DNA from: an uncultured Spirochaetota bacterium
GTDB lineage: Bacteria; Spirochaetota; Spirochaetia; SZUA-6; Fen-1364
DNA: 64,000 nt
Direction of reading: 5' to 3'
NCBI GenBank assembly: GCA_963845325.1
Contig: CAWJRT010000013.1
Coordinates: 128,614 to 192,613 of the forward strand
Below, piece by piece: positions 1 through 64,000 of this stretch. Both the position numbers and the translations under genes were made by a program. Within the stretch, counting starts at the first letter, position 1, and each line of letters starts with the position of its first letter. A model generated the notes under the pieces. The model ran no database searches and was not told the DNA's origin. It saw only the letters and a program-made list of their open reading frames with translations.

Positions 1-218
1 CAGGGAGTGAACAGGCAGAGGGCCACGGGAATGAGAAGAAAGCCGCACGCCAGCATCACCGTGCTGAGAACGAGCACGCAGAAGATCACTGTCACGCGGC
101 GTGCGCCCTTGAGGAGATACAGCGATACGATAGCCGCTTGAATCTTGGCCAGGGCAACGGAAGACTCGATCTCCGGGCCGATCAGCCTCCTGATTATCTC
201 ACCCAGGATACCTGTCAT
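1..218 (-). CDS. small membrane protein, YqjE/phage-holin-family-like (3' end cut by window edge)
   Basis: Reverse-strand ATG at 218 opens MTGILGEIIRRLIGPEIESSVALAKIQAAIVSLYLLKGARRVTVIFCVLVLSTVMLACGFLLIPVALCLF, which runs off the window. It has a hydrophobic TM segment and sits directly downstream of a DUF883/YqjD-like gene (yqjD-yqjE-type arrangement). Confidence 0.4.
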   Translation of the reverse strand, partial: MTGILGEIIRRLIGPEIESSVALAKIQAAIVSLYLLKGARRVTVIFCVLVLSTVMLACGFLLIPVALCLFTP

Positions 219-264
219 TTCGGATCACCCTTTCGGATCTGGTCGTGTCTCCTCGAATACACTT

Positions 265-576
265 CTATTTCTTCGGTCGTGCCAGAAACAGGCCCAGCAG
301 AAGGAATCCGAGCGCCGTCCCGCCGAGATACGGCCATGGATTCTGGCGGACGCGTTCCTCGACGCGTGATGCGAGCTCCTTCACTTCCTGCCTGCCCTGG
401 GCCAGGGTTTCGCGCGCTTCGTGTTCCAGTTTTTCCCCTGCGCCGCCAAGTGCCGCCTTCAAGCTGCCGTACTTCTCTGAAACCATGCCCTGCAGCTCAG
501 CCCTCTTTTCCTTTGCAACCTCGTTCAGAAGCTCCAGTGCTTCGTTGATCCTCTTGTCTTCGAGCTTTTCCGACAT
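265..576 (-). CDS. DUF883 family (ElaB/YqjD-like) membrane-anchored protein
   Basis: Internal ATG at 576 of ORF 265..693, preceded by GGAGG. Product MSEKLEDKRINEALELL...RQNPWPYLGGTALGFLLLGLFLARPKK has a charged helical body plus a C-terminal TM anchor, typical of ElaB/YqjD. Confidence 0.75.
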   Translation of the reverse strand: MSEKLEDKRINEALELLNEVAKEKRAELQGMVSEKYGSLKAALGGAGEKLEHEARETLAQGRQEVKELASRVEERVRQNPWPYLGGTALGFLLLGLFLARPKK

Positions 577-729
577 CTCACCCTCCGATAGAAGCGAACC
601 AGCAATTGGCCTTTTACTTTGCTCTGTGCGAAAGATACACTTATTGAAAGATGAAAGACAGAAAAATGGGCAGCAAGGAGCGCACAAGGCCATGGTACAG
701 GCGCGGGTGGTCTGTCGAAGGAGCTTCCA

Positions 730-1649
730 GTGATCGAGCTTCGTGATGTCAGGAAGACTTTTGGCAAGCTCACGGCAGTTGACGGGATATCCCTTTCGAC
801 GGACGCCGGTGAGGTCTTTGGCCTGCTGGGCCCCAATGGCGCGGGCAAATCAACGACGATCAGGATGATCATGCAGATCCTCGCCCCGGACTCCGGAATC
901 ATCCTGTTCAACGACCGGCCGATCTCTGAGGCGGACAAGCCGCGGATCGGGTACATGCCGGAAGAGCGGGGACTGTACCGCAAGGTGAAGATCGGCGAGA
1001 TGCTCCTCTACCTGGCCAGCCTGAAAGACGCGGACCCCGCCGTCTCGGCGCGCCGGCTGGACGAGTGGCTGGAGCGCTTTGGGCTTTCGCAATGGAAACG
1101 GCGAACCCCCGGAAGAGCTCTCCAAGGGGATGGCGCAGAAAGCACAGTTCATCGCGGCCGTGCTGCACGATCCCGAGTTCGTATTCCTGGACGAGCCGTT
1201 CAGCGGGCTTGATCCGGTCAGCACCGATATGCTCCGCGATGCCGTGCTTGAGCTGGCGCACACGGGAAAGACCGTCCTTTTTTCCACCCACAACATGGAA
1301 GTGGCGGAAAAGATCTGCTCGAGAAATTCTCATCGTCGACCGCGGACAAGCCGTTGTTTCCGGACCGCTTGCGGAAATCAAGGGCCGGTACGGGAAGAAC
1401 TCCGTGACAGTCGAGTTCGACGGTGAGCTGGACGCCGCTCGCCTCTCGACCCTTGGTTCCATCACCAGCAGATTTCCACGCTTTATCGAAATGGAGCTCG
1501 CCGGGGGGACAAGCGCCCAGGCGGTGCTGGCGGCCCTGGTCGGCACGGTTTCAATCCGAAGGTTCGAGGTTGTCGTCCCATCGCTGCACAGCATCTTTGT
1601 CCAGATGGTCGGCACGAGGGAGCAGGGCCGGCTGGAGGCCGGGGCATGA
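730..1649 (+). CDS. ABC transporter ATP-binding protein (ABC-2/NatA-like), interrupted by 2 apparent frameshifts
   Basis: Walker A GPNGAGKST is in ORF 730..1212. Signature LSKGMAQK and Walker B FVFLDEPFSGLD are in ORF 1079..1426. The C-terminal domain is in the frame of ORF 1065..1649. Frame changes are near 1090 and 1325. Confidence 0.85.
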
Positions 1650-2878
1650 GGGGAACGCGGCTTTGGAAGATCATCCGCATGGAGTTCCGGCTGACCGCGG
1701 CCAACAGGGCCTTTCTCATCCTTACGATCCTCGGGCCTTTTCTCATCTCCGCTGTCACGGTGCTCCCCAGCCTCATGTCGCGGCGCGGGGGTCTCGGGGG
1801 AAACGCTGAGCTGAATATCGCAATTGCGAATGCCGATCCTCATTTTCTCGGGGAGCTGCGACCACCCTTCGCTCAGAATCACCTTCGGCTGTTTGAAGTT
1901 CAGGAGGATGCGCCGTCACTTGATGCGCAGGTCCTTGCAGGCAGGTTTGACGGGTACTTCATCCTGCCCCGGGACCTCGGCACGGCCACCCGGCTCGTTT
2001 TCGTGTCGCGCAACGTGAGCGATATTCGGCTCATTGGTGTCTTGCAGGGCGTGATGGGGCAGGCTGTCGTGGCCCTGCGGCTCGTCGAAGCCGGGGTGCT
2101 CCCTGAGCGAATTGCGTCGCTGACCCGGCCTCCCGTCATTGAAACACGGCAGGTTGCCGCCTCCGGTGAAAAACAGGACCGGGACTTTCTGAAGCTCCTG
2201 ACGACCGGTCTCACCCTCGGGATGCTTCTGTATATGACTGTCCTTCTGTACGGGCAGACAATCGGGCGGTCAGTTCTGAATGAGAAAATATCAAAGACCG
2301 TGGAAATCTTGCTGTCCTCCGTGAGCTCCGCGGAGCTGATGTTCGGCAAGATCCTGGGCAAGGCCGCCGCGAGCATCCTCCAGTACGGCGTGTGGGTTTC
2401 GGTGACGACCCTTTTCATCACTGTGCTGGGGCCGCGGTTCGACGTGAGCTTCACCATCGGCGGCGGCCCAGGGACTCTTGCGTTCCTCGTGCTGTTCTTC
2501 CTGCTTGCGTTTTTCCTCTACTGTTCGCTTTTCGCGGCACTCGGGGCAGCCTCCCAGGATGAGCAAAACCTCAGCCAGCTGGCCTGGCCGCTCATCCTTT
2601 TTCTCGTTGTGCCAATCGTGATGATCTCCACCATCATCATGAGCCCGAACGTGCCCGTGATCGTGGCCATGTCCCTGTTCCCGCTTACCGCCCCCCTGGT
2701 CATGTTCATCCGTATCCTGGTGGGCGCTGCCGCTCCCTGGGAAATCCTTACGTCCATCGGAATACTCCTGGCAACGATTGCCGCCGTTATCGTCCTTTCG
2801 GCGAGAATATTCCGCGTCGGGCTGCTCATGGGCGGGAGACGATTCAGGCTGGGAGAAGTCATTCGGTGGGTCCGGTAA
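1646..2878 (+). CDS. ABC-2 type transporter permease (NatB/YhaP-like)
   Basis: Intact 410-aa ORF. Its ATGA start overlaps the stop of the upstream ATPase. It has one N-terminal TM, a large loop and a C-terminal cluster of TM helices. Confidence 0.8.
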   Translation: MRGTRLWKIIRMEFRLTAANRAFLILTILGPFLISAVTVLPSLMSRRGGLGGNAELNIAIANADPHFLGELRPPFAQNHLRLFEVQEDAPSLDAQVLAGRFDGYFILPRDLGTATRLVFVSRNVSDIRLIGVLQGVMGQAVVALRLVEAGVLPERIASLTRPPVIETRQVAASGEKQDRDFLKLLTTGLTLGMLLYMTVLLYGQTIGRSVLNEKISKTVEILLSSVSSAELMFGKILGKAAASILQYGVWVSVTTLFITVLGPRFDVSFTIGGGPGTLAFLVLFFLLAFFLYCSLFAALGAASQDEQNLSQLAWPLILFLVVPIVMISTIIMSPNVPVIVAMSLFPLTAPLVMFIRILVGAAAPWEILTSIGILLATIAAVIVLSARIFRVGLLMGGRRFRLGEVIRWVR

Positions 2879-2955
2879 TGCCGCGGAGATAAATGTCTTG
2901 TCTCTGCGGACCATCCTAGAGATACTTGAAGATGAAAGTTACAGGAGGACGAATC

Positions 2956-3024
2956 ATGGTCGCAGGCGCAATCGGAGTTGTTCTTCTCATCATCCTGGTT
3001 GTTGTGCTGCTCCGCATAATCTGA
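2956..3024 (+). CDS. 22-aa hydrophobic peptide (hypothetical small membrane protein)
   Basis: AGGAGG at 2943-2948 is followed 7 nt later by an ATG. Product is MVAGAIGVVLLIILVVVLLRII, then a stop. It is below the ORF-track size cutoff. Confidence 0.3.
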   Translation: MVAGAIGVVLLIILVVVLLRII

Positions 3025-3117
3025 CCCACAGCCTCAGCAAGTCTCTGATCGATTTTTCGGCCCGGCTGCCGGGGACTGCCCCTTGGGCGGAGTCCTGCGC
3101 TGAAAGGACAGGAAAAA

Positions 3118-3618
3118 GTGAAAGAAACTGACCAGGTTCGCCAGGAACCCGGAAGACGGGTTTCGCGGCTCGCCCTTTTCATCATCGTCCTCATCCTGAT
3201 CGGCGCGGCATTTGGCGCGGGGGCGCTCCTTGTGGACATGCAGTTCCGCGCGGCGCAGGAAGCGTGGAAGCAGGAGAAGGCCGGCCTCGATTCGAAGCTT
3301 GCCGCCCAGGTCGTGGAGTTGTCGGCGGTGAAGTCCCACGAGCTTCTCTGGAAACTGAACGAAGGAATGTCAACCGTGTACATCGATGTTTTGGAGAAGA
3401 ACTTCGGTCTTGCGCGGGACGAGATGGAAGCAGTGGGTGGGATCTTCGCAAAAGCCGGCGCGGATATCGATTCTGCGACGAAATCACAGCTGGCCCCGCT
3501 TCCGCCGCTCATGGAAGAGATCGCGCGAAATATCGCAGCCCTGAGCCCTGATGCAAAGAGCAAAGCCCGGGAGGCAATGGAGCTGCTGCGCAAAGTGATC
3601 GGGGCCAGCGGCACGTGA
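3118..3618 (+). CDS. hypothetical membrane-anchored protein
   Basis: 166-aa ORF with a GTG start. It has one N-terminal TM (LALFIIVLILIGAAFGAGALLV) followed by a helical soluble part. I recognise no family. Confidence 0.45.
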   Translation: MKETDQVRQEPGRRVSRLALFIIVLILIGAAFGAGALLVDMQFRAAQEAWKQEKAGLDSKLAAQVVELSAVKSHELLWKLNEGMSTVYIDVLEKNFGLARDEMEAVGGIFAKAGADIDSATKSQLAPLPPLMEEIARNIAALSPDAKSKAREAMELLRKVIGASGT

Positions 3619-3640
3619 ACATCTGACAGTCTGCCGTCTC

Positions 3641-4831
3641 TCAGGCGGAGAGCATGCCGTGCGGATCCAGGATGAACTTCGCCGCGGCGCCCTTGTCGAA
3701 ATCCTTGTAGCCGCGCGGAGCATCCTTCAGCGAAATCACCGTCGCGTTGACCGCCTTGGCGATCTTCACCTTGTCGTGGAGGATGGCCTCCATGAGCTGG
3801 CGGTTGTACTTCATGACCGGGCACTGGCCCGTGGCAAGGGTATGAGACTTGGCCCAGCCCAGCCCGATGCGGATGCCCAGGTTCCCGACCTTTGCGTTCT
3901 CGTCCACCCCGCCCGGGTCTCCCGTCACGTAGAGGCCGGGGATCCCCAGCGCACCGCCCGCGCGCGTGACTTCCATCAGCGAGTTGAGCACGGTGGCGGG
4001 CCGCTCGACGGCCGCGTCCTTTCCGTGACCGCGTGCCTCGAAGCCGACGCAGTCCACCGCGCAGTCCACCTCCGGGACGCCCACGATCTTGTCTATCTGC
4101 TCGGCCAGCGTGCCCGAGGCCCGAAGGTCAATTGTCTCACACCCGAAGCTCTTTGCCTGGGCGAGCCGCTCGGGGATCATGTCTCCGACGATGACGACAG
4201 CGGCACCCAGCAAGTGGCAGGCGGCAGCGCACGCCAGGCCCACGGGGCCTGCACCGGCGACGTACACGATGATGCCCGGTCCCACCCCTGCGCTGACCGC
4301 GCCGTGGTAGCCGGTGGGGAAGATGTCGGAGAGGAGCGTCAGGTCCCTGATCTTGGCCATTGCCTGCGCCTTGTCCCGGAACCTCAGCAGGTTGAAGTCA
4401 GCGTACGGCACCATCACGTATTCGGCCTGCCCGCCGACCCAGCCGCCCATGTCCACATAACCATATGCGGCCCCCGGCCGGGAGGGGTTCACATTGAGGC
4501 AGATGCCCGTCCGGCCCTCCTTGCAGTTGCGGCAGCGTCCGCATGCAATATTGAAGGGAACCGAGACGAGATCCCCGACCTTGATGAACTCTACATCGCG
4601 GCCCGCCTCCAGAACTTCGCCGGTGATTTCGTGTCCGAGCACGAGCCCGGGCTGTGCCGTGGTGCGCCCCCGCACCATGTGCTGGTCGCTTCCGCAGATA
4701 TTGGTGCTCACGATCTTGAGAATGACACCATGCTCGCACTTGCGCGGGCCGAGGGCGAGCTTGGGAAAATCGATCGACTGTACTTCGACCTTTCCGGGAC
4801 CCTGGTAGATGACCCCATGATTCGTTGCCAT
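3641..4831 (-). CDS. fdhA: glutathione-independent formaldehyde dehydrogenase (Zn-dependent MDR family)
   Basis: Intact 396 aa, near-colinear with the Pseudomonas putida FDH pattern: STNICGSDQHMVRGRTTAQ, GHEITGEV, CGRCRNCKE, GAGPVGL, GIPGLYVT, VMKYNR. AGGAGG lies upstream of the ATG. Confidence 0.9.
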   Translation of the reverse strand: MATNHGVIYQGPGKVEVQSIDFPKLALGPRKCEHGVILKIVSTNICGSDQHMVRGRTTAQPGLVLGHEITGEVLEAGRDVEFIKVGDLVSVPFNIACGRCRNCKEGRTGICLNVNPSRPGAAYGYVDMGGWVGGQAEYVMVPYADFNLLRFRDKAQAMAKIRDLTLLSDIFPTGYHGAVSAGVGPGIIVYVAGAGPVGLACAAACHLLGAAVVIVGDMIPERLAQAKSFGCETIDLRASGTLAEQIDKIVGVPEVDCAVDCVGFEARGHGKDAAVERPATVLNSLMEVTRAGGALGIPGLYVTGDPGGVDENAKVGNLGIRIGLGWAKSHTLATGQCPVMKYNRQLMEAILHDKVKIAKAVNATVISLKDAPRGYKDFDKGAAAKFILDPHGMLSA

Positions 4832-5218
4832 GTTCTGCCTGCCTCCTGGACGACCGTTTGCGGTCGAGCGGGTAGAAGTTAGTCATGGCGGATGGCATCG
4901 TCCAACGAAATGTCGACGATGCCCCGGCCGCTCCCGAATGCATCCTGTCCTCGAGCTTGCGCGGTACGGCTTTTATTGCCGGAATCGCCTTATGCCATGG
5001 GAGTCTCCCCTGCCCGTCCTTGTCCGCATGATCCTGAACGGCGGGGACACCGGTGTCATTGAACCGCCCGCCTGCGCGCCGATGGCAGGTTTCCTGGCCC
5101 TGAGCATCGTGCAGCCCCCGCTTGGCCGCCGCTGGCCGCCGGCCCGGCATATCACGCTCGCCACTCAGACGCTCATTGCCATTGCTCTCCTCCTGACCAG
5201 GCCACGCGATGCTCTTCG

Positions 5219-5736
5219 TTGCCGAGCGACGAGCTGCGGGCCGAGTTGAAGGCCGCCAACAAGGGCCTCATTGCCTACGCCGAGTGGGCCGAGGAGGCTG
5301 CCGCCGAGAGGGAGAGGGCTAACCTCGCGCGGGGCCCCCATGACGCAGCCACCCAAACCGTCTTCAGCTTGAACCTCACGGCGGGCGCTGCGCGCATCGC
5401 TGTCCGCAACGATCCCGAAAAAGTGCCCGCCCTCATGGACCGGATCCAGGAGTTGGCCCGGGATGCACTTGGTGAGATGCGGACACGGTGCGCGAGCTGC
5501 GGCCCCGCTCGGTAGTGGACGAGGGCCTCGTGCCGTCCCTTGAGCAGCTTGCCGCGCTGCGCAAGCAGCGCGACGGGGAGATCCGCCTGCACCCGGAGGT
5601 GACGCGGCGCCCCCTCGCCGGAATGGCGGATGGGGCAGAAGAGAGGCCCGAGGACCTGCTGAGCATCCTGGACAAGATCGGCCTCGCCGACCGCGCGCAA
5701 ACCGCGATCCATGCCGTGAAGCGCGGCGTGAGCTGA
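5219..5736 (+). pseudogene. remnant of a NarL/LuxR-type two-component system (HisKA_3 kinase fragment joined to a LuxR HTH tail)
   Basis: ORF 5219..5515 contains a HisKA_3-like H-box (ERERANLARGPHDAATQTVFSL...ELARDALGEMR). After a frame change near 5490, ORF 5488..5736 continues LVRELRP...GLVPSLEQL and ends in a LuxR-type HTH tail (ILDKIGLADRAQTAIHAVKRGVS). There is no ATPase domain and no receiver domain. Confidence 0.5.
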
Positions 5737-5782
5737 GCTTTGAAGTTGACAAAATGTGACTTTTAAAATATACATTTGGTAT

Positions 5783-6007
5783 ATGAAAACGATCACGGTC
5801 AAGGATCTGAAGGCACATTGGGCCCAGATAGAAGCACAGGTGAAAGCCGGGGAAACTTTCGAGGTGCTGAACAGGGGGAAAGTCGCGGCTCATGTCGTAC
5901 CGGCTACACCTCGGCAGGTGTTGCAGTGGCCGGACCACCTCGCCACTGCCAGCAAGACTTCCGGAAGAAAAGGCTCTGACATTATTCTTGATCACCGGGA
6001 CCGATGA
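5783..6007 (+). CDS. type II antitoxin, Phd/YefM family
   Basis: MKTITVKDLKAHWAQIEAQVKAGETFEVLNRGKVAAHVVP is typical of Phd/YefM antitoxins. The stop overlaps the start of the PIN gene (ATGA at 6004). Confidence 0.8.
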   Translation: MKTITVKDLKAHWAQIEAQVKAGETFEVLNRGKVAAHVVPATPRQVLQWPDHLATASKTSGRKGSDIILDHRDR

Positions 6008-6441
6008 TCTACCTCGACACCAGCGCTTTCATCAAGCTTTACCTTCAGGAAGAAGGATCCTCAGCGGTGCACGGCCTCGTCGTCGCCCAGAAGCACCCAC
6101 TCCCCGTCTGGCAGTTGGTGGAGCTTGAGTTCCTCAACGCTCTCAAGTTCAAAGTGTTTCTCTCGGAGATGAGCCGTGACGAGGTGGATCGTGTCACCTC
6201 GCTGTATCGCGACCGCAAAAGAAGTGGCCAGTACTTCGTCCCGCATCTTGATCCTGTCGTCATGCACGAGCTGTGCATCCATATGACGGAAAAAACTCCG
6301 GCCATCGGCTGTCGGGCCCTTGATATTCTGCACGTCGCTGCTGCCCGCCTTTGCGAGGCGTCCGTTTTCATTACGGCGGACAAGCGCCAGGCAGCCTTGG
6401 CCGAAGCCGAGCAGTGGGACGTGAGACTGATCGCGTCCTGA
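6004..6441 (+). CDS. vapC: type II toxin, PIN-domain VapC ribonuclease
   Basis: 145 aa. MIYLDTSAFIKLY carries the first acidic PIN residue, and later there are ALDILHVAAA and FITADKRQ motifs. It is translationally coupled to the antitoxin. Confidence 0.85.
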   Translation: MIYLDTSAFIKLYLQEEGSSAVHGLVVAQKHPLPVWQLVELEFLNALKFKVFLSEMSRDEVDRVTSLYRDRKRSGQYFVPHLDPVVMHELCIHMTEKTPAIGCRALDILHVAAARLCEASVFITADKRQAALAEAEQWDVRLIAS

Positions 6442-6631
6442 ACCGGAATGGGCGGAGGGTCTTGGCTCTTGTTTGTTGACAGCCACAGAACCGCAGCATG
6501 GGGTACCAGATCCTTGCCCCTTATGTTTATCCGAAAACTGCCCGGCGCGTTGCGCTGACCCGGACTCATCCTTAAGTCCTGGACCGGCCCGGGACCTTTG
6601 ACGGGCTCTAAAACCACTCCTCAGGCGGCGG

Positions 6632-7597
6632 CTACCGCGGCATCCACGGGAGTGCGTCCAGGTCGACGTTCCCTCCCGAGAGGATGACAGCGACCCGCTT
6701 TCCCTTGATGTCGAGCTTTCCCTCCAGGATTGCCGCCAGCGGAACCGCTGCGGAAGGTTCGATCACCATCTTCATCCTCTCCCAGATCAGCCGCATGGCG
6801 CGCACGATCGCATCCTCGCTCGTGGTGACGATGTCCGCCACGTGAGCGCGGACCAGCAAAAAAGTGTTGGGGCCCAGCGACGTGCGCAGTCCGTCGGCGA
6901 TCGTTTTCGGATTGCCCGAGGGAAAGAGCGTCCCGGACGAAAATGATCGGTATGCATCGTCCGCCGCGGCGGGCTCCGCACCGATCGCGCCCGTTTTGGG
7001 AGACACCCAATGCACCGCGAGCGCGGTCCCGCTGAGGAGTCCTCCTCCGCCCACCGGGGTGATCACCAGGTCAAGGTCTGGTACGTCCTCGATGATCTCC
7101 AGGGCGCAGGTGCCCTGGCCCGCGATCACGCGCAGGTCATCGGAGGGGTGAATGAACTCCGCGCCGGTCTCGTCCACCACTCCCTTGAGTGTGCGCTCCC
7201 TGTCCTCAGGGGCATTCCCTGAGAACACAATGCGTGCGCCGTATCCGCGCACCGCCTCCACCTTCACCTTCGGCGCATCCCGTGGCATCACGATTGTCGC
7301 ATCGATTCCGCGCAGACGCGCAGCCAGCGCCAGCGCCTGTGCGTGGTTTCCGGACGAGTGCGTGGCCACACCGCGCTGCGCGGCCGCGTCATCCAGGGAG
7401 AAGACCGCGTTCGCCGCGCCACGGAACTTGAATGCTCCCACCTTCTGCAGATTCTCGCACTTGAAGAAGAGCAAGGCGCCGGTCATCGAGTCCAGCGTCG
7501 CGCTCGTGATGACCGGGGTTCGATGGGCATGGGGCCTGATCCGCACGGCCGCGCGGCGGACGTCATCAAGGGTGATCGATGGAAGGGTTGCGCTCAT
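6632..7597 (-). CDS. PLP-dependent threonine/serine dehydratase family enzyme (serine racemase / threo-3-hydroxyaspartate ammonia-lyase-like)
   Basis: Only the last 321 aa of ORF 6632..8629 are gene-like, from MSATLPSITL (ATG at 7597). Motifs: KCENLQKVGAFKFRGA (PLP lysine), HSSGNHAQA and a GGGGL loop. Confidence 0.85.
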   Translation of the reverse strand: MSATLPSITLDDVRRAAVRIRPHAHRTPVITSATLDSMTGALLFFKCENLQKVGAFKFRGAANAVFSLDDAAAQRGVATHSSGNHAQALALAARLRGIDATIVMPRDAPKVKVEAVRGYGARIVFSGNAPEDRERTLKGVVDETGAEFIHPSDDLRVIAGQGTCALEIIEDVPDLDLVITPVGGGGLLSGTALAVHWVSPKTGAIGAEPAAADDAYRSFSSGTLFPSGNPKTIADGLRTSLGPNTFLLVRAHVADIVTTSEDAIVRAMRLIWERMKMVIEPSAAVPLAAILEGKLDIKGKRVAVILSGGNVDLDALPWMPR

Positions 7598-7640
7598 GTC
7601 CGAATATTGACAGATTGGGCCGCCATGGGAAATCCGAGTA

Positions 7641-7669
7641 CGGAGAACTGACGGAGACCTGACGGAGAC
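7641..7669. repeat. three direct copies of ACGGAGA spaced 11 bp apart, upstream of the dehydratase gene
   Basis: ACGGAGA occurs at 7641-7647, 7652-7658 and 7663-7669. The last two units form an exact 11-nt tandem, CTGACGGAGAC x2 (7649-7670). The repeats lie 44-72 nt upstream of the reverse-strand ATG at 7597. Confidence 0.6.
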
Positions 7670-7716
7670 CTTTGCGCCGGAAGCCCTTGCGGCGGGACGC
7701 GGGATCAGGCACGGGG

Positions 7717-9024
7717 TCAGCTCTCCCGGCGCGCACTCTCCAGATGTGCTGCTGCTGCCTTGCCGCGAGGCTCGGGCAGTGTGTGAAGCAGCACGAGCCC
7801 CCCCACCGGCCCGGCCGCGGCTGCGGCGAAGAGCAGGGCGTATGAGCCGCTGGCTGCAAGAATCCAGCCTCCGACCAGCGGCATGACAAGCGTAATCCCG
7901 GTCAGCGTATTGGCAAACCCGATGTAGAGGGGACGGTCCGAGGCCGGGGCGTACTCCAGCACCCAGTTGAGGAACCCCGCCATGTTTGCAACACCCTGCA
8001 TGCCCACGATCACGAATACCAGCGCGTAGACATACAGGACCGCCCACGGCAGCGCCTTCATGAGTGCCGGAGCGGCGAGGGCGATGGCGGGGGTGGCCAG
8101 GGCGGCCCAGCCCCAGAAGCGCATGACGGACCGGGTCCCCCGCCTTTCGCCGAGCACTCCCATGATCAGTGCTGCAAACACGCTCCCGACGAGCTGGACG
8201 GAAGTAAAGAAACCAACACTCGCCGGCGGGAAACCCAGGGACTCCAGGCCGTGCACAATATAGAAGGGAGCCGCAATGCCGATCCCACCCAGTGCCAGGG
8301 CCGCAAGGACCGCTTTCCGGAAGGCGGGGTCGCCCCTGACGACGGTCATCATTCTCCCGAAGTAAGCGGGCCAGGGCATCTTTGGCTGGACCGATGCCGC
8401 AGGTGAGTCCTTCACGCAGAAGAACGAGGCGAGTGAAAAGGTGTACAGCACTCCGGTGCACATGAACAGCAGGGCATAGTTCAATGGCCAACGGATGCCG
8501 GGGGAAGAGAGGATCAGCCCGACAACCGCCCCACCCCCTATTCCGGCGATACCGGGGGCAATCGTTCCGAGTGAGATGAGCCTCGCTCGGGAGGCCGGGC
8601 TGAGGCATCGTCCCATGTAGTCCAGCCACGCAATGCTGGCAATCCCGTCCACCAGCCAGAAGGCAAGGTACAGGACGAAGAACGCGGCAAGCGCCGCTGC
8701 TGGAAAGCGGGGCGCAAGGAGCAGGATCGCGGGGCCAATCAGCAGCGAGACCGCCCGGTTGACCGTTGCCGGGACGGTGACCGAGGCCTTCCGCCGGGTC
8801 AGGCCGGCGAGCCGGTTTGCGGCGAACAGCTGCGGCAGGAGCCAGCCCCCGGTAGCCAGCGTGGAGGCCAGGCCGATGAGGGGGGCGGAGCTCGTGAGGG
8901 TGGCGAGGAAGGAGGGGATGACGGTGGTCTGACTGGTGAAGCTGGCGCCGATTCCGAAAAAGAACATGTCTCCCGCAATGCCCCAGAATGTGCGGCCTTC
9001 TTCGGGCTGCAGCGTCCGCCTCAT
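7717..9024 (-). CDS. MFS transporter
   Basis: The gene-like part of ORF 7717..9513 starts at MRRTLQPEEGRTFWGIAGDMFFFGIG (ATG at 9024). It is 435 aa with about 12 hydrophobic helices. Confidence 0.8.
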   Translation of the reverse strand: MRRTLQPEEGRTFWGIAGDMFFFGIGASFTSQTTVIPSFLATLTSSAPLIGLASTLATGGWLLPQLFAANRLAGLTRRKASVTVPATVNRAVSLLIGPAILLLAPRFPAAALAAFFVLYLAFWLVDGIASIAWLDYMGRCLSPASRARLISLGTIAPGIAGIGGGAVVGLILSSPGIRWPLNYALLFMCTGVLYTFSLASFFCVKDSPAASVQPKMPWPAYFGRMMTVVRGDPAFRKAVLAALALGGIGIAAPFYIVHGLESLGFPPASVGFFTSVQLVGSVFAALIMGVLGERRGTRSVMRFWGWAALATPAIALAAPALMKALPWAVLYVYALVFVIVGMQGVANMAGFLNWVLEYAPASDRPLYIGFANTLTGITLVMPLVGGWILAASGSYALLFAAAAAGPVGGLVLLHTLPEPRGKAAAAHLESARRES

Positions 9025-9052
9025 CGCGCCAATCTCTGAATTCGCCGCCTCG

Positions 9053-10228
9053 TTGTCAAGGCAGGCCGACCGACGGTATACTTCCCGCATCGGAAAAGCC
9101 GCCCGGTACGTCATTCTCGCGCTCGCCCGCCGTCTCCTGGAACGCCTGTCCCACGGCATCATCATCCACGCCGGCGGCCGCGCGTTGTTCGCCAGCCAGG
9201 GAATGTACCGCCTGCTGGCTGCGGAACCGGGCTCGCTGGATGGAGTCCGGATTGAAACGCTCGTGCGTCCCGAGGACGCCCCGACCCTGACGGCAGCGTC
9301 AAAGGACCCCGAGCTGCCCCACGAGCTTTCACTTCTTCGGCGGGACGGGACCGGCGTCTGGGTCCAGGCCCAGGGTATCAGGGTCAGGATTGCCGGGGAG
9401 AGAGTCGAGCTTCTCAGCGTGACCGACGTCAGCGCGCGGCGGGACGCTGAAGAGGCCCGCCGCAGGATGGCGGACCTGGTCAGGCGCCAGGAGGAACAGC
9501 TGGAGCATTCCACGCGGCTCGCCGAGGTTGGAGAAATGGCTGCCTCGATCTCTCACGAGCTGAACCAGCCCCTGACGGGAATCCGCAACTACGCGCGCAA
9601 CGCCTACTATATGCTGGAGCAGAAGCCCGACGCAGAGGCGGAGGTGAAAAACAACCTGCGCCTCATTTCGGAACAGGTGGACCGCGCCGCCAAGATCATC
9701 AACCAGATGCGCGAGCTCACCAAGCGGTCGGATTCCGTCTTCAGCCTCCTGGAGTTGAACAGCGTGATCCGCGAAAGCGTGGATTTCATCCTGCCGCAGA
9801 TGAAGCTCTCCGAGGTCGCGGTGAGCCTCCGGCTGGAGGAAAGCCTCCCCCTGATCTGGGGAGACCGGATCCGGTTGGAGCAGGTGTTTCTCAACCTTCT
9901 GTCGAACGCGCGCCAGGCCATGACGGACGTCCCGGTCCGGAAGCTCGTGATCGAAAGCAGGCGCGATCCCGCCGCCGTGCTGCCCGTCGTCGTCGAGGTG
10001 ACCGACACCGGAAAGGGCTTCTCCGAGGAACAGGCGCTCCGGCTTTTCCAGCCCTTCTACACGACACGCAAGGGCGGACACGGCCTCGGGCTCTCGATTT
10101 CCCGAGCAATCGTCGTTGACCACAAGGGATCCATCGACGCAACCGGCTCTCCCGGGGCCGGGGCGACATTCACCATGCGGCTGCCCGCGGCCCGGTCCGA
10201 GACCGCCCCGGCACGGAGCGGCACATGA
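9053..10228 (+). CDS. cytoplasmic PAS-domain sensor histidine kinase (start uncertain)
   Basis: Frame of ORF 8936..10228. A PAS-like region is followed by the H-box EMAASISHELNQPLTG, the N-box LEQVFLNLLSNARQA, and the G-boxes DTGKGF and GHGLGLSIS. TTG at 9053 is the first start that does not overlap the divergent MFS gene. Confidence 0.75.
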   Translation: MSRQADRRYTSRIGKAARYVILALARRLLERLSHGIIIHAGGRALFASQGMYRLLAAEPGSLDGVRIETLVRPEDAPTLTAASKDPELPHELSLLRRDGTGVWVQAQGIRVRIAGERVELLSVTDVSARRDAEEARRRMADLVRRQEEQLEHSTRLAEVGEMAASISHELNQPLTGIRNYARNAYYMLEQKPDAEAEVKNNLRLISEQVDRAAKIINQMRELTKRSDSVFSLLELNSVIRESVDFILPQMKLSEVAVSLRLEESLPLIWGDRIRLEQVFLNLLSNARQAMTDVPVRKLVIESRRDPAAVLPVVVEVTDTGKGFSEEQALRLFQPFYTTRKGGHGLGLSISRAIVVDHKGSIDATGSPGAGATFTMRLPAARSETAPARSGT

Positions 10229-11628
10229 AGCCTGAAGGCGACCAGGCGGGCGGGATCATTGTCGTCATCGACGACGACGAGGCGGCACGGCACTCCATAG
10301 GCCAGATGCTGGGTCTTCGCGGGTGGTCCGTGGAGGTGTTCTCATCCGCTGAAGCGGCGCTCGCATGGCCCGGCCTGCGCGAGGCGTTGTGCATCATCAC
10401 TGATGTGAAGATGCCGGGGATGGACGGGGAGGAGTTTCTTGCCACGGTGAGGTCCAGGCCCGGGCTCACCTCCGGTGGTGATGCTCACCGGCCACGGCGA
10501 CATCGCCATGGCGGTGCGCTGCCTGAAGTCCGGGGCATTCGAGTTCGCCGAGAAGCCGTTTGATGACGCGGTGCTGCTGGCCTATGTCGGCAAAGCCGTG
10601 GAACAGTCCCGGCTTGTGCGCGAAGCCCGCGATCTCCGCCGCAGGCTCACCCTCTGCTCGCCGGAGGAAGACGGCAGGTTCGGCATGATCGGCCGCAGCC
10701 GGGCCATGCAGGACCTGTATGCCCAGGTTGAGGCTGCCGCGCGCTCAGATGCGCCTGTTCTCGTCACGGGGGAAACGGGCGTGGGCAAGGAACTCGTTGC
10801 CCGGGCCATCCACGGCCAGAGCCACCGGGCGGCCGGACCGTTCGTGCCGGTCGAACGCCGGGGCGCTGCCGGAAACAATGCTGGAAAGCGAGCTCTTCGG
10901 GCACGCCAGGGGCGCCTATACCGGGGCGGTGGGGGAGCGGGAAGGCAAGCTCGTGTCGGCCTCCGGGGGCACGCTCCTGCTGGATGAGATCGAGACGATC
11001 TCCGCCCGGGCGCAGGTGCAGCTTCTCCGCGTCCTGGATGATGGGGTGGTGCAGCCCCTGGGCAGCGACCGTCCCCGCAGGGTCGACATCCGGCTTGTCT
11101 GCGCCTCCAACGCCGAGCTTTCGGAAGAGGTGCGCAGGGGGACCATCCGGGAGGACTTCTCCCACCGCATCATGGTTCTCAACATCCGCGTGCCGCCTCT
11201 GCGCGAGCGCGCGGACGACATCCCCCTGCTCGTCTCTCATTTCCTGCGCCAGGTTGCGGACAGGAGCGGCGTCCCTGTCCCCACCATCCCCGAGGAGACT
11301 CTCACCGAGATGCTGGGCCACCACTGGCCCGGGCAATGTGCGCGAGCTGAAAAACGCCGTTGAGCGCCTTGCCATCACGTCGCGCGACGGGAGCGCCGGC
11401 AGCTTCACGCCGGACCTGCGTTTCGATTCCGAGAGGCTCCTGTCCCTTCCAACGAGTGCCGGCCGTCTGCGCGACGAGATGGAAAAAGTGGAGAGAGCGG
11501 CAATCGAGTCGGCGCTCCGGGAATGCCGCGGGGAGATCAACGCGACGTTCCAGGCGCTGGGTATCTCCCGACGCGCCCTCTACGAGCGCATGAAGAAATA
11601 CGGGCTGGACAAGCAGAGCTTCCGGTAG
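10225..11628 (+). CDS. sigma-54-dependent response regulator (NtrC family bEBP), interrupted by 3 apparent frameshifts
   Basis: Receiver (IIVVIDDDE...[13 protein letters not shown]...MLTGHGD). AAA+ domain ([12 protein letters not shown], the ESELFGH motif [GAFTGA-loop region], LLLDEIE, RLVCASN). [10 protein letters not shown] and a C-terminal Fis-type HTH ([18 protein letters not shown]). Pieces lie in ORFs 10225..10563, 10475..10987, 10719..11363 and 10984..11628. ATGA overlap with the kinase stop. Confidence 0.85.
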
Positions 11629-11674
11629 GGCGCGCGCCGCCAGCCCGTGCGTGTCCTGCTTCCCGAACGCGCCG

Positions 11675-12676
11675 TCAGCCCGGCATCTCACGATGGATGA
11701 AGTACTCGGCGTTGTGCCTCTGCTTCCAGAGGACGGGAATCTCCTCCTTGTACGTTTCCAGCAGCCCGTTGTACGCGCGCGGCATCTGGTCCTCCACGTG
11801 GCGGCGGAATTTCGCCAGCGAGTGGAACGGGATGTTGGGAAACATGTGGTGCTCGGTGTGGTATTCCATGTGCAGGTAAAGGAACGAGAGCACCGGGTTG
11901 AGGCGCATGGTCCGCGTGTTGAGGCGGTGGTCCAGGACGTCTTCGGCAAGCCCGGAGTGCTGCGCAAGGATCAGGGTCCACATGAGAAACCCGCCGTACA
12001 ACCGCGGAAGGGTGAACAACAGTATGGGAAGCCAGGTCTGCAGAACGACTGCGACCACGATGGGCACGAGGTGCAGCGCAAGACATGCCCTGCTGGACCA
12101 GAACATCTTCTGGTACTCGCTTTTTGGCACAACCTTCATGGCCTCCTTGCTGACAATTCCCATGGAGTGGAGGAAGAGAATGGCAAAGAGGGAGACTGTG
12201 CTGCCCAGATAGAAGAATTCGACGAGCACCTTCCACAGCTTGACCGGCCGTGGTGCCTGGATCTCCAGATCGGTCTCCTTGATGATCGTCCAGGCGTGGT
12301 GGTGCATGTGCCTCCACCTGGTCAGGGTTGTCGCGCGGAACTCCATTGCCGCGGTGATGAAAAACATGATCCTGTTCAGCGCCCTGGTCTTGAACGCCGT
12401 GCCATGCAGGCTCTCGTGCAGGTGGGAATTGTTCATGCTGTAGAGGGTTCCGTATACGAAGAATACGAGGATGCACCAGGCGCTGCCGGCGTTGTACAGC
12501 GCCGCAGAGATGTACCCGAACGTCGCGACGAGCACAAACCACCCCCCGTAGTGGAGGATTGCCTGGAGATCGTTGCGCTGCATCAGGCCCTGCAGGACTG
12601 TGCGGTCTATCTTCGGGGTCCACCACCTCGGAGGATCCTTACGCTTCTTGAACTCATCATATGTTTCGACGCCCAT
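11675..12676 (-). CDS. membrane fatty-acid desaturase family protein
   Basis: Intact 333 aa with three His boxes (HESLH, HMHHH, HTEHH) and TM helices. Confidence 0.8.
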   Translation of the reverse strand: MGVETYDEFKKRKDPPRWWTPKIDRTVLQGLMQRNDLQAILHYGGWFVLVATFGYISAALYNAGSAWCILVFFVYGTLYSMNNSHLHESLHGTAFKTRALNRIMFFITAAMEFRATTLTRWRHMHHHAWTIIKETDLEIQAPRPVKLWKVLVEFFYLGSTVSLFAILFLHSMGIVSKEAMKVVPKSEYQKMFWSSRACLALHLVPIVVAVVLQTWLPILLFTLPRLYGGFLMWTLILAQHSGLAEDVLDHRLNTRTMRLNPVLSFLYLHMEYHTEHHMFPNIPFHSLAKFRRHVEDQMPRAYNGLLETYKEEIPVLWKQRHNAEYFIHREMPG

Positions 12677-12716
12677 GGCGCTCTCCCTTCAACTCGATGG
12701 ACATCCATCAGTCCAC

Positions 12717-13878
12717 TCAATCGTAGCGGCACTTCCGTGCTTCGTCGGCAAACGCGGCGATCAGCTTCGGGTCCGAATCGAAGAAGTGGTCGGACGGCGC
12801 GAGGATGTACCCGCCGCCCTCCCCGGCGTCCCGGAAGCTCTGGCGGACCGCTGCCCGGACTTCCTCCTCGGTGGCGCGGGTGAAATAGTGATTCTGGTTG
12901 AAGCCGCCGATCATGCACACCTTGTCTCCGATCCGTTTCTTGGCGTCCGACAGCACCGTGTCCCCGCCCATTCCCTTTGGCGTGAATGTCTCCATGGCGT
13001 CGGGACCCATTGCGGCCACCTTTTCGAGAATCGCCATCATGCCGCCGCAGGTGTGATACACGATGCGCTGGCCGGCCTCGTGCGCCGCGGCAATGACAGC
13101 CGTGTCATAGGGCGCCACGAACTCGTCGAAGAGAGAAGGGGAGATCACCGAGGAGGAGGCATCGCCCGCCGCCCAGCTCGTTGATGTCGAACCGCGCCCC
13201 CTTCATCGAGGAGATGTAGCCGAGCTTCCTCTTCTGGAGGATGCGCAGGAACTGGTGGACCCAGGACGGGTCGTCAAGGTCTCCATGATCATCTTTTCCG
13301 TTCCGTACAGGCAGCAGGCATCCTGCCAGCATCCCGGCTGGCCGAAGACGTCGAACGTGGGGATGTGCCCGCGGATGAGGCCCGTCTCCCCGTACTCGTC
13401 CGCTTCCCGGTTCACCGCTTCCACGTCGCACAGGGGGGTGGTGACATGGGCCGCAATGGCGTCGATGTCGTTCTTTTCCTTGACGAGGTTTTCCGTCACC
13501 CACGAGGTGTATTGGTTGGACTCCAGCGCCATGGTCAGGGTCTTTGAAGGTGTGACGAAGCGATAGCTGGTCCTTGTCCCCTTTTCCCCGGGAGTCTTGT
13601 CCATCTCGATGTGCCACTCATCTGACGCGATCAGGCGCGTCTCAAGAAACCCGGTCCCGGTCTGGTTGGGGTTGAAGTACGTGCCGGCCGCGGGGTCGGG
13701 ACGATGCGGGTAGACCCAGCGGATGGGGTCCATCCCGAAGCGCGCGAAGCATTCGTCCGTCGATATCCCGCCCATATGCTTGTTCAGGAAATAGGGCATG
13801 AGGTGGTGGGTCGTGACGGGCAGACGGTCCGGCTCGTCCGCCTGTGATTGCAGTCAGGAAACGCTTCTTCGCGGTCAT
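12717..13878 (-). CDS. uroporphyrinogen decarboxylase (URO-D) family protein, interrupted by about 3 apparent frameshifts
   Basis: N-terminus MTAKKRFLTAITGG (ATG at 13878). The middle is in ORF 13203..13799. The C-terminus is in ORF 12717..13148 (HTCGGMMAILEKVAAMGPDAMETF...GGYILAPSDHF), typical of URO-D/MtaA-like proteins. It is the last gene of the sugar ABC operon. Confidence 0.7.
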
Positions 13879-13922
13879 GGAACGGATGTCCTCCTGGCCC
13901 ACGGTACTCCGTGGATCTTTTG

Positions 13923-14776
13923 CTATTCTTTCACTGCCCCTTCGACGAGTCCCGAAATGAGCTGCCGCTGGATGAAAACGAAGATGACGAGCACGGGCAG
14001 GACGATGAGGATGGACGATGCCATGAGGTTTCCCCAGTTCGTCTCGTACTGGCCCACAAAGTCCATGATGCCGATTGGCAGGGTGCGGTGCTCCTTGCCC
14101 GTCATGATGACCAGGGGAAAGAGGAAGTCCTGCCAGGTGAGGAAGAAGACGTAGGCCCCGGTAGCGCCGATGGCCGGCTGCAGGAGAGGGACCACCACCC
14201 TCCAGAACGCCTGGAACTTGGAGGCGCCCTCGATGTACGCCGCTTCCTCCAGCTGAGGCGGGATATTGTGCAGGAAGCTGCGCAGGAGCCAGATTGCTAT
14301 GGGCACGGAAAACGTGAGAAACGCGATGATGAGGCCGGGGTAGGAGTCGATGAGCTCGAGCCCCGCAAGGATGCGGTAGATGGGGATGATGATCGCCGCA
14401 AGGCAGAACATCTGGCTGTAGACGATCAGCGTGAGGAAGAATTTCCTGCCCGGGAACTGCAGCCGGGAAAATCCGTACGCGCCCAGGAGGGCGATGACGA
14501 CGGCAATCGCCGTGGTGACCACCGACACGCCGAGGCTGTTCAGGAAATAGCGGAAGAAGGGGGCGTACTGCAGGGCCTGCTGGAAGTTGGTCAGCGTGAC
14601 CAGGTGCGGCAGAAAGCTCACCGGCAGGGCAAACTGCTCTCGGGGGCCCTTGAAGGCGGTGGAGAGCATCTGGCCGAAGGGGAACAGGATGAAGAACAGG
14701 ATGACGGCAAGCGCCACGGACCAGGTGACGACGGCGAGCTGCGCTCTCCCGCCTGTGTGAGATTCGGTGCTGCCAT
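13923..14776 (-). CDS. carbohydrate ABC transporter permease (MalG-like)
   Basis: ORF 13923..14717 carries the EAA-type loop (EEAAYIEGASKFQAFWRVVVP). An ATG at 14776 overlaps the stop of the upstream permease (TGATG) and would supply TM1 if one indel near 14735 is corrected. Otherwise the start is the GTG at 14717. Confidence 0.8.
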
Positions 14777-15680
14777 CAGAGCTTCTCCCTTTTGAAGATC
14801 ATGCGGATGTACTGGATGCTCAACGCGCTCACCAGCAGGAAGCTGAGGACCGCGAAGCGCGAGGCATTTCCGAAGTTGAAGTTCATGAAGGCCAGCTCGT
14901 AGATGTAGGTGGGCGCGATGTGCGTGGACCGGATGGGTCCTCCGCCGGTCATCACCCATATGATCTCGAAATAGTTGAAGGTCCATATGGCCGTGAGCAG
15001 GAGCGTGGTGCGGATGACGCTCGAGATGTGAGGAATGGTGATGGAGAAGAACTGCTGCGCCCCGTCCGCGCCATCCATCTGCGCCGACTCGTACAGAGAG
15101 GGAGGCACCGTCTGCAGCGCGGCCAGGTACATCAGCATGGAGAAACCGAAGCCCTTCCAGATGGCCGCCATCACTACGGAAAACATCGCCAGCCCCGGGA
15201 GCCCCAGCCAGTCGATGTGCGCGCTGGTGATTCCCAGCCGCGCAAGGAGCGTGTTGAGGAAGCCGAACTGGGCGTCGTACAGGAGGCGCCACACCATGCC
15301 CGCCACGACTCCCGGGATCACCCAGGGGAGGATGATGACGCTCCTGCCCAGCCAGCGCAGGCGGAACTGCCGGTTCAGGATCGAGCGCGGTTCCCAGGCC
15401 CACGATGAACTGGAAGAACGCCACAACGATCGTCCAGACAAAGGAGTTGCGAATGACCATGAGCGCGTCATGGGACTGGAAAACTGCCCACAAAGCCCTT
15501 GAGCCCGATGAAAACGGGGTTCGGATTGCTGAGCCTCGTGTCAAAGAGGGACAGGTACAGGGTGTAGCCGATGGGCACGAATATCAGCAGGAGCATGAGG
15601 ATGATGGCGGGGGAGGTGAACCCGTACCCCGTCAGCACATCCGCCCATCGGTACCGCGCGGTTCCCGGTCTGTCTTCCAT
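14776..15680 (-). CDS. carbohydrate ABC transporter permease (MalF-like), interrupted by 2 apparent frameshifts
   Basis: N-terminus in ORF 15468..15680, the middle in the frame of ORF 14618..15544, and the rest in ORF 14776..15471 (SAQMDGADGAQQFFSITIP EAA loop). Confidence 0.8.
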
Positions 15681-15747
15681 GGCTTCCTTTCCGGTTGCAG
15701 AAGAGGGGGCGAAGGGAATGACCCCTCCGCCCGACTCGCTCGGAAAT

Positions 15748-16992
15748 CTACTTGTTCAGCAGTGCGTCGACGGCCTTGGCTGCCTCATCGAGGGCTGCCT
15801 GCGTGCTCATCTGGCCGAGAAGGATCTTCCCGGTCGCCGTGTGCTGGACATCGGCGATCTCGGGATAGTTCGGAACCGAGGGCCGGAAGAGCGCCAGCGT
15901 GAGCTGCGTGTAGATGGTGTCCGGGAACTTCCTCTTATCCTTGAGGTACAGGTTCGCCGCGGCCTTGTTGGCCGGCGTGAGCATCGAGATCTTCTGGTTG
16001 ACGTCCTGTCTCGTGGAGTACTTCACGAACTCCCAGGCAAGTTCCTTGTTTGCGGCCTTGGCGTTGATGCCGATATTGAACCCGCCGAACGTTCCGATTG
16101 ACTGCCCGCCCGCGGGCTTGGGAAGATTGGCCACGCCGTAGTTCATGTTGGGCGCGCGGACGGCAATCGTGTCCTGTCCCCACTCGCCGTAGAAGAACAT
16201 GCCGACCTGTCCCGATGTGAACAGCTTGAACGACTCCTCCTCGTCACGACCCACCGTGCCGGGGGGCTGATGGCCGCGCAGGCCTTCCAGAAGTTCAGCG
16301 CCGCAACGCCCGCGGCGCTGTTGAAGAGGGCCTTCTTGCCGTCATCGCTGATGATCTTGCCGCCGCCCGAGAAGGTGAATGCGTCTGTCATGCACTGCAG
16401 CGCATCACCCTTGCCCAGCCATACCGCGGTCCCGTACTGGTTCCCGTGGGTCAGCTTCTTGCCGGCCGCGAGGAACTCGTCCCAGGTCACGGGCGGCTTC
16501 TCGGGATCCAGCCCGGCTGCCTTGAACATGTCCTTGTTGTAATACATGAGGGCCCACACGCCGACGTCGAACGGGATGGCGTAGATCTGGCCGAGGTAGC
16601 TTCCCGCGCCCCATGCGCCGGGGAAGTAGTCATCTGCCTTGATCCCGGACCCGATGCATCTTGTCCGTGATGGGGATCACGTACTTGCCCGCCGCGTACT
16701 GGGAGACCCAGATCTGGTCGAGCAGAAGCAGGTCGGGGCCCTGCCCGCCGGCAACCGCGGTGAGCATCTTGTCGCGAAGCTCGACATACGGGAAAGACGT
16801 CACCTCGACGGTGGCGTTGAACTGCTTCTCGAAATCCTTCACCGCGTTCTGCTGCGCCGTCTGGATGTCCATGGCTGACTGCTGGAGCGTCCAGAATGTC
16901 AGTTTCTTGCTCACCTTGGGTCCGCAGGCCGACAGTGTGAGCACAAGCGCCAGCACGACGCCTGCTGTAAGAATGATACGAGCTCTCTTCAT
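15748..16992 (-). CDS. extracellular solute-binding lipoprotein of sugar ABC transporter, interrupted by 2 apparent frameshifts
   Basis: MKRARIILTAGVVLALVLTLSAC lipobox (ATG at 16992, with AGGAGGA upstream). The body continues through ORFs 16630..17106, 16143..16559 and 15748..16254. Family-1 SBP-like sequence. Confidence 0.8.
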
Positions 16993-17062
16993 CTTCTCCT
17001 CCTGTAGGATCTGTTCGAAGCTATTCTGCAACGTATGAGGCGGCAGTGCACCCTCCTTCCCC

Positions 17063-18444
17063 TCATGCCGCGATATTCGAAAAGAAATCCTGAAGCACAA
17101 GGGCAATCCCCCCGTAGAGGGTGACGTCCTTCCCGAGAGTGGACCCGACGACCTTGATCTTGTCTGGCGATCACGGAGAACGCCCGCTGCCGGACGGCGT
17201 CCTGGATCTCCGCGAGAAGGATCGAGAGGTCGATGTCCCCCAGGTCGTTGGCGGATACGATGATCATCTCCGGGCTGAACGTGTTGGCCAGCGTGACGGC
17301 GCCTACGCTGAGCACCTGGCCGTGCTCGCGCAGGACCTCCCGCGCCGCCTCGTCGTCCGCGGCGGCCCTCGCGGAAGATCTCCCTGATGCGCTCCGAGGC
17401 CTGCTCGTTGGACAGCTCGCGCGCCGGGGCCGCTGGGCGGGTGCCGTCAGCACGGGGGCCTTCCCTGCGCGCGTACTGCGTCGATGATGTTGTGAAAGTT
17501 CGAGTACAGCTCCAGGCAGCCGACGTTTCCGCACCGGCACCGGGGTCCCTTGAAGTCGATGGTCACGTGGCCGATCTCGGAGACCACGTCGTCCTCGCCC
17601 CTGTAGAGCATTCCGTCGATGATCACCCCGGCGCCGGTCCCGATCCCGATCATGTAGCACCACGAGGTTGGAGACGCCGACGCCGCCGCCGAACCAGCTT
17701 TCTCCCAGGGCGGAGATGTTCGCGTCGTTGTCGACGAAGACATTCACACCGAACTCCCGCTGAACCGCTTCCTTGAGATGCACGTCTCGCCAGTCGAACG
17801 GGGCCGGTGATTTCTTCCCGTCCCCGAGCCGATTCGAGCCCCTCATGATGCCCATTTCCGCGTTCAGGGGGCCGGGCGCCGCAATTGAAATGCCGAGAAG
17901 GCTGGCCGCATCGATGTCGAACTTCCGAATGAGGTCGCGGATCATTCCGACCACCCTCTCCTCCAGCCTGTCCACAATGAGCTCGTTGTCCTGGATGAGC
18001 CGCAAGTACTGTTCCGACTTGTGGAGGATGTTTCCTGCCAGGTCGCACACCGCCGCCTGGACCAGGCTTCGGCCGAGGTTCAGGGCGATGATCTTGTGCT
18101 TTTCCCTGTTGATCGAGAGGAAGATCTGCTTTCTGCCCGGATGATCCCCCGCGGGTGTCCTTGCCCGACTCGAGGATAAGATCGAGCCCGAGCAGGGCGT
18201 TAGTGATCATGGTGATGGCGGCCGGGGTGAGCCCGGTCAGTCGAGAGATCTCCTTCCGTGAAATCATTTCATTCTGCTGGATGATCCTCAGCACGAGTGC
18301 CCGGTTGTGGATCTTGACCAGCTTGAGGTTGCGTCCTTTCCTGCCGCTCGAACCGATCGGGAGATTCCTGTCGGAGCCGCCGGGTCTTGCCCTTGAACCA
18401 TTCATCGCGCTCTTTTCGGCTTGGTCTGCAGCGTTCAATTTCAT
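17063..18444 (-). CDS. ROK family transcriptional regulator (NagC/XylR-like), interrupted by at least 4 apparent frameshifts
   Basis: N-terminal wHTH (NRALVLRIIQQNEMISRKEISRLTGLTPAAITMITNAL). ROK sugar-kinase-like core (LGISIAAPGPL, VFVDNDANISALGE, GIGTGAGVIIDG, and the CRCGNVGCLE zinc motif). The C-terminus KVVGSTLGKDVTLYGGIALVL ends at TGA 17063. Pieces are spread over three frames. Confidence 0.75.
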
Positions 18445-18566
18445 TTCACGAGTTGATTAATGAAGTGAATTAAGTAAATCACATGTGAGAGGAGCCGTCA
18501 AGCAGGGTTTCGGCCGGGTTTCGGCCGTCTTGGCACCTGGCCGGCAGACCCCACGGCTCACCCACG

Positions 18567-18697
18567 CGACAATGCAGTTTGTTGTCAGGAATCGACTACG
18601 CCTTGGTGCGGAGACCCCCTGGTCGGCAAATCCCCACGGCTCGCATTCCGAAACAACCGCACCTGTTGTCAGAAATTGACAACAAATTGCATTGTCG
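18567..18697. repeat. long-range inverted repeat: 21-nt arms with 1 mismatch, 89-nt spacer
   Basis: CGACAATGCAGTTTGTTGTCA (18567-18587) matches the reverse complement of TGACAACAAATTGCATTGTCG (18677-18697). Each arm is preceded by a copy of CCCCACGGCTC (18549-18559 and 18631-18641). It lies in the intergenic region between the ROK gene and an XRE gene. Confidence 0.7.
18666..18682. promoter_or_regulatory. perfect palindrome TTGTCA-N5-TGACAA (candidate operator)
   Basis: TTGTCAGAAATTGACAA overlaps the right arm of the inverted repeat. A weaker half-copy, TTGTCAGGAATCGAC, is at 18582-18596. Confidence 0.4.
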
Positions 18698-18775
18698 GAA
18701 GACGCCCGCCGGATTTCTCTCAAAGGCAAGCGGCGAATAAGTCAAAGCCGTGTTGAATGCTGAAAGGCGAATCGT

Positions 18776-18940
18776 GTGCATCTGCGCGCCACCGTGAAGA
18801 CCAGAAGCGTCTGGATCCAGATCCGTGGAGCCATCCCGGACTCCCTCCTGGAGGTGCTTCGGGAGGAGTATGGCTGCAGGCTGAACCGATGCGAGATGTC
18901 TTCAACTCCCCCTTATACTCTCAAGATCCTCGGGAGATGA
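18776..18940 (+). CDS. hypothetical small ORF coupled to the XRE gene (possible toxin-antitoxin partner)
   Basis: GTG at 18776 (or 18794) opens ...VKTRSVWIQIRGAIPDSLLEVLREEYGCRLNRCEMSSTPPYTLKILGR. Its TGA overlaps the ATG at 18937 (ATGA). No family recognised. It is below the ORF-track cutoff. Confidence 0.2.
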   Translation: MHLRATVKTRSVWIQIRGAIPDSLLEVLREEYGCRLNRCEMSSTPPYTLKILGR

Positions 18941-19134
18941 ACCCCGGGGCCTTTCTCAGGCTTTTCCGACAACTCGAAGATCTCAGCCAGGCGGAGTTGG
19001 GCCGGAAACTCGGCGGTGTCACGAGACAGAACGTTTGCCACATGGAGAACGGCCGACGGCCAATAAGCAGGAGCATGGCCATGAGGCTTTCCAGGCTCTT
19101 CGGCGCTTCTGCGGACAAGTTCATCGGGCCGTGA
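18937..19134 (+). CDS. XRE-family helix-turn-helix protein (HigA/antitoxin-like)
   Basis: MNPGAFLRLFRQLEDLSQAELGRKLGGVTRQNVCHMENGRRPISRSMAMRLSRLFG is a classic Cro/C1 HTH. An alternative in-frame start is at 18889. Confidence 0.65.
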   Translation: MNPGAFLRLFRQLEDLSQAELGRKLGGVTRQNVCHMENGRRPISRSMAMRLSRLFGASADKFIGP

Positions 19135-19139
19135 CGGGG

Positions 19140-19381
19140 AAGTGCGGTTTCGGCTATCCTTTCAGGAATGACCGAAGGAATGTGTGCACCAGCCGGCCAA
19201 GGCCGCCTGCGGCCGTGGAGGGCCACCATCGCGCAGGAGAGCCACGAGATTCACATCGATGGTCTTCTCCCATTTCTCGACGGCCTGGTCCTGGAAACCG
19301 CCGGAACCAGGATGTCGACGCGCCCCATGTCTCTCAACGCGCGGCGGTGACCACGGCCGCTTTTTCCTTCAGGTCGATCAT
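19140..19381 (-). pseudogene. heavily degraded short-chain dehydrogenase/reductase (SDR) remnant
   Basis: Reverse-strand MIDLKEKAAVVT (SDR N-terminus, ATG at 19381) runs into a stop. In other frames there are GRVDILV and FQDQAVEKWEKTIDVNL (SDR NNAG/helix region) and GRLVHTF (compare GRIVNISS). The roughly 60 aa normally lying between the first two motifs are missing. Confidence 0.4.
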
Positions 19382-19423
19382 CGTCTGGCTCAACTTTATG
19401 AGGGCATGCAACCGACATGAGAA

Positions 19424-19648
19424 GTGCCGCAGCGCACCATCATGGCAGACGAGGAGTTCTTCCGACACATCCACCGCATGAGCCGCCTCACGCGGGCCCT
19501 CAAGGCGCCGCTGGACGCCTGGGAGGCGGACGTCCTGAAGCGGACCATGGAGACTTTCGGGTCCGGGATTGCCCGCGCGGTGCGCCGCCACCTCGACGAA
19601 GCATTCATTGAGCTTGTCACGAGTATGGACCAGGGCATCAGGAACTGA
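19424..19648 (+). CDS. hypothetical protein
   Basis: 74-aa ORF (GTG at 19424, ATG at 19442) with helical-looking sequence MADEEFFRHIHRMSRLTRALKAPLDAWEADVLKRTMETF. No family recognised, and it sits in a decayed region. Confidence 0.25.
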   Translation: MPQRTIMADEEFFRHIHRMSRLTRALKAPLDAWEADVLKRTMETFGSGIARAVRRHLDEAFIELVTSMDQGIRN

Positions 19649-19656
19649 AGCCTTTT

Positions 19657-19679
19657 CCATGTGCATAGCCCGCACATGG
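19657..19679. promoter_or_regulatory. perfect 8-bp inverted repeat CCATGTGC-N7-GCACATGG (hairpin or candidate enhancer-binding site)
   Basis: Lies 9 nt after the stop of ORF 19424..19648 and about 175-195 bp upstream of the sigma-54-type promoter. No U-tract follows it. Confidence 0.3.
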
Positions 19680-19851
19680 GAGATCTGTACACAAGAATCC
19701 GCTGCCTGTTTCTTCGCCGGCCGCAAGTGGTTCCAGTTCGTTTTCGTAGTTTAGAGCTCGGGTCATTTATAATTCATTATTGAATAATGCTTTGGTATTT
19801 CTTGTTTCAACATTTTTCCATACTGCACTTTATAGAGAAAAAAATCACGAT

Positions 19852-19868
19852 TGGCATGGCTATTGCAA
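19852..19868 (+). promoter_or_regulatory. sigma-54 (RpoN) type promoter, TGGCAT-N5-TTGCA
   Basis: TGGCATGGCTATTGCA matches the -24 GG / -12 GC consensus TGGCAC-N5-TTGCW with correct spacing. It sits in an AT-rich tract about 20 nt upstream of the first gene of the hydrogenase island, which implies a very short leader. Confidence 0.5.
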
Positions 19869-19886
19869 CTAAAATATCAGATCGTC

Positions 19887-20245
19887 ATGAACCTGAGCGA
19901 GCTTTCGCAAAAAATCAATGCGCGCTTCTATCCCAGCACGGGACGTTACACGGAAGCCCGGACCGTCCATGCTGCAGACACGATGAGCAGCCTGATCGCC
20001 AACGCGTCCCGCGACACGCTGCTCGTGACAAGCCTGAACAACAACCAGTTGATTCGCGTTGCCGAGCTGATGGATGCTCCAGGGCTGTGCCTCGTCGGCG
20101 GCGCGCAGCCAAGCCCGGAGCTGCTGGACCGGGCGCGCGAGGCGGGGGCGGCGATCATGGTGTCTCCTTGCGGCCTCGACGAAACCCGGCGGCTGCTGGA
20201 GGAATGCCTCGCCGGCTCCCCGGTCAGAGTGGAGGCCGGGCATGA
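19887..20245 (+). CDS. DRTGG domain protein (1 apparent frameshift near the 3' end)
   Basis: MNLSELSQKINARFY...HAADTMSSLIANASRDTLLVTSLNNNQLIRVAELMDAPGLCLVGG. An ATGA overlap with the next gene (20242-20245) exists only in a shifted frame. Confidence 0.7.
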
Positions 20246-20668
20246 TCACCATGAGCTACCGCATTTCGGGGGCGATTTCGACACCGGCGGTCTTGCAACG
20301 CGCCAGGCTCAAGGAGCAGCTTGCCCGGATCGGCGTCGGCGCGGCGCGCGATGCGGCGGGCCATGATCGCCTCGTACGAGGCGGAGATGAACGTGGTCAT
20401 CCACGCCCGCACCGGCACGCTCTGGGCCCGGCTGGACTCAGGGAAGCTGGACCTGGAGATTGCCGACGAGGGCCCCGGCATCCCGAACGTGGAGCTGGCT
20501 CTCCGTGAAGGCTGGTCCACCGCGTCCGAGAAGGCGCGCGAGATGGGATTCGGCGCCGGGATGGGCCTCCCGAATATCCGCAGGAACAGCGACCTGTTCG
20601 ACATCGAGACCCGGGTCGGCCGGGGCACGCGCATCCGCTCGACGATCCTCCTGGACGCGGTGCGATGA
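20242..20668 (+). CDS. anti-sigma-factor-like Ser/Thr kinase / HATPase_c protein, interrupted by about 3 apparent frameshifts
   Basis: MITMSYRISG + GDFDTGGLAT + LKEQLARIGVG + AMIASYEAEMNVVIHARTGTLWARL...EIADEGPGIPNVELALREGWST...GFGAGMGLPNI, spread over three frames within the first 110 nt. Confidence 0.75.
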
Positions 20669-21843
20669 GCACCGAGCTGCCGGTTCTGGCACGCGGCGCC
20701 GCGGAGACCGTCGGGCGGTCGCCGCGGGAGCACTGCCGCAAGTGCCTGCGCTGCATCTTTGCCTGCCCGACGGGGGCCCTGCGCGTGCACGCCGCGGGAC
20801 CCGATATCCGGGCCGGGCTCTGTGTCGGCTGCACCGCCTGTTTCGGCGAATGCCGGTCCGGGGTCTACGGAATTCGTGAGCCGGGAGGACGCAGCGGACG
20901 ATTTTCCCGGCGCTCCCCGAAGGAGCCGTGCTCGTCATCCCCGGGGGCTTTCTCTCCAGCATTTCCCTCGGCGGCTCGGACCGTGTTCTGGCGGCGCTCT
21001 CGCTCGTGCGGATTCTCCGAAGTGCGGCTCCTGGAGGAATGGACGGAGGCGCTTGCGAGCGGAGGCGCGCGCGGCCGCCGTTTCGGGGCAGCGCCGCCCT
21101 GCCCCTCATCCCGCCTGTGTGCCCGGCCGTTGTCGCGCTCGTGGAGAGCAGGTTTCCCTCGCTGATTCCCAACCTCGGTCCGTGGCTCTCCCCGATCGAA
21201 GCTGCCGGCGAGGAGTTCCCCTTGCGGCACGTGTTCCTCGTGGCGGCGTGCGCGGCGCAGTACGAGTCTGCGCAAAGTGCGAGCCTCACCGACCGGCTCA
21301 CCGTTCTCAGCCCGACACCGCTTGCGGAGGCCGTGCGCGGCTGCCTGGCTTCCCGCGCAGACGCCGGCCGGCTGCCGCTGCGCACGTCCGCGCGGCGAGC
21401 CCGAGAGGGCGCCCGGGGAGCTTGCGGTGAGCGGTGTGCGGCACGTGATGCGCGTGCTTGCCATGGCCGAGGCAGGCGCACTCCCCGGTGTCACCCTCCT
21501 CGACCTCTCGCTCTGCGAGCAGGGTGCTCGGGCTCGCCGCTGCTGTCCGCCGAGCCCGGCCTCGGCGCTGCAGGCGCCGGCACGATGGCGGAGAGTGACG
21601 CGGCGGCGGTCCGCCGGGCCCGGCCCTATGCGCAGCGCCCCGGCGTAGCGGCTGGATCCGGACATGGGCGCGGCCATCCGGGCGCTGGGGAGAATCGACG
21701 CGCTGACGCGCGCCCTGCCCGGCCGCGACTGCGGGGCGTGCGGGGCTCCTTCCTGCGCGCTCTTTGCGGAAGACGTGATCCTCGGCAGGGCGGACACTTC
21801 GACATGCCCGCATGCCTCCCCTTCCATGGAGGAAACAGGATGA
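20665..21843 (+). CDS. HydS-like [FeFe]-hydrogenase homologue (ferredoxin + H-domain-like + C-terminal Fe-S domain), at least 5 apparent frameshifts
   Basis: N-terminal 2x4Fe-4S (CRKCLRCIFACP, CVGCTACFGEC). Degenerate H-cluster motifs PVCPAVV, AACAAQYE and LCEQGCSGSP. C-terminal LPGRDCGACGAPSCALFAEDV (RnfB-type FeS domain). ATGA overlaps at both ends. Confidence 0.7.
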
Positions 21844-22212
21844 CCCTTGGGAAGATCGTTTCGTCTCTCGGCCTGGAGGTTCTTACGCCCGAGCTTTCCG
21901 TCAACGGCGGCGCCGAGGTGACGCGGGGGCACGCCTCGGACCTGCTGAGCGACGTGCTGGCCAACGCGCCTTCCGGCGGAGTTCTCCTGACGATCCAGGT
22001 GCACATGAACGTCATTGCCGTGGCCCTGCACGCGGGGCTGGCGGCGGTGGTGTTCACCCAGGGGATGCGGCCCGAGGAGAGGCGTGCGGCTGAAGGCCGT
22101 GCAGGAGGGCCTGCCCCTCCTGGCCACGGCCGAATCCACCTTCGACCTGGCGGGCCGGCTGTACGCGCTGGGGCTGAGGGGAAGGGGTGACCGGGGTGAG
22201 GCGGCAGCGTGA
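21840..22212 (+). CDS. DRTGG domain protein (1 apparent frameshift)
   Basis: MTLGKIVSSLGLEVLTPEL...GHASDLLSDVLANAPSGGVLLTIQVHMNVIAVALHAGLAAVVFTQG, then ORF 22015..22212 (AVQEGLPLLATAESTFDLAGRLYALGL). Confidence 0.75.
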
Positions 22213-22987
22213 ATGACGCTGGCCGCGGACATGCACATCCACACGGTGCTCTCGCCCTGCGCCTCCCGCGAGATGACGCCGCCGGCCATCGTGCGGGAAG
22301 CGGCGGAAAAGGGCATTGCGATGATCGCCGTGTGTGACCACAACACCGCGGGCAACGTGCGCGCTGTCGTGGAAGCCGCCGCCGCCGCTCCCGGACGGCC
22401 CCGCCGTCATTGCCGGCATCGAGATCACCACCGTGGAAGAAGTGCACGTCCTGGGCTGGTTCCGCAGCCCCGCGGACGCGTGCGCCGTTTCCGACGAGGT
22501 CGCCGCGGGCCTCCCGCCCTGGCGGCCGCTGGCGCTGCGGACGGCGCGCCTCCGCGGCTTCAGCTCTCCGCGAGCCTGAGCAGCAGCTCATGGACGCCGA
22601 CGGGAACGAGACGGGGATCGAGACCCGGATGCTGGCCGCGGCAAGCAGGTTCACGCTGTCGGAGGCGGTGGACCTCATCCACCGGCACGGCGGGCTGGCG
22701 GTGGCCGCCCACGTGGACCGCAGGAGCTTCAGCGTGCCGGGGCAGCTCGGATTCATCCCGGACGGACGTCCCGTTCGACGCGCTGGAAATCTCCGCGGCC
22801 GGGGCCGCCCGCGGAAGGGCGGCGGATTTCGCTGCGCACGGGCTTCCCCTGCTCAGCTCCTCCGACTGCCACTTCCTGGAGGACATCGGCACCGGCTTCA
22901 CGGTGCTGGAGGTCGCGGAGCCGGCGTTCGACGAGATCGCGCAAAGCGCTGGGAATGGTCGAGGGCAGGGGGTGCGCGATTGCGTGA
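22213..22987 (+). CDS. PHP-domain (histidinol-phosphatase-like) metal-dependent phosphoesterase, at least 3 apparent frameshifts
   Basis: MTLAADMHIHTVLSPCASREMTPPAIVREAAEKGIAMIAVCDHNT; IAGIEITTVEEVHVLGWF; LIHRHGGLAVAAHVDR; LLSSSDCHFLEDIGTGFTVLE. The 3' end is uncertain. Confidence 0.7.
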
Positions 22988-23527
22988 GATCAGCCTGCAC
23001 ATCCTGGACCTGATCGAGAACGCCATCCGGGCCGGCGCGACCGTCATCGCCGTTGCCGTGGAGGAGGAGCCCGAGCAGGACCTGCTGTGCATCGCCGTGG
23101 AGGACAACGGCCCGGGCCTCGCCGTTGCGGCGGACACCGCCGCCGATCCCTTCTTCACCACCAAGGAAGGGAAGAAGACGGGGCTGGGGCTGAGCCTGCT
23201 GAAGTTCCGCGCCGAGCAGGCCGGGGGATGCTTCCGCCTGGAGAGGTCCTGCCTGGGCGGGCTGGCCGTGCGGGCCACGATGCCCCTGTCCCACGTGGAC
23301 AGGAGCCCGCTGGGCGACCTGGCGGCCACGCTGGCCTCCGTGGTGTGCACGAGCCCGGGCGTGGAGCTGCGCTCCCGGCTGCGCGTGGGCAGCAGGGAGT
23401 GGCGCGTGAGCACGGCCGAGATCTTGCGGGGGCTGCCCGTGGGCGGCCGCAGCGAGATCGCCGTGGCGCGGCGCATGAAAGAGCGAATCGCGGAGGGGCT
23501 CACGGCCCTCCAGTGTCTCGGAATAAG
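22980..23527 (+). CDS. histidine-kinase-like ATPase (HATPase_c) protein without a DHp domain
   Basis: TTG at 22980 opens LREISLHILDLIENAIRAGATVIAVAVEEE...IAVEDNGPGL...FFTTKEGKKTGLGLSLL (N and G boxes). The end is uncertain: the frame stays open into the next gene, and a shifted TAA lies at 23525-23527. Confidence 0.65.
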
Positions 23528-23562
23528 CGGAATGAACCAGACGACAGGAAGGGAGAAGCGGC

Positions 23563-24197
23563 ATGACCGAGGTTCAGCAAAACGACCGCCTGCGCGTGCG
23601 GCGGCGAGGCAACCGAGCAGCAGCTCATGGAGCGGCTCGACGAGGTTCTCACGGAGTACCAGGGAAAGCCGGGTGCGCTGATCCCCGTGCTGCAGATCGC
23701 CCAGGGCATCTTCGGCTACCTGCCCGGAGCGTGATGAAGCGCGTGGCGCTTCGGCTCGGCAAGTCCTACAGCGAGGTGGCGGGCGTCGTGGGCTTCTACT
23801 CCTTCTTCTCCACCGTTCCGCGGGGAAAGCACCTGGTGCGGGTGTGCCTGGGCACCGCCTGCTACGTGCGCGGCGGCAAGCAGGTCCTGGAGGCCTGCCG
23901 GCAGGAGCTGGGCATCGACGTGGGGGGCACAACCGCGGACGGCCTGTTCACCCTCGAAGTGGCCCGGTGCTTCGGCGCCTGCGGCCTGGCCCCCACGATC
24001 ATGATCGACGAGGACGTGCACCAGCGGGTGAAGCCGCCGAAGCTGCGCGCGCTGTTCTGCCGCGTACCGCGACGGGCCGGCGCCGAGGAACCGTCGGCAC
24101 GCGAAGAAGCAGACGGCGGCGAAGAAGCCGCCCAGGAAGACGGCGCCGGCCGTCCCGCAAAGGCACGGTGCGCAGGGAAAGGGTGGTGGCGAAATGA
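23563..24197 (+). CDS. hydC: NuoE-like [2Fe-2S] subunit of NAD(P)-linked [FeFe]-hydrogenase, at least 2 apparent frameshifts
   Basis: GALIPVLQIAQGIFGYLP, VCLGTACYVRGGKQVLEA and ARCFGACGLAPTIMIDE (the four Cys of the NuoE cluster). A basic C-terminal tail ends with an ATGA overlap at 24194-24197 in a shifted frame. AGGAAGGGAG lies upstream of the ATG. Confidence 0.75.
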
Positions 24198-24577
24198 GCG
24201 AAAAGATCAGCAGTCCCCAGGACCTCCTGAAGCTGCGCGACGCGGCCCGAAGCCAGGTCGACCTGCGCGGGGGACGTGAAGGAAGCGCAGGTCGTGGTGC
24301 ACATGGGCACGTGCGGAATTGCCGCGGGCGCGCGCGACATCGTCGCGGAGCTCGTGGCCGAGCTGGACAGCCGGGGCGTGCAGACGGTGACCGTGCGGCA
24401 GTCCGGTTGCATCGGTCTGTGCGACCAGGAGCCCATGCTCACCTACACCGACAAGACCGGGCGCAACTTCCTCTACGTGAACCTGACGCGGGAGAAGGTG
24501 CGGCGAGATGGTGGAGCGCCACATCGTCGAAGGGCTAGCCCGTGGAGCAGTACATCATGAAAGGAGAGGCGACATGA
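24194..24577 (+). CDS. thioredoxin-like [2Fe-2S] ferredoxin domain protein, 2 apparent frameshifts
   Basis: MSEKISSPQDLLKLRDAARSQVDLRG + QVVVHMGTCGIAAGARDIV...VRQSGCIGLCDQEPML + MVERHIVEG...[16 protein letters not shown] overlap with the next gene. Confidence 0.7.
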
Positions 24578-27500
24578 GCCGATCGAGATGCAATGTCCTG
24601 ATCTGCACCGGCGGCGGCTGCGTGGCCTCCGGCGCCCTTGAGCTGAGCGCGGCCATGCGGGCCGCCATCAGAAGCACGGCCTGGAGGGCGAGGTGCAGGT
24701 GTTCGAGACCGGCTGCCTCGGCCCCTGCGCGGCGGGCCCGGTGGCCGTCGTCCATCCCGACGGGATCCTCTACCAGAATCTCAAGCCCGCCGACGCGGAG
24801 CGCATCGCCGAGGAGCACCTGCTGAAGGGCAGGATCGTCGAAGGAGCTCGCGTACGAGACAGCGTGCCGGAGAGCATGGAGGCGCTGGGCCTGCAGGAGA
24901 TCCCGTTCTTCCGCAAGCAGGTGAAGATCGTCCTGCGCAACTGCGGGCTCATCGATCCGCTGAAGATCGAGGAGTACATCGCCCGGGACGGCTACATGGC
25001 CCTGGCGAAGGTGCTCACCGAGATGACGCCCGAACAGGTGATCGATGAGGTGAAGAAGTCCGGCCTGCGCGGCAGGGGCGGCGCGGGATTCTCCACGGGC
25101 ATGAAGTGGGAGCTCTGCCGCAAGGCGCCGGGCACGGAGAAGTTCACGCTCTGCAACGCGGACGAGGGAGACCCGGGCGCGTTCATGGACAGGAGCGTGC
25201 TGGAAGGTGATCCGCACAGCCTCATCGAGGCCATGACCATCGCCGGCTACGCCATCGGCTCCTCGCAGGGATACGTCTACGTGCGCGCCGAGTACCCCCT
25301 GGCCGTGGAACGGCTCACCCGGCCATCGAGCACGCGCGCGAGCGCGGCCTGCTTGGCAAGAACATCATGGGCACCAGCCCACAGCTTCGACCTGGAGATC
25401 CGGATGGGGTCAGGCGCATTCGTCTGCGGAGAAGAGACGGCGCTCATGACCTCAATCGAGGGCAACCGGGGCGAGCCGCGGCCCCGGCCGCCCTTCCCCG
25501 CGTTCAAGGGGCTCTGGGGAAAGCCGAGCCTCCTGAACAACGTGGAGACCTATGCCGCGATCCCGGCGATCATCCTGAAAGGTTCCGGCTGGTACGCCTC
25601 CATGGGAACCGCGAAGAGCAAGGGCACGAAGGTGTTCGCCCTGGCCGGCGCCGTGAAGAACACGGGCCTCGTGGAGATCCCCATCGGCATGCCGCTGGGC
25701 GAGCTGGTCTTCGACATCGGCGGCGGAATGAGGGAAGGCAAGACCTTCAAGGCCGCGCAGATCGGCGGGACCATCGGGCGGCTGCATCCCGCGGCACCAC
25801 CTGAACGTGCCCGTGGACTACGAATCCCTCGCCGAGCTGGGCGCCATCATGGGCTCGGGCGGCCTCATCGTCATGGACGAGGACACCTGCATGGTGGACA
25901 TGTCCCGGTTCTTCCTCGAGTTCGTGCAGGACGAATCCTGCGGCAAGTGCACGCCCTGCCGGGTGGGCACGAAGCGGATGCTGGAAATCCTGGACCGCAT
26001 CTGCGAGGGCAGGGGGCAGGAGGGAGACATCGAGCGCCTGATCGACTCGGGCAACACGATCAAGGACACGGCCCTCTGCGGGCTCGGCCAGACAGCGCCC
26101 AACCCCGTCCTCTCTGCAATCCGCCATTTCCGCGAAGAGTTCGTCGAGCACATCAGGGACCACAAATGCCGCGCTGGGCGTGTGCCCCGAGCTGGTGCGC
26201 GCCCCGTGCCAGAACGCGTGCCCGGCGGGCGTGGACGTGCCGGGCTTCGTGAGCCTGATCGGGGAGAAGCGCTACGACGAGGCGCTGACCCTGCACCGGG
26301 AGAGGAACCCGCTCGCGGCAATCTGCTCCCGCGTGTGCTTCCATCCCTGCGAGAGCAAGTGCCGGCGTTCAACGCTGGACGATCCGCTTTCCATCAGGTC
26401 GCTGAAGCGCTTCATGGTGGAGCAGGAGAAAGAGTTCAACCTTCCGGCGATGACCCTGGACGGCGCCAACGCAAAGAGGAAGGTGGCCGTCGTGGGCGCG
26501 GGCCCCGCGGGACTTTCCTGCGCGTACTTCCTGGCGCGGCTGGGCTACCGGCCGACGGTTTTCGAGGCTGCCTCGGAGCCCGGCGGGATGCTCGTGCAGG
26601 CCATACCCGGCCTACCGGCTGCCGCGCGACATTCTGCGCCGCGAGATCGGCATGATCGAAAAGCTCGGCGTGAAGATCAAGACGAACAAGACGCTCGGCA
26701 GGGACTTCACCCTTTCGAGCATGAAGGAGATGGGCTTCGAGGCGGTGTTCGTCGCCGTTGGCGCGCCGAAGGGCGCCGGCCTGGGAATGAAAGGGGACGA
26801 GGCGGCGGGCGTGACGGAGGCCATCGACTTCCTGCGGCAGTACAACCTCACGGGCAAGGTGCCCGTGGGAAAGAACGTGGTCGTCGTGGGCGGCGGCAAT
26901 GCGGCAATCGACGCGGCGCGCACGGCAATTCGGCTGGGCGCTTCCTCCGTCACGGTGGCGTACCGTCGGACCCGCGCGGAGATGCCCGGCCTACATGGAA
27001 GAGGTGGAGGAGGCCGAGCGCGAGGGAGTGAAATTCCAGTTCCTCGTTTCGCCGATGGACCTCATGCACGAGAAGGGGAAGCTGGCGACGGTGAAAATGC
27101 GCCGCATGGGGCTGGGCGATTTCGACCGGACGGGCCGGCGCAAACCCGTGGCTGACCCGCAGAGCGACTTCGACATGCCGGGCAGACCAGCTCATCGCCG
27201 CGGTGGGCCAGGCGCTCGATGCCGAACGGATCTTCAACGGCGTATCGCTGAAGCTCAACGACCGTGAGTTCATTGCGGTGAACCCGGTGAACGGGCAGGC
27301 CTCCGAGGAATGGGTGTTTGCAGGAGGCGATGCGGTAAGCGGCCCCTCGTCTGTCATCGAAGCAATTGCCGCCGGAGAAAAGGCGGCGGCGGGGATGCAC
27401 GCTTTCCTCGCCGGCGCGGGCGACATCCCGTGGCGGTCCTCGAAGGTCGTGGACACTTTCTTCGATCCGGATGCCGACCCCGCGATGGGCGGGCGTCCCG

Positions 27501-27640
27501 GGCTGAAGATGATCCCCGTATCGCGGCGCAGGGGTTTCGCAGAGGTGGAGACCACCTGGTCATCCGCCGTTGCCCTGGCCGAGACGAAGCGCTGCCTTCG
27601 CTGCGACTACCGCGAGCCGGCCGCGCCGGCCGTCCACTAG
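24574..27640 (+). CDS. hydB: NuoF-like flavoprotein fused to a GltD/NfnB-like NAD(P)H:FAD oxidoreductase module, about 8 apparent frameshifts
   Basis: N-terminal 2Fe-2S thioredoxin-like domain ([10 protein letters not shown]...[10 protein letters not shown]). NuoF core ([49 protein letters not shown]). [10 protein letters not shown] then continues across one indel (about 26170), with no stop, into [24 protein letters not shown]. After that come [28 protein letters not shown] and [10 protein letters not shown] (the GltD/NfnB pattern). AAAGGAGAGG lies upstream of ATG 24574. Confidence 0.75.
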
Positions 27641-27653
27641 AGAGGAGAAAGAA

Positions 27654-29423
27654 ATGCCATCCCTGACCATAGACAACAAGACGATCAGCGTGACGGACGG
27701 AACGAGCCTGCTCGAGGCCGCCCGGCAGGCCGGCGTCCAGGTTCCCAGCCTCTGTTACCTGAAAAAGGTGCAGGCCATCGGCTCCTGCCGCGTATGCCTG
27801 GTGGAGGTGGAGGGCGCAAAGACCCTCACGGCCTCCTGCGTCACCCCTTGCTTCGAGGGCATGAAAGTGCACACCAACTCGGCGCGGGTCCGCACGGCCC
27901 GCAAGGCGGTCGTCGAGCTGATCCTCTCGGACCACGAGGGGGACTGCCAGACCTGCGACAGGAACGGCGATTGCGAGCTGCAGTCCGTTGCGCGCGACCT
28001 GGGCATCCGGGAGATCACCTACGCCGGCGGCAAGAGCGTCCGGCGCAAGGACACCAGCACCCCGGCCCTCGTGCGCGACACGGCCAAGTGCATCCTCTGC
28101 CGGAGATGCGTCACCGTCTGCGGCCAGACACAGGGCGTGGCCGCCATTTTCCCGCAGAAGCGCGGGTTCCAGTCCGTCATCGGGCCGGCCTTCGCTTCCG
28201 ACCTTGCGGACGTCGTGTGCGTGCAGTGCGGGCAGTGCGCCGCGGTGTGCCCCGTGGGAGCCATCGGAGAGAAGGACGAGGTCGCGAAGGTCTGGGCCGC
28301 CATCGACGACCCGACGAAGACCGTGCTTGTGCAGACCGCCCCGGCAATCCGTGCCGCGCTTGGGGAATGCTTCGGGTTCCCGCCGGGGACCCTGGTCACC
28401 GGGCAAGATGGTCACTGCCCTGCGGCTTATGGGGTTCGACAGGATCTTCGACACGAACTTCACCGCGGACCTCACCATCATGGAGGAAGGCACGGAGCTC
28501 TTGACCCGGCTGAAGAAGGCGCTCGTGGATGGTCAGCAGGTGCCTCTCCCCTTGTTCACCAGCTGCTCGCCGGGCTGGATCCGCTACGCGGAGCATTTCT
28601 ACCCTGAAATCCTCCCCAACATCTCCACGTGCAAGTCGCCTCAGCAGATGTTCGGCGCCATTGCCAAGACCTACTACGCGGAGAAGATCGGAAAGAAGCC
28701 GGAAGACATCTTCGTCGTTTCGGTGATGCCCTGCACGGCGAAAAAGTACGAATCCCAGCGTCCCGAAATGTATTCCAGCGGCGTGCGCGACGTCGATGTC
28801 GTCCTTACCACCCGGGAGCTCGGCCGCATGATCCGCGAGGCCGGCATCAACTTCCCGGGCTTCCGGACGGCCAGATGGACAGCATCCTCGGTGCCTCCTC
28901 GGGTGCCGCGGACATCTTTGCCAACACCGGCGGCGTCATGGAGGCGGCCCTGCGGACGGTGTACGAGATCGTTACCGGCCGCCAGCTGCCTTTCGACAAC
29001 CTGCACGTTGCTCCAGTGGCGGGGCTCGCGGGGGTCAAGGAAGCGGCGATCAAGATCGAGGGCACGGTGCGGGAATGGGCGTTCCTCGAAGGGGTCACCG
29101 TGAAGGTGGCCGTTGCCCATGGGCTGGGCAACGCGCGGCTCCTCATCGAGAGGATCAAGGCCGGTGAGCAATACCATTTCGTGGAAGTCATGACCTGCCC
29201 CGGAGGCTGCATCGGCGGCGGCGGCCAGCCGCGCGTCACGACGGACGAAGTGCGCCTTGCGCGCATCGCGGCCATCTACAAGGAGGACGAGGGCAAGTCC
29301 ATCCGCAAGTCCCACAACAACCCCGAGGTGGCGGCCATCTACGAGGAGTACCTCAAGAAGCCGCTCGGGGAGAAGTCGCACCACCTCCTGCACACGAAAT
29401 ACACAGCGCGGGAGAGGGTGTAG
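27654..29423 (+). CDS. hydA: [FeFe]-hydrogenase catalytic subunit (M3-type HydA), 2 apparent frameshifts
   Basis: 2Fe-2S domain, HEGDCQTCDRNGDC, CILCRRCVTVC and CVQCGQCAAVCP. H-cluster motifs FTSCSPGW (L1 variant), MPCTAKKYE (L2) and EVMTCPGGCIGGGGQP (L3). Pieces lie in ORFs 27570..28607, 27988..29103 and 28629..29423. AGAGGAGAAAGAA lies upstream of the ATG. Confidence 0.85.
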
Positions 29424-29450
29424 GACGGGAGACGGGACGCGGGGGCCGCA

Positions 29451-31601
29451 ATGGGCATAGTCTCGACGATTCCCGAGAAATGCAGGCGCTGCTACGCGTG
29501 CGTGCGCGAATGCCCGGTAAAGGCCATCAAGGTCATCGCCGGGCAGGCCACGGTCATCGAGGAGCAGTGCGTGGCGTGCGGGAACTGCGTCAAGGTCTGC
29601 ACGCAGAAGGCCAAGCGTATCGAGGATGCCACGATGCTGGTGGGCCGGCTGCTGGAGGGGGAACAGCACCGCCGGTGCCCAATCCGCCGGGTACGTCGGT
29701 GCGGAATCCGCCGGGTACGTCGGTGCCCAATCCGCCGGGTACGTCGGTGCGGTGTTTGCGATCCTTGCGCCGTCGTTCCCGGTCGCTTTTCCCGATGTGC
29801 CTCCTGGAAAGATCGTCGGTGCGCTGCGCAGCCTGGGGTTTGCCCAGGTGTGGGAGGTGGCCTTCGGCGCGGAGCTGGTGAGCCGCGAGTACGCCCGGCT
29901 TGCGCGCGAGGCCATCAGGGGCGGCCAGACCGTCGTGAGCACGCCCTGCCCGGCCATTGTCTCGTATGTGCAGAAATACCTGCCCCGGCTCCGGGGGTCG
30001 CTTGCCCGCGTGGTCTCTCCGATGATCGCCACGGCACGGGCGATCAAGGACAGGCACGGCGCGGGGGTGAGGATCGTCTTCATCGGCCCATGCATTGCAA
30101 AGAAGGCGGAGATCAAGGACCCGTTCGTGCAGGGGACCGTGGACGCGGTGCTCACCTACGAGGAGCTCCTCACGATGTTCGCGGCAGCCGGGATATCGCC
30201 ACAGGCGGAAGATGCCTGCGAGTTCGACGGGCCGTCGGCGTACCTGGGCCGGTCCATCCCGATTCCGGGCGGCCTCTTGAGGGCCGCGGGAATCGATTCG
30301 GACATACTCCAGAACAACGTGCTCGTTACCGAGGGCAAGGACAGGGTGCTGCCGGTGTTTCGCGAGCTCGCGGATGGGAAGAGCAAGGCACGAGTCCTGG
30401 ACGTGCTGTTCTGCGAAGGCTGCATCAACGGCCCGAAGATGACCAACGCCCTGAGCGTGTTCGCGCGCAAGGAGATGCTCACTGACCACATCAACGAGCT
30501 GAACGTGGCCATGGGCGGGCAGAACATCCAGGAAGCGCTCGGCGAGTTTGACCGGGTCGATCTCGCCGGGGATTCAGCGAGGATGCGGTGTTCCTTCCGC
30601 AGCCCACCGAAGGAGAGATTGCAGTGGCGCTTCGGAGGATGAGGAAGTTCGGCCCCGAGGATCAGCTGAACTGCGGATCCTGCGGCTATCCCTCCTGCCG
30701 CGACAAGGCAATTGCCGTGTGCCAGGGCTTTGCGGAGGTGAGCATGTGCCTGCCCTACCTCGTGGAGGAGCTGGAGGGGACTCTCTCCCTGACGCAGGAC
30801 AAGCTCGTTCAGACCGAGAGGCTTGCCTCCATGGGACAGATATCCGCGGGAGTTGCGCACGAGATCAACAATCCCCTGTCTACGATCCTCCTGTACTCGC
30901 ACATGCTGCTGAAGGCCCACCGCCAGGGCGATCCCGAGTCGGAAGACATCCAGATGATCGTTTCCGAGGCCGACAGGTGCCGCACGATCATGCGCGGCCT
31001 CCTGGACTTCGCGCGGCAGTCGCGTGTTGTCAAGACGCCCACGGACCTCGGCCGCCTGGTGCGTGAGCTGGCCGATGCCATGAACGTGAAGCTGGATCCC
31101 GCCGTGGTCCGCGTGCGCTGCGAGATTGCCCCGGGCCTGCCGCCGCTCATGCTGGACTCGGACCAGGTCCGCCAGATGCTGCTGAACTTCGTGCAGAACG
31201 GGATCGACGCCGTGGAGGACCGGGTTGCAGCGGACGCAGGCGGACCTGACGCCATCGGCCCTGAACGGAGCGGCCCCGGGGAGGTCGTGATCAGCGCGCT
31301 TCTCTCAACCTCGGCCGACATGCTGCACCTGCGCGTGAGCGACACCGGATCCGGCATGCCGCCCGAAGTCATCAAGGATATTTTCACGCCCTTCTATACC
31401 ACGAAGCAGCTTGGAAAGGGCACCGGAATGGGGTTGTCCATCGTGTACGGCGTGGTGAAAATGCACGCAGGGGACATTGCCGTGGACAGCGAGGTGGGCC
31501 GGGGGACGTCGTTCCTCGTGCGCATCCCCGTCGAACAGGGAGGTGAGCAATGGCGAGAACCGTTCTGCTGGTTGATGACGACGCGGATTTCGTGGAGATG
31601 A
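29451..31601 (+). CDS. HydS-like sensory [FeFe]-hydrogenase domain fused to a histidine kinase, 2 apparent frameshifts
   Basis: CRRCYACVRECP and CVACGNCVKVC. H-domain-like motifs STPCPAIV, GPCIAKKAE and FCEGCINGP. FeS domain NCGSCGYPSCRDKA. HisKA ISAGVAHEINNPLS. HATPase LLNFVQNGIDA, DTGSGMP, GTGMGLSIV. Frame changes are at the G5 run near 29656-29660 and near 30565. Confidence 0.8.
29679..29750 (+). repeat. tandem repeat, 3 x 24 nt, core AATCCGCCGGGTACGTCGG (inside the HydS-kinase gene)
   Basis: Units at 29679-29702, 29703-29726 and 29727-29750, each NN+AATCCGCCGGGTACGTCGGTGC (NN = CC, GG, CC). The gene reads them as QSAGYVGA, ESAGYVGA, QSAGYVGA. Removing them joins GCCGGTGC|GGTGTTTGCG, giving ...STAGAVFAILAPSF. 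Confidence 0.9.
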
Positions 31602-31978
31602 ACCGGATGCTCCTCGAACAGAACGGGTATTCCGTTCGCGTGGCATATTCCGGGCGCCAATGCCTGGCGGAAGTCGCCGCATGCCGGCCCGACATCATCA
31701 TCCTGGACATGGTCATGGAAAGCCGGGAAGACGGTTTCGAGGTGTCACGGGAGCTGCGCAACTCCGAGCACACGAAGTCCATCCCCCTCGTGATGATCAC
31801 CTCGGTGAACGACAGCATTCCCTTCCACCTGGAGCCGGACCGCACCTGGCTTCCCGTGGACGCCCTGCTGGAGAAACCCGTTGAGCCGCAGCTGCTGCTG
31901 ACGGTCGTGGACACGGCGCTGAAGCCAAAGACGGCGCAGGCGCGTCCGGTGAATGACGCGCAGGCGCGTCCGGGCTGA
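31550..31978 (+). CDS. stand-alone response-regulator receiver (CheY-like)
   Basis: MARTVLLVDDDADFVEMNRMLL...PDIIILDMVMESREDG...PLVMITS...EKP. No output domain. GGAGG lies upstream of the ATG. Confidence 0.85.
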   Translation: MARTVLLVDDDADFVEMNRMLLEQNGYSVRVAYSGRQCLAEVAACRPDIIILDMVMESREDGFEVSRELRNSEHTKSIPLVMITSVNDSIPFHLEPDRTWLPVDALLEKPVEPQLLLTVVDTALKPKTAQARPVNDAQARPG

Positions 31979-31983
31979 GCTCT

Positions 31984-32388
31984 ATGCCTGCCCCCCTCGT
32001 CTACCTTGTCGATGACGACAGGGACTTTCTCGAAATGGAAGCGGCCATTCTTTCCGCCGGGGGCTACCGCACGAAGAGCTTTTCCGACGCGCGCGAGGCC
32101 CTTGCTGCACTCGCGTCGGCCGACGGGGAACAGCGGCCATCCCTCCTGGTGACCGACCTGATGATGAAGTCTCTCGATGCCGGCTTCACCTTCGCCCGTG
32201 CCGTCCGCTCCGATCCACGCCTGTCGGACATCCCGATCGTCATCGTCTCCGCGGTGGCAAGCCAGAAGGGATTCGACTTCCGGCCGCGAACGGCGGATGA
32301 CCTTGCCGCGATGAACGCCGAGGCCTTCTTCGACAAGCCCGTCCCGCCGGCAGCGTTCCTGGCAAAGGTGAAGGAGCTCGCGCCGTGA
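31984..32388 (+). CDS. stand-alone response-regulator receiver (CheY-like)
   Basis: MPAPLVYLVDDDRDFLEM...SLLVTDLMMKSLDAG...PIVIVSA...FDKP. No output domain. GTGA overlap with the next gene. Confidence 0.85.
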   Translation: MPAPLVYLVDDDRDFLEMEAAILSAGGYRTKSFSDAREALAALASADGEQRPSLLVTDLMMKSLDAGFTFARAVRSDPRLSDIPIVIVSAVASQKGFDFRPRTADDLAAMNAEAFFDKPVPPAAFLAKVKELAP

Positions 32389-33965
32389 TCCAGCCAGCGG
32401 CGCCAAATCCGCCGGGTACGTCGGCGCAGAATCCGCCGGGTACGTCGGCACAGAATCCGCCGGGTACGTCGGCGCCAAATCCGCCGGGTACGTCGGCGCG
32501 CATCCTCGTGGTTGACGACGAGCTGGGCGTGCGTGAAGGCTGCCGCAAGATCCTCGCTGCCGAGGGCTACGATGTGCTCACCGCCGGCGACGGCAAGGCC
32601 GGGCTCGAGCAGCTGATCGAGCGCGGGCCTTTCGCCGTCCTGCTGGTTGACCTGCAGATGCCCCGGATGTCCGGCCTGGAGCTGATCCAGGAGGCCAGGA
32701 GCCGGGACTCCGACATCGTACCCATCATCATCACCGCCCACGCAACGCTGGACACAGCCGTGGAGGGGACACGGCAGGGAGCTTACAGCTACATCCCCAA
32801 GCCGTTCACCCCGGACGAGCTGCTGCTGGCCATCAAGAACGGACTGGAGAAAAGGGCACTGTCCATCGAGGCGCGTCGGCTCCGCGAGGAGCGGGAAAAA
32901 CGCCTTCTGGAGGTCGCCTCCGAGCGCTCGCGGAGCAACACGATCATCTCGGCGATGACGGACGGGATCCTCGTGATCAACATGGAGAAGCTGGTGGTGC
33001 TGCGCAACAACGCGGCAGCCCGCATTCTTCCTGACTGCGCCCACCGGCCCATCCCGTTCCCGCTGGAGGAGATCGAGAGCCCCGACGTTCGCGAGATCGT
33101 GAATATCGTCATCGACTCTCCCGGCGGCTTCATGATCCTCTCCCGCCAGATCCCCCTGGGAGAGTTCACCTACATGGTGAACGTCAGCCCGATCATCGAG
33201 CCCGGCGGGGAAACATCCGGGGCCGTCGCCGTGTTCAGCGACGTCACGGAGCTGAAGAAGCTGGACACGGCGAAATCCATGTTCGTCTCCCTGGTTGCGC
33301 ACGAGGTCAAGAGCCCGCTCGCCGCCACGGAGGGGTGGCTCAATCTCGTGCTCAGCGGAATGCTGAAGACGAACCCGGCGGAAGAGCGTCACATGCTGGA
33401 ACGGGCTCTGCTGCGCGTGAGGACCCTTCGCGGTATGGTGAACGAGCTGATCAGCCTCACGGCGATCCAGACGGGCAATTTTTCCCTGAAAAGGGCGCCC
33501 GTGGTGGTGGCGGAAGTCGTGGAAGAAGTCGTGGCTGCCGGGCAGGGAAAAGGCGGAGGAGCATCGCATTTCAGTGGAAGTCACCGATTGCGCGCCCGGC
33601 ACGCGCGTGCTTGCCGACCGTGACGCCCTGTCCATGATCTGCTCCAACCTGGTGGAGAACGCGGTCAAGTACACGCGGGACGGAGGGCATGTGGTTGTGC
33701 GCATGTGCCGCGAAGGGATGTACGTGACCGTGGCGGTGAAGGATGACGGAATCGGGATGTCCGACGGAGGACGCCGCGCAGGATCTTTGAGGAGTTCTAC
33801 CGGGCCAGAAACGAGCAGACCGCCAGCATCCCCGGCACGGGCCTGGGCCTCAGCCTTGTGAAGCGGCTCACAGAGCTGCACGAAGGAACGGTGAGCGTCT
33901 CCTCCCTGTTCGGGGCGGGCAGCGAGTTTATTGTAAAACTTCCGCTGATCGAGCCGCAGGGCTGA
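32385..33965 (+). CDS. hybrid receiver-PAS-histidine kinase, 2 apparent frameshifts
   Basis: GTG start, then the repeat-encoded PNPPGTSA-type octapeptides. Then RILVVDDELGV...VLLVDLQMPRMSG...PIIITAH...PKPF, a PAS-like segment, H-box SMFVSLVAHEVKSPLAA, LVENAVKYT, DDGIGM and GTGLGLSLVKRL. Ends at TGA 33965. Confidence 0.8.
32404..32499 (+). repeat. tandem repeat, 4 x 24 nt, same core AATCCGCCGGGTACGTCGG (codons 7-38 of the receiver-kinase gene)
   Basis: Units NN+AATCCGCCGGGTACGTCGGCGC (NN = CA, AG, AG, CA; unit 2 ends GGCAC). Read as PNPPGTSA, QNPPGTSA, QNPPGTSA, PNPPGTSA. Removal restores GTG ATC CAG CCA GCG GCG CGC ATC CTC GTG GTT GAC GAC. Confidence 0.9.
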
Positions 33966-33976
33966 TCCGGCCGAAC

Positions 33977-35815
33977 ATGACGAAGCCAGCCGCGGACTCT
34001 CGCGAGATCAGCCGGGCCCTGAAACACCATTTCGGGTTCACCGCGTTCCGCCCGCACCAGAAGGAGATCGTCGAAGCCGTCCTCCAGGGGCGTGATGTCT
34101 TTGCCGCACTTCCAACGGGCGGCGGCAAATCCCTCTGCTACCAGCTTCCTGCCGTCATGCACAGCGGCCTCACACTGGTGGTGAGCCCCCTCATCTCCCT
34201 TATGAAGGACCAGGTGGACGGGGCGCGGGAAGAAGGAATCTCCGCGGCGCTGCTCAACAGCACCCTGTCCGCCGACGAGGCAAAGAGCACGTGGCGCGCA
34301 CTGTCCGCCGGCAGCATTCGTCTCCTCTACGCCTCCCCCGAGCGGTTGTCCATTCCGGCCTTCCGCTCCGCGCTCTCCCGTTTCGGGCTCGGGCTCATCG
34401 CCGTTGACGAGGCGCACTGCATCTCGGAGTGGGGCCACGAGTTCCGCCCCGACTACCGGTCGCTGGGCCTCCTGCGTGCCGAGTTTCCCGATGTGCCTAT
34501 TGCTGCATTCACGGCAACGGCCACACCGCAGGTCCAGGAAGATATCGTACGGCTGCTCGCGCTGAAGACGCCCTATATCGTCCGGGCAAGCTTCGACCGG
34601 CCGGAAATCTTCTACCGGGTGCGCGCGCGGGAAGGCGACGGCGACGCACAGGTTCTTCAGTTCGTCCGGAAGCATGCGGCACAGCCGGGCATCGTGTACC
34701 GGGGCACGCGCAAGGCGGTTGAACGAACCGCGGACTTCCTCGCTGCCCGTGGGATTGAAGCGGTGGCCTACCACGCCGGGCTGGAGGATGCACTCCGCCG
34801 CTCCCGGCAGGACGCGTTCGTCCGGGATGAGGCGGCCGTGGTGGTTGCAACCATTGCCTTCGGAATGGGTATCGACAAGCCGAACGTCCGCTGGGTTGTT
34901 CACGCCGACCTTCCGCGCAGCGTGGAGGGCTACTACCAGGAAACCGGCAGGGCTGCCCGGGACGGCGATCATGCCGAGGCCTTGCTCCTGTACGGGTCAG
35001 GCGATATCGCTTCCATCCGATGGCATATCGAAAGGATGGAGAACCCGGAAGCGGCCCATCGCGCGGAGGCACGGCTTCGGGAAATCCTGCAGTATGCGGA
35101 ATCCTCGGTGTGCCGCCGGACGCAGCTCCTGGGGCACTTCGCCGAACACCATCCCGGCACCTGCGGACGCTGCGACGTGTGCGCCGGCGAGGTGACGCGG
35201 GAAGACCTCACCGAGTCCGCGCGGAAGCTCCTCTCCGCGGTGGTGCGGACGGGGGAACGCTTCGGCGCGCACCACCTCGTGGACATCCTGACAGGCACCT
35301 TGACGGACAAGGTGCAGGAGCGCGGGCACCACGATCTCCCCACGTGGGGCATCGGCAGGGAACATGACCGTGACTGGTGGCTCGCGCTGGCCCGGGACCT
35401 GGATGCGGCCGGAATCCTGGTTCGGGGAGAGGGACGCACCGCGGGGTACAGCCTTTCCGGGAAGGGGCGCCTTCTGCTGAGGGGGAAAGAGACATTCCTG
35501 GGAACGAGGAATACCGGGAGAAACGGCGCCCGGGATCGACCAGGGCAGGGCTCCCTCGACCGGCTCGACCTGCCCGACGGACCTGCGCAGGAGGGGCTCT
35601 TCCAGGCTCTCCGGCAGGTGAGGAAGCGCATTGCCGAAGCCCGGCGGGTGCCACCGTACATCATCTTCAGCGACAAGACCCTCCGGGCAATGGCCCGGAG
35701 CAGGCCGACCGACCCGGCTGGATTTCTCCGATGCCCCGGTGTCGGTGATGCAAAGCTCGAGGCCTACGGGGCGCTCTTCCTGGAAGCAGTCCGGGAGTTT
35801 CTCGCTCGCGGCTAG
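33977..35815 (+). CDS. recQ: ATP-dependent DNA helicase RecQ
   Basis: Intact 612 aa. FRPHQKEIV, LPTGGGKSLCYQLPA, DEAHCISEWGHEFRPDY, the zinc-binding region CRR...CGRCDVC, and a C-terminal HRDC domain (RVPPYIIFSDKTLRAMA). Confidence 0.9.
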   Translation: MTKPAADSREISRALKHHFGFTAFRPHQKEIVEAVLQGRDVFAALPTGGGKSLCYQLPAVMHSGLTLVVSPLISLMKDQVDGAREEGISAALLNSTLSADEAKSTWRALSAGSIRLLYASPERLSIPAFRSALSRFGLGLIAVDEAHCISEWGHEFRPDYRSLGLLRAEFPDVPIAAFTATATPQVQEDIVRLLALKTPYIVRASFDRPEIFYRVRAREGDGDAQVLQFVRKHAAQPGIVYRGTRKAVERTADFLAARGIEAVAYHAGLEDALRRSRQDAFVRDEAAVVVATIAFGMGIDKPNVRWVVHADLPRSVEGYYQETGRAARDGDHAEALLLYGSGDIASIRWHIERMENPEAAHRAEARLREILQYAESSVCRRTQLLGHFAEHHPGTCGRCDVCAGEVTREDLTESARKLLSAVVRTGERFGAHHLVDILTGTLTDKVQERGHHDLPTWGIGREHDRDWWLALARDLDAAGILVRGEGRTAGYSLSGKGRLLLRGKETFLGTRNTGRNGARDRPGQGSLDRLDLPDGPAQEGLFQALRQVRKRIAEARRVPPYIIFSDKTLRAMARSRPTDPAGFLRCPGVGDAKLEAYGALFLEAVREFLARG

Positions 35816-35834
35816 GCCGCACCACGGCGGGCCC

Positions 35835-37237
35835 CTAGTCGGGCAGCGTGTCCCCCGACGCCTGGCGCAGGGCGTATTCGCTCAATACTTCCTTGTACAT
35901 CGCGGCGAGGTTGGAAATATTTGCCGTTTCCAGGGCGGTCTGCGCGTCCAGGTACTCCAGGTTGCTGATGACGCCGATGTCGTACTGGACCTTTGCCACT
36001 TCCACCATCTGGCGCGCCTGGTCCAGCGCTCCCGCGGAGATCTCGACCTGCTGGCGCGCGGCCCTGCACATCCTGCGCCGCCTGGAGGACCTGGGTCGTC
36101 GCGTTCAGCCGTGCGGCAGATGTGTTTTCTCTTGCGCCGTCAAGCTTCTTCTGCGCTTCGTCCTGCAGGCGTGCCTGGAGGAAACCCTGGAAGATGGGAA
36201 CGTTCACCTGCACCCCGGCAACCCAGTTGAAGACGGGCACATTGATGTCAGGCAGCGCGCCATTCTTGTATCCCACGGAGGCGTGGGCCGAAACGGTGGG
36301 CCAGGGCCCGAGCGACGCCAGCCGCTGGCTGAGGTCCGCGGCGCTCTCTGCCTCGACTGCCTGGCGCACATCGGTCCTCTTCTGCAGCGCCGATTCCACC
36401 AGCGACGCGTCGTCGGCGGGCGCGGCGCCGGGATCGAAACTGCCGCTCAGCGCGATCGGGGCGGACGGGGGCAAGACCGGTGAGCTGGCGCAGCGCGATC
36501 TTCTGCTTCTGGAACTGGCTCTCGACATCCGTGCGCTGGCTCTGCAGCGCCGCCATGCGGACCTGGGTGCCCAGGTCTTCCAGCCGGGTCGCGGACCCCG
36601 TGTCCTCCCTCACCTGGATCACGCGCAGGTGCTCCTGGAGGTTCTGGTACTGCTCATCCAGCGCCTTGCCCTGCTCCTGGAGGAAGAGCGCGGTGTAGAA
36701 CACCTGCACCGCCTGGTAGGAGATCGCGGTCGTCACCTGGTCCACGCCGATCCGCGCCGAGGCAAGCCCGCTCTGCGCAAGCTTGACCTGCACGTCCCTC
36801 TTTCCGAACTGGGTGATCACCTGGTTGAGGCCGATATTGAAGTCCCAGTTGTTGTCGGGAACCAGCGAGAATGGGGCGGAGAGGAGCGCCTGGTACTGGG
36901 ACGGGACCTGCGATGACAGGAAGGGCGGCAGCACGGAGGAGATGGCGAAGCTCTCGTCCGAGAGCCGGTTGTACGATGCCGTCCCGCTCACCATGGGGTA
37001 GTACGAGCTTTGCGCCTCCCCCACCCGCGCGCGCGCCGCTTCCACCGCGGCCAGCGCCTGGCGGATCAGGGGCTGGTTTGCCTTTGCGCGTGACACCGCC
37101 TGCTCCACGGTGAGGGTCACCGCGTTCGCATCTGCCGCCGTGTCCCGCGGAGAGGGGACTGAGAGAAACCAGGAGGAGCGCAGCGGCCGATCGGGACCAC
37201 CCGCGCCCTCATCAGCGAGCAGGAAGCTCCCGATCAT
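35835..37237 (-). CDS. TolC-family outer-membrane efflux protein, at least 2 apparent frameshifts
   Basis: ATGA overlap with the adaptor stop at 37234-37237. TolC-like repeats (LTVEQAVSRAKANQPLIRQALAAVEAARARVGEAQSSYYP...; ...LDAQTALETANISNLAAMYKEVLSEYALRQASG). Pieces lie in ORFs 36248..39160, 35812..36528 and 35835..36071. Confidence 0.75.
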
Positions 37238-38380
37238 CGGGCCACCTCCATGCCGTCCAGGAGGGCGCTGACGTTGGACACCGCCACCAGCTCTCCGGCG
37301 GTGAGCCCGGAGATCACCTGCACGTCCTTGTCGTTGCGGGGGCCCAGGGCCACCTGTCTCTTGTGCGCCGTGCCGTCCGCCATGACGAAGATGTCGGCGT
37401 GCCCGTCCTCGTTGCCCGCAACCGCGTTCAGCGGAATGAGGACCCCGTCTCCACCGGTCGTGGTGAAGGACGCCTTGGCCGTCATGCCGGCAAGGAGTCG
37501 GCCGTCGTTCTTCAGGCTCACGACGACCGGGAAGTACTGCCCCGTGGCGGCCGCGATGGGCCCGACCTGCTGGATGCGGCCGGCGTAGCTGCTGGACGGC
37601 AGCGCATCCACGGTCACGCTCACCTTGTCCCCCACGGACAGGCGCACCACGTCGTCCTGGGAGACGTTGCCCTGCAGCTTCAGGGTGGCCAGCTCCGCAA
37701 CGGTGAACAGCGGCGTGTTCGTGGAAGTGATTTCTCCCGGGTTGATGTTGCGGTTCGTCACGATGCCGCTGATGGGGCTGGTGATCGTGCTGTTGGAAAT
37801 CTGCACCTTGATGAAGTTCACCTGGGCCTCGCGCCTGCGCGAGCCCCGAGCCGGTAATGGTCTGGTACTGGCGGTTGGCGTTGTCGAATGCGGTTTTTGC
37901 CAGGTCCAGCTTCGTCTGCGCGTCATCAAGCTGGCTCTGCGTGACGACCTTCGTGTCCAGGAGGGTCTTCGTCCGGTCGTAGGACCGCTGGGCCATCTCG
38001 AGGTTCAGCCGGGCGGTCTCCATCCCGTTTTTCACCTGCACTGCCTGGTCCCCGACCCCCTGGGCCGCCGCCTCGGCCACCGCGAGCTGTGCGTTCAGCT
38101 CCTTCGTGTCGATCTGGACCAGCAGCTGTCCCGCCGAAACGCGGTCGCCGACGTCCACGGTGACCGTGGTGGCCTGTCCCGCCAGCTTGGCAAATATGTT
38201 CACCGTGTGGTTGGGCACCAGCACGCCTGAGAACTCGACGTTCCTGACGATCCGGCCCTCGCGCGCCTGCGCGGTGTTCACGCTGAAACGCTGCGCGGCT
38301 TTTGGCGCGCAGCCCAGGAGCCCGATGACGAGGGCCGCTGCCGCGGCTATGGCTCCCCACTGTGCTGTTCGAGCTTTCAA
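37234..38380 (-). CDS. efflux periplasmic adaptor lipoprotein (RND/HlyD_D23-type MFP), 1 apparent frameshift
   Basis: TTG at 38380, 8 nt after AAGGAG, opens MKARTAQWGAIAAAAALVIGLLGC (lipobox). Coiled-coil hairpin, then ITSPISGIVTNRNINPGE...LIPLNAV in ORF 37234..37929. Confidence 0.75.
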
Positions 38381-38385
38381 ATCTC

Positions 38386-39100
38386 TCACTCCTTGTTCGA
38401 TCGATTGCACGGAAATCCTGATGGAGGCGTTCATGCCGACCATGAGCCGGGCGTCTCCCTGGTCCAGGATGCTCACCTTGATGGGGATCACCTGGATGAC
38501 CTTCGTGTAGTTGCCGCCGCTGTTCTGCGCCGGCAGCAGCGAAAAGGTCGACGAGGTTGCGCGGCCGATCGTCTGCACGCGGCCGTGGAAGGTCCTGCCG
38601 TGGAACGCATCCACCGTACACGTCCACCGGTCTGGCCGATCTTCACCCGGGTGATGTCGCCTTCCTTGATGTTGGCGCTGAAGTACAGGTTGTCCGTGTC
38701 CGCGATCATGGCCAGGGACATCCCGGGAGCGGCAAGCTCTCCGACGACCGCCGTGGAGAGGATCACCTGGCCGGCGATGGGCGCCTTCAGCACCGCCTTC
38801 TCCGCCATCACGCCGGCCACCGAGCCCATGAGTCTGCGGGTTCAGGGCGGCCGAGGTCAGGGCGGCCCCCAGGTCCTGGCGTCCCAGCACGTCGTCCTTG
38901 GCCACCTTGTCCCCTTCCTTGACCCGCCACTCCAGGAGCTTCCCGACGATCTCGGGGCTCACGGAGACCACGTCCGCGGCTACCCGCGCGTCATCGGTTG
39001 ACACGTAGCGGGCCCCTTCGTATGCGTACCAGCCCACGATCGCGCCGATGGCCAGGACGGCAACTGCAATGACGACGATGATGATCCTTTTTCGTTCCAT
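38386..39100 (-). CDS. HlyD-family secretion protein (short EmrA-like MFP), at least 2 apparent frameshifts
   Basis: MERKRIIIVVIAVAVLAIGAIVGWYAY (TM anchor), YVSTDDARVAADVVSVSPEIVGKLLEWRVKEGDKV, LKAPIAGQVI and GGNYTKVIQVIPIKVSI. The coiled-coil hairpin is unusually short. The 3' end is uncertain. Confidence 0.65.
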
Positions 39101-39140
39101 GAAAGTTCCTTTCAAGTGATGTAAGGGGAACCGTTCCCGA

Positions 39141-40754
39141 CTATTCCGCCATTGCTGCACCGCGCGCGGCGCCCGCCTTGCCCTTCTTCAGGAAGAAGGC
39201 GGGAACGATTGCGGCCACGGTGATGATCGCGCTGATGATGAACACGTCGTCGATGGCGTTGACGAACGCCGTTTTTGCCGCCATCCCGTTGAGAAACGCG
39301 AGCGCCGTGCCGCGTCCCTTGGCGCCTCCCCCCATCAGGGCCCCGGCATGGGCCAGGGCGGCCATTGCCGCGGGGTTCGCCGGAGTGACGGTCCAGGCAA
39401 GCCAATCCCCGTGAAGGGCCTGGCGGGTGGTGAGAACCGTGGTGAGCACGGCAATGCCAAAGGAGCTGGACACCCTCTGGATGATGTTCGTGATCGAGGA
39501 AGCCCTGCCGATGAGCGCGGTGGGAATCTCCACCATTGCGGCCGTCTGGGCCGGCATCATTGCCAGGGGCATGGTGATCCCGCGCAGCACCGTCCACAGG
39601 ATGATCGTCGAGGTGGCGGTGGCGAGGTTCAGGTAGTGGAAGAGCCAGGTGATGAACATCAGGAGGACGATACCGGTCAGCGCGAGCGGCCGGGGGCCGA
39701 CCTTGTCAAAGAGCCTGCCCGACAACGGGCATCATCAGCCCCGAGACGAGCGCGCCGGGCATCATCAACAGTCCCGTCTCCATGGCTCCCAGGCCGCGGA
39801 AGGTCTGCAGGAACAGCGGCAGGAAGAAGAGCCCGGAGAACATGACGATGTTCGTCACGATGACCATGAGGTTGGCCATGGTGAAGGACCGGTACTTGAA
39901 CACCCGCAGGTCAAGGAGGGGATTTTCCGAGGTGAGCTCGAGGTAGATGAAGAGCACGAAGAGGAAAAAGCTCACCGACGAAGAGGAGAACCGTCGGCTC
40001 CGCACCCCATCCCCAGTCGGCGCCCTTCGTGAGGGCGAGAAGGAGGCAGAACAAACCGCCTGCGGAAGTCAGGCCTCCCGCGATGTCCAGCTTGCCCGGG
40101 TGCTTGGACTGGAACTCGGGCAGCACGAAGAGGGACAGGAGGATGCCGATCGACGCCGACGGGCAGGTTGATGGTGAAGATCCAGCGCCAGTCGACGTAC
40201 TCCACCAGGTAGCCGCCCAGCGTGGGGCCGATGGCCGGGGCCACGAGGATGGCGATGCCGAAAATGCCCATCGCGCTGCCGAACTGTTTTCGGGGGACCA
40301 TGCGGAACATCATGGCCATGGTCGTCGGCATGATCATTCCTCCGCCCACCGCCTGGATGACCCGGGCGAAGACGAGTGAGTTGAAGCTCCAGGCGAGGCT
40401 GCAGAACATCGAGCCCACGACGAACACGCCCATGGACAGGATGTACAGTCGCTTGAAGCCGATCCTGTCTCCCAGCCAGCCCGAGAAGGGGACGACGACG
40501 CCGAGGGCGAGCATGTAGATCGTGCTCACCCACTGCACCTCGGAGGTGCCGACGTTGAACACGTTCATGATCGTGGGGATGGCCACGTTCACGATGCTGG
40601 TGTCCAGGATGGACATGAAAGCGCCGATGAGGGCCACAAGGACCGGGGCGATCCAGTGGGACATGGGCCGCTCGGCGACCTCCTCCCCGTGGCCGGCCGC
40701 CTGGAAAGGCACGGGTATCGGGGCGCCCGGCTTGGCGCCATCCTGCTCACTCAT
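39141..40754 (-). CDS. MFS DHA2-family (EmrB/QacA-like) efflux pump, paralogue 2, 3 apparent frameshifts
   Basis: MSEQDGAKPGAPIPVPFQAAGHGEE...MSHWIAPVLVALIGAFMSILDTSIVNVAIP... It is colinear with, and highly similar to, the intact paralogue at 41276..42877. Pieces lie in ORFs 39972..40781, 39911..40126, 39706..40005 and 39141..39725. Confidence 0.8.
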
Positions 40755-41186
40755 TCCACTCTCTCTTCCTGCTCGAGGCACCCCAGGACCGCCGCCAGGT
40801 CGCCGCCCAGGCGCTCCCGGGTGTTCTGCGGCAGGCTGTGAAAAGCCTTCTCCAGGGACCGGGAGCTGGCGTGCTTGAGGGTGCGCACCAGCTCGCCGAG
40901 CTTCACCGTGCCCTTCATCACCACGGCCCTGCGGTCGTCCGGATCCCGGTCACGTTCGAGCCATCCGCCGTCCACCAGCCGATCGAACATTCCCGGTGAG
41001 CGTGCTCGGAGGGAGGCCGAGCTCATCGGCGAGGGCGGTTGCGCGGCACGCCCCGGCGTGATGCGACTTCCAGAGCACGGCCATTTCGGTGAGCGACAAT
41101 CCCTCTTTCTGGGCGAGGGGCGCGAGGCGCTTCCCGATCTTCCTGTTGATGTTCCAGAAAAGCTCGACCAGGCCAATCTCGTTCAT
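40751..41186 (-). CDS. MarR-family transcriptional regulator, 1 apparent frameshift
   Basis: MNEIGLVELFWNINRKIGKRLAPLAQKEGLSLTEMAVLW... + ...LTGMFDRLVDGGWLERDRDPDDRRAVVMKGT (winged HTH with the DxR wing motif). Pieces lie in ORFs 40950..41258 and 40751..41176. Confidence 0.8.
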
Positions 41187-41208
41187 GCGAGTCTCCGTAC
41201 ACCGGTGA

Positions 41209-41258
41209 TTCGAAACAGTAATATTCGATAAAATAATATTGGCTGTCGAATTAGTCAA
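41209..41258 (-). promoter_or_regulatory. promoter/operator copy A (upstream of marR and pump 2)
   Basis: Reverse strand reads TTGACT (41258-41253), 17 nt, TATTTT (41235-41230), overlapping the direct repeats CCAATATT-N7-CGAATATT. Bases 41209-41240 nearly match 42924-42955. Confidence 0.55.
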
Positions 41259-41275
41259 GGCCGGGACGGGAACGG

Positions 41276-42877
41276 CTATTCGACCGCCGCTGCGGCGCGC
41301 GACTTGCCTCGTTTGAGGAAGAAGGCGGGGATGACGGCGACGACCGTTATGAGAGCGGTGATGAGGAAGACGTCGTCAATGGCGTTCACGAAGCCTGTCT
41401 TGGCCGCCATCCCCTGGAGAAACGCGAGCGCCATGCCGCGGCCCTTCGCGCCTCCCCCCATCAAGGAGCCCGCGTGGGCAAGGGCACTCATGGCCGCGGG
41501 GTTCGCCGCGTTGACGGTCCACGCAAGCCATTGTCCGTGGAGCACCTGCCGCGTGGTGAGCACCGAGGTGAGCACCGCGATCCCGAAGGAGCCGGCCACC
41601 CTCCCGATGATGTTCGTAAGGGCCGAGGCCCGGCCGACGAGCTGGGTAGGGATCTCCACCAGGGCAGCGGTCTGCGCCGGCATGTTGGCAAGGGGCATGA
41701 CGAACCCGCGCAGCATCGTCCACAGAATGATCGTCATCGTGGCGGTGGCGAGGTTGAGATAGTGGAACAGCCAGGACACGAAGATCAGCATGAGAATGCC
41801 CGCAATCGCGAGGGGCCGGGGGCCGATCTTGTCGAAGAGCCTGCCCTGGATGGGCATGATGAGCCCTGATATGAGCGCGCCGGGCATCATCAGGAGGCCC
41901 GTCTCCATGGCCCCAAGGCCACGGAAGGTCTGCAGGAAAAGCGGCAGGAAAAAGATCCCGGAGAACATGACCATATTCGTCACGAAGACCATGAGGTTCG
42001 CCATCGCGAAGGATCTGTACTTGAAGACGCGCAGCTCGAGAAGCGGGTTTGCCGCAGTGAGCTCGAGGAAGATGAACAGCACGAAGGCGAAGAAGCTCAC
42101 GACGAAGAGAAGAACTGTCTGTTCTGCATTCCATCCCCAGTCGGCGCCCTTGCTGAGGGCGAGCAGGAGGCAGAACAACGCCGCGGCAGAAGTGACGCCA
42201 CCGGCGATATCCAGCCGTCCCGGATGCTTTGACTGGAACTCCGGCAGCACGAAGAGGGCCAGGAGAATGCCGATGACCCCCACCGGCAGGTTGATCGTGA
42301 AGATCCAGCGCCAGTCGACGTACTCCACCAGGTAGCCGCCCAGCGTGGGGCCGATGGCCGGGGCCACCATGAGAGCGATGCCAAGAATGCCCATGGCGCT
42401 CCCTACCTGGGTCTTGGGGACCATGCGGAAGATCATCGCCATGGTAGTCGGCATGATCATTCCTCCGCCCACCGCCTGGATGACCCGGGCGACTACCAGC
42501 GAGTTCAGGTCCCACGAGAGACTGCAGAACATGGAGCCAACAACGAACGCGCCCATGGCCAGGATGTACAGTCGCTTGAAGCCGAGTCTGTCCCCCAGCC
42601 ATCCCGAGAAGGGAACGACCACGCCCAGAGCGAGCATGTAGATCGTGCTCACCCACTGCACGTCGGAAGTTCCGACGTTGAACACGTTCATGATCGTGGG
42701 GATGGCCACATTCACGATGCTGGAGTCCAGGATGGACATGAACGCACCGATGAGCGCGACAGAGACCGGCGCGATCCAGTGGGACATGGGCCGCTCGTCA
42801 GGCTCTTCTCCATGGCCGGCCGCCCGGAAAGGCGCGGATGTCGGGGCGCCCGGCTGGGCGCCTGCCTGCTCACTCAT
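41276..42877 (-). CDS. MFS DHA2-family (EmrB/QacA-like) efflux pump, paralogue 1
   Basis: Intact 533 aa with 14-TM-type organisation and the motif GWLGDRLGFKR. Confidence 0.85.
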   Translation of the reverse strand: MSEQAGAQPGAPTSAPFRAAGHGEEPDERPMSHWIAPVSVALIGAFMSILDSSIVNVAIPTIMNVFNVGTSDVQWVSTIYMLALGVVVPFSGWLGDRLGFKRLYILAMGAFVVGSMFCSLSWDLNSLVVARVIQAVGGGMIMPTTMAMIFRMVPKTQVGSAMGILGIALMVAPAIGPTLGGYLVEYVDWRWIFTINLPVGVIGILLALFVLPEFQSKHPGRLDIAGGVTSAAALFCLLLALSKGADWGWNAEQTVLLFVVSFFAFVLFIFLELTAANPLLELRVFKYRSFAMANLMVFVTNMVMFSGIFFLPLFLQTFRGLGAMETGLLMMPGALISGLIMPIQGRLFDKIGPRPLAIAGILMLIFVSWLFHYLNLATATMTIILWTMLRGFVMPLANMPAQTAALVEIPTQLVGRASALTNIIGRVAGSFGIAVLTSVLTTRQVLHGQWLAWTVNAANPAAMSALAHAGSLMGGGAKGRGMALAFLQGMAAKTGFVNAIDDVFLITALITVVAVIPAFFLKRGKSRAAAAVE

Positions 42878-42923
42878 TGCACTCTCTCTTCCTGCTCGAA
42901 ACGGGGCTCCCCAGAGCTGTTCA

Positions 42924-42972
42924 TTCGAAACAGCAATATTCGATATAATAATATTCGTTTCCGTTTAGTCAA
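42924..42972 (-). promoter_or_regulatory. promoter/operator copy B (upstream of pump 1)
   Basis: Reverse strand reads TTGACT (42972-42967), 16-17 nt, TATTAT/ATTATA (about 42950-42944), overlapping CGAATATT-N7-CGAATATT. It is a duplicate of the marR upstream region. Confidence 0.55.
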
Positions 42973-43011
42973 GGGGGTTGGAACCCCGGGGTTCAGGCAC
43001 CGCCGGCAGCG

Positions 43012-43762
43012 CTAGAAGAACATCCTGACAGCCGATGCCAGGGTGAGGACCTGCACCGCTATCATGAAGGCTTTTTCTGGAATCTTTCTTGCAAGGTACA
43101 GCCCTGCAAAGGCGCCGGCCACCACGCCACCGGGCAAGAACGGCATCGAAGGTGAGGGATTCCTGAGTGATCAGCCCGAGGGTGATGCTGAACGGGACCT
43201 TCAGCCAGTTGAGGATGAAGAAATACCAGGCGCTGGTTCCGATGAACTCCTCCTTGGGAAGCCGCATTGACAGCAGGTAGATCATCGTGACGGGACCGGC
43301 TGCGTTTGCAATCATCGTCGTCGCCCCCGCCAGGAAGCCTGCAATTGCGGCGAACCACCACGAGGTGGGGATGGGCGCGTCTTTGCGCATGATGTACTCG
43401 CGATACACGTGCACGCCGAGCATGACGATGACGATGGCCCCCATGACGTACCGCATCTGGCGGTCGTCGATCCGTCCCATGGCAAAATAGCCTGCAACGA
43501 TCCCCGCCACGGCCCAGGGCAGGAGGCGGACGAGGTGTTTCCATGAGCCGTGGCGTCGCCAGAAGATCACCGCAAACGCGTCAGCAGTAATGAGCAGCGG
43601 CAGGAGCGCACCGGTGGAGACGCGCGCGGGAAGCACCTCCGCGAACAGCGGCGCAAGGAGGATTCCCAGGGCTGGGATTCCGGTCTTTGCAATGCCCGTG
43701 CACAGGGCGGTGATGGAAGCCAGCACCCAGGCGCCGGCAGTGAGGGCGTAGACTCCGTGCAT
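43012..43762 (-). CDS. TauE/SafE family sulfite/anion exporter, 1 apparent frameshift near the 3' end
   Basis: MHGVYALTAGAWVLASITALCTGIAKTGIPALGILLAPLF... is a polytopic membrane protein. The C-terminus (...AFMIAVQVLTLASAVRMFF) is in a shifted frame and ends at 43012. Confidence 0.75.
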
Positions 43763-43773
43763 GTATCAGGATA

Positions 43774-44016
43774 TCAGCGGCGACGTTCGCGCCGCGTGAT
43801 CATGAACACGAGCCCGATCACGGCCACTGCGGCTCCGGCAATCATCTCGATGAGCGCCTGCCCTTCCTCCGTGGAGCTGCCGCTGAAGAACTTCTGGATG
43901 GCCCCGCCAAGTGACCCACGGGCGGTGTCATAGGTGATCAATCCGTACGTGAACACCGCCACGCCGATGACCAGGAGAATGAGTCCCGCGAGGAGCCGCG
44001 AGTTCCTGCTTTTCAT
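43774..44016 (-). CDS. small two-TM membrane protein (DUF3185-like)
   Basis: Internal ATG at 44016 of ORF 43774..44529. Product is MKSRNSRLLAGLILLVIGVAVFTYGLITY...MIAGAAVAVIGLVFMITRRERRR. Confidence 0.5.
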   Translation of the reverse strand: MKSRNSRLLAGLILLVIGVAVFTYGLITYDTARGSLGGAIQKFFSGSSTEEGQALIEMIAGAAVAVIGLVFMITRRERRR

Positions 44017-44082
44017 GTCCCTTTCCTCCTGGCAGGCCATTGTGTATTCTAGCTGCCGGGTTTGCACAAGGAGGCAACTGCC

Positions 44083-44832
44083 GTGGGCGCTGTTCGCAGC
44101 AGAACTCTCGATGATGCGCACGGAGGATTGCACTGCGAGATACCTGTCACAGCCGTGACTCATGCAGGCATCTCCCTGGCAGCCGCGGGTGACATGGCCC
44201 TGTCCCGGGATCGCACCCTTCCCTGGCGCACGAAGTTCCTGGCCGCACGGCGCATACCGAGAGAGCGCCTGTACGCGCTGCGTCAGGTTCACTCCCGGCG
44301 CGTCCAGCTCATCGAGGAGCAGTCCGTCGACGCCATAGCGGCCGTGGAAGCGGATGGACTTCTCACGGGCCGGTCGGACGCGGTGCTCTCGGTCACCGTT
44401 GCCGATTGCCTGCCGATATTTCTCGCGGACCGGCGGACCGGCGCCTTCGGGGTTCTGCACTCCGGCTGGAAAGGCACCGGCATCGTGGTCGAGGGGCTTT
44501 CCGTCCTGGCCTCCCGTTTCGGCTCCCATCCCGGCGAAATCTCCGCTGTCATCGGCCCCGGGATCGGGGCCTGCTGCTATGCCGTGCCTGAAGAGAGGGC
44601 GGCTTTCTTCGCTTCCGAGTATGGCCCCGGTACCGTCGTGCGGGGCCCGGACGGTACCCCGCGGCTGGACCTTCGGGCGGCGAACATCGAGCTTCTCCGC
44701 CGGGCCGGGGTCGAGGACGTGACGGTCTTCATGGATTGCACGAACTGCTCGCCGAAGCTGGGCTCCTTCCGACGGCAGGGGGCGGCGGACTTCACGCTGA
44801 TGCTCGCCTGGATCGGCTGCGGCGTGGCATAG
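44083..44832 (+). CDS. pgeF: YfiH/PgeF family (laccase-domain, peptidoglycan editing factor)
   Basis: LRQVHSRRV, ADGLLT, VTVADCLPIF, GVLHSGWKGT and GACCYAV motifs. GTG at 44083 lies 8 nt after AAGGAGG. An alternative TTG start is at 44062. Confidence 0.8.
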   Translation: MGAVRSRTLDDAHGGLHCEIPVTAVTHAGISLAAAGDMALSRDRTLPWRTKFLAARRIPRERLYALRQVHSRRVQLIEEQSVDAIAAVEADGLLTGRSDAVLSVTVADCLPIFLADRRTGAFGVLHSGWKGTGIVVEGLSVLASRFGSHPGEISAVIGPGIGACCYAVPEERAAFFASEYGPGTVVRGPDGTPRLDLRAANIELLRRAGVEDVTVFMDCTNCSPKLGSFRRQGAADFTLMLAWIGCGVA

Positions 44833-44848
44833 GGCCGGTACCGCCGGG

Positions 44849-45505
44849 CTATATTCCCAGGATGCCGGTCAGCTCACCCAGCGCGTTGATCGTGTAGTCG
44901 GCTGCCGGCTCGACGGATTGTGCGTCGTGCGAAGTCGACAGCCGCGACGCCGTGCGGCCGTTGGTGAGCAGCACCGTCGGGGAGCCGGCGGCTTTTCCCG
45001 CCGCGATATCGAAAACAAAATCTCCGACAACGAGCATCTCGTGCGGGGCAACCCCCAGCGCCCGGGCGGCCGCGAGCACGCCGTCGGGGTGCGGCTTGGG
45101 CCGGCCCTCGCTGTCACGCGTGACGATGACCTGGAAATCCCGTTCGGAGATCCTCGTGAAGTTCGCAAGCGACGCCACGATCGACGAGCGCGTATTGCGG
45201 GTGAGGATGCCGATCCTGATCCCATGATCGCGCAGCAGGCCGATCGTCTCCTCTGCACCGTCGTTGGGCACGGAGGCGCGCGCGGCGGCCAGCTCGAAAT
45301 CGGCAAGTATCTTCCTTCTCAGGACGCGCTCCTCCTCGGTGGGGAGCGCATCGATGTATTCCAGGATCAGGGTTCCCGGAGGGCATCCGATCGCGGCGCG
45401 CAGGGCCGGGAAGTCCAGCGAGTCGGGATGCGTGAGGGTGCCGTCGAAATCAAAGAGCACCGCGGGGAAGCGTCTCCGTCTTGAAGGATCTCGGGTGGCC
45501 GTCAT
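44849..45505 (-). CDS. HAD-superfamily hydrolase (phosphoglycolate phosphatase-like)
   Basis: Intact 218 aa. AVLFDFDGTL (motif I), ILTRN (II), RPKPHPDG and VVGDFVFDIAAGKAAG (III/IV). Confidence 0.8.
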   Translation of the reverse strand: MTATRDPSRRRRFPAVLFDFDGTLTHPDSLDFPALRAAIGCPPGTLILEYIDALPTEEERVLRRKILADFELAAARASVPNDGAEETIGLLRDHGIRIGILTRNTRSSIVASLANFTRISERDFQVIVTRDSEGRPKPHPDGVLAAARALGVAPHEMLVVGDFVFDIAAGKAAGSPTVLLTNGRTASRLSTSHDAQSVEPAADYTINALGELTGILGI

Positions 45506-45682
45506 TTACAATCCTGCAGCCACGATGTTCTTCAAAAAGAAATCTTTCGGCATGTCTGCGGGCTCCTCCGGGGTGTGACGCGGAGTGTAGCCGGAAACGA
45601 GCGTGCCGGGAAGCGGATCCGCCGATGGATTCGTCAGTTCCACGGAGCTATACTTGGGAATCAGGAGCATAGGAGGAGCACG

Positions 45683-46351
45683 ATGCGAAGGGTAGCGTTG
45701 GCGGCTGTGTTCTTTGCGGCGGTTTCCGCTGCAACCGTGTTAGCGTTCAATCCCGATGAGCTGAACAAGATTACATTCGACAACTCCACGGGATCGAAGA
45801 TTGAAATGGTCTTCCTTTCCCCGGGGGACAGCAAGTTCTGGGGCCCCGACATCATCGGCGCCGACTACTTCCTGAAGAACGGCACGAGCCTCGGTTACTA
45901 CGTGCACTATCCGGACAAGTCGTTCAAGTTCGATATCATGGCCACCGACGACAGCGGGAACGAGTTCGAGGTGCGGGATTTCATCATGACCGACGGCAAG
46001 GAAGCCACGGTCAAGCTGACTCCCCAGAGCCTGAACAAGGCCGCGCCGGATTTCACGCTTGACACTGTGCACATCGACAACAACACGGGGCACGAGATCC
46101 AGTACCTGTTCGTTTCTCCGAGTGACTCCAATGCATGGGGGGTCGACCTCCTTGACGAGGAGACCACCGTGGCAGACGGGGACACGCACAGCTTCGTGCT
46201 CGCGGTGGGCAAGAACAAGGTGAAGTACAACCTGATGGCGGTGGACGACAACAACGACGAGTACCAGTTCAACATTACCATCGACCCGAAAGCCAAGAAA
46301 GAGTTCACCTGGGCCATCGAGCCGGGGGACCTGCAGAAGCCGACGAAATAG
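45683..46351 (+). CDS. secreted protein of unknown function with an internal tandem duplication of a roughly 95-aa domain
   Basis: ATAGGAGGAGCACG lies before the ATG. Signal peptide MRRVALAAVFFAAVSAATVLA. Two homologous halves: ITFDNSTGSKIEMVFLSPGDSKFWGPD... and VHIDNNTGHEIQYLFVSPSDSNAWGVD... Local GC appears lower by eye. Confidence 0.65.
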   Translation: MRRVALAAVFFAAVSAATVLAFNPDELNKITFDNSTGSKIEMVFLSPGDSKFWGPDIIGADYFLKNGTSLGYYVHYPDKSFKFDIMATDDSGNEFEVRDFIMTDGKEATVKLTPQSLNKAAPDFTLDTVHIDNNTGHEIQYLFVSPSDSNAWGVDLLDEETTVADGDTHSFVLAVGKNKVKYNLMAVDDNNDEYQFNITIDPKAKKEFTWAIEPGDLQKPTK

Positions 46352-46374
46352 GGGACGCCTCCGCTGCCGCCCCT

Positions 46375-47532
46375 TCAGCCGCGGGGCACGCCGTCGCTCC
46401 CGGCGGCGTTCACCCTCTGCCAGGCGCCTGTCTGCACCGAGATCTCCGCGCACTGCATGAGACGTTGAACCTCGATCCCGCGTGAAAGGGAAGGATCCGG
46501 CTGCCGGCCTTCCGCGACCGCCCTCAGGAAGGAATACTGGCAGTGGAGGTGACCCCGCAGCCACCCCGACGTGGCCCGCGGCGATGGAAACCCTGCCGGC
46601 GCGGGGTAGCGGGAAAGGGCGGGGACCCTCTTCCACCCCCGCGTGCCGCCAAGGGGCGTGCCGGGATCCGAAAGGCCATATATTTCCACGAAGTCCGGCT
46701 GCATGAGATCGAACCGGATGGCGCCACGGGTGCCGTGGAGCTCCACGCGGAAATCGTCCTCGGCCCCGGTTGCAATCTTGGAAGCCTCCAGGGTGCCCAG
46801 TGCGCCGCTGCCGAGGCGGACCGTCATGATCACCTGGTCCTCTGCATCAACGGTCTGCACGCCGCCTGCGCCGTCGGGGCGCGTCGGATAGAGGATCCGG
46901 GTCTCCATCCTGATTCCCACCATCGGACCGGCAAGCCAGTCCACCAGGTCCAGCAGGTGTGAGCCCAGGTCACGCAGCACCCCGCCCCCCTGCGAACCGC
47001 GGAGCTTCCATTTCAGCGGCGCCGAAGGGTCAACGCTTCCGGAATGCAGGTACACGGCGCGGAAGCTGGTCAGCGTGCCGAGAAATCCCTCCTCGACGAG
47101 CTGCCGGGCGCGCTGAACGCCGGAATAAAACCGGTTCTGGAAAGTCATTCCGCCGATGCCCGTCCATCCCCTCATTGCATGACCGACTTTGTCGGCTTCC
47201 TCCATGCTGACGGTCAGGGGCTTGTCGCAGTAGATATGTTTGCCAGCCGCTATGGCCGCCTGCAGCTGCTCGGCGTGCAGCGGGTTGGGCGAACAGATGT
47301 CGATGATGGCAATGTCCTTCCGTTCGATGAGGCGGCGCCAGTCGTCCGTGGCAAAATCGAAACCGCCGTGGCGGAGGGCTGCTTCCGCCGTTGCCGCGGA
47401 CGAGGTGGCAACCCCGACCAGCCGGACATCCAGGGGCGGCGGGTCATAGAAGAAGGGCATGCTGCGCCAGCCGAATGCGTGGACCTTGCCGATGAACCCG
47501 TACCCGATGATGCCCACCCCCGTCTTCTGCAT
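46375..47532 (-). CDS. Gfo/Idh/MocA family oxidoreductase
   Basis: Intact 385 aa. N-terminal Rossmann fold VGIIGYGFIGKVH and the EKPL-like motif YCDKPL. Confidence 0.8.
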   Translation of the reverse strand: MQKTGVGIIGYGFIGKVHAFGWRSMPFFYDPPPLDVRLVGVATSSAATAEAALRHGGFDFATDDWRRLIERKDIAIIDICSPNPLHAEQLQAAIAAGKHIYCDKPLTVSMEEADKVGHAMRGWTGIGGMTFQNRFYSGVQRARQLVEEGFLGTLTSFRAVYLHSGSVDPSAPLKWKLRGSQGGGVLRDLGSHLLDLVDWLAGPMVGIRMETRILYPTRPDGAGGVQTVDAEDQVIMTVRLGSGALGTLEASKIATGAEDDFRVELHGTRGAIRFDLMQPDFVEIYGLSDPGTPLGGTRGWKRVPALSRYPAPAGFPSPRATSGWLRGHLHCQYSFLRAVAEGRQPDPSLSRGIEVQRLMQCAEISVQTGAWQRVNAAGSDGVPRG

Positions 47533-49080
47533 CTAGACATCCTCCAGGAAAGAAACAATTTCCGCAATGCGGACCGGCTTGGCAATGAACCCGTCGAACC
47601 CCTCTGCCAGGAACCTTTCGGGGTCGCCCTTCATGGCAAAGGCGGTGAGTGCGACGAACGGGCCGCGGACACCCCGTTCGCGCAGCTTCCTCATTGCCTC
47701 GATGCCGTTGATGCCGGGGAGCTGGATGTCCATGAACACGAGGTCACACGGCGATGCCGCGGCAATGGTCAGTGCCTCTTCGCCGCTGGCTGCGGACAGG
47801 ACCGTGCATCCGAATGCGCCGAGGATCCTTTCCATCAATATCCTGTTGGCCGGGCTGTCGTCCACGACGAGGGCGGTCTTTCCGGCGAGGTCGGGCACTT
47901 CCTCGGATCCTCCCGCGCCTGCGACTGCCGCCGCTGCTTCGACGGCTGCAGGAGCAGGGTGCAGCCCGGGGATGCGCACGGTGAAGCTGCTGCCCCTTTC
48001 CGGAGAGCTTTCCACGGAAACGGTGCCCTCGTGCAGCTCAACGAGGCGCTTCACGATTGCCAGTCCCAGGCCGGTTCCCTCACCGGCGCGGCTGGAGCGG
48101 GACTGCATGTACGGCTCGAATATTCTCGGAAGGTCACCCGTCGGGATGCCGATCCCCTCGTCCCAGACTCGGAGCACGAGTGTGCCGGCCTCGGAGCGCG
48201 CTTCCACGCCGATTCGTTTTTCGCTCGCGGTGAACTTGATTGCGTTGGAGAGCAGGTTGTACAGCACCTGCTTGATCCGAACCTCGTCCGCATCCAGGAT
48301 CCCCAGGTCCTCCGGAACGGAAAGCACAATGCGCAGGTGCTTCTTGGCAACCAGGGTGCGCACGGTCGTGAGCACCCTCCGGATGACGAGCGCCGGGTCG
48401 ATGCCCGATTTTTCCAGCTGGACCTTCCCCGCTTCGACCTTGGAAAGGTCCAGCACATCGTTGACCATGTCCAGGAGGTGCTCCCCGCCTTCCCGGATCC
48501 AGCGGAGGTACTCGCGCTGCTTGTCCGAGAGCCGTTCGGCCCCCTGCAGCTCCATGAGCTGGCCGAAACCGAGGATGGAGTTCAGCGGCGTGCGCAGCTC
48601 GTGGCTCATGTCGGCCAGGAACCTGCTCTTGGCCCTGTTGGCTGCCTCCGCGACGGCAGTGGCCTGGCGGAGGAGCTCTTCCATTGTCTTCCTGTCGGTG
48701 ATGTCTTCCTTGATGCCGAGGAAATGCGCAATTGACCCATCCGGACCGTGGATGGCCGAAATGGCGGCAAGCTCCCAGTACAGCTCTCCGTTCTTCTTGC
48801 GGTTGCACAACTCGCCCCGCCATTCGCGTCCCGCGCAGATGGTTTTCCAGAGGTCGCCGTACACCTTGGGGCCCTGGATGCCGGACTTCAGGAGCCGCGG
48901 ATTGCGGCCGATCACTTCGTCCCGCGCATAGCCCGTGAGCGTTGAAAACTTTCCGTTGACATACTCGATGTTGCCCAGCGGATCGGTGATCATGACGGTG
49001 GCAGGGCTTTCTTCGACGATGGCAACGAATATGCGGGGATCGAGGCCCCCCTGTCCCCCGGTTTCCTCCGACACGTTCAA
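47533..49080 (-). CDS. hybrid sensor histidine kinase (PAS-HisKA-HATPase-receiver)
   Basis: Intact 515 aa. PAS (ITDPLGNIEYVNGKFSTLTGY), H-box FLADMSHELRTPLNS, NLLSNAIKFT, DEGIGIP, GTGLGLAIV, and C-terminal REC (ALVVDDSPANR...LVFMDIQLPGINGIE). Confidence 0.85.
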   Translation of the reverse strand: MNVSEETGGQGGLDPRIFVAIVEESPATVMITDPLGNIEYVNGKFSTLTGYARDEVIGRNPRLLKSGIQGPKVYGDLWKTICAGREWRGELCNRKKNGELYWELAAISAIHGPDGSIAHFLGIKEDITDRKTMEELLRQATAVAEAANRAKSRFLADMSHELRTPLNSILGFGQLMELQGAERLSDKQREYLRWIREGGEHLLDMVNDVLDLSKVEAGKVQLEKSGIDPALVIRRVLTTVRTLVAKKHLRIVLSVPEDLGILDADEVRIKQVLYNLLSNAIKFTASEKRIGVEARSEAGTLVLRVWDEGIGIPTGDLPRIFEPYMQSRSSRAGEGTGLGLAIVKRLVELHEGTVSVESSPERGSSFTVRIPGLHPAPAAVEAAAAVAGAGGSEEVPDLAGKTALVVDDSPANRILMERILGAFGCTVLSAASGEEALTIAAASPCDLVFMDIQLPGINGIEAMRKLRERGVRGPFVALTAFAMKGDPERFLAEGFDGFIAKPVRIAEIVSFLEDV

Positions 49081-50091
49081 CTATCCGAGGTCAACGGGTT
49101 GGCTCAGTGCACGCAGCAGGAGCTTCACGACGCCCTGCACGTCCCCGTAGTCCACCATCTCGGACGGGGAGTGAACGTACCGCGTGGGGATGGAAATGCA
49201 TCCCGCCGGGACTCCCGCCCGGGAAAGCTGGATGGCGCTCGCGTCGGTTGTTCCCCGCACGAGCACCTCGCGCTGGCATGGGATGGCACCGGCTTCAGCC
49301 GTGCGCAGCAGCCAGTCCTTCACTCCGGCATGCGCGAGCATGCCCCCGTCCTTGATCTTGATGGCCGGCCCGGCTCCCAGGGACACGGCCATTGGCGCGC
49401 ACTCGGGGGTGTCGCCTGTGAGGGTGACGTCCACGGCCAGCGCAATCTCCGGCTCCACACCATAGCCCGCCGTGCCCGCGCCGCGCAGGCCCACCTCCTC
49501 CTGGACCGTAAAGACGAAATACAGGTCGTGCGGCGTGGTGCCCAGTTCCTTGATTGCCTGGAGGAGAATAGCGCACCCGATCCGATCGTCCATTGCCTTG
49601 GCCACGATGCGGTGTCCCAGGTCTTCGAAGTCCCTGTGGAAGCACGCCACGTCGCCCACCTTCACGGGGCAGTCTCCGGGTCCCGTTGCGCCGGCATCGA
49701 TGTAGAACTTCTCCATGTGCGGGACGCGGGAGGAATCCTCCAGCTTTTCCAGGCCGATCACTCCCGTGACGCCATTGGCGAACTGCACACGGCCGCCCGT
49801 CAGGGGCAGGGGAAGAACCCCGCCCACGCTGCCGAATCTCACGAACCCCTTCTGGTCGACATACGTCACAACGATCCCGATCTCGTCCATGTGCGCAGCA
49901 AGCATGATCCGCCGCCCGCCCGAGCCGGCCTTTCCGCCCGCGGCACCCGCGCGATGGACGATGAAATTGCCCATGGCATCTACACGGGTTTCAGCGCCTC
50001 GGGGGAGCTCGCGCCGGATCACCTCTCGCACGGTCCCCTCGTATCCCGACGGGCCGAAGCACTCCGTCAGGCTCCTGATCAGTTCTTTCAC
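49081..50091 (-). CDS. M42 family metallopeptidase (FrvX/CelM/glutamyl aminopeptidase-like)
   Basis: Intact 336 aa. GPSGYEG, AAHMDEIG, DDRIGCA, FTVQEEVGLRGA and VHSPSEM motifs. Confidence 0.85.
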   Translation of the reverse strand: MKELIRSLTECFGPSGYEGTVREVIRRELPRGAETRVDAMGNFIVHRAGAAGGKAGSGGRRIMLAAHMDEIGIVVTYVDQKGFVRFGSVGGVLPLPLTGGRVQFANGVTGVIGLEKLEDSSRVPHMEKFYIDAGATGPGDCPVKVGDVACFHRDFEDLGHRIVAKAMDDRIGCAILLQAIKELGTTPHDLYFVFTVQEEVGLRGAGTAGYGVEPEIALAVDVTLTGDTPECAPMAVSLGAGPAIKIKDGGMLAHAGVKDWLLRTAEAGAIPCQREVLVRGTTDASAIQLSRAGVPAGCISIPTRYVHSPSEMVDYGDVQGVVKLLLRALSQPVDLG

Positions 50092-50101
50092 ATGCTTCTC
50101 C

Positions 50102-51142
50102 TCATGGGGCGAAGACGCGGGGAAGCCGGTGCAGGGCTTCCCGTGCGAGTGCCGCCGTGTTCTCGAAATCGGCGAGGTCCATCATCGCCGCCGGCGAATG
50201 GATGTAGCGGGCAGGGACCGCAACGGTGAGGGAGGGGACACCTTCCCGGACCAGGTGGATGGCGCCGGCATCGGTGCCGCCGATGTTGGGCTGCTTGAAC
50301 TGGTGGGGAATGCCCTTCTCCCGGGCAGCGGCGCTGAACAGCTCCACCAGACGTGGATCGGCGATGAAGCTCGAGTCCCGAATGGTGATTGCGGGTCCCC
50401 CGCCCAGCCGGGTGGACGGGCTTGCGTCCCGGGTCGTGGGAACCTCGTTGGCCCCCGTGCACTCCAGGATCACGGAAGCGTCGGGCTTTTCAGCCCAGGC
50501 AGCCACCCGGGCGCCGCGCAGTCCGACCTCCTCCTGGACGGTGAAAGCGGCCACGAGATCGAACGGGAATCTCTCCCGCAGGAGCTCAGCCAGGATTGCG
50601 CAGCCGGCACGGTCGTCGAACGCTTTTCCCTGCACGATCCGTCGTTCCGATGCGGGTTCGGAAAGCGTTCGGAACTTCGAGGCGAACACGGCAACCTCGC
50701 CGCGCGGGGCCATCTTCTCCGCTTCCCCTTTGCCCGAGGCCCCGACGTCGATCGAGAGCTGGCGGCTTTCCGTCACCCGGTCCTTTTCACCCTTTTCCAG
50801 GAGGTGGACAGGCTTCACGCCGATCACGCCCGGCACCCGCTTTGCGCCGATGAGGACCACGAGCGCCGGGAGCACACGGTCATCGATACCGCCCACCTTG
50901 GCAAAGCGCAGTGTTCCGGAGTCCTCCGCGGCGGTGATCATGAGGCCCACCTCGTCCATGTGCGCGGCAACAAGGATGCGCAGCGGCGACGCCCCGGTGC
51001 CTCTTTTCAAGGCCACGAGATTTCCCATGCTGTCGATGCGGCAGGCATCCACCCGGTCCCTTATCTCTTCCAGGAGGATTGCGCGGACTTCCTCCTCGCG
51101 GCCCGAAACCCCGCACGCATCCGAGAGCTTCTGGAGCAGCAT
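50102..51142 (-). CDS. M42 family metallopeptidase
   Basis: Starts at MLLQKLSDACGVSGREEEV (ATG at 51142 within ORF 50102..51199). AAHMDEVG, DDRAGCA, FTVQEEVGLRGA, IHSPAAM. Confidence 0.85.
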   Translation of the reverse strand: MLLQKLSDACGVSGREEEVRAILLEEIRDRVDACRIDSMGNLVALKRGTGASPLRILVAAHMDEVGLMITAAEDSGTLRFAKVGGIDDRVLPALVVLIGAKRVPGVIGVKPVHLLEKGEKDRVTESRQLSIDVGASGKGEAEKMAPRGEVAVFASKFRTLSEPASERRIVQGKAFDDRAGCAILAELLRERFPFDLVAAFTVQEEVGLRGARVAAWAEKPDASVILECTGANEVPTTRDASPSTRLGGGPAITIRDSSFIADPRLVELFSAAAREKGIPHQFKQPNIGGTDAGAIHLVREGVPSLTVAVPARYIHSPAAMMDLADFENTAALAREALHRLPRVFAP

Positions 51143-51143
51143 C

Positions 51144-52233
51144 TCAGGTTCTCCCCGGCGCCAGAGCATCAGGGGTTTCCAGGGTCCCGGCAAAATCAAT
51201 CGGCAACCGACAGATGAGCTCGGCCAGGAGGCGGCCGGCCCGCTCCACGTCCCGCAGGCAGACCGTCTCTATGGGAGTGTGCATGTACTTCACCGGGATC
51301 CCCACGAGTGCGCAGGGCACCCCCGCGCGGCTGACCTGGATGCGCCACGCATCCGTGCCGCTTTCAGCCGGGGATGGGCTCCAGCTGGTGGGGGAGCTCG
51401 ATGGCCCTTGCCGCGTCGATGAGCCGCTCGGACAACCGGGGGTGAAAGTTGGGGCCCAGCGCGATGCTTGGTCCCGCGTCCATCTTGACGGCATCCACCG
51501 GAGAGAGCCCGGGCTGGATGGCAAAAGTGGCATCCAGGGCCACCGCGGCAGCAGGGGCTATGCCGTAGGCACCGGTCACGGCACCCCTGCATCCCACCTC
51601 TTCCTGCACGGTGGCGCAGGCCAGCAGGTCCCACGCGTGTGTCCGGTGCGTCAACTCCTCCAGGCAGAGAATAATGGCGGCCATCGCGGCACGATCGTCC
51701 ATGGATTTGCAGGCAACACACCCGCCCGACATCTCGGTCCACCGGGCGCGCAGAGTGACAAGGTCCCCGACGTGCACCAGCGCTGCTGCTTCATCCGGCT
51801 GCAGGGCGGCATCGATGAACAGCTTTTCAAGTGGCACGGGCTTTTCCCGGTCAGCGGGGTCGGTGAAGTGGGGCGGCACGCTGACCACCAGGCCGGGCAG
51901 CTCCCGCGTGCCGTGGACAATCACCTCCTGCCCGAGCAGGACACGCGGATCGAATCCTCCGACCTGCGTCACCCGCAGGAATCCCTTCTCCAGCTGCGTC
52001 ACCATGAGGGCCACCTCGTCCATGTGGGCAGTGAGCATCAGGGCGGGGCGCGTGCCGTCCAACGGGGCCTCCCGCGTCCCCGGGATGCGCGCGATGCAGT
52101 TGCCCAGGGGATCGACATGAACGTCGTGCGCGTGTTCGGCGAACCGCGCGTGGATGATCTTTCGTATTTCCCCCTCGTAGCCGGAGGGGCCACGCGCTTC
52201 CGTGAGCTCCCTCAGAAGGGCAGCGGTTTCCAT
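51144..52233 (-). CDS. M42 family metallopeptidase, 1 apparent frameshift
   Basis: METAALLRELTEARGPSGYEGE (ATG at 52233), TAHMDEVA, MDDRAAMA, TVQEEVGCRGA. The C-terminus (YMHTPIETV) is in ORF 51144..51533. Confidence 0.8.
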
Positions 52234-52434
52234 GGATCGAAGATACCAGCGCGGAGTGCCTTGGTAAACAGGATCGCGATTCCCCCGAGTGGAACCGGCG
52301 GCAACACTGGCGAGGAACGAGGCACACCCGATGCCAACCGCGTTGTAGATCGCCATGCCCAGGCCGCGGCGATCACCAGGAGGGACGGTGTGAACCCCCG
52401 CGTCTTCAGGTATAGCTGGAGAATGCAGCGCGCA

Positions 52435-53397
52435 TCAGCGGGGGCGCGCGAGCTCGTCGATGCGCGCGATCTCCCGCGCGGAGAGGATCACGTCCGCGGC
52501 CGCGGCGGCCTGCTCGGCCTGGGCCGGGCGCGAAGCTCCGGGGATTGCCACCACCGTCTCGTCATGGAAGTTTACTTCCCAGCTCAGTGCAACCTGGGAG
52601 ATCGCCGCACCGTGGGCACGGGCAATCGTGCGCAGCTCCTCGACAAGCGGCCGGGTGCGTTCAAGGGTTCCGCGGCCGAGCCGGTTCATCATCCGCCGCA
52701 GTCCGGATATCTTTCGCATGGATTGCGGGTCCTCGTGAAATCGTCCCGTGAGAATTCCCTGCGCAAGCGGGGACCAGGCAATGATGGTGACACCGAGTTT
52801 CTTCGCCGCTTCCAGCACCCCGTTGCGCTCGATGCTCCTGTCCAGGAGGTTGAACCTGACCTGGTTCGAAGCCAGCACGATTCCCTCCGCGGCCAGCGCG
52901 TCATGTGCCGACTGCATCTGTTTCGCGGAGAAATTGCTCACGCCAACGGACTTGATCTTCCCTGCCGCCAGGAGCTTTGCCATTTCCTTCATCTGGACGG
53001 GGATCGATGAGAAGCTCATGGGGTTGTGGACCTGGTGAAGGTCGATGGGATACCTGCCCAGGCACGATGTTCTCCGATTGATGGTCGAGGAGATCGAACG
53101 GGCTCCGCGCATGAAAGGCTGCCACTTCGTTGCGATAACCACGGTGCCGGGCTTCACGCCGAGTGATTCAAGGGCCTCTGAGAGCTTCTGCTCCGATGTG
53201 CCGTTCCCATAGGCCTCCGCGGTGTCGAACCAGTTGACGCCGCCTCGCAGCGCAGCCTCGACGACGCTCCGGATTGCCCCCGCATTCATGTTTTCCCAGA
53301 ATCCGCGGGCGATTCCGCCACCCTGGGCGAACTGCCAGCATCCCAGCCCGATCGGCGTGATTTCGATGTCGGTCCGCCCCAGTCTTCGCTTCTTCAA
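52435..53397 (-). CDS. aldo/keto reductase
   Basis: Intact 320 aa. LGRTDIEITPIGLGCWQF, DTAEAYG, HNP, and IPGASRPAQ near the C-terminus. Confidence 0.85.
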   Translation of the reverse strand: MKKRRLGRTDIEITPIGLGCWQFAQGGGIARGFWENMNAGAIRSVVEAALRGGVNWFDTAEAYGNGTSEQKLSEALESLGVKPGTVVIATKWQPFMRGARSISSTINRRTSCLGRYPIDLHQVHNPMSFSSIPVQMKEMAKLLAAGKIKSVGVSNFSAKQMQSAHDALAAEGIVLASNQVRFNLLDRSIERNGVLEAAKKLGVTIIAWSPLAQGILTGRFHEDPQSMRKISGLRRMMNRLGRGTLERTRPLVEELRTIARAHGAAISQVALSWEVNFHDETVVAIPGASRPAQAEQAAAAADVILSAREIARIDELARPR

Positions 53398-53410
53398 TCG
53401 TGTCTCCCTT

Positions 53411-54390
53411 TCAGTCCAGGATGCATGCGGAGAAGTGACCCGGAGTCACCTCGCGAAGAGGCGGACGGGCCTCCCGGCATCTCGCAATGGCGTATGGGCA
53501 GCGCGGATGGAAATGGCACCCGCCGGGCGGATTGATTGCACTGGGAATCTCGCCCTTCGGGCAGATGCTTGTCGCGTCGCGCCTTTGGATCGGGTACCGG
53601 CACCGCGGCGAGGAGTGCTTTCGTGTAGGGGTGATGCGCGCGGGTAAAGAGGGCATCACGGGACGCCAGCTCCACGATTCGTCCCAGGTACATGACCGCG
53701 ATCCGGTCGCAGAGATACTTCGCCGTGGCAAGGTCGTGCGTGATGAAGAGGTACGTGAGCCCCATGTCGTGCTTGAGCCGGCGCATGAGCTGCAGGATCA
53801 GGGCGCGCACGGAAACGTCGGCCATGGCAATGGGCTCGTCGGCGACAAGGAAGTCGGGCTGAGTCACCAGCGCGCGCGCAAGCACGACGCGCTGGCTCTG
53901 CCCGCCGGAGAGCTGGTGCGGGTACTTGCGGTAGATGAAACCGGCGGGGGACAGGCCGACCTTTTCCATGAGGTCCAGTACACGCTCCCGACGCTCGGCC
54001 GGCGTGCCGATCCCGTGGATCTGCAGGGGATGGGTGATGGCCTGGCCCACGCTCATGCGTGGGCTGAGGGAAGAGTTGGGATCCTGGAAGACGATCTGCG
54101 CCTTTGCTCGCAGGTGTCTCGAGCTCACGAGGCGAGAAGGACGTCACGTTTCTCCCCCGGTACTCCACGACGCCGGACGTCGGCTCGATGAGCCGCAGGA
54201 GAAGACGGCCCGTGGTGGACTTCCCCGAGCCGCTTTCTCCGGCCAGACCGAGGACTTCGCCCTCCGCAATGGAGAATGTCACACGGTCAACCGCATGGAC
54301 GCGTTTTCTCTGCGGGGAGAACGCATCGAAGAGAGTCCCACGGAGCGGGAACTCCTTCACCAGGTCTGCCGCGGAAACGAGGATTGCCAT
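53411..54390 (-). CDS. oligopeptide/dipeptide ABC transporter ATP-binding protein (OppF/DppF-like), 2 apparent frameshifts
   Basis: Walker A GESGSGKST (ORF 53656..54390). LSGGQSQRV and LVADEP (ORF 53394..54128). C-terminal GCHFHPRCPYA motif (ORF 53411..53731). Confidence 0.8.
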
Positions 54391-54393
54391 GCC

Positions 54394-55404
54394 TCAGCCT
54401 TCCCCGGCGTCTGCGCGCTTTTCCCGCGCATTCTTTCCGTACAGCCAGCAGGCGGCTGAATGCCCCGGGGCCTGCTCCAGCAGGGCGGGGGTTTCCTCGC
54501 GGCAGACCGCCATGACATGCGGGCAGCGCGGAGCGAACCGGCAGCCGCCCGAAGGGTCGACGAGGTCAGGCGGGCTGCCCGGCATGGTGACCAGCTCTTT
54601 CTGGTCCACGAGGATATTGGGCACGCAGTTGATGAGCCCCTGGGTGTACGGGTGCAGGGGCCGGGCGAAGATCTCCTCCGTGGGCGCGATTTCCATGATG
54701 CGGCCTGCGTACATCACCGCGATCCTGTCCGCTATTTCGGCAACCAGACCGAGGTTGTGCGTGATGAGGATGATGGAAAGCTTGTAGATGCGGCGAAGGC
54801 TCAGGAGAAGATCGGTGAATCCCGCTTCGACGATGACGTCCAGCGATGTCGTGGGCTCATCGGCAATGAGGATATCCGGGTTCATGATGAGGGCAAGCCC
54901 GATCATGATCCTCTGCCGCATGCCCCCGGAAAGCTGGTGAGGGTATTCCTTGAGGCGCTTTCCCTCGATGCCGAGGGTCTCCAGCATCTTCTCCACGGCC
55001 GCGAGGGCTTTCTCCCGCTTCATCGAGGCATCATGGAAATGGATCGTCTCCAGGAAATGATGCTCAACGGTGAACAGGGGATTCAGGGACGTGAGCGGGT
55101 TCTGGAAAATCATGGAGATGCTCTGGCCGCGCATTTTCAGCAGTGCCCTGTCATTCATTGCGAGGATGTCCGTGCCCCGGTACATGATCTTCCCGCCGGT
55201 CACCCGTCCGGGCGGACGCTGGAGCTTGAGGATGGAAAGTCCCAGCGTGGACTTCCCGCACCCCGATTCTCCGACCAGTCCGAGGGCCTCGCCGTCGTCC
55301 AGCGTGAAGGACACGCCCTCCACGGCGCGCACGACGCCGATCGAGATAGGGTAAGCTATCGACAGGTCCTGCACATCGAGGATCCTCTTTTCCGTGGACG
55401 GCAT
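54394..55404 (-). CDS. oligopeptide/dipeptide ABC transporter ATP-binding protein (OppD/DppD-like)
   Basis: Intact 336 aa. GESGCGKST, LSGGMRQR, LIADEPTTSLD, and C-terminal GCRFAPRCPH. Confidence 0.85.
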   Translation of the reverse strand: MPSTEKRILDVQDLSIAYPISIGVVRAVEGVSFTLDDGEALGLVGESGCGKSTLGLSILKLQRPPGRVTGGKIMYRGTDILAMNDRALLKMRGQSISMIFQNPLTSLNPLFTVEHHFLETIHFHDASMKREKALAAVEKMLETLGIEGKRLKEYPHQLSGGMRQRIMIGLALIMNPDILIADEPTTSLDVIVEAGFTDLLLSLRRIYKLSIILITHNLGLVAEIADRIAVMYAGRIMEIAPTEEIFARPLHPYTQGLINCVPNILVDQKELVTMPGSPPDLVDPSGGCRFAPRCPHVMAVCREETPALLEQAPGHSAACWLYGKNAREKRADAGEG

Positions 55405-55405
55405 G

Positions 55406-56302
55406 CTATCGCTCCAGGAGCCGGGGATTCAGGATTTCAGCAAGGCCTTCCCCCAGCATGGTGAAGCCCAGCGCAAGAAGCATGATCATCAGGCCCGGGA
55501 AGGTGATCATCCACCAGACGCCCGAGGGGAGGAATTTCTTTCCCATGGAGAGATCCATTCCCCAGTCAGGAATACCCGCGGGGAGGCCCAGGCCGATGTA
55601 CGAGAGGGCCGCCTCGGTCATGATCGCGTCCGCAATATTCAGTGAGAGCACGACCACGACGGTAGCGATGACGTTCGGAAACACGTAGCGGCCGAGAATC
55701 GTGCCCCTCCGCGCCCCGATTGCGCGCGCGGCCTCGACGTAGACTTCCTCCTTGATGGAGAGGGTCTGCCCGCGCACAAGGCGAAAGTACGTGGGAATGT
55801 AGACCACCGCGACGGCGAGGGTGATGTTGATCACCCCCGGACCGAGCATCGCCGCAAAAGCGATGGCGAGGATCAGGCCCGGGAAGGAATACACCGAGTC
55901 CATGATGAGCGAAAGGATGCGGTCGAACACTCCTCCGGCGAATCCCGACAGGAGTCCCAGCGGGATCCCGATGATCGCGGACAGGAGGGCCGCGGCGATG
56001 GCCACGCCGAGGATGGTCCGCGCGCCGTAGACCACCCGCGCCCAGACGTCCCTGCTGAGGTTGTCGGTGCCCATGATGTGCTGCGCGCCTGGCGCCGTCA
56101 TTTGCCCGCCGGCGTTCTGGTCATTCGGGTCGAACCGGGCGAAAAGGTGGGGAAAGACGGTCATGGTGAGAATCAGGACGATGATGAGCACACCGGCGAT
56201 CATGATCCACCACTCGGTGCGGTACTTCCGGCGCGAGCGCCCGAACCACCGCAGGGCGGAGGCCAGGCCTCCGGCAATCGAGAAGCGGGCCGCCGTGCTC
56301 AC
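55406..56302 (-). CDS. peptide ABC transporter permease (OppC/DppC-like)
   Basis: Intact 298 aa. N-terminal OppC-type extension and a BPD_transp_1 core (YVEAARAIGARRGTILGRYVFPN). Confidence 0.85.
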   Translation of the reverse strand: MSTAARFSIAGGLASALRWFGRSRRKYRTEWWIMIAGVLIIVLILTMTVFPHLFARFDPNDQNAGGQMTAPGAQHIMGTDNLSRDVWARVVYGARTILGVAIAAALLSAIIGIPLGLLSGFAGGVFDRILSLIMDSVYSFPGLILAIAFAAMLGPGVINITLAVAVVYIPTYFRLVRGQTLSIKEEVYVEAARAIGARRGTILGRYVFPNVIATVVVVLSLNIADAIMTEAALSYIGLGLPAGIPDWGMDLSMGKKFLPSGVWWMITFPGLMIMLLALGFTMLGEGLAEILNPRLLER

Positions 56303-57318
56303 TAGTATTTTACCCGCGGGTCGATTGCCGCATACAACAGGTCCACGAGGAGCGACATGGCGCTCACGATGAGGGTGTACACGACGATGACTCCCTGGAT
56401 CGTCGGGTAGTCGCGGAGATAAATTCTTTCCAGGAGAAGCCGACCCATGCCCGGCCAGGAGAAGGTGCTCTCCGTGAGGATTGCCCCGGCCAGAAGGAGA
56501 CTGAACTGCAGGCCGAGCATCGTCACAATGGGAATGAGCGCGTTCCTCAGGCCGTGATTGTACACCACCCGCCTCTCAGGAATGCCGCGTGCCCGGGCCG
56601 CCAGAATGTAGTCGCTCTTCAGGACGTCCAGCATGTTCGCGCGTGTCAGGCGGACAAAGATCCCCGAGAGCACGATCCCCAGAGTGAACGCCGGGAGCAC
56701 GAGGTGCCACATCACATCGCCGAACGCCCCGACGTTGCCCAGCCGCAGGGTGTCGATGATGTAGAATCCGGTTCTCGAGAACGAGGACACTTCCAGGCGG
56801 GGGCTGGTGCGGCCTGAAATCGGGAACCATCCCAGGAAGATGCCGAAGATGAGCTGGAGGAGGAGTCCCATCCAGAAGACGGGGATGCAGTACACCACGT
56901 TTGCGTACAGGCGGATGCCGAAGTCGCCGCCGGATCTGCGGCGCCGGGCAGCGGCAGCCCCCAGGGGAATCCCGAGCCCGAGGCTGACCAGAAGACCGAA
57001 CAGGGTCAGCTCGATGGTGGCCGGCAGCTTTTCGATGATCGGCTGGCTCACCTTCTGCTTGAAGATCATCGAGTCGCCGAGGTCGAGCTGCACCAGTTTC
57101 CCGAGGTAATCCATGTACTGCGCTGCGATGGGCTTGTTCAGCCCGAGTTCCTTTTTCTTCTGCTCGATCACCCGCAACGGGGCGCGGTCCCCAAGCATTG
57201 CGCTCACCGGGTCTCCGGGCATAACGCGCAGAACGACGAACACGATGGTCAGCATGATGAACACCATGGGGATGGCCAGGAGAACGCGGGTGAGAATGTA
57301 GCTTGCCAGGTGTCTCAT
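56302..57318 (-). CDS. peptide ABC transporter permease (OppB/DppB-like)
   Basis: Intact 338 aa. MRHLASYILTRVLLAIPMVFIMLTIVFVVLRVMPGDP is the typical OppB N-terminus. YILAARARGIPERRVVYNHGLRNA. Confidence 0.85.
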   Translation of the reverse strand: MRHLASYILTRVLLAIPMVFIMLTIVFVVLRVMPGDPVSAMLGDRAPLRVIEQKKKELGLNKPIAAQYMDYLGKLVQLDLGDSMIFKQKVSQPIIEKLPATIELTLFGLLVSLGLGIPLGAAAARRRRSGGDFGIRLYANVVYCIPVFWMGLLLQLIFGIFLGWFPISGRTSPRLEVSSFSRTGFYIIDTLRLGNVGAFGDVMWHLVLPAFTLGIVLSGIFVRLTRANMLDVLKSDYILAARARGIPERRVVYNHGLRNALIPIVTMLGLQFSLLLAGAILTESTFSWPGMGRLLLERIYLRDYPTIQGVIVVYTLIVSAMSLLVDLLYAAIDPRVKY

Positions 57319-57393
57319 CGGGGAAAGGAAAGACCCGGCCCCCCTGCGTCGTCCCGCGCCGCAGGGGAATCCGGATGAGCGATTTCCAGCTCC

Positions 57394-58947
57394 TTACTTG
57401 CTGAGCTTGAGCTGATCGTAGTTGAAGATCAACGTCGGCCCGATCTTCACGCCGGACACGTTTTTCTTCGAAAACACGTAGAGGTTGCCCTGGTAGATGG
57501 GCAGCGTCATGACCTCGTCCGTCCACATCTTCTGCATCTTCGCAAAAGTGGAGTTGCGAACGGCATCCTTGGTGGTCTGCTGCTCCTGGATGAACAGGTC
57601 ATCCCATGACTTGTTCGTGAAGTAGATGCCCATGCCCTTCGAGCCTTCCGTCTGGGCGAAGGGAGAAGTGTAGTCGTCCGGATCGATGTAGTCGGGGTAC
57701 CAGCCGAGGAGGAAAGCAGGCATCTGCTTGTTGTTCCACTGCTGCTTGTACGTGGCCCACTCGGCGGACTTGATGGCAACGCGGACCAGCGGGGTCTTTT
57801 CAAGGTCGGCCTTCAGGACTTCCGCCATGTTCACTTCCGGGTCCCCGTAGTGGCTCGGCGTATACCACAGGTCAAAAGTGAAAGGCTTGTCCTTCGTGTA
57901 CCCCAGCCCCTTGAGGATCTTCTCTGCCGCGGCGATGTTGCCGTCTCCCCACGCGGTCTTGAAGTCGTCCGTGTGGTAGCTCATGCCCATGGGAATCATG
58001 GAGTACAAGGGCGCGTTCTGACCGAGGTATACCTTCTGGTTGATGTTCGGCCTGTTGACCAGGGCCGCGACTGCCTGGCGGAGCGCCTTGTTGGTGAACA
58101 CGCTCTCCGAAGTCTCGAAGCACAGGTAGCGTATCTGCGGCCCGGGGACCTTCACCGCGTTGTACTTCCCGCTCTTCACCAGGTCGGCGATGTCCGAGGG
58201 GTTCATTGACTTGAACGTCAGGTCGACCTCGCCCTTTTCCAGGGCAAGGCGCATGGTGGTAGCATCCGCGAAGTAGCGAATGATGATCTTCTTGACCGCC
58301 GGCGCCGCGCTCCAGTAATTGGGATTTGCCTCGAAGACCGCTTCCTCGTCCCGTTTGAAGGAGGTGAGGCGGTACGGCCCGAGGGCAACGATCTCCCCGC
58401 CGTTGAGCTCACCGACGTCCTTCACGATCTTGTCTACCGGATAAACGCTGGGGTCCATCGGGAAGTAGGTCGGGGTGGCGACGAGTGCCGGGAGGTACGA
58501 TACGGGTCCGTTCAGCACGAACTTCACCGTGTAGTCGTCAACGATGTCGACGGACTTCACGTACTGGGTGACGAGGGCGGCCGGGTCGCCGTTGAGCTTT
58601 GCGACCCTGTCGATGCTCCACTTCACCGCTGCGGCGGTGAACGGGGTGCCGTTGGAGAACTTCACTCCCTTGCGGAGCTTGAACGTGTACTCATCGCCTG
58701 CCGCGTTGATGGTGTAGCCGGTAGCCAGCGCGGGAACGAGGTTGGTAGTGCCCGGTGTATACGCCAGGAGGCCCGAGCTGACGTTCTGGAAGATCTCCCA
58801 GGTGTGGAAGTCATATGCGCTGGCCGGATCCATGTCGGTGACTTTGTCCGTGGTTCCGTACACGAGAGTGCTCTGCGCCCAGGCGCTGGAAACCGCCAGA
58901 GCGAATCCAAGTACGAGCAAAAGTACGAGAATCTTCTTCATACTCAC
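57394..58947 (-). CDS. ABC transporter substrate-binding protein, family 5 (peptide/nickel)
   Basis: Intact 517 aa with signal peptide MSMKKILVLLLVLGFALAVSSAWA and SBP_bac_5-like sequence. Confidence 0.85.
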   Translation of the reverse strand: MSMKKILVLLLVLGFALAVSSAWAQSTLVYGTTDKVTDMDPASAYDFHTWEIFQNVSSGLLAYTPGTTNLVPALATGYTINAAGDEYTFKLRKGVKFSNGTPFTAAAVKWSIDRVAKLNGDPAALVTQYVKSVDIVDDYTVKFVLNGPVSYLPALVATPTYFPMDPSVYPVDKIVKDVGELNGGEIVALGPYRLTSFKRDEEAVFEANPNYWSAAPAVKKIIIRYFADATTMRLALEKGEVDLTFKSMNPSDIADLVKSGKYNAVKVPGPQIRYLCFETSESVFTNKALRQAVAALVNRPNINQKVYLGQNAPLYSMIPMGMSYHTDDFKTAWGDGNIAAAEKILKGLGYTKDKPFTFDLWYTPSHYGDPEVNMAEVLKADLEKTPLVRVAIKSAEWATYKQQWNNKQMPAFLLGWYPDYIDPDDYTSPFAQTEGSKGMGIYFTNKSWDDLFIQEQQTTKDAVRNSTFAKMQKMWTDEVMTLPIYQGNLYVFSKKNVSGVKIGPTLIFNYDQLKLSK

Positions 58948-59012
58948 TCCTTTTTTCCGATTGATCCATCAAGGATATGACCCGTTCTGGGGGGTGTCAA
59001 GGGAGAGGTGAT

Positions 59013-59041
59013 CCAGGCAGCCAAAAAATGGCTCCCACGCG
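59013..59041 (-). terminator. rho-independent terminator downstream of the ferritin gene
   Basis: Reverse strand reads GGCTCCC-GCCCGCGT-GGGAGCC followed by ATTTTTT. This is a 7-bp GC stem with a T6 tract. Confidence 0.65.
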
Positions 59042-59068
59042 GGCGGGAGCCCGGCTTTCTGACGTTTT

Positions 59069-59554
59069 CTACTCGCGTTTGCCCAGCTGGTGGTCAAGCT
59101 GGAATATGCCGGCGGAGTTGGGCGGAATTCTTTTCAGCAGGTCGAGGATCCGGGAAGCATTCTTCTCCTCCTCCACCTGCTCGGTGATGAACCATTGGAT
59201 GAAGACTTTCGTGGGATGGTCGTTCGACTTGTCCGCCTGGTCGGCGATGCCGTTGATGAGGGCCGTGACCTTTCTTTCATGTTCGAGGCTTTTCTCGAAG
59301 ACGTCCACGGGGGACGCGAAATCCACCGGTGGCTGCGCAATGGCCTGCAGCACCACCTTGACCCCCCGGTCGATGAGGAAATCGAACATCTTTTTCCCGT
59401 GCACCTGCTCCTCCCCGGCCTGCTTGTGCATCCACGCGGCAAAGCCCTCGAGGTTGGTTGACTCGAAGTATGCGGCCATCGACAGGTACAGGTACGCCGA
59501 GTACCATTCGTTCTTGATCTGGTCCTGGATCAGTTTTTCAAGCTGCTTGTCCAT
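59069..59554 (-). CDS. ferritin (non-haem, Ftn-type)
   Basis: Starts at MDKQLEKLIQDQIKNEWYSAYLYLSMAAYF (ATG at 59554 in ORF 59069..59686). Ferroxidase-centre residues occur in E...EEQVHGKK...QWFITEQVEEE. Confidence 0.85.
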   Translation of the reverse strand: MDKQLEKLIQDQIKNEWYSAYLYLSMAAYFESTNLEGFAAWMHKQAGEEQVHGKKMFDFLIDRGVKVVLQAIAQPPVDFASPVDVFEKSLEHERKVTALINGIADQADKSNDHPTKVFIQWFITEQVEEEKNASRILDLLKRIPPNSAGIFQLDHQLGKRE

Positions 59555-59567
59555 GTCTCTTCCTTTC

Positions 59568-59969
59568 TCATCCAAGTCCCAGGATTTTCGAGCTTCCCCA
59601 CAATCCGTGGATATTACAGTAGGAGGATGCCATGATGACCCCGGGCTTTTCCGTCTTGAATGTACACAGCACTGTCGGGGACGCATAGACCGTGCTGGTG
59701 TCAGGACCGTCCGGCGATTCTCCGTGGGCGCTGAACTCGCACCGTGTCACCTGGAAAGGAAATTTCGATCCCTCGGGCTGGAAGTAGACCTCGATCCAAC
59801 GGATGTGGTGCGGCGTCGTGTTCGGGTGCGCAATTTCCCTGCCGACGCTCACCGTTACCTGCACGGCATCGCCCTTTTTCACCGTGTCGGGCGCCTCGAT
59901 CACCGGAACGTGCTTTTCCTTCTTCCAATCCGCCGACTGGTACAGATCCTTGATTTCCGCCATTTTCAA
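59568..59969 (-). CDS. superoxide reductase (neelaredoxin / class II desulfoferrodoxin family)
   Basis: KKEKHVPVIE, HPNTTPHHIRWIEVY and YCNIHGLW (His4Cys centre II ligands). There is no N-terminal desulforedoxin domain. Confidence 0.85.
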   Translation of the reverse strand: MKMAEIKDLYQSADWKKEKHVPVIEAPDTVKKGDAVQVTVSVGREIAHPNTTPHHIRWIEVYFQPEGSKFPFQVTRCEFSAHGESPDGPDTSTVYASPTVLCTFKTEKPGVIMASSYCNIHGLWGSSKILGLG

Positions 59970-59990
59970 TCTCCTTTCCGATTCGGGGCT

Positions 59991-60215
59991 CTACACCCCG
60001 AGAACTTCGCTCACCTGGGGAACCATTTTCTTGAGGTGCGTCTCGATGCCCATCTTCAGCGTCTGCATCCCATGGGGGCAGCCATGGCAGGCACCCGTGA
60101 GCTTCACCGTGACAACCCCGTCATCCGAGACGCCGACGAGCTCCACGTCTCCCCCGTCCGCGCGGAGCGCAGGCCGGATTTCCTCGAGTGCTGTCTCCAC
60201 CGACTCTTTCAGCAT
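59991..60215 (-). CDS. NifU-like C-terminal domain (Nfu-type Fe-S cluster carrier)
   Basis: Starts at MLKESVETALEEIRPALRADGGDVELVGV...LTGACHGCPHGMQTLK (ATG at 60215 within ORF 59991..60305). Contains the CxxC motif. Confidence 0.8.
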   Translation of the reverse strand: MLKESVETALEEIRPALRADGGDVELVGVSDDGVVTVKLTGACHGCPHGMQTLKMGIETHLKKMVPQVSEVLGV

Positions 60216-60912
60216 TGTCCTTCTCCTTGATTTGTCCTGATGCAGCGCCCGGGCCCTCGCACCCGCACATCGCCGCGGTGTTCCGTTGCCGCCGCAGCCG
60301 GGCAACTGTGATTCGGGGCGCGACTCAAAAGTAGCGAAAAAAGGCCGGGAAGTAAAGGCGGTTTCCCTTGATCATGCTCTCTCTCCTTCTATAATAGCGG
60401 CATGGTGCGTCGTGAAAGCCGCATCGTTCCAGCGGATGAGAGTTCCGCCCGGGTAAGCGCCGGAGCGCCCGGTAGCAGGGTCCAGTCAGGGGGAGGAATC
60501 CTTCGGACCGAGCGGACCGACAAAAGCCTCCAAGGAGGAAGCAACACAGCGGGCCGCAACGCGAGTGAACGCCGAGCAAGCCTCGTCAGATTATCAGCCG
60601 AAAGGTGCTCAGGGTGGCCGAGCCGATCATGCCGCGGCGAAGGCAATAGACAGCTTTCCGAGACCGGAGAGGAAGCTGGACACTCTCGGGGTAATGGCGG
60701 CGGCACGTTGTGAAGGAACGGTGGGGAACACGAGAGACCCTCCCTGGCAGCCCCCGTCGGGCAAAGACCACGCGCATAAGGGACAGACCGAAAGCGTGAG
60801 GAGCCAGGAGGGAGTCCGAGGGGTTCGTAGTACCTGTGAAGGCGGTGAGAAACCGCTGGAGGGAAGGGACCCTGCTTTGAGTGAGCTGGAGCGTGGAGGT
60901 AAGCGCGAGGGC

Positions 60913-61705
60913 ATGGTCGGAAGACCCAACAACCCCGAGGGGGGAAGCCCAGAAGAGAAAGTGCGAAAACTTCAGCGACAGCTATGGACATGTGCCAAGC
61001 GGAGCAGGAGCCGACGTTTTCACGCGCTGTACGACCGGATCTGGCGGAGTGACGTCCTGCTGGAAGCGTGGAAACGAGTGAAGGCGAACGGAGGTGCCGC
61101 GGGAGTGGACGAGGTGTCCATCGGCGACATCGAAGAACGTGGGGCGGGAGAGTATCTGAAAGAGATACAGAGCGTCCTGAAGGCAGGCAGGTATCGACCG
61201 TCACCGGTGAGACGGAGGTACATCCCCAAGGGGGACGGGAAGCAGAGGCCACTGGGGATACCGACGGTGAGGGATCGCGTGGTGCAGATGGCGACCAAGC
61301 TAGTGATCGAGCCGCTCTTTGAGGCGGACTTTCAGCCGTGCAGCTGGGGGTTTCGGCCGAGAAGGAGCGCGACGCAGGCGATGGAAGTCATCCGCGAGGC
61401 AGGCAACCATGGACACAACGTGGTGCTGGACGCCGACATACGGGACTACTTCGGAAGCATCGACCATGGCAAGCTCATGGTGTTGGTGAAGGAGCGAGTT
61501 TCGGACAGGCGCGTACTGAAACTGATCGGCCAGTGGCTGGCGGCAGGGGTGATGGAAGACGGGACGGTGAGGGAGACACTTGCGGGCACTCCGCAGGGTG
61601 GAGTGATCTCGCCGTTATTGTCCAACATCTATCTTGGCTACCTTGATCGCATCTGGGAGAGCAGGTGCGCACACCTGGGAACTCTGGTGCGGTACGCTGA
61701 CGACG
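60913..61705 (+). CDS. group II intron 1 reverse transcriptase/maturase, 5' segment (up to the YADD codons)
   Basis: MVGRPNN...LLEAWKRVKANGGAAGVDEV (RT0), YIPKGDGKQRPLGIPTVRDRVVQ (RT1-2), VLDADIRDYFGSIDH (RT3), GTPQGGVISPLLSNIYL (RT4), LVRYADD (RT5). The frame then enters intron 2. Confidence 0.8.
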
Positions 61706-63563
61706 GTGCGCCACGCGCGCACTTGAATATAGAGTGCGGTGCTGTACAAGAGATGAGGGAGGGCCCCTCGAAGCCGATGTACAGGCGTAGGCTTCAAACC
61801 GCCCCAAGCTGCGTTGGTTAAGAGCCAAGGTAGTGAGCGTTGGGGAAAAGGCACGGCGAAAGGATCGTGTCAGGTAAGGATCAAGGAGACGAACGTGAGT
61901 GAACCACTGAGAAAGTGTCGAAAGCGTAGGAACGACGTCAAAACCGGGAAGGAGTCGTTAGCCCGGGATAAGTCCAGAAGGTGACCTGTGTACTGTCTGG
62001 GTGGCGTCCGGCATAGAGGTGGCGTGACCTTGGTTCAGGCTTTTGTACGGAACGTGGGAACCTGTTGCCCTGATGGTAAGGGAGAAACCCAAGTGGAGGA
62101 CCCACGAGGGTGAGAGTACCGATGCGGGGCGCAGGGGCGGAATGGCCCGTAGTAGCGAGGAAGTTCCTGTAATGGGAGTGGAGCGAAGGGGCCATATTGT
62201 CCAGCTTTGCAAGATGGTCAACCGAAAGGGAGGAGCCGTTGAGTGAAGCGAAGCCGTTTGGTATTTCCAAACGCAACGTGTGGGAAGCCTGGCTACGAGT
62301 GAAGGCGAACAAAGGAGCTGAAGGTGTAGACGGAGAGACGATTGAAGAGTTTGAGAGGGACGTGAAGAACAACCTCTACAAGCTGTGGAACAGGATGTCC
62401 TCGGGCAGCTATTTTCCGCCGCCCGTGCGGACGGTAGAAATACCGAAAAGCAACGGGGGTGTGAGGAAGCTGGGAATACCGACTGTATCGGACCGAGTGG
62501 CCCAAATGGTGGCAAAGATGAATCTTGAACCATTGGTGGAGCCCTCGTTTCATGCGGACTCATATGGGTATCGACCGGGCAAGTCGGCGGGACAAGCGGT
62601 AGGAACGGCCCGAGAAAGGTGTTGGCGCTACGACTGGGTGATTGATCTGGACATCAAAGGCTTCTTTGACAACATCGATCACACACTCCTTATGAAAGCG
62701 GTGCGAAAACATACCGACAGCAAATGGATCCTGCTGTATGTGGAGCGATGGCTGAAGGCACCAGCCCAACTGGAAGATGGAACCTTGGTCGGAAGAGACA
62801 AGGGCACGCCACAGGGCGGGGTGATAAGCCCGTTACTCGCGAATCTGTTCCTGCACTATGCATTCGATGCATGGATGCGGAGAAACCATCCAAACGTGCC
62901 GTTCGAACGGTACGCGGACGATAGTATCGTGCACTGTGTGAGTGAAGAACAGGCGCAGCAGATGAAGAGGGTGATTGGGGAGCGATTAGCTGAATGCAAG
63001 CTGGAACTTCATCCTGAGAAGACAAAGATTGTCTACTGCAAGGATGCAGACAGGAGAGGGAACTACCCGAACGAGAGATTTGACTTTCTGGGCTTCACAT
63101 TTCGGCCGCGGAGGTCAAAGAATCGGTGGGGGAAGTTCTTTATCAATTTCAGTCCTGCAGTCAGTGACAAAGCGACCAAAGCGATGCAGCGAACAATGAG
63201 GAGCTGGACATTACAACGGCGAAGCGACAAATCATTGGACGACCTGTCCCGAATGTTCAATCCGATCCTTCGGGGCTGGATTACCTACTATGGACAGTAC
63301 TACAAGTCAGCACTTTACCCGACGTTCGTGAACCTGAATCGCATTTTAGTGAGGTGGGCGATGAGGAAATACAAGAAGGTGCGGAGGCATGCCAGAAGGG
63401 CGATGCACTGGCTGGGACGGATAGCCCGTCAAAGACCAGAGATGTTTGGCCACTGGCAGATGGGTCTCCTGCCGACGGTTGGGCGATAAGAGCCGGATGA
63501 ATCGAGAGATTCACGTCCGGTTCCGTGAGGGCGTGGGGGTGAGAATCCCCCGCGCTACTCGAC
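61706..63563 (+). mobile_element. group II intron 2 (inner, complete, 1858 nt) inserted in the RT ORF of intron 1
   Basis: 5' GTGCGCC at 61706. An RT ORF starts 533 nt downstream. Domain V GAGCCGGATGAATCGAGAGATTCACGTCCGGTTC is at 63490-63523. The 3' end ...CTACTCGAC is at 63563. Excision fuses TAC GCT GAC GAC G|TC GTG ATA CTG TGC, giving YADDVVILC. Confidence 0.8.
62239..63489 (+). CDS. group II intron 2 reverse transcriptase/maturase (no endonuclease domain seen)
   Basis: TTG at 62239 lies 4 nt after GGGAGGAG (the ORF track starts at TTG 62197). VWEAWLRVKANKGAEGVDGE, IPKSNGGVRKLGIPTVSDRVAQ, DLDIKGFFDNIDH, GTPQGGVISPLLANLFL, RYADDSIVHC, and domain X ILRGWITYYGQYY. Confidence 0.85.
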   Translation: MSEAKPFGISKRNVWEAWLRVKANKGAEGVDGETIEEFERDVKNNLYKLWNRMSSGSYFPPPVRTVEIPKSNGGVRKLGIPTVSDRVAQMVAKMNLEPLVEPSFHADSYGYRPGKSAGQAVGTARERCWRYDWVIDLDIKGFFDNIDHTLLMKAVRKHTDSKWILLYVERWLKAPAQLEDGTLVGRDKGTPQGGVISPLLANLFLHYAFDAWMRRNHPNVPFERYADDSIVHCVSEEQAQQMKRVIGERLAECKLELHPEKTKIVYCKDADRRGNYPNERFDFLGFTFRPRRSKNRWGKFFINFSPAVSDKATKAMQRTMRSWTLQRRSDKSLDDLSRMFNPILRGWITYYGQYYKSALYPTFVNLNRILVRWAMRKYKKVRRHARRAMHWLGRIARQRPEMFGHWQMGLLPTVGR

Positions 63564-64000
63564 TCGTGATACTGTGCAAATGCGAGTCGCAGTGCAAGGA
63601 AGCCCTTAGACGGGTGAAGATGGTCATGGAACGGCTGGGGCTGGAAATGCATCCCGAGAAAACGCGCATGGTGAATCTCTCGCGCGGAATAGAGAGTTTC
63701 CAGTTTCTTGGATGGACGGTGAGGAAGCGTCGCAGCGTGCAACGCAATCCGCGCATGCACTTCGTGCAGCGTTGGCCGTCGCCCAGGGCGATGAAACGAA
63801 TCCGAGAACGCGTGCATGAGATCACCGAGGTGCGAGGAAGGCAGTCGCAGAACGTGGGGGAGCTGGTTGAAAGGCTGAACCCTGTTTTGCGGGGTTGGGG
63901 CAACTACTTTCGGACAGGGAACGCGGACAGAGAGTTCAACAGGATTGACGACTACGTACATAGCCGCGTCCTTGAATGGCAGTGGCGACGGGGCGGGCAG
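63564..64000 (+). CDS. group II intron 1 reverse transcriptase/maturase, 3' segment (continues beyond the window)
   Basis: In phase with 61705: (V)VILCKCESQCKEALRRVKMVMERLGLEMHPEKTRMVNL...FQFLGWTV (RT6-7), then domain X LNPVLRGWGNYFRTGNADREF. There is no start codon, so it is absent from the ORF track. Confidence 0.8.

Follow-up and report, generated by a model that had tools for sequence, protein, structure and literature searches.

Two tandem arrays of a 24-nt unit in an uncultured Spirochaetia genome as probable copies of a small dispersed repeat

Two tandem arrays of a 24-nt unit lie in a 64-kb window (the whole stretch of DNA analysed), and both are, with a probability that we put at about 0.8, copies of a lineage-specific small dispersed repeat of one uncultured peat/wetland Spirochaetia clade, which would have been seeded at its sites, expanded by slippage and filtered by selection. 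The core of the unit was found at ~99 independent sites, in both orientations, within genes and between genes. The arrays belong to a lineage-wide selfish or neutral DNA element and are not a trait of the HydS-kinase gene in which the first of them was noticed; the apparent oddity of that gene is one copy of a lineage-wide family.

The two arrays and their host genes

The relevant features of the window are as follows.

29451..31601, + strand: host gene 1, sensory [FeFe]-hydrogenase-like histidine kinase (Fer4 x2, Fe_hyd_lg_C, FeS PF04060, HisKA, HATPase_c)
29656..29660, + strand: G5 homopolymer, probable assembly-indel position, judged from the tblastn frame switch at 29653-29660 and the sequence
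29673..29750, + strand: array 1, partial unit CGGTGC (29673-29678) followed by three 24-nt units (29679-29702, 29703-29726 and 29727-29750)
29681-29699, 29705-29723 and 29729-29747, + strand: cores of array 1
32385..33962, + strand: host gene 2, response-regulator/histidine-kinase hybrid (Response_reg, PAS, HisKA, HATPase_c)
32398..32499, + strand: array 2, partial unit CGGCGC (32398-32403) followed by four 24-nt units (32404-32427, 32428-32451, 32452-32475 and 32476-32499)

The consensus unit of ~24 nt is (A/G)AATCCGCCGGGTACGTCGGCGC followed by two variable bases. TRF delimited array 1 at 29673-29750 with a period of 24, 3.2 copies and 92% matches; array 2 comprises 4.2 units of 24 nt. The 19-mer AATCCGCCGGGTACGTCGG matched exactly at 29681, 29705 and 29729 in array 1 and at 32406, 32430, 32454 and 32478 in array 2, and no core copy was found in the 64-kb window beyond the two arrays. 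These 7 matches compare with 0.01 expected, and 7 were reached in 0 of 100 shuffles; a chance origin of the 19-mer repeats in the window is excluded. Both TRF and the exact matches thus reproduced the three 24-nt units of the preliminary description. Its unit peptides were likewise recovered, as array 1 reads AQSAGYVGA ESAGYVGA QSAGYVGA in the frame of the H-domain, and the domain limits agreed with its placement of the array between the 2x[4Fe-4S] domain (Fer4, residues 6-54 of the ORF from 29451) and the H-domain-like core (Fe_hyd_lg_C, beginning VFAILAPSF at 29752). The downstream recurrence of the core in another frame also held. Array 2 reads PNPPGTSA QNPPGTSA QNPPGTSA PNPPGTSA in the frame of its own gene, i.e., a unit NPPGTSA(Q/P), and forms an N-terminal extension immediately ahead of the receiver domain (RILVVDDE). 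The GTG start of host gene 2 overlaps the TGA of the upstream receiver gene (GTGA, 32385-32388).

As assembled, host gene 1 has frame breaks at 29653-29670 and 30565-30573, with the Fd domain in the frame of 29451 and array 1 and the H-domain in the frame of 29626. The insertion had been described as in frame; this is correct in that the 72 nt are a multiple of three and are read in the H-domain frame, but the Fd domain and the array/H-domain are in different frames in the assembly. Removing one G from the G5 run at 29656-29660 restored ...LLEGNSTAGA-QSAGYVGA.... The ORF of host gene 2 as assembled ends at 33623, and homology runs on to 33962. tblastn revealed at least 13 frame switches in 14 kb of the window, and because the genes concerned are otherwise ~90% identical to clean orthologues, these switches are most probably assembly indels. 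A reading of array 1 as NPPGTSV via two hidden deletions was rejected, since clean orthologues read SAGYVG.

This indel-rich sequence, together with the position of several arrays of public MAGs at contig ends or beside runs of N, is what an assembly artefact would look like, whether noisy long reads had been assembled with too few or too many repeat copies or joined into a chimera. Such an artefact is nevertheless extremely unlikely: the same two sites are filled in independent short-read assemblies (k141 contigs L053, L054 and L176), in JGI contigs and in NCBI MAGs of different projects, and the copy number of array 1 as assembled lies inside the range found at the same site in independent short-read assemblies (0-4 or more). 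The repeat does affect MAGs in practice, with gene starts called inside arrays, contigs breaking at arrays and low-complexity inserts appearing in otherwise conserved enzymes.

Alleles of the linker in orthologous genes

The array 1 site was empty in most of 120 orthologues, and close relatives carried 0-4 or more units. The orthologues prove an insertion into the linker, most of them carrying the empty form. The preliminary description had deduced an otherwise uninterrupted linker, and the orthologues contain a junction of the predicted kind (...GGEK|VFACIAPSF), which was seen at 60-78% identity and in several closer sequences. The repeat was missing from orthologues at ≤ 74% identity, independent events excepted, and the octapeptide is therefore not an ancient repeat of distant orthologues. 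The site was filled in orthologues L053, L054, L048, L010 and L176; at the DNA level, the alleles were empty (L052), one-unit (L054), three-unit (L053 and L176) and reverse-oriented (L051). The array 2 site carries two units in the same frame in orthologue L053 and none in L052, L048, L084, L176 and L178. Array 2, a younger insertion, is restricted to the lineage of the window and L053.

The pentamer GGTGC does precede array 1 (29674-29678), as had been noted, but it is not a target duplication: it belongs to a partial unit brought by the element and is missing from empty sites. A target-site duplication was rejected accordingly, and arrays at independent sites generally open with a partial unit (...CGnCGCnR).

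Filled alleles at the array 1 site occurred in at least three clades, interleaved with empties of exact ancestral length. That three clades carry the repeat at exactly this linker position, with identical orientation and frame, sits awkwardly with random insertion, and may reflect either an old presence with precise losses or recombination between lineages. Elsewhere in the HydS-kinase family the element has entered at three or more additional sites, once in antisense, which brings the total to four or more positions. Empty, filled and inverted alleles of one linker, together with four sites in one gene family, constitute unusually clean natural material on the spread of tiny units.

The bases between units differ from array to array, and mutated units have been duplicated inside arrays, as in L053, where a doubly mutated unit was duplicated; arrays thus grow and shrink locally in whole units. 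Orthologous sites were polymorphic for both presence and copy number (1-5), and copy number varied within 15 of 30 multi-member sites. Overall, 103 arrays had one copy, 27 had two, 26 had three, 14 had four and one had five. The local growth and shrinkage would be attributable to replication slippage or unequal exchange.

The window arrays would then be neutral or nearly neutral passengers. Array 1 is predicted to lengthen the Fd/H-domain linker of the sensor kinase by ~27 residues, and array 2 to add ~32 residues to a presumably disordered N-terminal extension of the RR-kinase; for the hydrogen-sensing kinase, the consequence is probably only a longer flexible linker.

Distribution, reading frames and orientation of the family

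A search of genomes and metagenomes for the 19-mer, as the preliminary description had proposed, yielded the ~99 independent sites. Carriers of the core included at least 11 species-level MAGs, all from one peat/fen Spirochaetia clade, as well as numerous contigs from wetland metagenomes; the metagenome matches came to at least 120 stretches. Among the genome matches, 41 of 50 fell in 11 Spirochaetota/Spirochaetia MAGs, which originate from independent projects and were sequenced on independent platforms, and the nine in other phyla all lacked the conserved 3' CGC. The viral contigs searched contained no match, and a phage origin was rejected on this basis. A literature search for the 19-mer returned no paper containing it. 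The suggested preference of the element for the two window genes was not borne out, as the sites involve many unrelated genes. The possibility had been raised that the core is merely a common genome-wide intergenic element of the REP type; since it proved to be a genome-wide family in many unrelated genes, with no special link to the two found here, that expectation was partly realised, but the family is not of the intergenic REP type, and the HydS-kinase family was hit at four or more positions.

Twenty-one sites were CDS-internal, a count that rests on a crude codon-usage gene caller with flank-wise frame calls checked against Pfam. Seven of them read SAGYVG, seven NPPGTS, five ADVPGGF and two APTYPAD, and neither Arg-rich frame was represented (P = 2e-4). 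Within genes, four of the six frames are thus in use, ADVPGGF and APTYPAD being readings of the opposite strand, and all four peptides (SAGYVGA, NPPGTSA, ADVPGGF and APTYPAD) are rich in Gly, Pro, Ser and Ala. The period was 24 in 12 of 12 CDS intervals vs. 61 of 82 elsewhere, and outside genes it ranged from 22 to 31 nt, including 25-26 nt in non-coding DNA. CDS copies were placed in inter-domain linkers, termini and loops, and a Pfam check confirmed the hosts as real genes, read in the sense or antisense direction. In-frame hosts included NadE, FlgK, UvrD-like and Lhr-like helicases, an FGGY kinase, a molybdopterin oxidoreductase, an NtrC-type regulator and a nitroreductase. These patterns suggest that the element lands regardless of coding and that purifying selection would then filter frame, period and position. 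The family would illustrate how DNA-level insertions are filtered by reading frame through selection. The codon-position test on substitutions in non-exact copies drew on very few CDS copies.

The frame usage also bears on a protein-level origin, in which the octapeptide (xSAGYVGx) would be a module that selection favours in signalling proteins, as either a flexible linker or a short linear motif. The peptides are indeed linker-like and lie between domains, and the sense copies in the HydS-kinase family at sites A, C and D all read SAGYVG. In contrast, this DNA encodes NPPGTSA in array 2 and at six further sites, its opposite strand gives ADVPGGF or APTYPAD, non-coding copies have 25-26-nt periods, most orthologues carry no repeat, variants within arrays are non-synonymous (e.g., G to E and Y to D), and the codons chosen are identical everywhere. 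Occurrence in several frames, on two strands and in non-coding DNA refutes a protein-level repeat, leaving it a negligible probability, and supports the DNA-level element that the preliminary description had favoured.

Copies in the sense orientation outnumbered antisense copies by ~2:1 over all classifiable contexts (48 vs. 23, P = 0.004), and orientation relative to local GC skew, which marks the replication strand, was not significant (P = 0.11). Many copies were located near gene starts, and besides the 21 CDS-internal sites many more lay at gene edges. The sense-strand excess and the copies near gene starts leave room for an RNA-level or regulatory effect.

A functional cis-element, such as an sRNA target or a sequence bound by a DNA- or RNA-binding protein, through which host-gene expression is tuned and tandem copies give graded strength, would account for the strand excess and for the many copies that lie immediately ahead of gene starts or a short way into the gene, among them array 2 with its GTGA-coupled start. 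It would also fit the clustering of sites in single genes or operons and the good conservation of the core across species, which is overstated by the collection of loci through exact 19-mer matches (unbiased orthologues have 1-2 mismatches per core). We regard such a role as the general explanation to be improbable, given the patchy presence among close orthologues and the unstable copy number. Moreover, in the same linker the orientation differs between species, a single Lhr-type gene contains copies in either direction, and no structure signal or Rfam match was found. The hosts are functionally unrelated: the 145 host and neighbouring genes matched 167 Pfam families, none of which occurred in more than three genes.

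Origin, mobility and known repeat classes

For a dispersed repeat, the question arises of how new sites are seeded. Our working guess, held with low confidence, is that copy-choice or template switching from existing arrays, or a trans-acting enzyme, would be responsible. No target consensus was found at the insertion sites, and no terminal inverted repeats were found. Seeding guided by microhomology, suggested by eye at sites A, B, C and 2, was rejected at this sensitivity by a control against all other positions of the same genes (P ~0.99 at site A for three of four alleles, 0.05-0.97 elsewhere). A longer master element was rejected, one large flank cluster being a chain of neighbouring orthologous sites. 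An origin from a tRNA 3' end ('AATCC...' resembling the T-arm) was also rejected; the window has no tRNAs, and three tRNAs in the fetched loci lack the core. A Rfam scan of 29-33 kb gave only a chance snoRNA match.

A stronger version would make the family an actively mobile, non-palindromic ~24-nt element whose movement depends on a dedicated trans-acting system conserved across this Spirochaetia clade, and which enters the same linker either way round and time and again reshapes sensors and enzymes in their linkers, loops and termini. We consider this unlikely, although if true it would be mobile DNA of the smallest kind and would contribute directly to how protein length evolves.

The small dispersed repeat of our preferred reading shares features with several known classes. 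Rickettsia palindromic elements (RPEs) are interspersed and lie in frame in genes of unrelated function, where they are tolerated in permissive regions and are open in the frame used; they are ~100-150 bp long, palindromic and single copy. The spirochaete repeat likewise occurs in frame inside ORFs of unrelated function (NadE, FlgK, etc.), but its unit is 24 nt, is not a significant palindrome and forms head-to-tail arrays. Ordinary VNTRs arise where a sequence is duplicated in place. The present arrays resemble intragenic minisatellites and VNTRs in whole-unit copy polymorphism between close relatives and in a unit that is divisible by three and keeps the frame; unlike VNTRs, the same 19-22-nt sequence occurs at ~99 unrelated loci in both orientations. 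Mycobacterial MIRUs, which are 40-100 bp and intergenic, lie at overlapping stop/start junctions inside operons, and array 2 occupies such a junction within an operon.

Other classes differ more clearly. MITEs have TIRs, a target-site duplication and a length of 50-500 bp, whereas this repeat has no TIRs and its flanking short repeat is a partial unit missing from empty sites. CRISPR arrays contain unique spacers of comparable length, whereas the units here are contiguous, their conserved parts being separated by only 2-5 variable bases. A protein tandem repeat would keep to one frame and one strand, in contrast to the four frames on two strands and the non-coding copies. DNA uptake sequences, Chi and KOPS words occur at about one per kb or few kb with replication strand bias; here, there are two arrays in 64 kb, and the GC-skew test gave P = 0.11.

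Like REP/BIME/REPIN sequences, the repeat is short, GC-rich, interspersed, sometimes clustered and sometimes intragenic, and CGTC REPs are a class with no dedicated transposase. REPs have a stable stem-loop, a terminal GTAG or CGTC tag and inverted (head-to-head or tail-to-tail) doublets and are mostly extragenic (PMC3116915, PMC3733652). CGTC-tagged REPs have a terminal unpaired CGTC, an 8-9 bp stem starting with A-T pairs, a 4-5 nt loop, a CCA tail and head-to-head dimers (PMC3733652). A palindromic element of the REP/REPIN or CGTC-REP type, mobilised by a RAYT/IS200-like tyrosine transposase, would agree with the short unit, the presence of CGTC and the inverted repeat, and intragenic REPs as well as CGTC REPs without a dedicated transposase are documented (PMC3733652). 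The best inverted repeat in the unit is only 5-6 bp (CGCCG...CGGCG), however, all G-C with a 7-nt loop and an internal CGTC, unlike the published stem and loop. When either strand of the unit or of the two arrays was folded as DNA, the result was no more stable than that for shuffled sequence (unit -5.9 kcal/mol, z = -0.28; arrays z +0.2 to -1.4 vs. dinucleotide shuffles). All multi-copy arrays were head-to-tail, an arrangement negligible in REP families, with no inverted doublets and no GTAG or other terminal tag, and 21 sites are confidently CDS-internal. No recurrent transposase was present among the families matched by at least two of the 145 host and neighbouring genes, a search covering the array loci. 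An element of this type is accordingly very improbable.

PARCELs are tandem coding repeats that apparently spread at the DNA level between genes and genomes (PMC2996958), as the spirochaete repeat appears to have done. They encode a 25-residue amphipathic domain (~75 nt) with dyad symmetry and define whole repeat proteins (PMC2996958), whereas the present unit is an 8-residue insertion in otherwise ordinary enzymes.

The closest likeness is to the cyanobacterial small dispersed repeats (SDRs; Elhai et al. 2008, Genome Res 18:1484), which the citing papers describe as dispersed, tandem units of ~20-27 nt with variable copy number that are apparently mobile, differing in presence between related genomes, and encode no transposase (PMC2884548, PMC4390886, PMC3116915). 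The spirochaete family matches this description in its 24-nt unit (22-31 nt outside genes), ~99 site clusters, variable tandem copy number and presence/absence at orthologous sites, the HydS linker being empty, filled with one, two, three or four units, or reversed, and array 2 being confined to the window and L053. If truly mobile, it would extend this poorly understood class of very small dispersed repeats to a second phylum. It differs in belonging to Spirochaetota and in its unrelated sequence. The original account of SDRs also includes nesting in other repeats. SDR5 is described in those papers as inserting precisely inside HIP1, whereas no defined target was found for the spirochaete repeat. 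Compared with SDRs as portrayed in the citing papers, a large fraction of the spirochaete copies documented here lies in frame inside housekeeping genes.

Two arrays in a hydrogenase-sensor operon

Arrays and frame switches in the window (switches located by tblastn)
near 23662–23725: one frame switch, 2Fe-2S protein gene
24574–27616: six frame switches, NuoF-like gene
28360–28406 and 28857–28863: two frame switches, HydA gene
29653–29660 and 30567–30573: two frame switches, HydS-kinase gene
29673–29750: array 1, HydS-kinase gene, period 24, 3.2 copies (Tandem Repeats Finder)
32398–32499: array 2, RR-kinase gene, 4.2 copies
35838–37237: two frame switches, OEP gene

The tandem array described earlier in the HydS-kinase gene (host gene 1) is real, with three exact copies of the 19-mer AATCCGCCGGGTACGTCGG. 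The second occurrence reported downstream in another frame corresponds to array 2, with four exact copies translated as NPPGTSA(Q/P) and running directly into RILVVDDE. These seven exact matches compare with 0.01 expected in the window; beyond the two arrays, the entire 64 kb contained no match to AATCCGCCGGGTACGTCGG at ≤ 3 mismatches, and a profile search found no weaker unit copies. The best sub-threshold profile match elsewhere in the window (9094–9113; E = 0.3) may be a chance match or the remnant of a decayed copy.

Host gene 1 encodes a sensory hydrogenase-like histidine kinase (Fer4, Fe_hyd_lg_C, FeS, HisKA and HATPase_c domains), and its Fer4 and Fe_hyd_lg_C matches flank array 1, as expected from the proposed placement between the N-terminal 2x[4Fe-4S] (Fd) domain and the H-domain-like core. 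Array 2 lies at the extreme start of a receiver/PAS/kinase gene (host gene 2), whose GTG start overlaps the stop codon of the preceding receiver gene. The surrounding operon (24570–36000) encodes 2Fe-2S proteins, a NuoF/GltD-like subunit, the [FeFe]-hydrogenase HydA, the sensory hydrogenase-like kinase, two single-domain receivers and a receiver-kinase hybrid; RecQ and an opposite-strand OEP/RND efflux set follow downstream. This gene order is conserved in two relatives (L052, L053) at 78%–91% identity.

As assembled, the frame of ATG 29451 holds the Fd domain and, further on, the kinase half, with array 1 and the H-domain between them in the next frame. At least 13 frame switches were found in 23600–37240 by comparison with clean orthologous proteins, in genes otherwise 80%–95% identical to their orthologues. 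Such a pattern fits an indel-rich assembly rather than a pseudogene graveyard, and frame-based claims in the window should be weighed against assembly indels. The in-frame insertion claimed in the preliminary description held in part: once the G5 run at 29656–29660 is shortened by one G, the sequence reads LLEGNSTAGA-QSAGYVGA-ESAGYVGA-QSAGYVGA-VFAILAPSF, as that description had it and in line with short-read orthologues in which the array is unbroken in the SAGYVGA frame, but the Fd domain is in a different frame as assembled.

Filled and empty alleles at orthologous sites

Alleles at site A (linker position of array 1) and further insertion sites in the HydS-kinase family
L052, site A: empty (ggg gaa aaa directly followed by act ttc)
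L054, site A: one unit
L053, site A: 3 × 24 nt
L176, site A: native GGT GAA AAA, 3 × 24 nt, native GTA TTC
L051, site A: core reverse-complemented, two copies, read ADVPGGLGA/ADVPGGFGA
HisKA-HATPase interval: antisense, proteins P0044 and P0019
HATPase loop: sense, six proteins
C-terminus: protein P0030

We compared 120 orthologues using the frame-repaired host protein 1 as the query. Orthologues at ≤ 74% identity, bar a few independent events, have a 20-residue linker in which ...RMLEGGEK directly adjoins VFACIAPSF, and the linker is also empty in several closer relatives. In other close relatives, precisely this junction holds 1, 2, 3, 4 or more units, which demonstrates the suggested insertion into an otherwise uninterrupted linker. 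In an orthologue tree computed with the linker masked, filled alleles occurred in at least three clades, interspersed with empties of exact ancestral length; therefore, repeated gain, precise loss or inter-lineage recombination is needed. The family has three further insertion sites besides site A, and P0019 alone carries seven units over three sites.

At the array 2 site, L053, which is the closest relative, carries two units in the NPPGTS frame, as in the window, and the site is empty in L052, L048, L084, L176 and L178, including cases with a filled site A. Array 2 thus represents a separate event from array 1, read in a different frame, which supports the earlier proposal of a DNA-level element rather than a protein repeat. 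From this comparison, array 2 is the younger.

Four orthologous proteins (P0091, P0047, P0004 and P0002) have unrelated low-complexity insertions in the Fd/H-domain linker (after KAKRIED...), such as AAMQKALQAPSARRAPTPSAH. This linker position is permissive for length change in general. In orthologue P0045 (L055, 738–785), the same position is occupied by another 24-nt tandem pair, GAATGCGCCGCTTCGCGTCGCNGG, translated as ECAASRRR twice. Its 5′ half and CGTCG block resemble the element, so that the pair may derive from it by divergence and an internal 1-nt shift, or may be an unrelated local duplication.

Anatomy and distribution of the element

Conservation covers (A/G)AATCCGCCGGGTACGTCGGCGC, with information content at background level immediately 3′ of CGC; a weaker partial unit (...CGnCGCnR) lies 5′ of the first unit. 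This partial unit explains the pentamer preceding array 1, previously likened to a junction or target duplication, a reading that we rejected because empty alleles lack it. Units are arranged head-to-tail throughout. Inter-unit bases are array-specific (TGCCC/TGCGG, CGCAG/CGCCA, CGACA, CGCGG and others) and two units in L053 share an identical pair of substitutions, indicating whole-unit local growth and shrinkage of arrays. Arrays have 1 to 5 copies, and the number varies between members in 15 of 30 multi-member sites among the matches listed.

Also rejected were a significant hairpin (folding z from −0.3 to −1.4), an Rfam family (Rfam search), a tRNA-derived origin, a piece of a longer repeat, a CRISPR array, and GTAG and CGTC REPs (the latter as defined in PMC3733652), whose published stem/loop sizes and terminal tag were not matched. 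Published REPs form head-to-head dimers with negligible head-to-tail arrangement, whereas the element is always head-to-tail.

Scanning one genome per species for exact core matches gave 50 loci. Of these, 41 belong to 11 Spirochaetota/Spirochaetia MAGs, with as many as 10 in a genome; the MAGs come from projects on peat, fen and soil, among them SPRUCE, Stordalen ‘fen’, MFD and a co-assembly. In the nine matches from other phyla, the 3′ CGC that is otherwise conserved is missing, and these represent chance level. The core also occurred in at least 120 metagenomic stretches; the viral contigs scanned gave no match, and AATCCGCCGGGTACGTCGG appears in none of the papers searched. The pooled matches listed comprise at least 171 arrays, forming at least about 99 independent sites when clustered by flanks. 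The core represents a genome-wide family within one clade.

Contexts were called by flank-wise codon-usage frame assignment and verified against Pfam. Among the matches listed, 21 sites were confidently CDS-internal, read as SAGYVG (7), NPPGTS (7), ADVPGGF (5, antisense) or APTYPAD (2, antisense); the arginine-rich frames IRRVRRR and RRRTRRI were used at none of the 21 (P = 2e-4 under equal frame use). The hosts are unrelated and ordinary (NAD synthetase, FlgK, UvrD-type helicase, FGGY kinase, nitroreductase, molybdopterin oxidoreductase, NtrC-type regulator, a second hydrogenase-like sensor, and an Lhr-type helicase with both orientations within a single gene), and the element lies in loops or inter-domain linkers. 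With such hosts and so many sites, a preference for the two window genes was not upheld. Other sites fell at the margins of genes, in intergenic stretches or in AT-richer DNA that is clearly non-coding. Repeat intervals were 24 nt in 12/12 cases within CDSs versus 61/82 elsewhere (others 22–31 nt; Fisher P = 0.06). Sense orientation exceeded antisense over all classifiable contexts (48 vs. 23, P = 0.004), not significantly within CDSs (14 vs. 7), and GC skew showed no link of orientation with the replication strand. The 145 host and neighbour genes matched 167 Pfam families, each in ≤ 3 genes, with no transposase among families with ≥ 2 matches. Microhomology-guided seeding was rejected, as it failed a control against all other positions in the same genes.

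The Lhr-type helicase gene (L035, 4010–7547) has four element positions: APTYPAD separates two RecA-like domains, and the C-terminal half contains two SAGYVG copies; an orthologue in another species (L039) has two units where L035 has one. An flhG/minD-like gene (L026, L045, L077, L128, L157 and L164) carries arrays ~20 nt upstream of its start codon and also ~50 nt inside its coding region, with 1–4 copies depending on the contig.

Nature of the repeat and its effect on gene models

The sequence comparisons support a DNA-level small dispersed repeat. New sites would be seeded first, with copy number then altered by slippage or unequal exchange, and the element may persist in genes only where it does no harm, being 24 nt in length, read in a frame that gives one of four tolerable peptides, and placed in a linker, loop or terminus. 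Cyanobacterial small dispersed repeats are the closest described class, and its in-frame presence in genes of unrelated function is reminiscent of Rickettsia palindromic elements and intragenic REPs. By analogy, the element probably belongs to a known, poorly understood kind of repeat, here extended to another phylum. In the hydrogen-sensor kinase, it likely does no more than lengthen a flexible linker. The sense-strand excess, clustering in single genes and repeated filling of one linker position leave a small chance of a function or a dedicated mobilising system.

Public contigs L002/L041, L029, L038 and L078 end in arrays or in N runs adjoining them, which suggests that the element breaks short-read assemblies. 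Arrays can also mislead start-codon prediction: in L053, the RR-kinase orthologue is publicly annotated as starting from an array-internal ATG (3109), although its GTGA-coupled GTG (3022) already opens the frame. In the window, the RR-kinase ORF ends at 33623, yet orthologue homology runs on to 33962 without a change of tblastn frame, and a HATPase_c fragment (33574–33861) is assigned to another frame, probably reflecting another local indel pair or an in-frame error in 33574–33962.

Follow-up and report, generated by a model that had tools for sequence, protein, structure and literature searches.

Histidine kinase-linked sensory [FeFe]-hydrogenase homologues are, as an earlier note on this DNA had stated, a recognised class. 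HydDB lists its group C1 as "histidine kinase-linked (putative)" (PMC5037454), and the "BfuT" of sub-type V clusters in Hydrogenedentota and Caldithrix abyssi was classed as C3 with a histidine-kinase domain (PMC11406978), such that kinase-fused group C enzymes were already catalogued. TmHydS of Thermotoga maritima is a putative sensory [FeFe]-hydrogenase of group C, M2f (PMC8163306). Our literature search found no biochemistry for any kinase-fused HydS.

Here we analysed a window of 64,000 nucleotides, the whole stretch considered, from an uncultured Spirochaetota MAG with a 4.9-Mb genome. At positions 29451-33965 it holds four genes, encoding a sensor kinase, two stand-alone receivers and a REC-PAS-like-HisKA-HATPase kinase (Table 1). 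We consider it probable, as a joint judgement on the whole explanation including the mechanism proposed below, that these genes form the 3' end of a sigma-54-driven hydrogenase island of ~14 kb, that gene 1 encodes one intact sensor kinase, that the frame changes in the assembly are indels, and that the output of the relay lies outside the four genes.

Table 1 Features of the hydrogenase island and its candidate regulators, in window coordinates.
Feature	Position	Strand	Composition and basis
PAS-HisKA-HATPase kinase	8936..10228	+	H-box SHELNQPL; Pfam; partner of NtrC-type activator, candidate island regulator
NtrC-type enhancer-binding protein	10225..11628	+	REC, sigma-54 AAA+, HTH_8; Pfam on pieces; frame-broken here
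Upstream element	19657..19692	.	TGTGCA..CCCATGGG..TGTGCAC; about 190 bp before sigma-54 promoter
Sigma-54 promoter	19852..19867	+	TGGCAT-N5-TTGCA; 20 nt before first island gene
Island head	19887..23566	+	DRTGG, small HATPase, second HydS-like protein, PHP protein, small ATPase-like gene; Pfam; synteny common to relatives
hydC (NuoE-like), hydB fused to GltD-like module, hydA	23563..29423	+	tblastn synteny; all frame-broken here
Sensor kinase (gene 1)	29451..31601	+	2x[4Fe-4S], octapeptide-repeat linker, sensory H-domain (putative), cluster domain, HisKA, HATPase; assembly frames 0, 1, 0
24-bp tandem repeat, 3.2 copies	29673..29750	+	Linker, ferredoxin domain to H-domain
H-domain	29749..30565	+	Pfam E 4e-48; residue-by-residue alignment to 7qv7_D and 8a6t_A
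STPCPA motif	29938-29955	+	Cys299 to Pro; Cys300 kept
GPCIAKKAE motif	30085-30111	+	Met353 to Gly; Cys355, Lys358, Glu361 kept
FCEGCINGP motif	30409-30435	+	Met497 to Leu; Cys499, Cys503 kept
Cx2Cx4Cx16C cluster domain	30672-30749	+	Motif position
Sensor-kinase phospho-His codon	30858-30860	+	HisKA
RR1, stand-alone receiver	31550..31978	+	Response_reg only (piece 31550-31975); Asp codon 31706-31708; without output domain
RR2, stand-alone receiver	31984..32388	+	Response_reg only (piece 31984-32385); Asp codon 32155-32157; without output domain
Kinase 2 (gene 4)	32385..33965	+	REC, PAS-like region, HisKA, HATPase; assembly frames 0, 1, 0
Kinase 2 phospho-acceptor Asp codon	32649-32651	+	REC
Kinase 2 His codon	33300-33302	+	HisKA

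Pfam domains were assigned on separate frame-pieces, and the domain make-up is directly observed. The sensor gene starts 27 nt past the end of hydA, directly downstream as the earlier note had placed it. Its first piece (29451-29672) matches Fer4 (E 1.6e-12) with two CxxCxxCxxxCP motifs, the second (29749-30597) covers positions 3-245 of the 245 of Fe_hyd_lg_C, and the third (30588-31598) contains FeS domain PF04060 (E 2e-9), HisKA (E 3e-13) and HATPase_c (E 2.9e-25). The proposed fusion of a HydS-like domain to HisKA/HATPase is borne out by these domains and by a single ORF in 69 related loci, and the ferredoxin cysteines, FeS domain and three cysteine motifs quoted earlier were all located by Pfam and position. 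The H-domain, whose alignment to [FeFe]-hydrogenases had been put forward as a check, does align, with its four H-cluster cysteines in register with those of solved enzymes; the alignment also indicates that the proton relay is lost through the change at Cys299. Because the replacements at Cys299, Met353 and Met497 match group C/D traits (PMC8163306), its residues place the domain in the HydS-like group C, which is putatively sensory. Across 59 orthologues with a mean identity of 45%, the eight ferredoxin, four H-cluster and four C-terminal cysteines are invariant, as are the phospho-His and the N, G1 and G2 boxes, and Lys358 and Glu361 are nearly so. In fold, the first ~400 residues match [FeFe]-hydrogenases and the remainder matches the ZraS kinase core. 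The best explanation of the gene 1 product is a cytoplasmic sensor kinase of about 720 aa, one intact protein in which no PAS domain intervenes before HisKA/HATPase.

The linker that joins the ferredoxin domain to the H-domain is encoded by a tandem repeat, absent from the earlier note, which translates as (AQSAGYVG)x3 in the H-domain frame. Two related loci (L028 and L033) carry the identical repeat at the same site, in frame and read straight through, a third (L031) has a different 24-bp repeat there and a fourth (L025) has none; in the window the repeat recurs at 32398-32499 (4.2 copies) in the N-terminal extension of kinase 2. Further along the sensor kinase, an AF2 monomer model places a single helix at residues 406-468, from just past Cys405 through His449, with a mean pLDDT of 85 and low confidence in its stretch 427-441. 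Between the last cluster cysteine and the histidine the spacing is 39, 46, 53 or 60 in 64 of 80 proteins and 43 or 64 in 16; that of the window is 36, or 43 minus 7. Helix continuity and phasing are in this sense direct observations.

Downstream, all three receiver-containing genes have a phospho-acceptor Asp codon, as had been proposed, and the receivers have the DD / D / T-or-S / K residue set. Kinase 2 matches Response_reg (E 4e-26), PAS and HisKA in piece 32499-33566, and HATPase_c in two halves (33574-33798 and 33786-33962); the PAS match scores 19.9 bits against a Pfam cut-off of 22.6 and is also sub-threshold in the intact L025 orthologue that we scanned, hence "PAS-like". Orthologues of RR1 are confined to a spirochaete clade, and the RR2 clade takes in the sole receiver of Planctomycetota loci. 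The best NCBIfam similarity of both, sub-threshold in each case, is to DivK-like single-domain receivers among others.

The cassette is real and widespread, with synteny that crosses phyla. All 64 loci with enough downstream sequence, from many phyla, have the fused kinase followed by a REC-PAS kinase; between the two, 61 of the 64 have one to three stand-alone receivers (one or two in 60 of those), and hydA is directly upstream in 50. A relay ending in a second kinase, previously considered unusual, is therefore the invariant layout within this subfamily. Neither a DNA-binding gene following the cassette nor a conserved enzymatic output gene beside it was found in about 77 related loci of many phyla, and the DNA-binding regulator immediately downstream elsewhere, which in the earlier note would have counted against its reading, is thus lacking in this set. 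The related claim that the system has no output domain stands for the four genes only; the island around them has a sigma-54 promoter, an upstream site and a co-occurring PAS-kinase/NtrC-type pair as candidate output.

For the catalytic subunit of this island, the intact L025 hydA orthologue scores 881.9 bits (cut-off 765) against NCBIfam "NADH-dependent [FeFe] hydrogenase, group A6". In the window and in 7/7 relatives examined, the first island gene (DRTGG) is immediately preceded by a strict sigma-54 match; the genome has rpoN, and no sigma-70-like promoter was found within 19500-37000. The upstream element occurs at the same distance in 7 loci and only once in the genome, a pattern which suggests that it is probably an activator binding site. 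The NtrC-type gene adjoins the PAS kinase in 6/7 relatives examined, and its intact orthologues in L105 and L109 have GETGxGK, a GAFTGA-like loop (GSFTGA or GAYTGA) and a C-terminal HTH. An orthologue of the PAS kinase is found in 21/21 relatives with a type-1 island and in 1/19 without (Fisher p = 2e-10, not phylogeny-corrected). This pair is the best output candidate in this lineage, with the caveats that it has its own kinase, that it co-occurs with the whole island and not with the relay specifically, and that the genome holds 13 sigma-54 activators. Strict sigma-54 promoters were found at only 5/80 loci of other lineages, and this output is therefore not general for the cassette.

We infer that H2 is the signal. 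H2 made or consumed by the adjacent HydABC would react at a slow, proton-relay-less H-cluster, after which the C-terminal cluster would alter its redox or ligation state. The last cysteine of this cluster is predicted to cap the long helix bearing the phospho-acceptor His, and autophosphorylation may be switched through this rigid, heptad-phased helix. The phosphoryl group would then pass, in a direction and order that we likewise infer, to the stand-alone receiver(s), to the receiver at the N terminus of kinase 2, or to both; kinase 2 would be gated by its own receiver and could take a second input via the PAS-like region. Output would come from outside the four genes, the best candidate here being the co-inherited PAS-kinase/NtrC-type activator; were the relay linked to it, the activator could act at the upstream site and the sigma-54 promoter and close a feedback loop on hydrogenase expression.

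Several alternatives must be weighed against this interpretation, beginning with the integrity of the genes. In the assembly, the sensor gene leaves frame 0 for frame 1 near 29666-29672 and returns to frame 0 near 30564-30572, close to the places the earlier note had named (about 29658 and 30565), and kinase 2 changes frame near 33540 and 33763-33777, which that note did not list. Real changes would mean either that this strain has only pseudogenes for the sensor kinase and kinase 2, or that it makes the ferredoxin, H-domain and kinase parts as separate polypeptides; the changes are indeed present in the assembly as given, and near 29668 the reads support neither state, 29610-29669 being covered by neither read run. 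We nevertheless regard this as very improbable. Indels introduced by long-read assembly best account for the changes in genes 1 and 4: relatives have intact ORFs, other genes examined in this genome are broken too, the indels cluster at CCGG, and in short-read contigs the frame is recovered at 30564 and 33540. Specifically, 69 related loci have one ORF of 511-747 aa (at least 640 aa in all but two), with sensor-kinase open frames of 670-750 aa in same-genus relatives; compared with a 92%-identical contig, the window is one base short behind 30564, and at 33540 it carries a base that a 99%-identical short-read contig lacks. Relative to two short-read relatives, 1-nt indels occur at ~1 per kb in all larger island genes, 8/21 of them within 4 nt of CCGG (background 7.4%, p = 7e-5). 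Every gene examined in the genome is frame-broken except the two short receiver genes, and this includes hydF, hydG and distant essential genes such as rpoN; the out-of-frame pieces are fully conserved without other decay, and the MAG is 69% complete despite having only 35 contigs. Sensor and kinase, which a real frame split would have separated, are thus best taken as one protein.

Output and signal can also be construed differently. It is possible, if somewhat doubtful, that the relay is self-contained and non-transcriptional, with phosphorylated receivers binding proteins (for example HydABC, the island-head DRTGG/ATPase/PHP proteins, or kinase 2) to tune hydrogenase activity and not expression, and with an independent sigma-54/NtrC layer. 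The lack of a conserved DNA-binding or enzymatic output gene beside the cassette across phyla, the rarity of sigma-54 promoters outside the spirochaete lineage, the existing pairing of the NtrC-type protein with its adjacent kinase and the DivK-like similarity of the receivers are all consistent with such a relay; however, the presence of a complete second kinase whose catalytic boxes are intact implies one more phospho-acceptor, receiver-protein interaction is hypothetical, and orphan kinases are often partnered by unlinked response regulators. We consider it unlikely that the protein senses cellular redox state and not H2, either as ferredoxin/NADH electron pressure through the N-terminal clusters or as cluster damage by O2 or oxidants, with the H-domain as a scaffold whose [2Fe] subsite may be non-working. 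Without the cofactor it would be difficult to account for H-cluster ligands that are invariant and for Lys358 and Glu361 that are nearly so; the genome has the maturase genes hydF and hydG; and two related HydS proteins, from T. maritima and T. mathranii, do assemble an H-cluster that reacts with H2 (PMC8163306). These observations stand against the obvious redox-active character of a protein with sixteen cluster cysteines, the loss of its proton relay, and the published doubt, from authors working on Hydrogenedentota, over H-cluster motifs and H-cluster binding in some group C1 proteins (PMC11406978).

The preferred reading, an H2-responsive kinase whose output lies outside the four genes, can be set beside the systems described previously. 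HydDB C1 and BfuT likewise combine an H-domain with a histidine-kinase module directly downstream of a bifurcating-type catalytic subunit (hydABC/bfuABC), with a presumed H2-sensing regulatory role. Unlike here, downstream receiver(s) and a REC-PAS kinase are not described in PMC5037454 or PMC11406978, and the term "response regulator" is absent from the latter; the window also differs in its Spirochaetota MAG host, HydB-GltD-like fusion, octapeptide-repeat linker and conserved sigma-54 promoter with linked NtrC-type pair. TmHydS shares the N-terminal 2x[4Fe-4S], the missing Cys299 proton relay, the Met353 to Gly change, the C-terminal Cx2Cx4Cx16C and a position beside group A HydABC (PMC8163306), but has a PAS domain after the cluster domain, where the window continues directly with HisKA/HATPase, and Ser in place of Leu at Met497. 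With TamHydS (Thermoanaerobacter mathranii; group D, M2e) the sensor kinase shares the cluster complement and the Met497 to Leu change, but TamHydS has no fused signalling domain and has Ser, not Gly, at Met353; adjoining a bifurcating hydrogenase and flanked by a small kinase-like ATPase, it resembles the second HydS-like gene of the window (~20665-22190).

Functional analogues are found in the regulatory [NiFe] systems of HydDB group 2b, HoxBC-HoxJ-HoxA of Cupriavidus necator and HupUV-HupT-HupR of Rhodobacter capsulatus, where a slow hydrogenase serves as H2 sensor, signals through a histidine kinase and controls hydrogenase genes by way of an NtrC-family regulator, with HoxA and sigma-54 taking part. 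Their metal centre and protein family are unrelated, however, sensor and kinase are separate proteins, and neither intermediate stand-alone receivers nor a second kinase are involved. Two kinases with single-domain receivers, in an operon without a DNA-binding domain, are known from Myxococcus xanthus RedCDEF and Caulobacter DivJ/PleC-DivK-DivL-CckA, whose receivers serve as connectors or as phosphate sinks, but these share only generic two-component homology with the window and have other inputs. New features seen in the window are the conserved sigma-54 promoter and upstream site heading the whole island, the co-inherited PAS-kinase/NtrC-type activator pair as a candidate transcriptional output, and the in-frame octapeptide linker encoded by a 24-bp repeat.

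Three-frame translation combined with Pfam searches resolved the cassette at the 3′ end of the ~14-kb hydrogenase island into four genes, which encode a sensor kinase carrying a HydS-like [FeFe]-hydrogenase domain (gene 1, kinase 1), two stand-alone receivers (RR1 and RR2), and a second kinase headed by a receiver (gene 4, kinase 2). Gene 1 starts 27 nt behind the end of hydA, and neighbouring genes within the cassette overlap or are spaced by at most 6 nt. The earlier note had described a HydS-like domain fused to a complete histidine kinase, followed by two orphan receivers and a receiver-PAS-kinase, all with the phospho-acceptor Asp; the profile searches found the expected domains and the residues agree, with the PAS-like region of gene 4 remaining below the Pfam threshold. 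The Fe_hyd_lg_C match in gene 1 represents a complete H-domain (E = 4e-48) and shares the gene with HisKA and HATPase_c, while a Cx2Cx4Cx16C motif (30672-30749) in the PF04060 domain is invariant across orthologues. The ferredoxin part of gene 1 gives a Fer4 match. Both kinases exceed the Pfam cut-off and have the full set of H, N, G1, and G2 boxes (AHEINNPL, NFVQNGIDA, DTGSGM, and GKGTGMGL in kinase 1; AHEVKSPL, NLVENAVKY, DDGIGM, and GTGLGL in kinase 2). All three receivers have the acidic pair, the phospho-acceptor Asp, the Thr/Ser, and the Lys, and their Response_reg matches span profile positions 1-109 or 1-110 of 111. Neither the sensor kinase nor the receivers reached the cut-off of any NCBIfam model. 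The closest relatives of the window are uncultured Spirochaetota MAGs of fen, peat, and soil origin.

Features of the hydrogenase island and its surroundings (the window is positions 128614-192613 of contig C13 of genome G000; GC is high)
Feature	Position	Strand	Description	Basis
PAS-kinase and NtrC-type activator pair	8936-11628			Pfam
Upstream element	19657-19692		TGTGCA..CCCATGGG..TGTGCAC, ~190 bp upstream of the sigma-54 promoter	
Sigma-54 promoter	19852-19867		TGGCAT-N5-TTGCA, near-consensus, 20 nt before the first island gene	
Island head	19887-23566		DRTGG, small HATPase, second HydS-like protein, PHP protein, another small ATPase-like gene	
Cassette	29451-33965	+	4 genes	Three-frame translation, Pfam
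Gene 1 (kinase 1)	29451-31601	+	Two ferredoxin-type CxxCxxCxxxCP motifs, Fe_hyd_lg_C, PF04060 "FeS", HisKA, HATPase_c	Pfam
24-bp tandem repeat	29673-29750		Between ferredoxin domain and H-domain of gene 1	
Gene 2 (RR1)	31550-31978	+	Receiver domain alone	Pfam
Gene 3 (RR2)	31984-32388	+	Receiver domain alone	Pfam
Gene 4 (kinase 2)	32385-33965	+	REC, PAS-like region (sub-threshold), HisKA, HATPase_c	Pfam
Same 24-bp unit, 4.2 copies	32398-32499		5′ end of gene 4	

In the assembly, gene 1 changes frame near 29668 and 30565, and gene 4 near 33540 and ~33770; had the changes in gene 1 been real, as the earlier note allowed, they would have separated the sensor from its kinase. Several lines of evidence point the other way. 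The orthologue of gene 1 in same-genus genomes is an open frame of 670-750 aa, and 69 single-ORF orthologues could be extracted from 80 related loci; the out-of-frame pieces are themselves conserved over their full length. Compared with two short-read relatives, single-nucleotide indels occur at about one per kb across hydC, hydB-gltD, hydA, and genes 1 and 4, and 8 of 21 indels lie within 4 nt of a CCGG, compared with 7.4% as background (p = 7e-5). The extra base at 33540 is missing from a short-read contig of 99% identity, and a 92%-identical contig supplies the base missing behind 30564; in two metagenome runs with related contigs, only the dispersed repeat discussed below was covered within 29610-29669. 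Frames are also broken elsewhere in the genome (rpoN, hydF, hydG, and the NtrC-type gene), whose completeness is 69% despite its 35 contigs, a deficit shared by relatives assembled into few contigs. Programmed frameshifting or a genuinely split sensor can be rejected because 69 related loci have one ORF and because unrelated genes are broken genome-wide. The frame changes of genes 1 and 4 are thus best explained as consensus errors of the assembly, and gene 1 is probably intact.

Clustering of this kind at CCGG is typical of a modified motif at which long reads err systematically. CCGG-associated single-base indels are scattered through the window, for example at 26610, 26989, 27182, 28400, 30565, and 33540. 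This clustering suggests that a methylated motif misled long-read base-calling, and hence that this organism may have an active CCGG-specific methyltransferase.

The tandem repeat in the linker between the ferredoxin domain and the H-domain might also be suspected of causing a frameshift. It translates as (AQSAGYVG)x3 in the frame of the H-domain, and the same 24-bp repeat occupies the same linker site, in frame, in two related loci (L028 and L033) as (KSAGYVGx)x3-4; in a third (L031) another 24-bp repeat, (ECAASRRR)x6, takes its place, and a fourth (L025) has no repeat. As relatives have it in frame, swapped, or missing, the repeat is a linker whose variation between the two domains is tolerated, and it did not cause the frameshift. 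It is also dispersed: the unit, with core AATCCGCCGGGTACGTCGG, is found at 16 places in the genome (e.g., C3:174208, C13:236128, and C21:378663) in 1-4 copies per site, often within open frames that read as xSAGYVGA or PNPPGTSA, and it is plentiful in many contexts in the two metagenome runs. The ferredoxin/H-domain linker is a hot spot for repeats, and in locus L105 a loop of the NtrC-type receiver contains a related peptide, DPPGASATNPP.

We then considered what type of hydrogenase domain the sensor carries. The earlier note had proposed that four candidate cluster cysteines are retained, and had left open that the domain might fail to align with [FeFe]-hydrogenases. Alignment to 7qv7_D and 8a6t_A places cysteines at C300, C355, C499, and C503 (CpI numbering), together with Lys at K358 and Glu at E361. 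The proton-relay Cys299 is replaced by Pro (STPCPA), and the methionines framing the [2Fe] subcluster are replaced as well, Met353 by Gly (GPC) and Met497 by Leu (LFC). Across 59 orthologues with a mean identity of 45%, the eight ferredoxin, four H-cluster, and four C-terminal cysteines are invariant, as are the phospho-His and the N, G1, and G2 boxes. Similar results were obtained from structure: the L025 orthologue was modelled with AF2 (mean pLDDT 85), and ~400 residues of the model match [FeFe]-hydrogenases, with Foldseek matches to CbA5H, DdH, HydABC, and CpI (best E 6.5e-20), and the remainder matches the ZraS kinase core with a TM of 0.77 normalised by ZraS length. The PDB matches seen by alignment and Foldseek included no solved structure of the HydS type. 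Loss of Cys299 and replacement of M353 and M497 are traits of the putatively sensory groups C and D (PMC8163306), and on these residue criteria, rather than from a tree, the H-domain is of the putatively sensory group C type (HydS-like). The position of gene 1 beside a group A hydrogenase operon is a further trait of that group. Similar proteins have been placed in C3 and others in C1 (PMC11406978). The M2f type in the strict sense has a PAS domain after the C-terminal cluster, and gene 1 gave no PAS match; its product is therefore the kinase-fused variety and not M2f proper, given that HisKA follows the cluster directly, starting ~36 residues past the last cluster cysteine. For a putative H-cluster that would respond to H2 at low turnover, the support from this analysis is the presence in the genome of hydF and hydG, which serve H-cluster maturation.

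The segment joining the cluster to the kinase provides some evidence of how the two may be coupled. In the AF2 model a single helix (residues 406-468) begins just past the last cluster cysteine, C405, and passes the phospho-His, H449, with low confidence at residues 427-441. Among 80 proteins, the spacing from the last cluster cysteine to the phospho-His is 39, 46, 53, or 60 in 64 and 43 or 64 in 16, and a rigid coiled-coil signalling helix would be expected to vary in length by such whole-heptad steps. From this spacing and the modelled helix we infer a mechanical transmission, in which the C-terminal cluster, supplied by the H-cluster, would pass its state on to the DHp (HisKA) bundle that carries the phospho-His. 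As a separate observation, the helix in the window (30750-30857) has 36 residues, exactly one heptad below the 43 of all same-genus relatives.

To place the cassette in context we counted synteny in the 64 related loci whose downstream sequence extends over 3.8 kb or more; they belong to Spirochaetota, Planctomycetota, Hydrogenedentota, Verrucomicrobiota, Ignavibacteria, Bacteroidota, KSB1, Calditrichota, Chloroflexota, Gemmatimonadota, and others. A kinase is fused to the H-domain in all 64, and stand-alone receivers separate the two kinases in 61 (one or two in 60 loci, three in the other); hydA lies directly upstream of the sensor kinase in 50. The earlier note had regarded a relay ending in a second kinase as unusual, and this view does not hold, as a REC-PAS-kinase gene is present downstream in 64 of 64 loci and is evidently the rule. 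That note had also raised the prospect of a DNA-binding regulator encoded immediately downstream elsewhere; no DNA-binding gene recurs downstream of the cassette among the related loci, where the recurring neighbours are, depending on phylum, a second hydCBA operon, DRTGG/PHP/ATPase genes, or hydG. A tree of receiver domains, considered for kinase-receiver pairing, recovered orthologue groups only, with too few columns and with the NtrC receiver on a very long branch. One gain here is this invariant relay of three or four genes, as read from gene order and domains. A second, paralogous HydS-kinase/REC-PAS-kinase cassette lies behind a second hydCBA in the same genome, at C21:41400-44900 (L113), and in several relatives, with further examples at L112 and L114; its identity to the first is 45-50%, and in relatives the HydB of this second operon is unfused.

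A candidate output may lie at the other end of the island. The near-consensus σ54 promoter has correct spacing between the -24 GG and -12 GC elements, and each of the seven relatives examined has a strict match at the corresponding position; rpoN was found in the genome. The upstream element is common to all loci compared, including the seven relatives, and a search for further copies that might define a regulon showed it to occur only once in the genome. No σ70-like promoter was found within 19500-37000 and no convincing terminator inside the island, and these promoter and terminator scans are weak evidence that the island is one transcription unit. The NtrC-type gene has PF00158 and HTH_8 domains, with GSFTGA or GAYTGA in intact orthologues, and the activator pair is located 1.5-14 kb upstream of the island in six of seven relatives. 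Among 40 related genomes, those with this island type encode the PAS-kinase orthologue in 21 of 21 cases and those without it in 1 of 19, the sole exception being a fragmented assembly. Proximity and near-perfect co-occurrence make the PAS-kinase/NtrC-type pair the likely activator of the island. The genome holds 13 σ54 activators. For a possible phosphotransfer from kinase 1 or kinase 2 to the activator's receiver the evidence is indirect, namely the co-inheritance of the pair with the island and an H-box type, HE(I/L)N(N/Q)PL, common to kinase 1 and the activator's own kinase. Strict σ54 matches occur at only 5 of 80 cassette loci in other phyla, and the promoter is therefore not a general feature of the cassette.

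With the second HydS-like protein of the island head, besides hydA and gene 1, the window holds three H-domain proteins. HydA has TSCSPGW (~28558-28578) instead of the canonical TSCCPGW, as does the intact L025 orthologue, which exceeds the NCBIfam cut-off for "NADH-dependent [FeFe] hydrogenase, group A6" with this motif included. HydB (NuoF-like) and a GltD-like NAD(P)H oxidoreductase module form one fusion (24276-27640), which in relatives is a single ORF of ~1200 aa (e.g., L019 4213-7824).

The cassette is genuine and intact, and it belongs to a family that has already been catalogued. The earlier note had called kinase-linked sensory [FeFe]-hydrogenases a recognised class, and this is in line with both HydDB, where group C1 is "histidine kinase-linked (putative)", and the "BfuT" proteins of Hydrogenedentota and Caldithrix abyssi, group C members with a HATPase or His-kinase domain that are encoded downstream of bfuA (PMC11406978). 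With the class catalogued and the broken frames artefacts, this copy itself adds little more. What is gained, besides the invariant relay, is the heptad-phased link between cluster domain and phospho-His and, in this lineage, a promoter, upstream site, and activator that would form a testable candidate output. Neither of the two HydS proteins characterised to date, TmHydS and TamHydS, has an output that can be assayed, whereas the kinase-fused subfamily has one built in, a canonical histidine kinase; the effect of H2 on the signal could therefore be followed by a simple autophosphorylation and phosphotransfer assay, with partners named by synteny across many phyla. The literature searched contained no report of the biochemistry of a kinase-fused HydS, and the receivers are not discussed there.

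One may postulate a complete H2-gated cascade, although we consider it improbable as a whole. H-cluster chemistry would act directly on His autophosphorylation through the C-terminal [4Fe-4S] cluster, which would cap the heptad-phased helix; in this spirochaete lineage the signal would then pass from kinase 1 through the receiver(s) to kinase 2 and converge on the co-inherited NtrC-type activator, closing a feedback loop from H2 through σ54 to hydrogenase. Such a system would be an independently arisen [FeFe] counterpart of the [NiFe] HoxBC-HoxJ-HoxA system. Among HydS proteins, TmHydS shares with gene 1 the replacement of Met353 by Gly, but it has a PAS domain where gene 1 has none; in gene 1 the transmitter comes directly behind the cluster domain. 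The closest functional parallel among tested systems is the [NiFe] regulatory hydrogenase with HoxJ and HoxA.

Follow-up and report, generated by a model that had tools for sequence, protein, structure and literature searches.

Tandem arrays in two signalling genes of a wetland Spirochaetota bacterium probably belong to a very short, dispersed repeat family

Two genes of one putative H2-sensing relay in an uncultured Spirochaetota bacterium carry the same 19-nt sequence in tandem and read it in different frames, which raises the question of whether these arrays serve the relay or belong to something wider. In the window, i.e., the whole stretch of 64,000 nt that was analysed, AATCCGCCGGGTACGTCGG has seven perfect matches, all on the + strand: four at 32406, 32430, 32454 and 32478 (array 2, copies spanning 32406-32496) and three at 29681, 29705 and 29729 (array 1, copies spanning 29681-29747), where shuffled sequences gave a mean of 0.01 matches. 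Zero matches with one to three mismatches were found in the window, and a looser search of it (22-mer, up to six substitutions) revealed nothing above control away from both arrays. TRF reported a period of 24 with 4.2 copies in array 2 and 3.2 copies in array 1 (92% matches), the units being placed head-to-tail, and array 1 lies about 2.7 kb upstream of array 2 (Table 1). Each unit of array 2 is composed of a 2-nt spacer (CA, AG, AG and CA, respectively), AATCCGCCGGGTACGTCGG and a 3-nt tail (CGC, CAC, CGC and CGC, CAC being that of unit 2). The GGCGC preceding this array behaves as a partial left-edge unit because it is identical to the 3' end of the element; the corresponding codons of relatives read GGCGGCG or GGCGTCG. 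Predicted peptides across array junctions include AAPNPPGTSAQNPPGTSA and EHKSAGYVGDK. The original prediction of seven identical 19-mers at two sites, with none elsewhere in the window, was thus confirmed, mismatch searches included, as was the layout that it gave for array 2 (four units, a 24-nt period, a start at codon 7 and the encoded peptides), which was recovered from the coordinates and from the ORF opened at 32385. It had also claimed that both arrays keep the reading frame; this holds for array 2, with its 24-nt period, and not for array 1, which has no intact frame in the window.

Table 1. Position of the two arrays, their host genes and neighbouring features in the window.
Feature	Position	Strand	Remarks
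HydS-like sensory hydrogenase-kinase gene with array 1	29451-31601	+	Fer4, Fe_hyd_lg_C, FeS, HisKA, HATPase_c
GGGGG run	29657-29661	+	Likely indel site between the Fer4 frame and the array/H-cluster frame (inference)
CGCCGGTGC, partial unit at the left edge of array 1	29670-29678	+	Equals the unit minus GTACGTCGG
Array 1, three 24-nt units	29679-29750	+	TGC tails, CC/GG/CC spacers; element common with array 2
Small stand-alone receiver gene	31984-32388	+	Stop codon overlaps the start of the array-2 gene
Receiver-histidine kinase gene with array 2	32385-33970	+	Response_reg residues 40-150, HisKA 296-364
GGCGC directly 5' of array 2	32399-32403	+	Same letters as at the element's 3' end
Array 2, four 24-nt units	32404-32499	+	32404-32427, 32428-32451, 32452-32475, 32476-32499

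The receiver-kinase ORF, read from its GTG codon, starts with VIQPAA-PNPPGTSA-QNPPGTSA-QNPPGTSA-PNPPGTSA-RILVVDDE, and Pfam Response_reg begins at residue 40. This GTG overlaps the stop codon of the upstream receiver gene (GTGA), with AAGGAG 8 nt upstream, and such a start-stop overlap (ATGA or GTGA) 5' of the tail is retained in most close orthologues. Since array 2 lies downstream of this conserved overlapping start codon, it probably adds a 32-residue N-terminal tail to the protein. The N-terminal tail of the receiver-kinase is hypervariable among close relatives (6-42 residues), one of which (L056) has its own 15-nt repeats there, and the shortest outgroup N-termini are of the type MSEEPV-RILVVDDE. 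Array 2 is missing in more than 10 orthologues (L037, L048, L051-L056, L058-L061, L076), and no second sample of the window lineage was found for a comparison of unit number. It is most likely that array 2 encodes a tolerated, predicted tail of 32 residues before the receiver domain. Further downstream, single-base indels near 33540, 33763 and 33783 place the HATPase part of this gene in other frames.

The HydS-like gene is spread over three frames in the window. Array 1, with its QSAGYVGA/ESAGYVGA reading, sits between the Fer4 and H-cluster domains; Fer4 lies in the frame of 29451, while the H-cluster domain and array 1 (AQSAGYVGA...) lie in the frame of 29626, i.e., +1. Deleting the 72 nt of array 1 does not mend this break. 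As orthologues (L048, L010, L051) read through Fer4, an array of KSAGYVGx units and the H-cluster in one frame, the break corresponds to a single-base indel at about 29650-29680, one of many in the window, and removal of one G from the GGGGG run restores the frame. The HydS site of array 1 holds no array at six outgroup loci or at two in-group loci, the distance between conserved motifs being 54 nt in the outgroup and in L037, and 51 nt in L041; it is filled in L048, in L010/L051 and in the window. The number of units at this site ranges from 3 to 5.6 across four lineages (3 in L048; 3 plus a partial one in the window). L010 and L051 share 200-nt flanks that are 100% identical, and differ in length by 48 nt, i.e., two units. 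HydS trees built from upstream and downstream of the array site disagree, so that presence and absence are confounded by recombination, and counting the insertions on a tree was accordingly rejected. In another relative (L052), most of HydS was lost by a 1.85-kb deletion, marked by a remnant of the element.

The element reaches far beyond these two genes. A scan of 185,579 species genomes for the exact 19-mer returned 50 loci, 41 of them from 11 Spirochaetota/Spirochaetia MAGs of peat, fen and soil (SPRUCE peat, fen_1364/fen_1365, MFD, binchicken, MGr1A1B1C). In Spirochaetota units, the 19-mer nearly always continues as CGC, TGC or CGA, which defines a conserved 22-nt element, AATCCGCCGGGTACGTCGGCGC; with a site-specific spacer of 2-4 nt, this gives periods of 24-26 nt. 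The nine other loci belong to other phyla, are devoid of this continuation and look like chance matches. With relaxed matches, the family census amounted to 59 sites (57 outside the window) and 106 units, in the 11 MAGs and in metagenome contigs related to them. Between 1 and 5 units are present per site, either alone or in tandem, and arrays are always head-to-tail. At least two independent sites were present in 10 of the 41 loci of 8 kb. No Rfam family matched at the arrays, and no match was obtained among viral contigs; in a set of 5.8 billion proteins, a chimeric four-frame query, of a kind of short repeat that scores poorly, had two matches at E <= 0.001, both of which served as examples. 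Arrays end contigs or adjoin gaps in several assemblies (L002, L016, L029, L038, L041).

Copies of the element lie on either strand and between genes as well as within them, where four of the six possible frames are used. Counting convincing ORFs (supported by GC3), approximately and with near-edge and orthologous sites included, the SAGYVGA frame is used at about 15 sites, NPPGTSA at about 9, the antisense ADVPGGF at about 9 and the antisense APTYPAD at 3, and the two arginine-rich frames (IRRVRRR and RRRTRRI) at none. Host genes are unrelated, and include an Lhr-like helicase (four separate sites), the C-terminus of FlhF, the N-terminus of a methyltransferase, HydS and kinases. In coding DNA, periods are of 24 nt (37 intervals) or 27 nt (1 interval); periods of 25 nt (4 intervals) and 26 nt (2 intervals) are confined to arrays that no convincing ORF runs through. 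The original prediction had named many copies at random, frame-disrupting positions as evidence against it: many copies at unrelated positions do exist, and those within genes keep the frame. The variable positions of the element display no codon periodicity. Judged by its contexts, the element is a DNA-level entity rather than a protein motif, in a high-GC clade of peat and wetland Spirochaetota. Species with a divergence of 10-25% in the flanks share an identical core of 19-22 nt, a contrast biased by the choice of loci for an exact 19-mer; against a neutral or selfish repeat, this could instead reflect selection acting directly on the nucleotide sequence, as DNA or as RNA.

Unit number changes at other orthologous sites: 4 in L008 and 1 in L047, 2 in L039 and 1 in L035, at least 3 in L038 and 1 in L034. 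Sites also differ in occupancy between relatives: L025 contains a 53-nt insertion that L050 does not, and L054 contains about 30 nt that eight orthologues do not. Decay is visible as degenerate and internally deleted units in a kinase loop (L037, L048, L051). At five loci (L010, L011, L025, L035, L036), a second piece of 26-30 nt is nested at the GTAC of a unit, and the breakpoint CCGG|GTAC is recurrent. The boundaries of arrays have no fixed phase relative to the unit, and partial units flank them left and right (e.g., the 53-nt insertion of L025, and the arrays of L007, L022 and L035). The five-nt direct repeat CCACG flanks the site at L050/L025, and no such repeat flanks those at L048, L047 and L014; target-site duplication was therefore rejected as a general rule, five-nt repeats existing at some single copies and at most sites not. 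A polarity of the arrays, with the perfect unit right-most (about 12 arrays versus 5), was dropped as a weak trend biased by the choice of loci.

Arrays 1 and 2 are thus probably local representatives of a very short, dispersed repeat family that is specific to this lineage, also behaves as a VNTR and is filtered by selection. From a mechanistic point of view, new units would arise within arrays by slipped-strand mispairing or unequal exchange, and new sites by the copying of array segments to nearby positions, through template switching or repair at GC-rich microhomology (GGCG/GTCGG) or through some trans-acting enzyme. We infer this new-site step, as no mobilising enzyme, defined ends or consistent target-site duplication was found. 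Inside genes, selection would then retain only arrays with a period divisible by 3, in frames giving small peptides rich in G, P, S, T, A and Y, within linkers, loops or termini. Local clustering would account for the presence of both window arrays in one signalling operon, though it is no proof of this. Among the readings first proposed for array 2, that of a VNTR gains support at the level of the family, from L010/L051 with their identical flanks and from the pairs L008/L047, L039/L035 and L038/L034. That of a short insertion element preferring GGYGC is borne out in part, by filled and empty sites and by an enrichment in GG[CT]G[CA], and falls short in that the flanking motif is no rule and duplications are not consistent. 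Contingency-like tuning of the relay finds no support, the element being present in unrelated genes and intergenic DNA, and array 2 absent from more than 10 orthologues.

An alternative, possible if unlikely, is that of a miniature element mobilised in trans, in the manner of cyanobacterial SDRs or REP/RAYT systems, where a dedicated enzyme, a templating RNA or ssDNA would recognise the 22-mer and insert it beside GGYGC-like targets; as the 3' end of a unit recreates such a motif, targeting of this end would build tandem arrays. In line with this, perfect copies coexist with decaying ones in all 11 species, suggesting a conserved source, the nested second insertion falls exactly at GTAC, and sister lineages are filled or empty at an identical HydS position. 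At 19 of 56 sites (34%), GG[CT]G[CA] is found no more than 8 nt upstream of the first unit, versus 4% of random positions; for GTCGGCGC, the figures are 11 of 56 and 0.8%. This leaves the proposed GGYGC-flanked junction as a tendency of a third of the sites rather than a rule, and much of the GG[CT]G[CA] enrichment is due to left-edge units that are incomplete or degenerate. Reverse transcriptases are encoded within the window, though with no link to the element. By contrast, the arbitrary phases of array edges, the partial units on both sides, the inconsistent target-site duplication, the lack of terminal inverted repeats and a unit hairpin no better than shuffled sequence all argue against mobilisation in trans. 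The 8-kb loci inspected contained neither a transposase gene nor an HUH gene close to a copy, and sites that cluster so strongly are in keeping with copying in cis. We consider quite unlikely the more specific idea that the 22-mer is written by an active, so far undescribed insertion system, such as an enzyme with a conserved RNA or ssDNA template that would place it beside GGYGC-like sites, the 3' end of the 22-mer among them. Such a system would explain the mixture of perfect and decaying copies, the recurrent breakpoint and the difference between sister lineages at the same position and, if real, would build in-frame peptide linkers in proteins across an uncultured Spirochaetota clade.

It is highly unlikely that the arrays are functional variable linkers, whose unit number would be selected for in order to adjust domain spacing or the N-terminal tail in the H2-sensing relay. 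Two arrays do lie in adjacent genes of one relay, with a variable unit count at the HydS site and a hypervariable tail, including the private repeats of L056, in the receiver-kinase. But the element also occupies unrelated genes, the antisense strand and intergenic DNA; close relatives (L037, L041) have an empty HydS site, L052 is devoid of most of HydS, and array 2 is absent from its many orthologues cited above. Moreover, as the unit spans 24 nt, i.e., 8 codons, the frame stays the same whatever the number of units, which leaves no means of switching expression. A repeat which is dispersed across genomes and persists in genes only as a harmless flexible peptide has probably not been designed to tune H2 sensing, and the window arrays should not be taken as a designed regulator of this function.

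Very improbable, too, is the view that the arrays are iteron-like or regulatory binding sites for a putative DNA- or RNA-binding factor, the peptides being a by-product. Consistent with it are a sequence of 19-22 nt kept whatever the frame or strand, the lack of codon periodicity, and the tandem arrangement of a conserved core with a short variable spacer, which by analogy would resemble iterons. Some copies also lie just 5' of start codons or beside promoter-like sequence (L003, L021, L025, L030, L044, L054). Most, however, are deep in genes of unrelated function, many are decaying, sites are missing in close relatives, Rfam offers no match, and the conservation estimate is inflated by the choice of loci. 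Neither dyad symmetry nor stable structure was detected: the best hairpin of the unit (5-6-bp stem, 5-7-nt loop, -5.9 kcal/mol) had a z of -0.2 versus shuffles, and the unit, the two arrays and the region around the start codon, folded as DNA or RNA (z from -0.07 to -1.6), showed no structure beyond shuffles. The RNA pairing CGCCG-N7-CGGCG, put forward at the outset, is accordingly no more stable than shuffled sequence, and better-than-shuffle folding was limited to a long variant (z = -2.8) and to the AATCCGCGGGGTACCGCGG subfamily (z = -2.3). Lastly, the probability that the arrays are artefacts of sequencing or assembly, for instance tandem duplications wrongly introduced when error-prone long reads were assembled, is practically negligible: the window does contain many single-base indels relative to orthologues, several at CCGGGC contexts, but the same element and type of array recur in independent assemblies from several projects, including contigs with short-read names (NODE_, k141), where arrays at the HydS site are in frame.

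The dispersed repeat family retained here may be compared with several known systems. In contrast to MITEs, the loci examined showed no terminal inverted repeats and inconsistent flanking direct repeats. Contingency loci have in common with this repeat tandem units of variable number at the 5' end of a gene, yet they act through a frame shift or a change in promoter spacing, whereas the 24-nt unit keeps the frame at any number and offers no on/off switch, and array 2 lies downstream of a conserved start codon, not in a promoter spacer. Mycobacterial MIRUs measure 40-100 bp, are intergenic within operons and form head-to-tail arrays whose unit number varies between strains. Like them, the Spirochaetota element is one family present at many loci, in head-to-tail arrays of variable unit number; unlike them, its unit is of 24 nt, mostly intragenic, in several frames and in both orientations. 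PARCEL repeats were rejected, since they constitute a protein-level domain of 25 residues (PMC2996958).

The closest known kinds are in-frame REP/RPE elements and cyanobacterial SDRs. RPEs were first described in Rickettsia, with a size of 100-150 bp. CGTC-tagged REPs, together with RPE-4 and RPE-6 of Rickettsia, are short repeats lying wholly within unrelated ORFs, often N- or C-terminal, with no evident functional constraint (Di Nocera et al. 2013, PMC3733652). CGTC repeats have no associated transposase and were reported in Spirochaetes; CGTC REPs possess an unpaired terminal CGTC, 8-9-bp stems whose first pairs are AT, loops of 4-5 nt and a CCA tail, and occur mostly as head-to-head dimers (PMC3733652). 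Both REP/RPE elements and the Spirochaetota element can lie in frame in unrelated ORFs, and the Spirochaetota unit also has CGTC beside a short palindrome. Its structure nevertheless differs from that of CGTC REPs, with a 5-bp stem and a 7-nt loop no better than shuffles, and its copies are head-to-tail instead of head-to-head.

As for SDRs, their size is reportedly 21-27 nt, i.e., the same class as the 22-24 nt of the Spirochaetota element. SDR1-8 of Nostocaceae were described as "very small mobile repeated elements" (PMC3116915, PMC5861425, PMC4390886), found only in this family (PMC5861425), and SDR5 inserts precisely inside HIP1 (PMC4390886). In both cases, copies lie at many unrelated sites, including tandem, coding and nested ones, are present or absent between related genomes, and have no known enzyme. 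The Spirochaetota element resembles SDRs in its 22 nt, its periods of 24-27 nt, its 59 sites and 106 units and its copies nested at GTAC, as well as in its presence or absence at orthologous sites (HydS, L025/L050, L054 versus eight orthologues, array 2 versus more than 10). The phylum differs, and the sequences are apparently unrelated, the comparison with SDRs being one of published descriptions. Compared with the precision of SDR5, GGYGC upstream of the Spirochaetota element shows no more than an enrichment (34% of sites), with no invariant target; unlike SDRs, the Spirochaetota element passes a clear coding filter, with four of six frames used and in-gene periods that are multiples of 3. 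This unusually clean filter, combined with copy-number change inside real enzymes and sensors, makes the family a tractable example of proteins acquiring linkers and tails from repeats that are selfish or neutral. To our knowledge, dispersed, site-gaining elements of 22-24 nt have been described in detail only in Nostocaceae, and a second, unrelated case in Spirochaetota would suggest that the phenomenon is general.

The array at the 5' end of the receiver-histidine kinase gene (array 2) was confirmed in its coordinates, units, spacers and peptides, its open reading frame being read as VIQPAA-PNPPGTSA-QNPPGTSA-QNPPGTSA-PNPPGTSA-RILVVDDE. The 19-nt core was indeed confined to two sites, with seven perfect plus-strand matches in the window, four in array 2 and three in array 1 of the HydS-like sensory hydrogenase-kinase gene, for a mean chance expectation of 0.01 matches (dinucleotide shuffles). 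No imperfect 19-mer match occurred in the window, and a relaxed 22-mer search (up to six substitutions) added nothing above control elsewhere in it. Both arrays have a period of 24 (Tandem Repeats Finder). According to the original prediction both also preserve the reading frame, which holds for array 2 as assembled, and for array 1 only through comparison with orthologues. Array 1 lies between Fer4 (frame of 29451) and the [FeFe]-hydrogenase H-cluster domain (frame of 29626), and deletion of its 72 nt still does not join the two frames; in the orthologous loci L048, L010 and L051 (8-kb loci, like all L-numbers here, from Spirochaetota MAGs or related metagenome contigs), Fer4, array and H-cluster share one continuous frame with KSAGYVGx units. 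One G fewer in a GGGGG run gives ...LLEGNSTAGAQSAGYVGA... and restores the HydS frame. HydA, HydS and the receiver-kinase are each broken across several frames in the window, where nucleotide alignment with L041 and L052 revealed single-base indels, three of them in a CCGGGC context. This context suggests systematic, possibly methylation-linked, long-read errors as the probable origin of the frame breaks, real pseudogenes being less likely.

Repeat arrays and other features, in window coordinates unless a locus is named
Feature	Position	Strand	Description
Array 1	29679-29750	+	Three units; exact cores at 29681, 29705, 29729
GGGGG run	29657-29661		One G fewer restores the HydS frame
Single-base indels	near 27182, 28400, 28866, 30573, 33540, 33763, 33783		
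Kinase loop	about 31220-31290		Aligned with the L041 tandem repeat
Receiver-kinase ORF	from GTG 32385		Pfam receiver domain begins at residue 40
GGCGC	32399-32403		Directly 5' of array 2
Array 2	32404-32499	+	Four 24-nt units: CA/AG/AG/CA, then AATCCGCCGGGTACGTCGG, then CGC (CAC in unit 2)
Duplicated segment	39166-40451 and 41292-42574		2.12-kb offset, repeat blocks 80-87% identical
MFS transporter ORF	41276-42964		In the second copy, the only one scanned for domains
Group II intron region	60430-63563		Rfam: D1-D4 at 60430-60564 and 61755-61875, domain V/VI at 63488-63563; could be one intron inside another or two adjacent copies
Reverse-transcriptase ORF	60565-61821		Partial RVT_1 match, profile positions 1-155 of 205
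Second reverse-transcriptase ORF	62197-63489		RVT_1 and GIIM
HydS deletion	L052 3990-4030		Equivalent to window 29653-31503
Subfamily AATCCGCGGGGTACCGCGG	L026 3201; L045 3394-3440		27-nt period; 6-bp stem, 4-nt loop, z = -2.3; in-frame antisense peptide AAVPRGL
Lhr-like helicase gene	L035 3628-7922	-	Four separate element sites
Receiver-kinase tail	L056 about 2430-2565		Different short tandem repeats

A scan for the exact 19-mer across 185,579 species, each represented by a single genome, returned 50 loci, of which 41 belong to 11 MAGs with the label Spirochaetota, Spirochaetia or Spirochaetaceae (SPRUCE peat, fen_1364/1365 MAGs, MFD samples and two other projects). In the window and in the MAG and related metagenome loci, the core continues 3' with CGC in 61 units, TGC in 17 and CGA in 13, so that the conserved element is 22 nt long. 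The other nine loci, from other phyla, hold one copy apiece without this extension and are, by our own estimate, about as many as chance would produce for a 19-mer across 596 Gb. At up to three mismatches, the spirochaete loci, related metagenome loci and the window together contain 59 sites and 106 units, as single copies or arrays of up to five units, and longer arrays probably exist, because several stop at contig ends or gaps (L002, L016, L029, L038, L041). Only about 1-12 loci per MAG carry the exact core, and 10 of the 41 8-kb loci contain two or more independent sites; given such local clustering, two arrays 2.7 kb apart in the window follow the usual pattern of the family. The strongest clustering was seen in the L035 helicase gene, where one of the four sites (three sense, one antisense) is a five-unit array. 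Specificity to an H2-sensing relay was thus not borne out, as the element occurs in these 41 loci and in unrelated hosts, and its tie to H2 sensing is probably incidental.

The readings as a variable-number tandem repeat and as a short insertion element both proved broadly right for the family. L010 and L051, whose flanks are 100% identical, differ in length by 48 nt, and unit counts vary among orthologues (4 in L008 vs. 1 in L047, 2 in L039 vs. 1 in L035, at least 3 in L038 vs. 1 in L034). Spacers are uniform inside an array and different between orthologous arrays (L026 vs. L045), which points to turnover within arrays. Arrays may lengthen or shorten by slipped-strand mispairing or unequal exchange, which the 48-nt step fits. 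Filled and empty orthologous sites were also found: L025 carries a 53-nt insertion not present in L050 (partial unit, full unit, partial unit and 9 other bases), and about 30 extra nt 5' of a ribosome-binding site in L054 are missing from eight orthologues. At the HydS site, the distance between two conserved motifs is 54 nt in in-group L037 and six outgroup loci and 51 nt in in-group L041; L048 has 72 nt more, L010 111 and L051 135. Recombination makes this pattern unreadable as an insertion count. Indeed, neighbour-joining trees of window positions 28430-29640 and 29770-30490 (with L041, L037, L048, L010 and L051) disagree, the window grouping with L041 and L052 upstream of the array site and with L010/L051 downstream, a sign of recombination at the array or close to it, with alleles moved between lineages.

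Decay and rearrangement were observed as well. In L037, L048 and L051, degenerate and internally deleted units occur in the kinase loop, where L041 has an unrelated 30-nt in-frame tandem repeat (GCCGGGGAAGAAAAGGCCGCCTCCGGC...). This loop seems to accept insertions repeatedly. In L052, 1.85 kb of HydS (H-cluster and kinase parts) is missing, and the junction reads TCCCCCGGGTACGTCGGCACG, in which an element remnant is fused to the C-terminus of the kinase; the deletion looks array-mediated. A long unit variant (L010/L051, L011, L025, L035, L036) is interrupted at its internal GTAC by a 26-30-nt piece (GGGAGTACCCGTTCGG...), in either orientation and flanked on each side by GTAC. The variant forms a more stable fold than its shuffles (z = -2.8), and the piece may be a second, nested mini-element.

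The receiver-kinase N-terminus is variable. Among 80 metagenome loci encoding relatives, outgroup kinases begin MSEEPV-RILVVDDE or MSDPV-RILVVDDE, while close relatives (80-93% amino-acid identity) have mutually different tails of 6-42 residues, none containing the element. The L052 protein (93% identity) reads MSEPAAASAQGAGAAPAPHA, the same tail in L056 has 15-nt units (GGAATCTGTGGGCGC) resembling the 24-nt unit minus 9 nt, and in L037 and L048 the position of array 2 is taken by a 48-nt stretch rich in P, S and A. As the four perfect units are limited to the window's lineage, array 2 is probably recent. In most close orthologues, an ATGA or GTGA start overlaps the stop of the upstream receiver gene, and array 2, lying 3' of this conserved start, is most likely translated.

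Within convincing ORFs, defined as stop-free spans with high GC3, the element is read in four frames, as SAGYVGA (sense, about 15 sites), NPPGTSA (sense, about 9), ADVPGGF (antisense, about 9) and APTYPAD (antisense, 3), these counts being approximate and including near-edge and orthologous sites. The arginine-rich frames IRRVRRR and RRRTRRI were limited to ORF edges and doubtful calls, with none at about 30 internal sites, which is very unlikely with random frames, (2/3)^30. Hosts are mutually unrelated, from HydS, kinases and the Lhr-like helicase to an FlhF-type GTPase (NPPGTSA units at the C-terminus) and a methyltransferase (ADVPGGF units at the N-terminus). Intergenic copies lie directly 3' of stop codons (L034/L038, L011), directly 5' of a start codon or ribosome-binding site (L025, L044, L054) or, in L003, L021 and L030, next to promoter-like sequence. 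Periods are 24 nt in 37 intervals, 25 in four, 26 in two and 27 in one, the 25- and 26-nt arrays being exactly those without a spanning ORF. This pattern is as expected if a DNA-level repeat lands anywhere and selection purges harmful cases. The element thus constitutes a DNA-level repeat family with copy-number change, site gain or loss, local clustering and a strong coding filter; it is of interest as a well-defined family of very small repeats, found in an uncultured clade and subject to an unusually clear selective filter.

Two routes may be proposed for new sites. GC-rich microhomology may allow array segments to be copied by template switching or repair, in line with array edges that fall at no fixed point of the unit and have partial units to left or right, the lack of a fixed target duplication, local clustering, and GGCG-type motifs already present in empty targets (GGCGAGC for HydS and GGCGGCG for the receiver-kinase). 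A dedicated trans-acting system would be consistent with perfect copies alongside decaying ones in every species, an eight-fold enrichment of upstream GGYGC (19/56 sites vs. 4%), a recurrent breakpoint between CCGG and GTAC, and sister lineages differing at exactly the same HydS position. Binding sites for a factor would account for nucleotide-level identity across frames, the cross-species estimate of identity being inflated because loci were selected for the exact 19-mer, but they fit poorly with copies deep inside unrelated genes, decaying copies, and the lack of symmetry or structure. Three findings contradict a linker that tunes the H2-sensing relay: the hosts of the element are unrelated, relatives have empty sites, and L052 has a truncated HydS. 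An assembly artefact is excluded, as several projects recovered the element in independent assemblies, and the array is neither a contingency locus nor a MITE.

Among known repeats, REP elements, including CGTC-tagged REPs and RPEs and reported in Spirochaetes, likewise occur in-frame within unrelated proteins without an associated transposase (PMC3733652). The element differs from them in lacking their defining stem, loop and head-to-head arrangement, for which it was tested. Its closest known match is the small dispersed repeats of Nostocaceae, which are reportedly 21-27 nt long, mobile-looking, tandem, intragenic and nested. The work of Elhai (2008) on these repeats is cited in passages of PMC3116915, PMC5861425 and PMC4390886, that of PMC5861425 placing them only in Nostocaceae.
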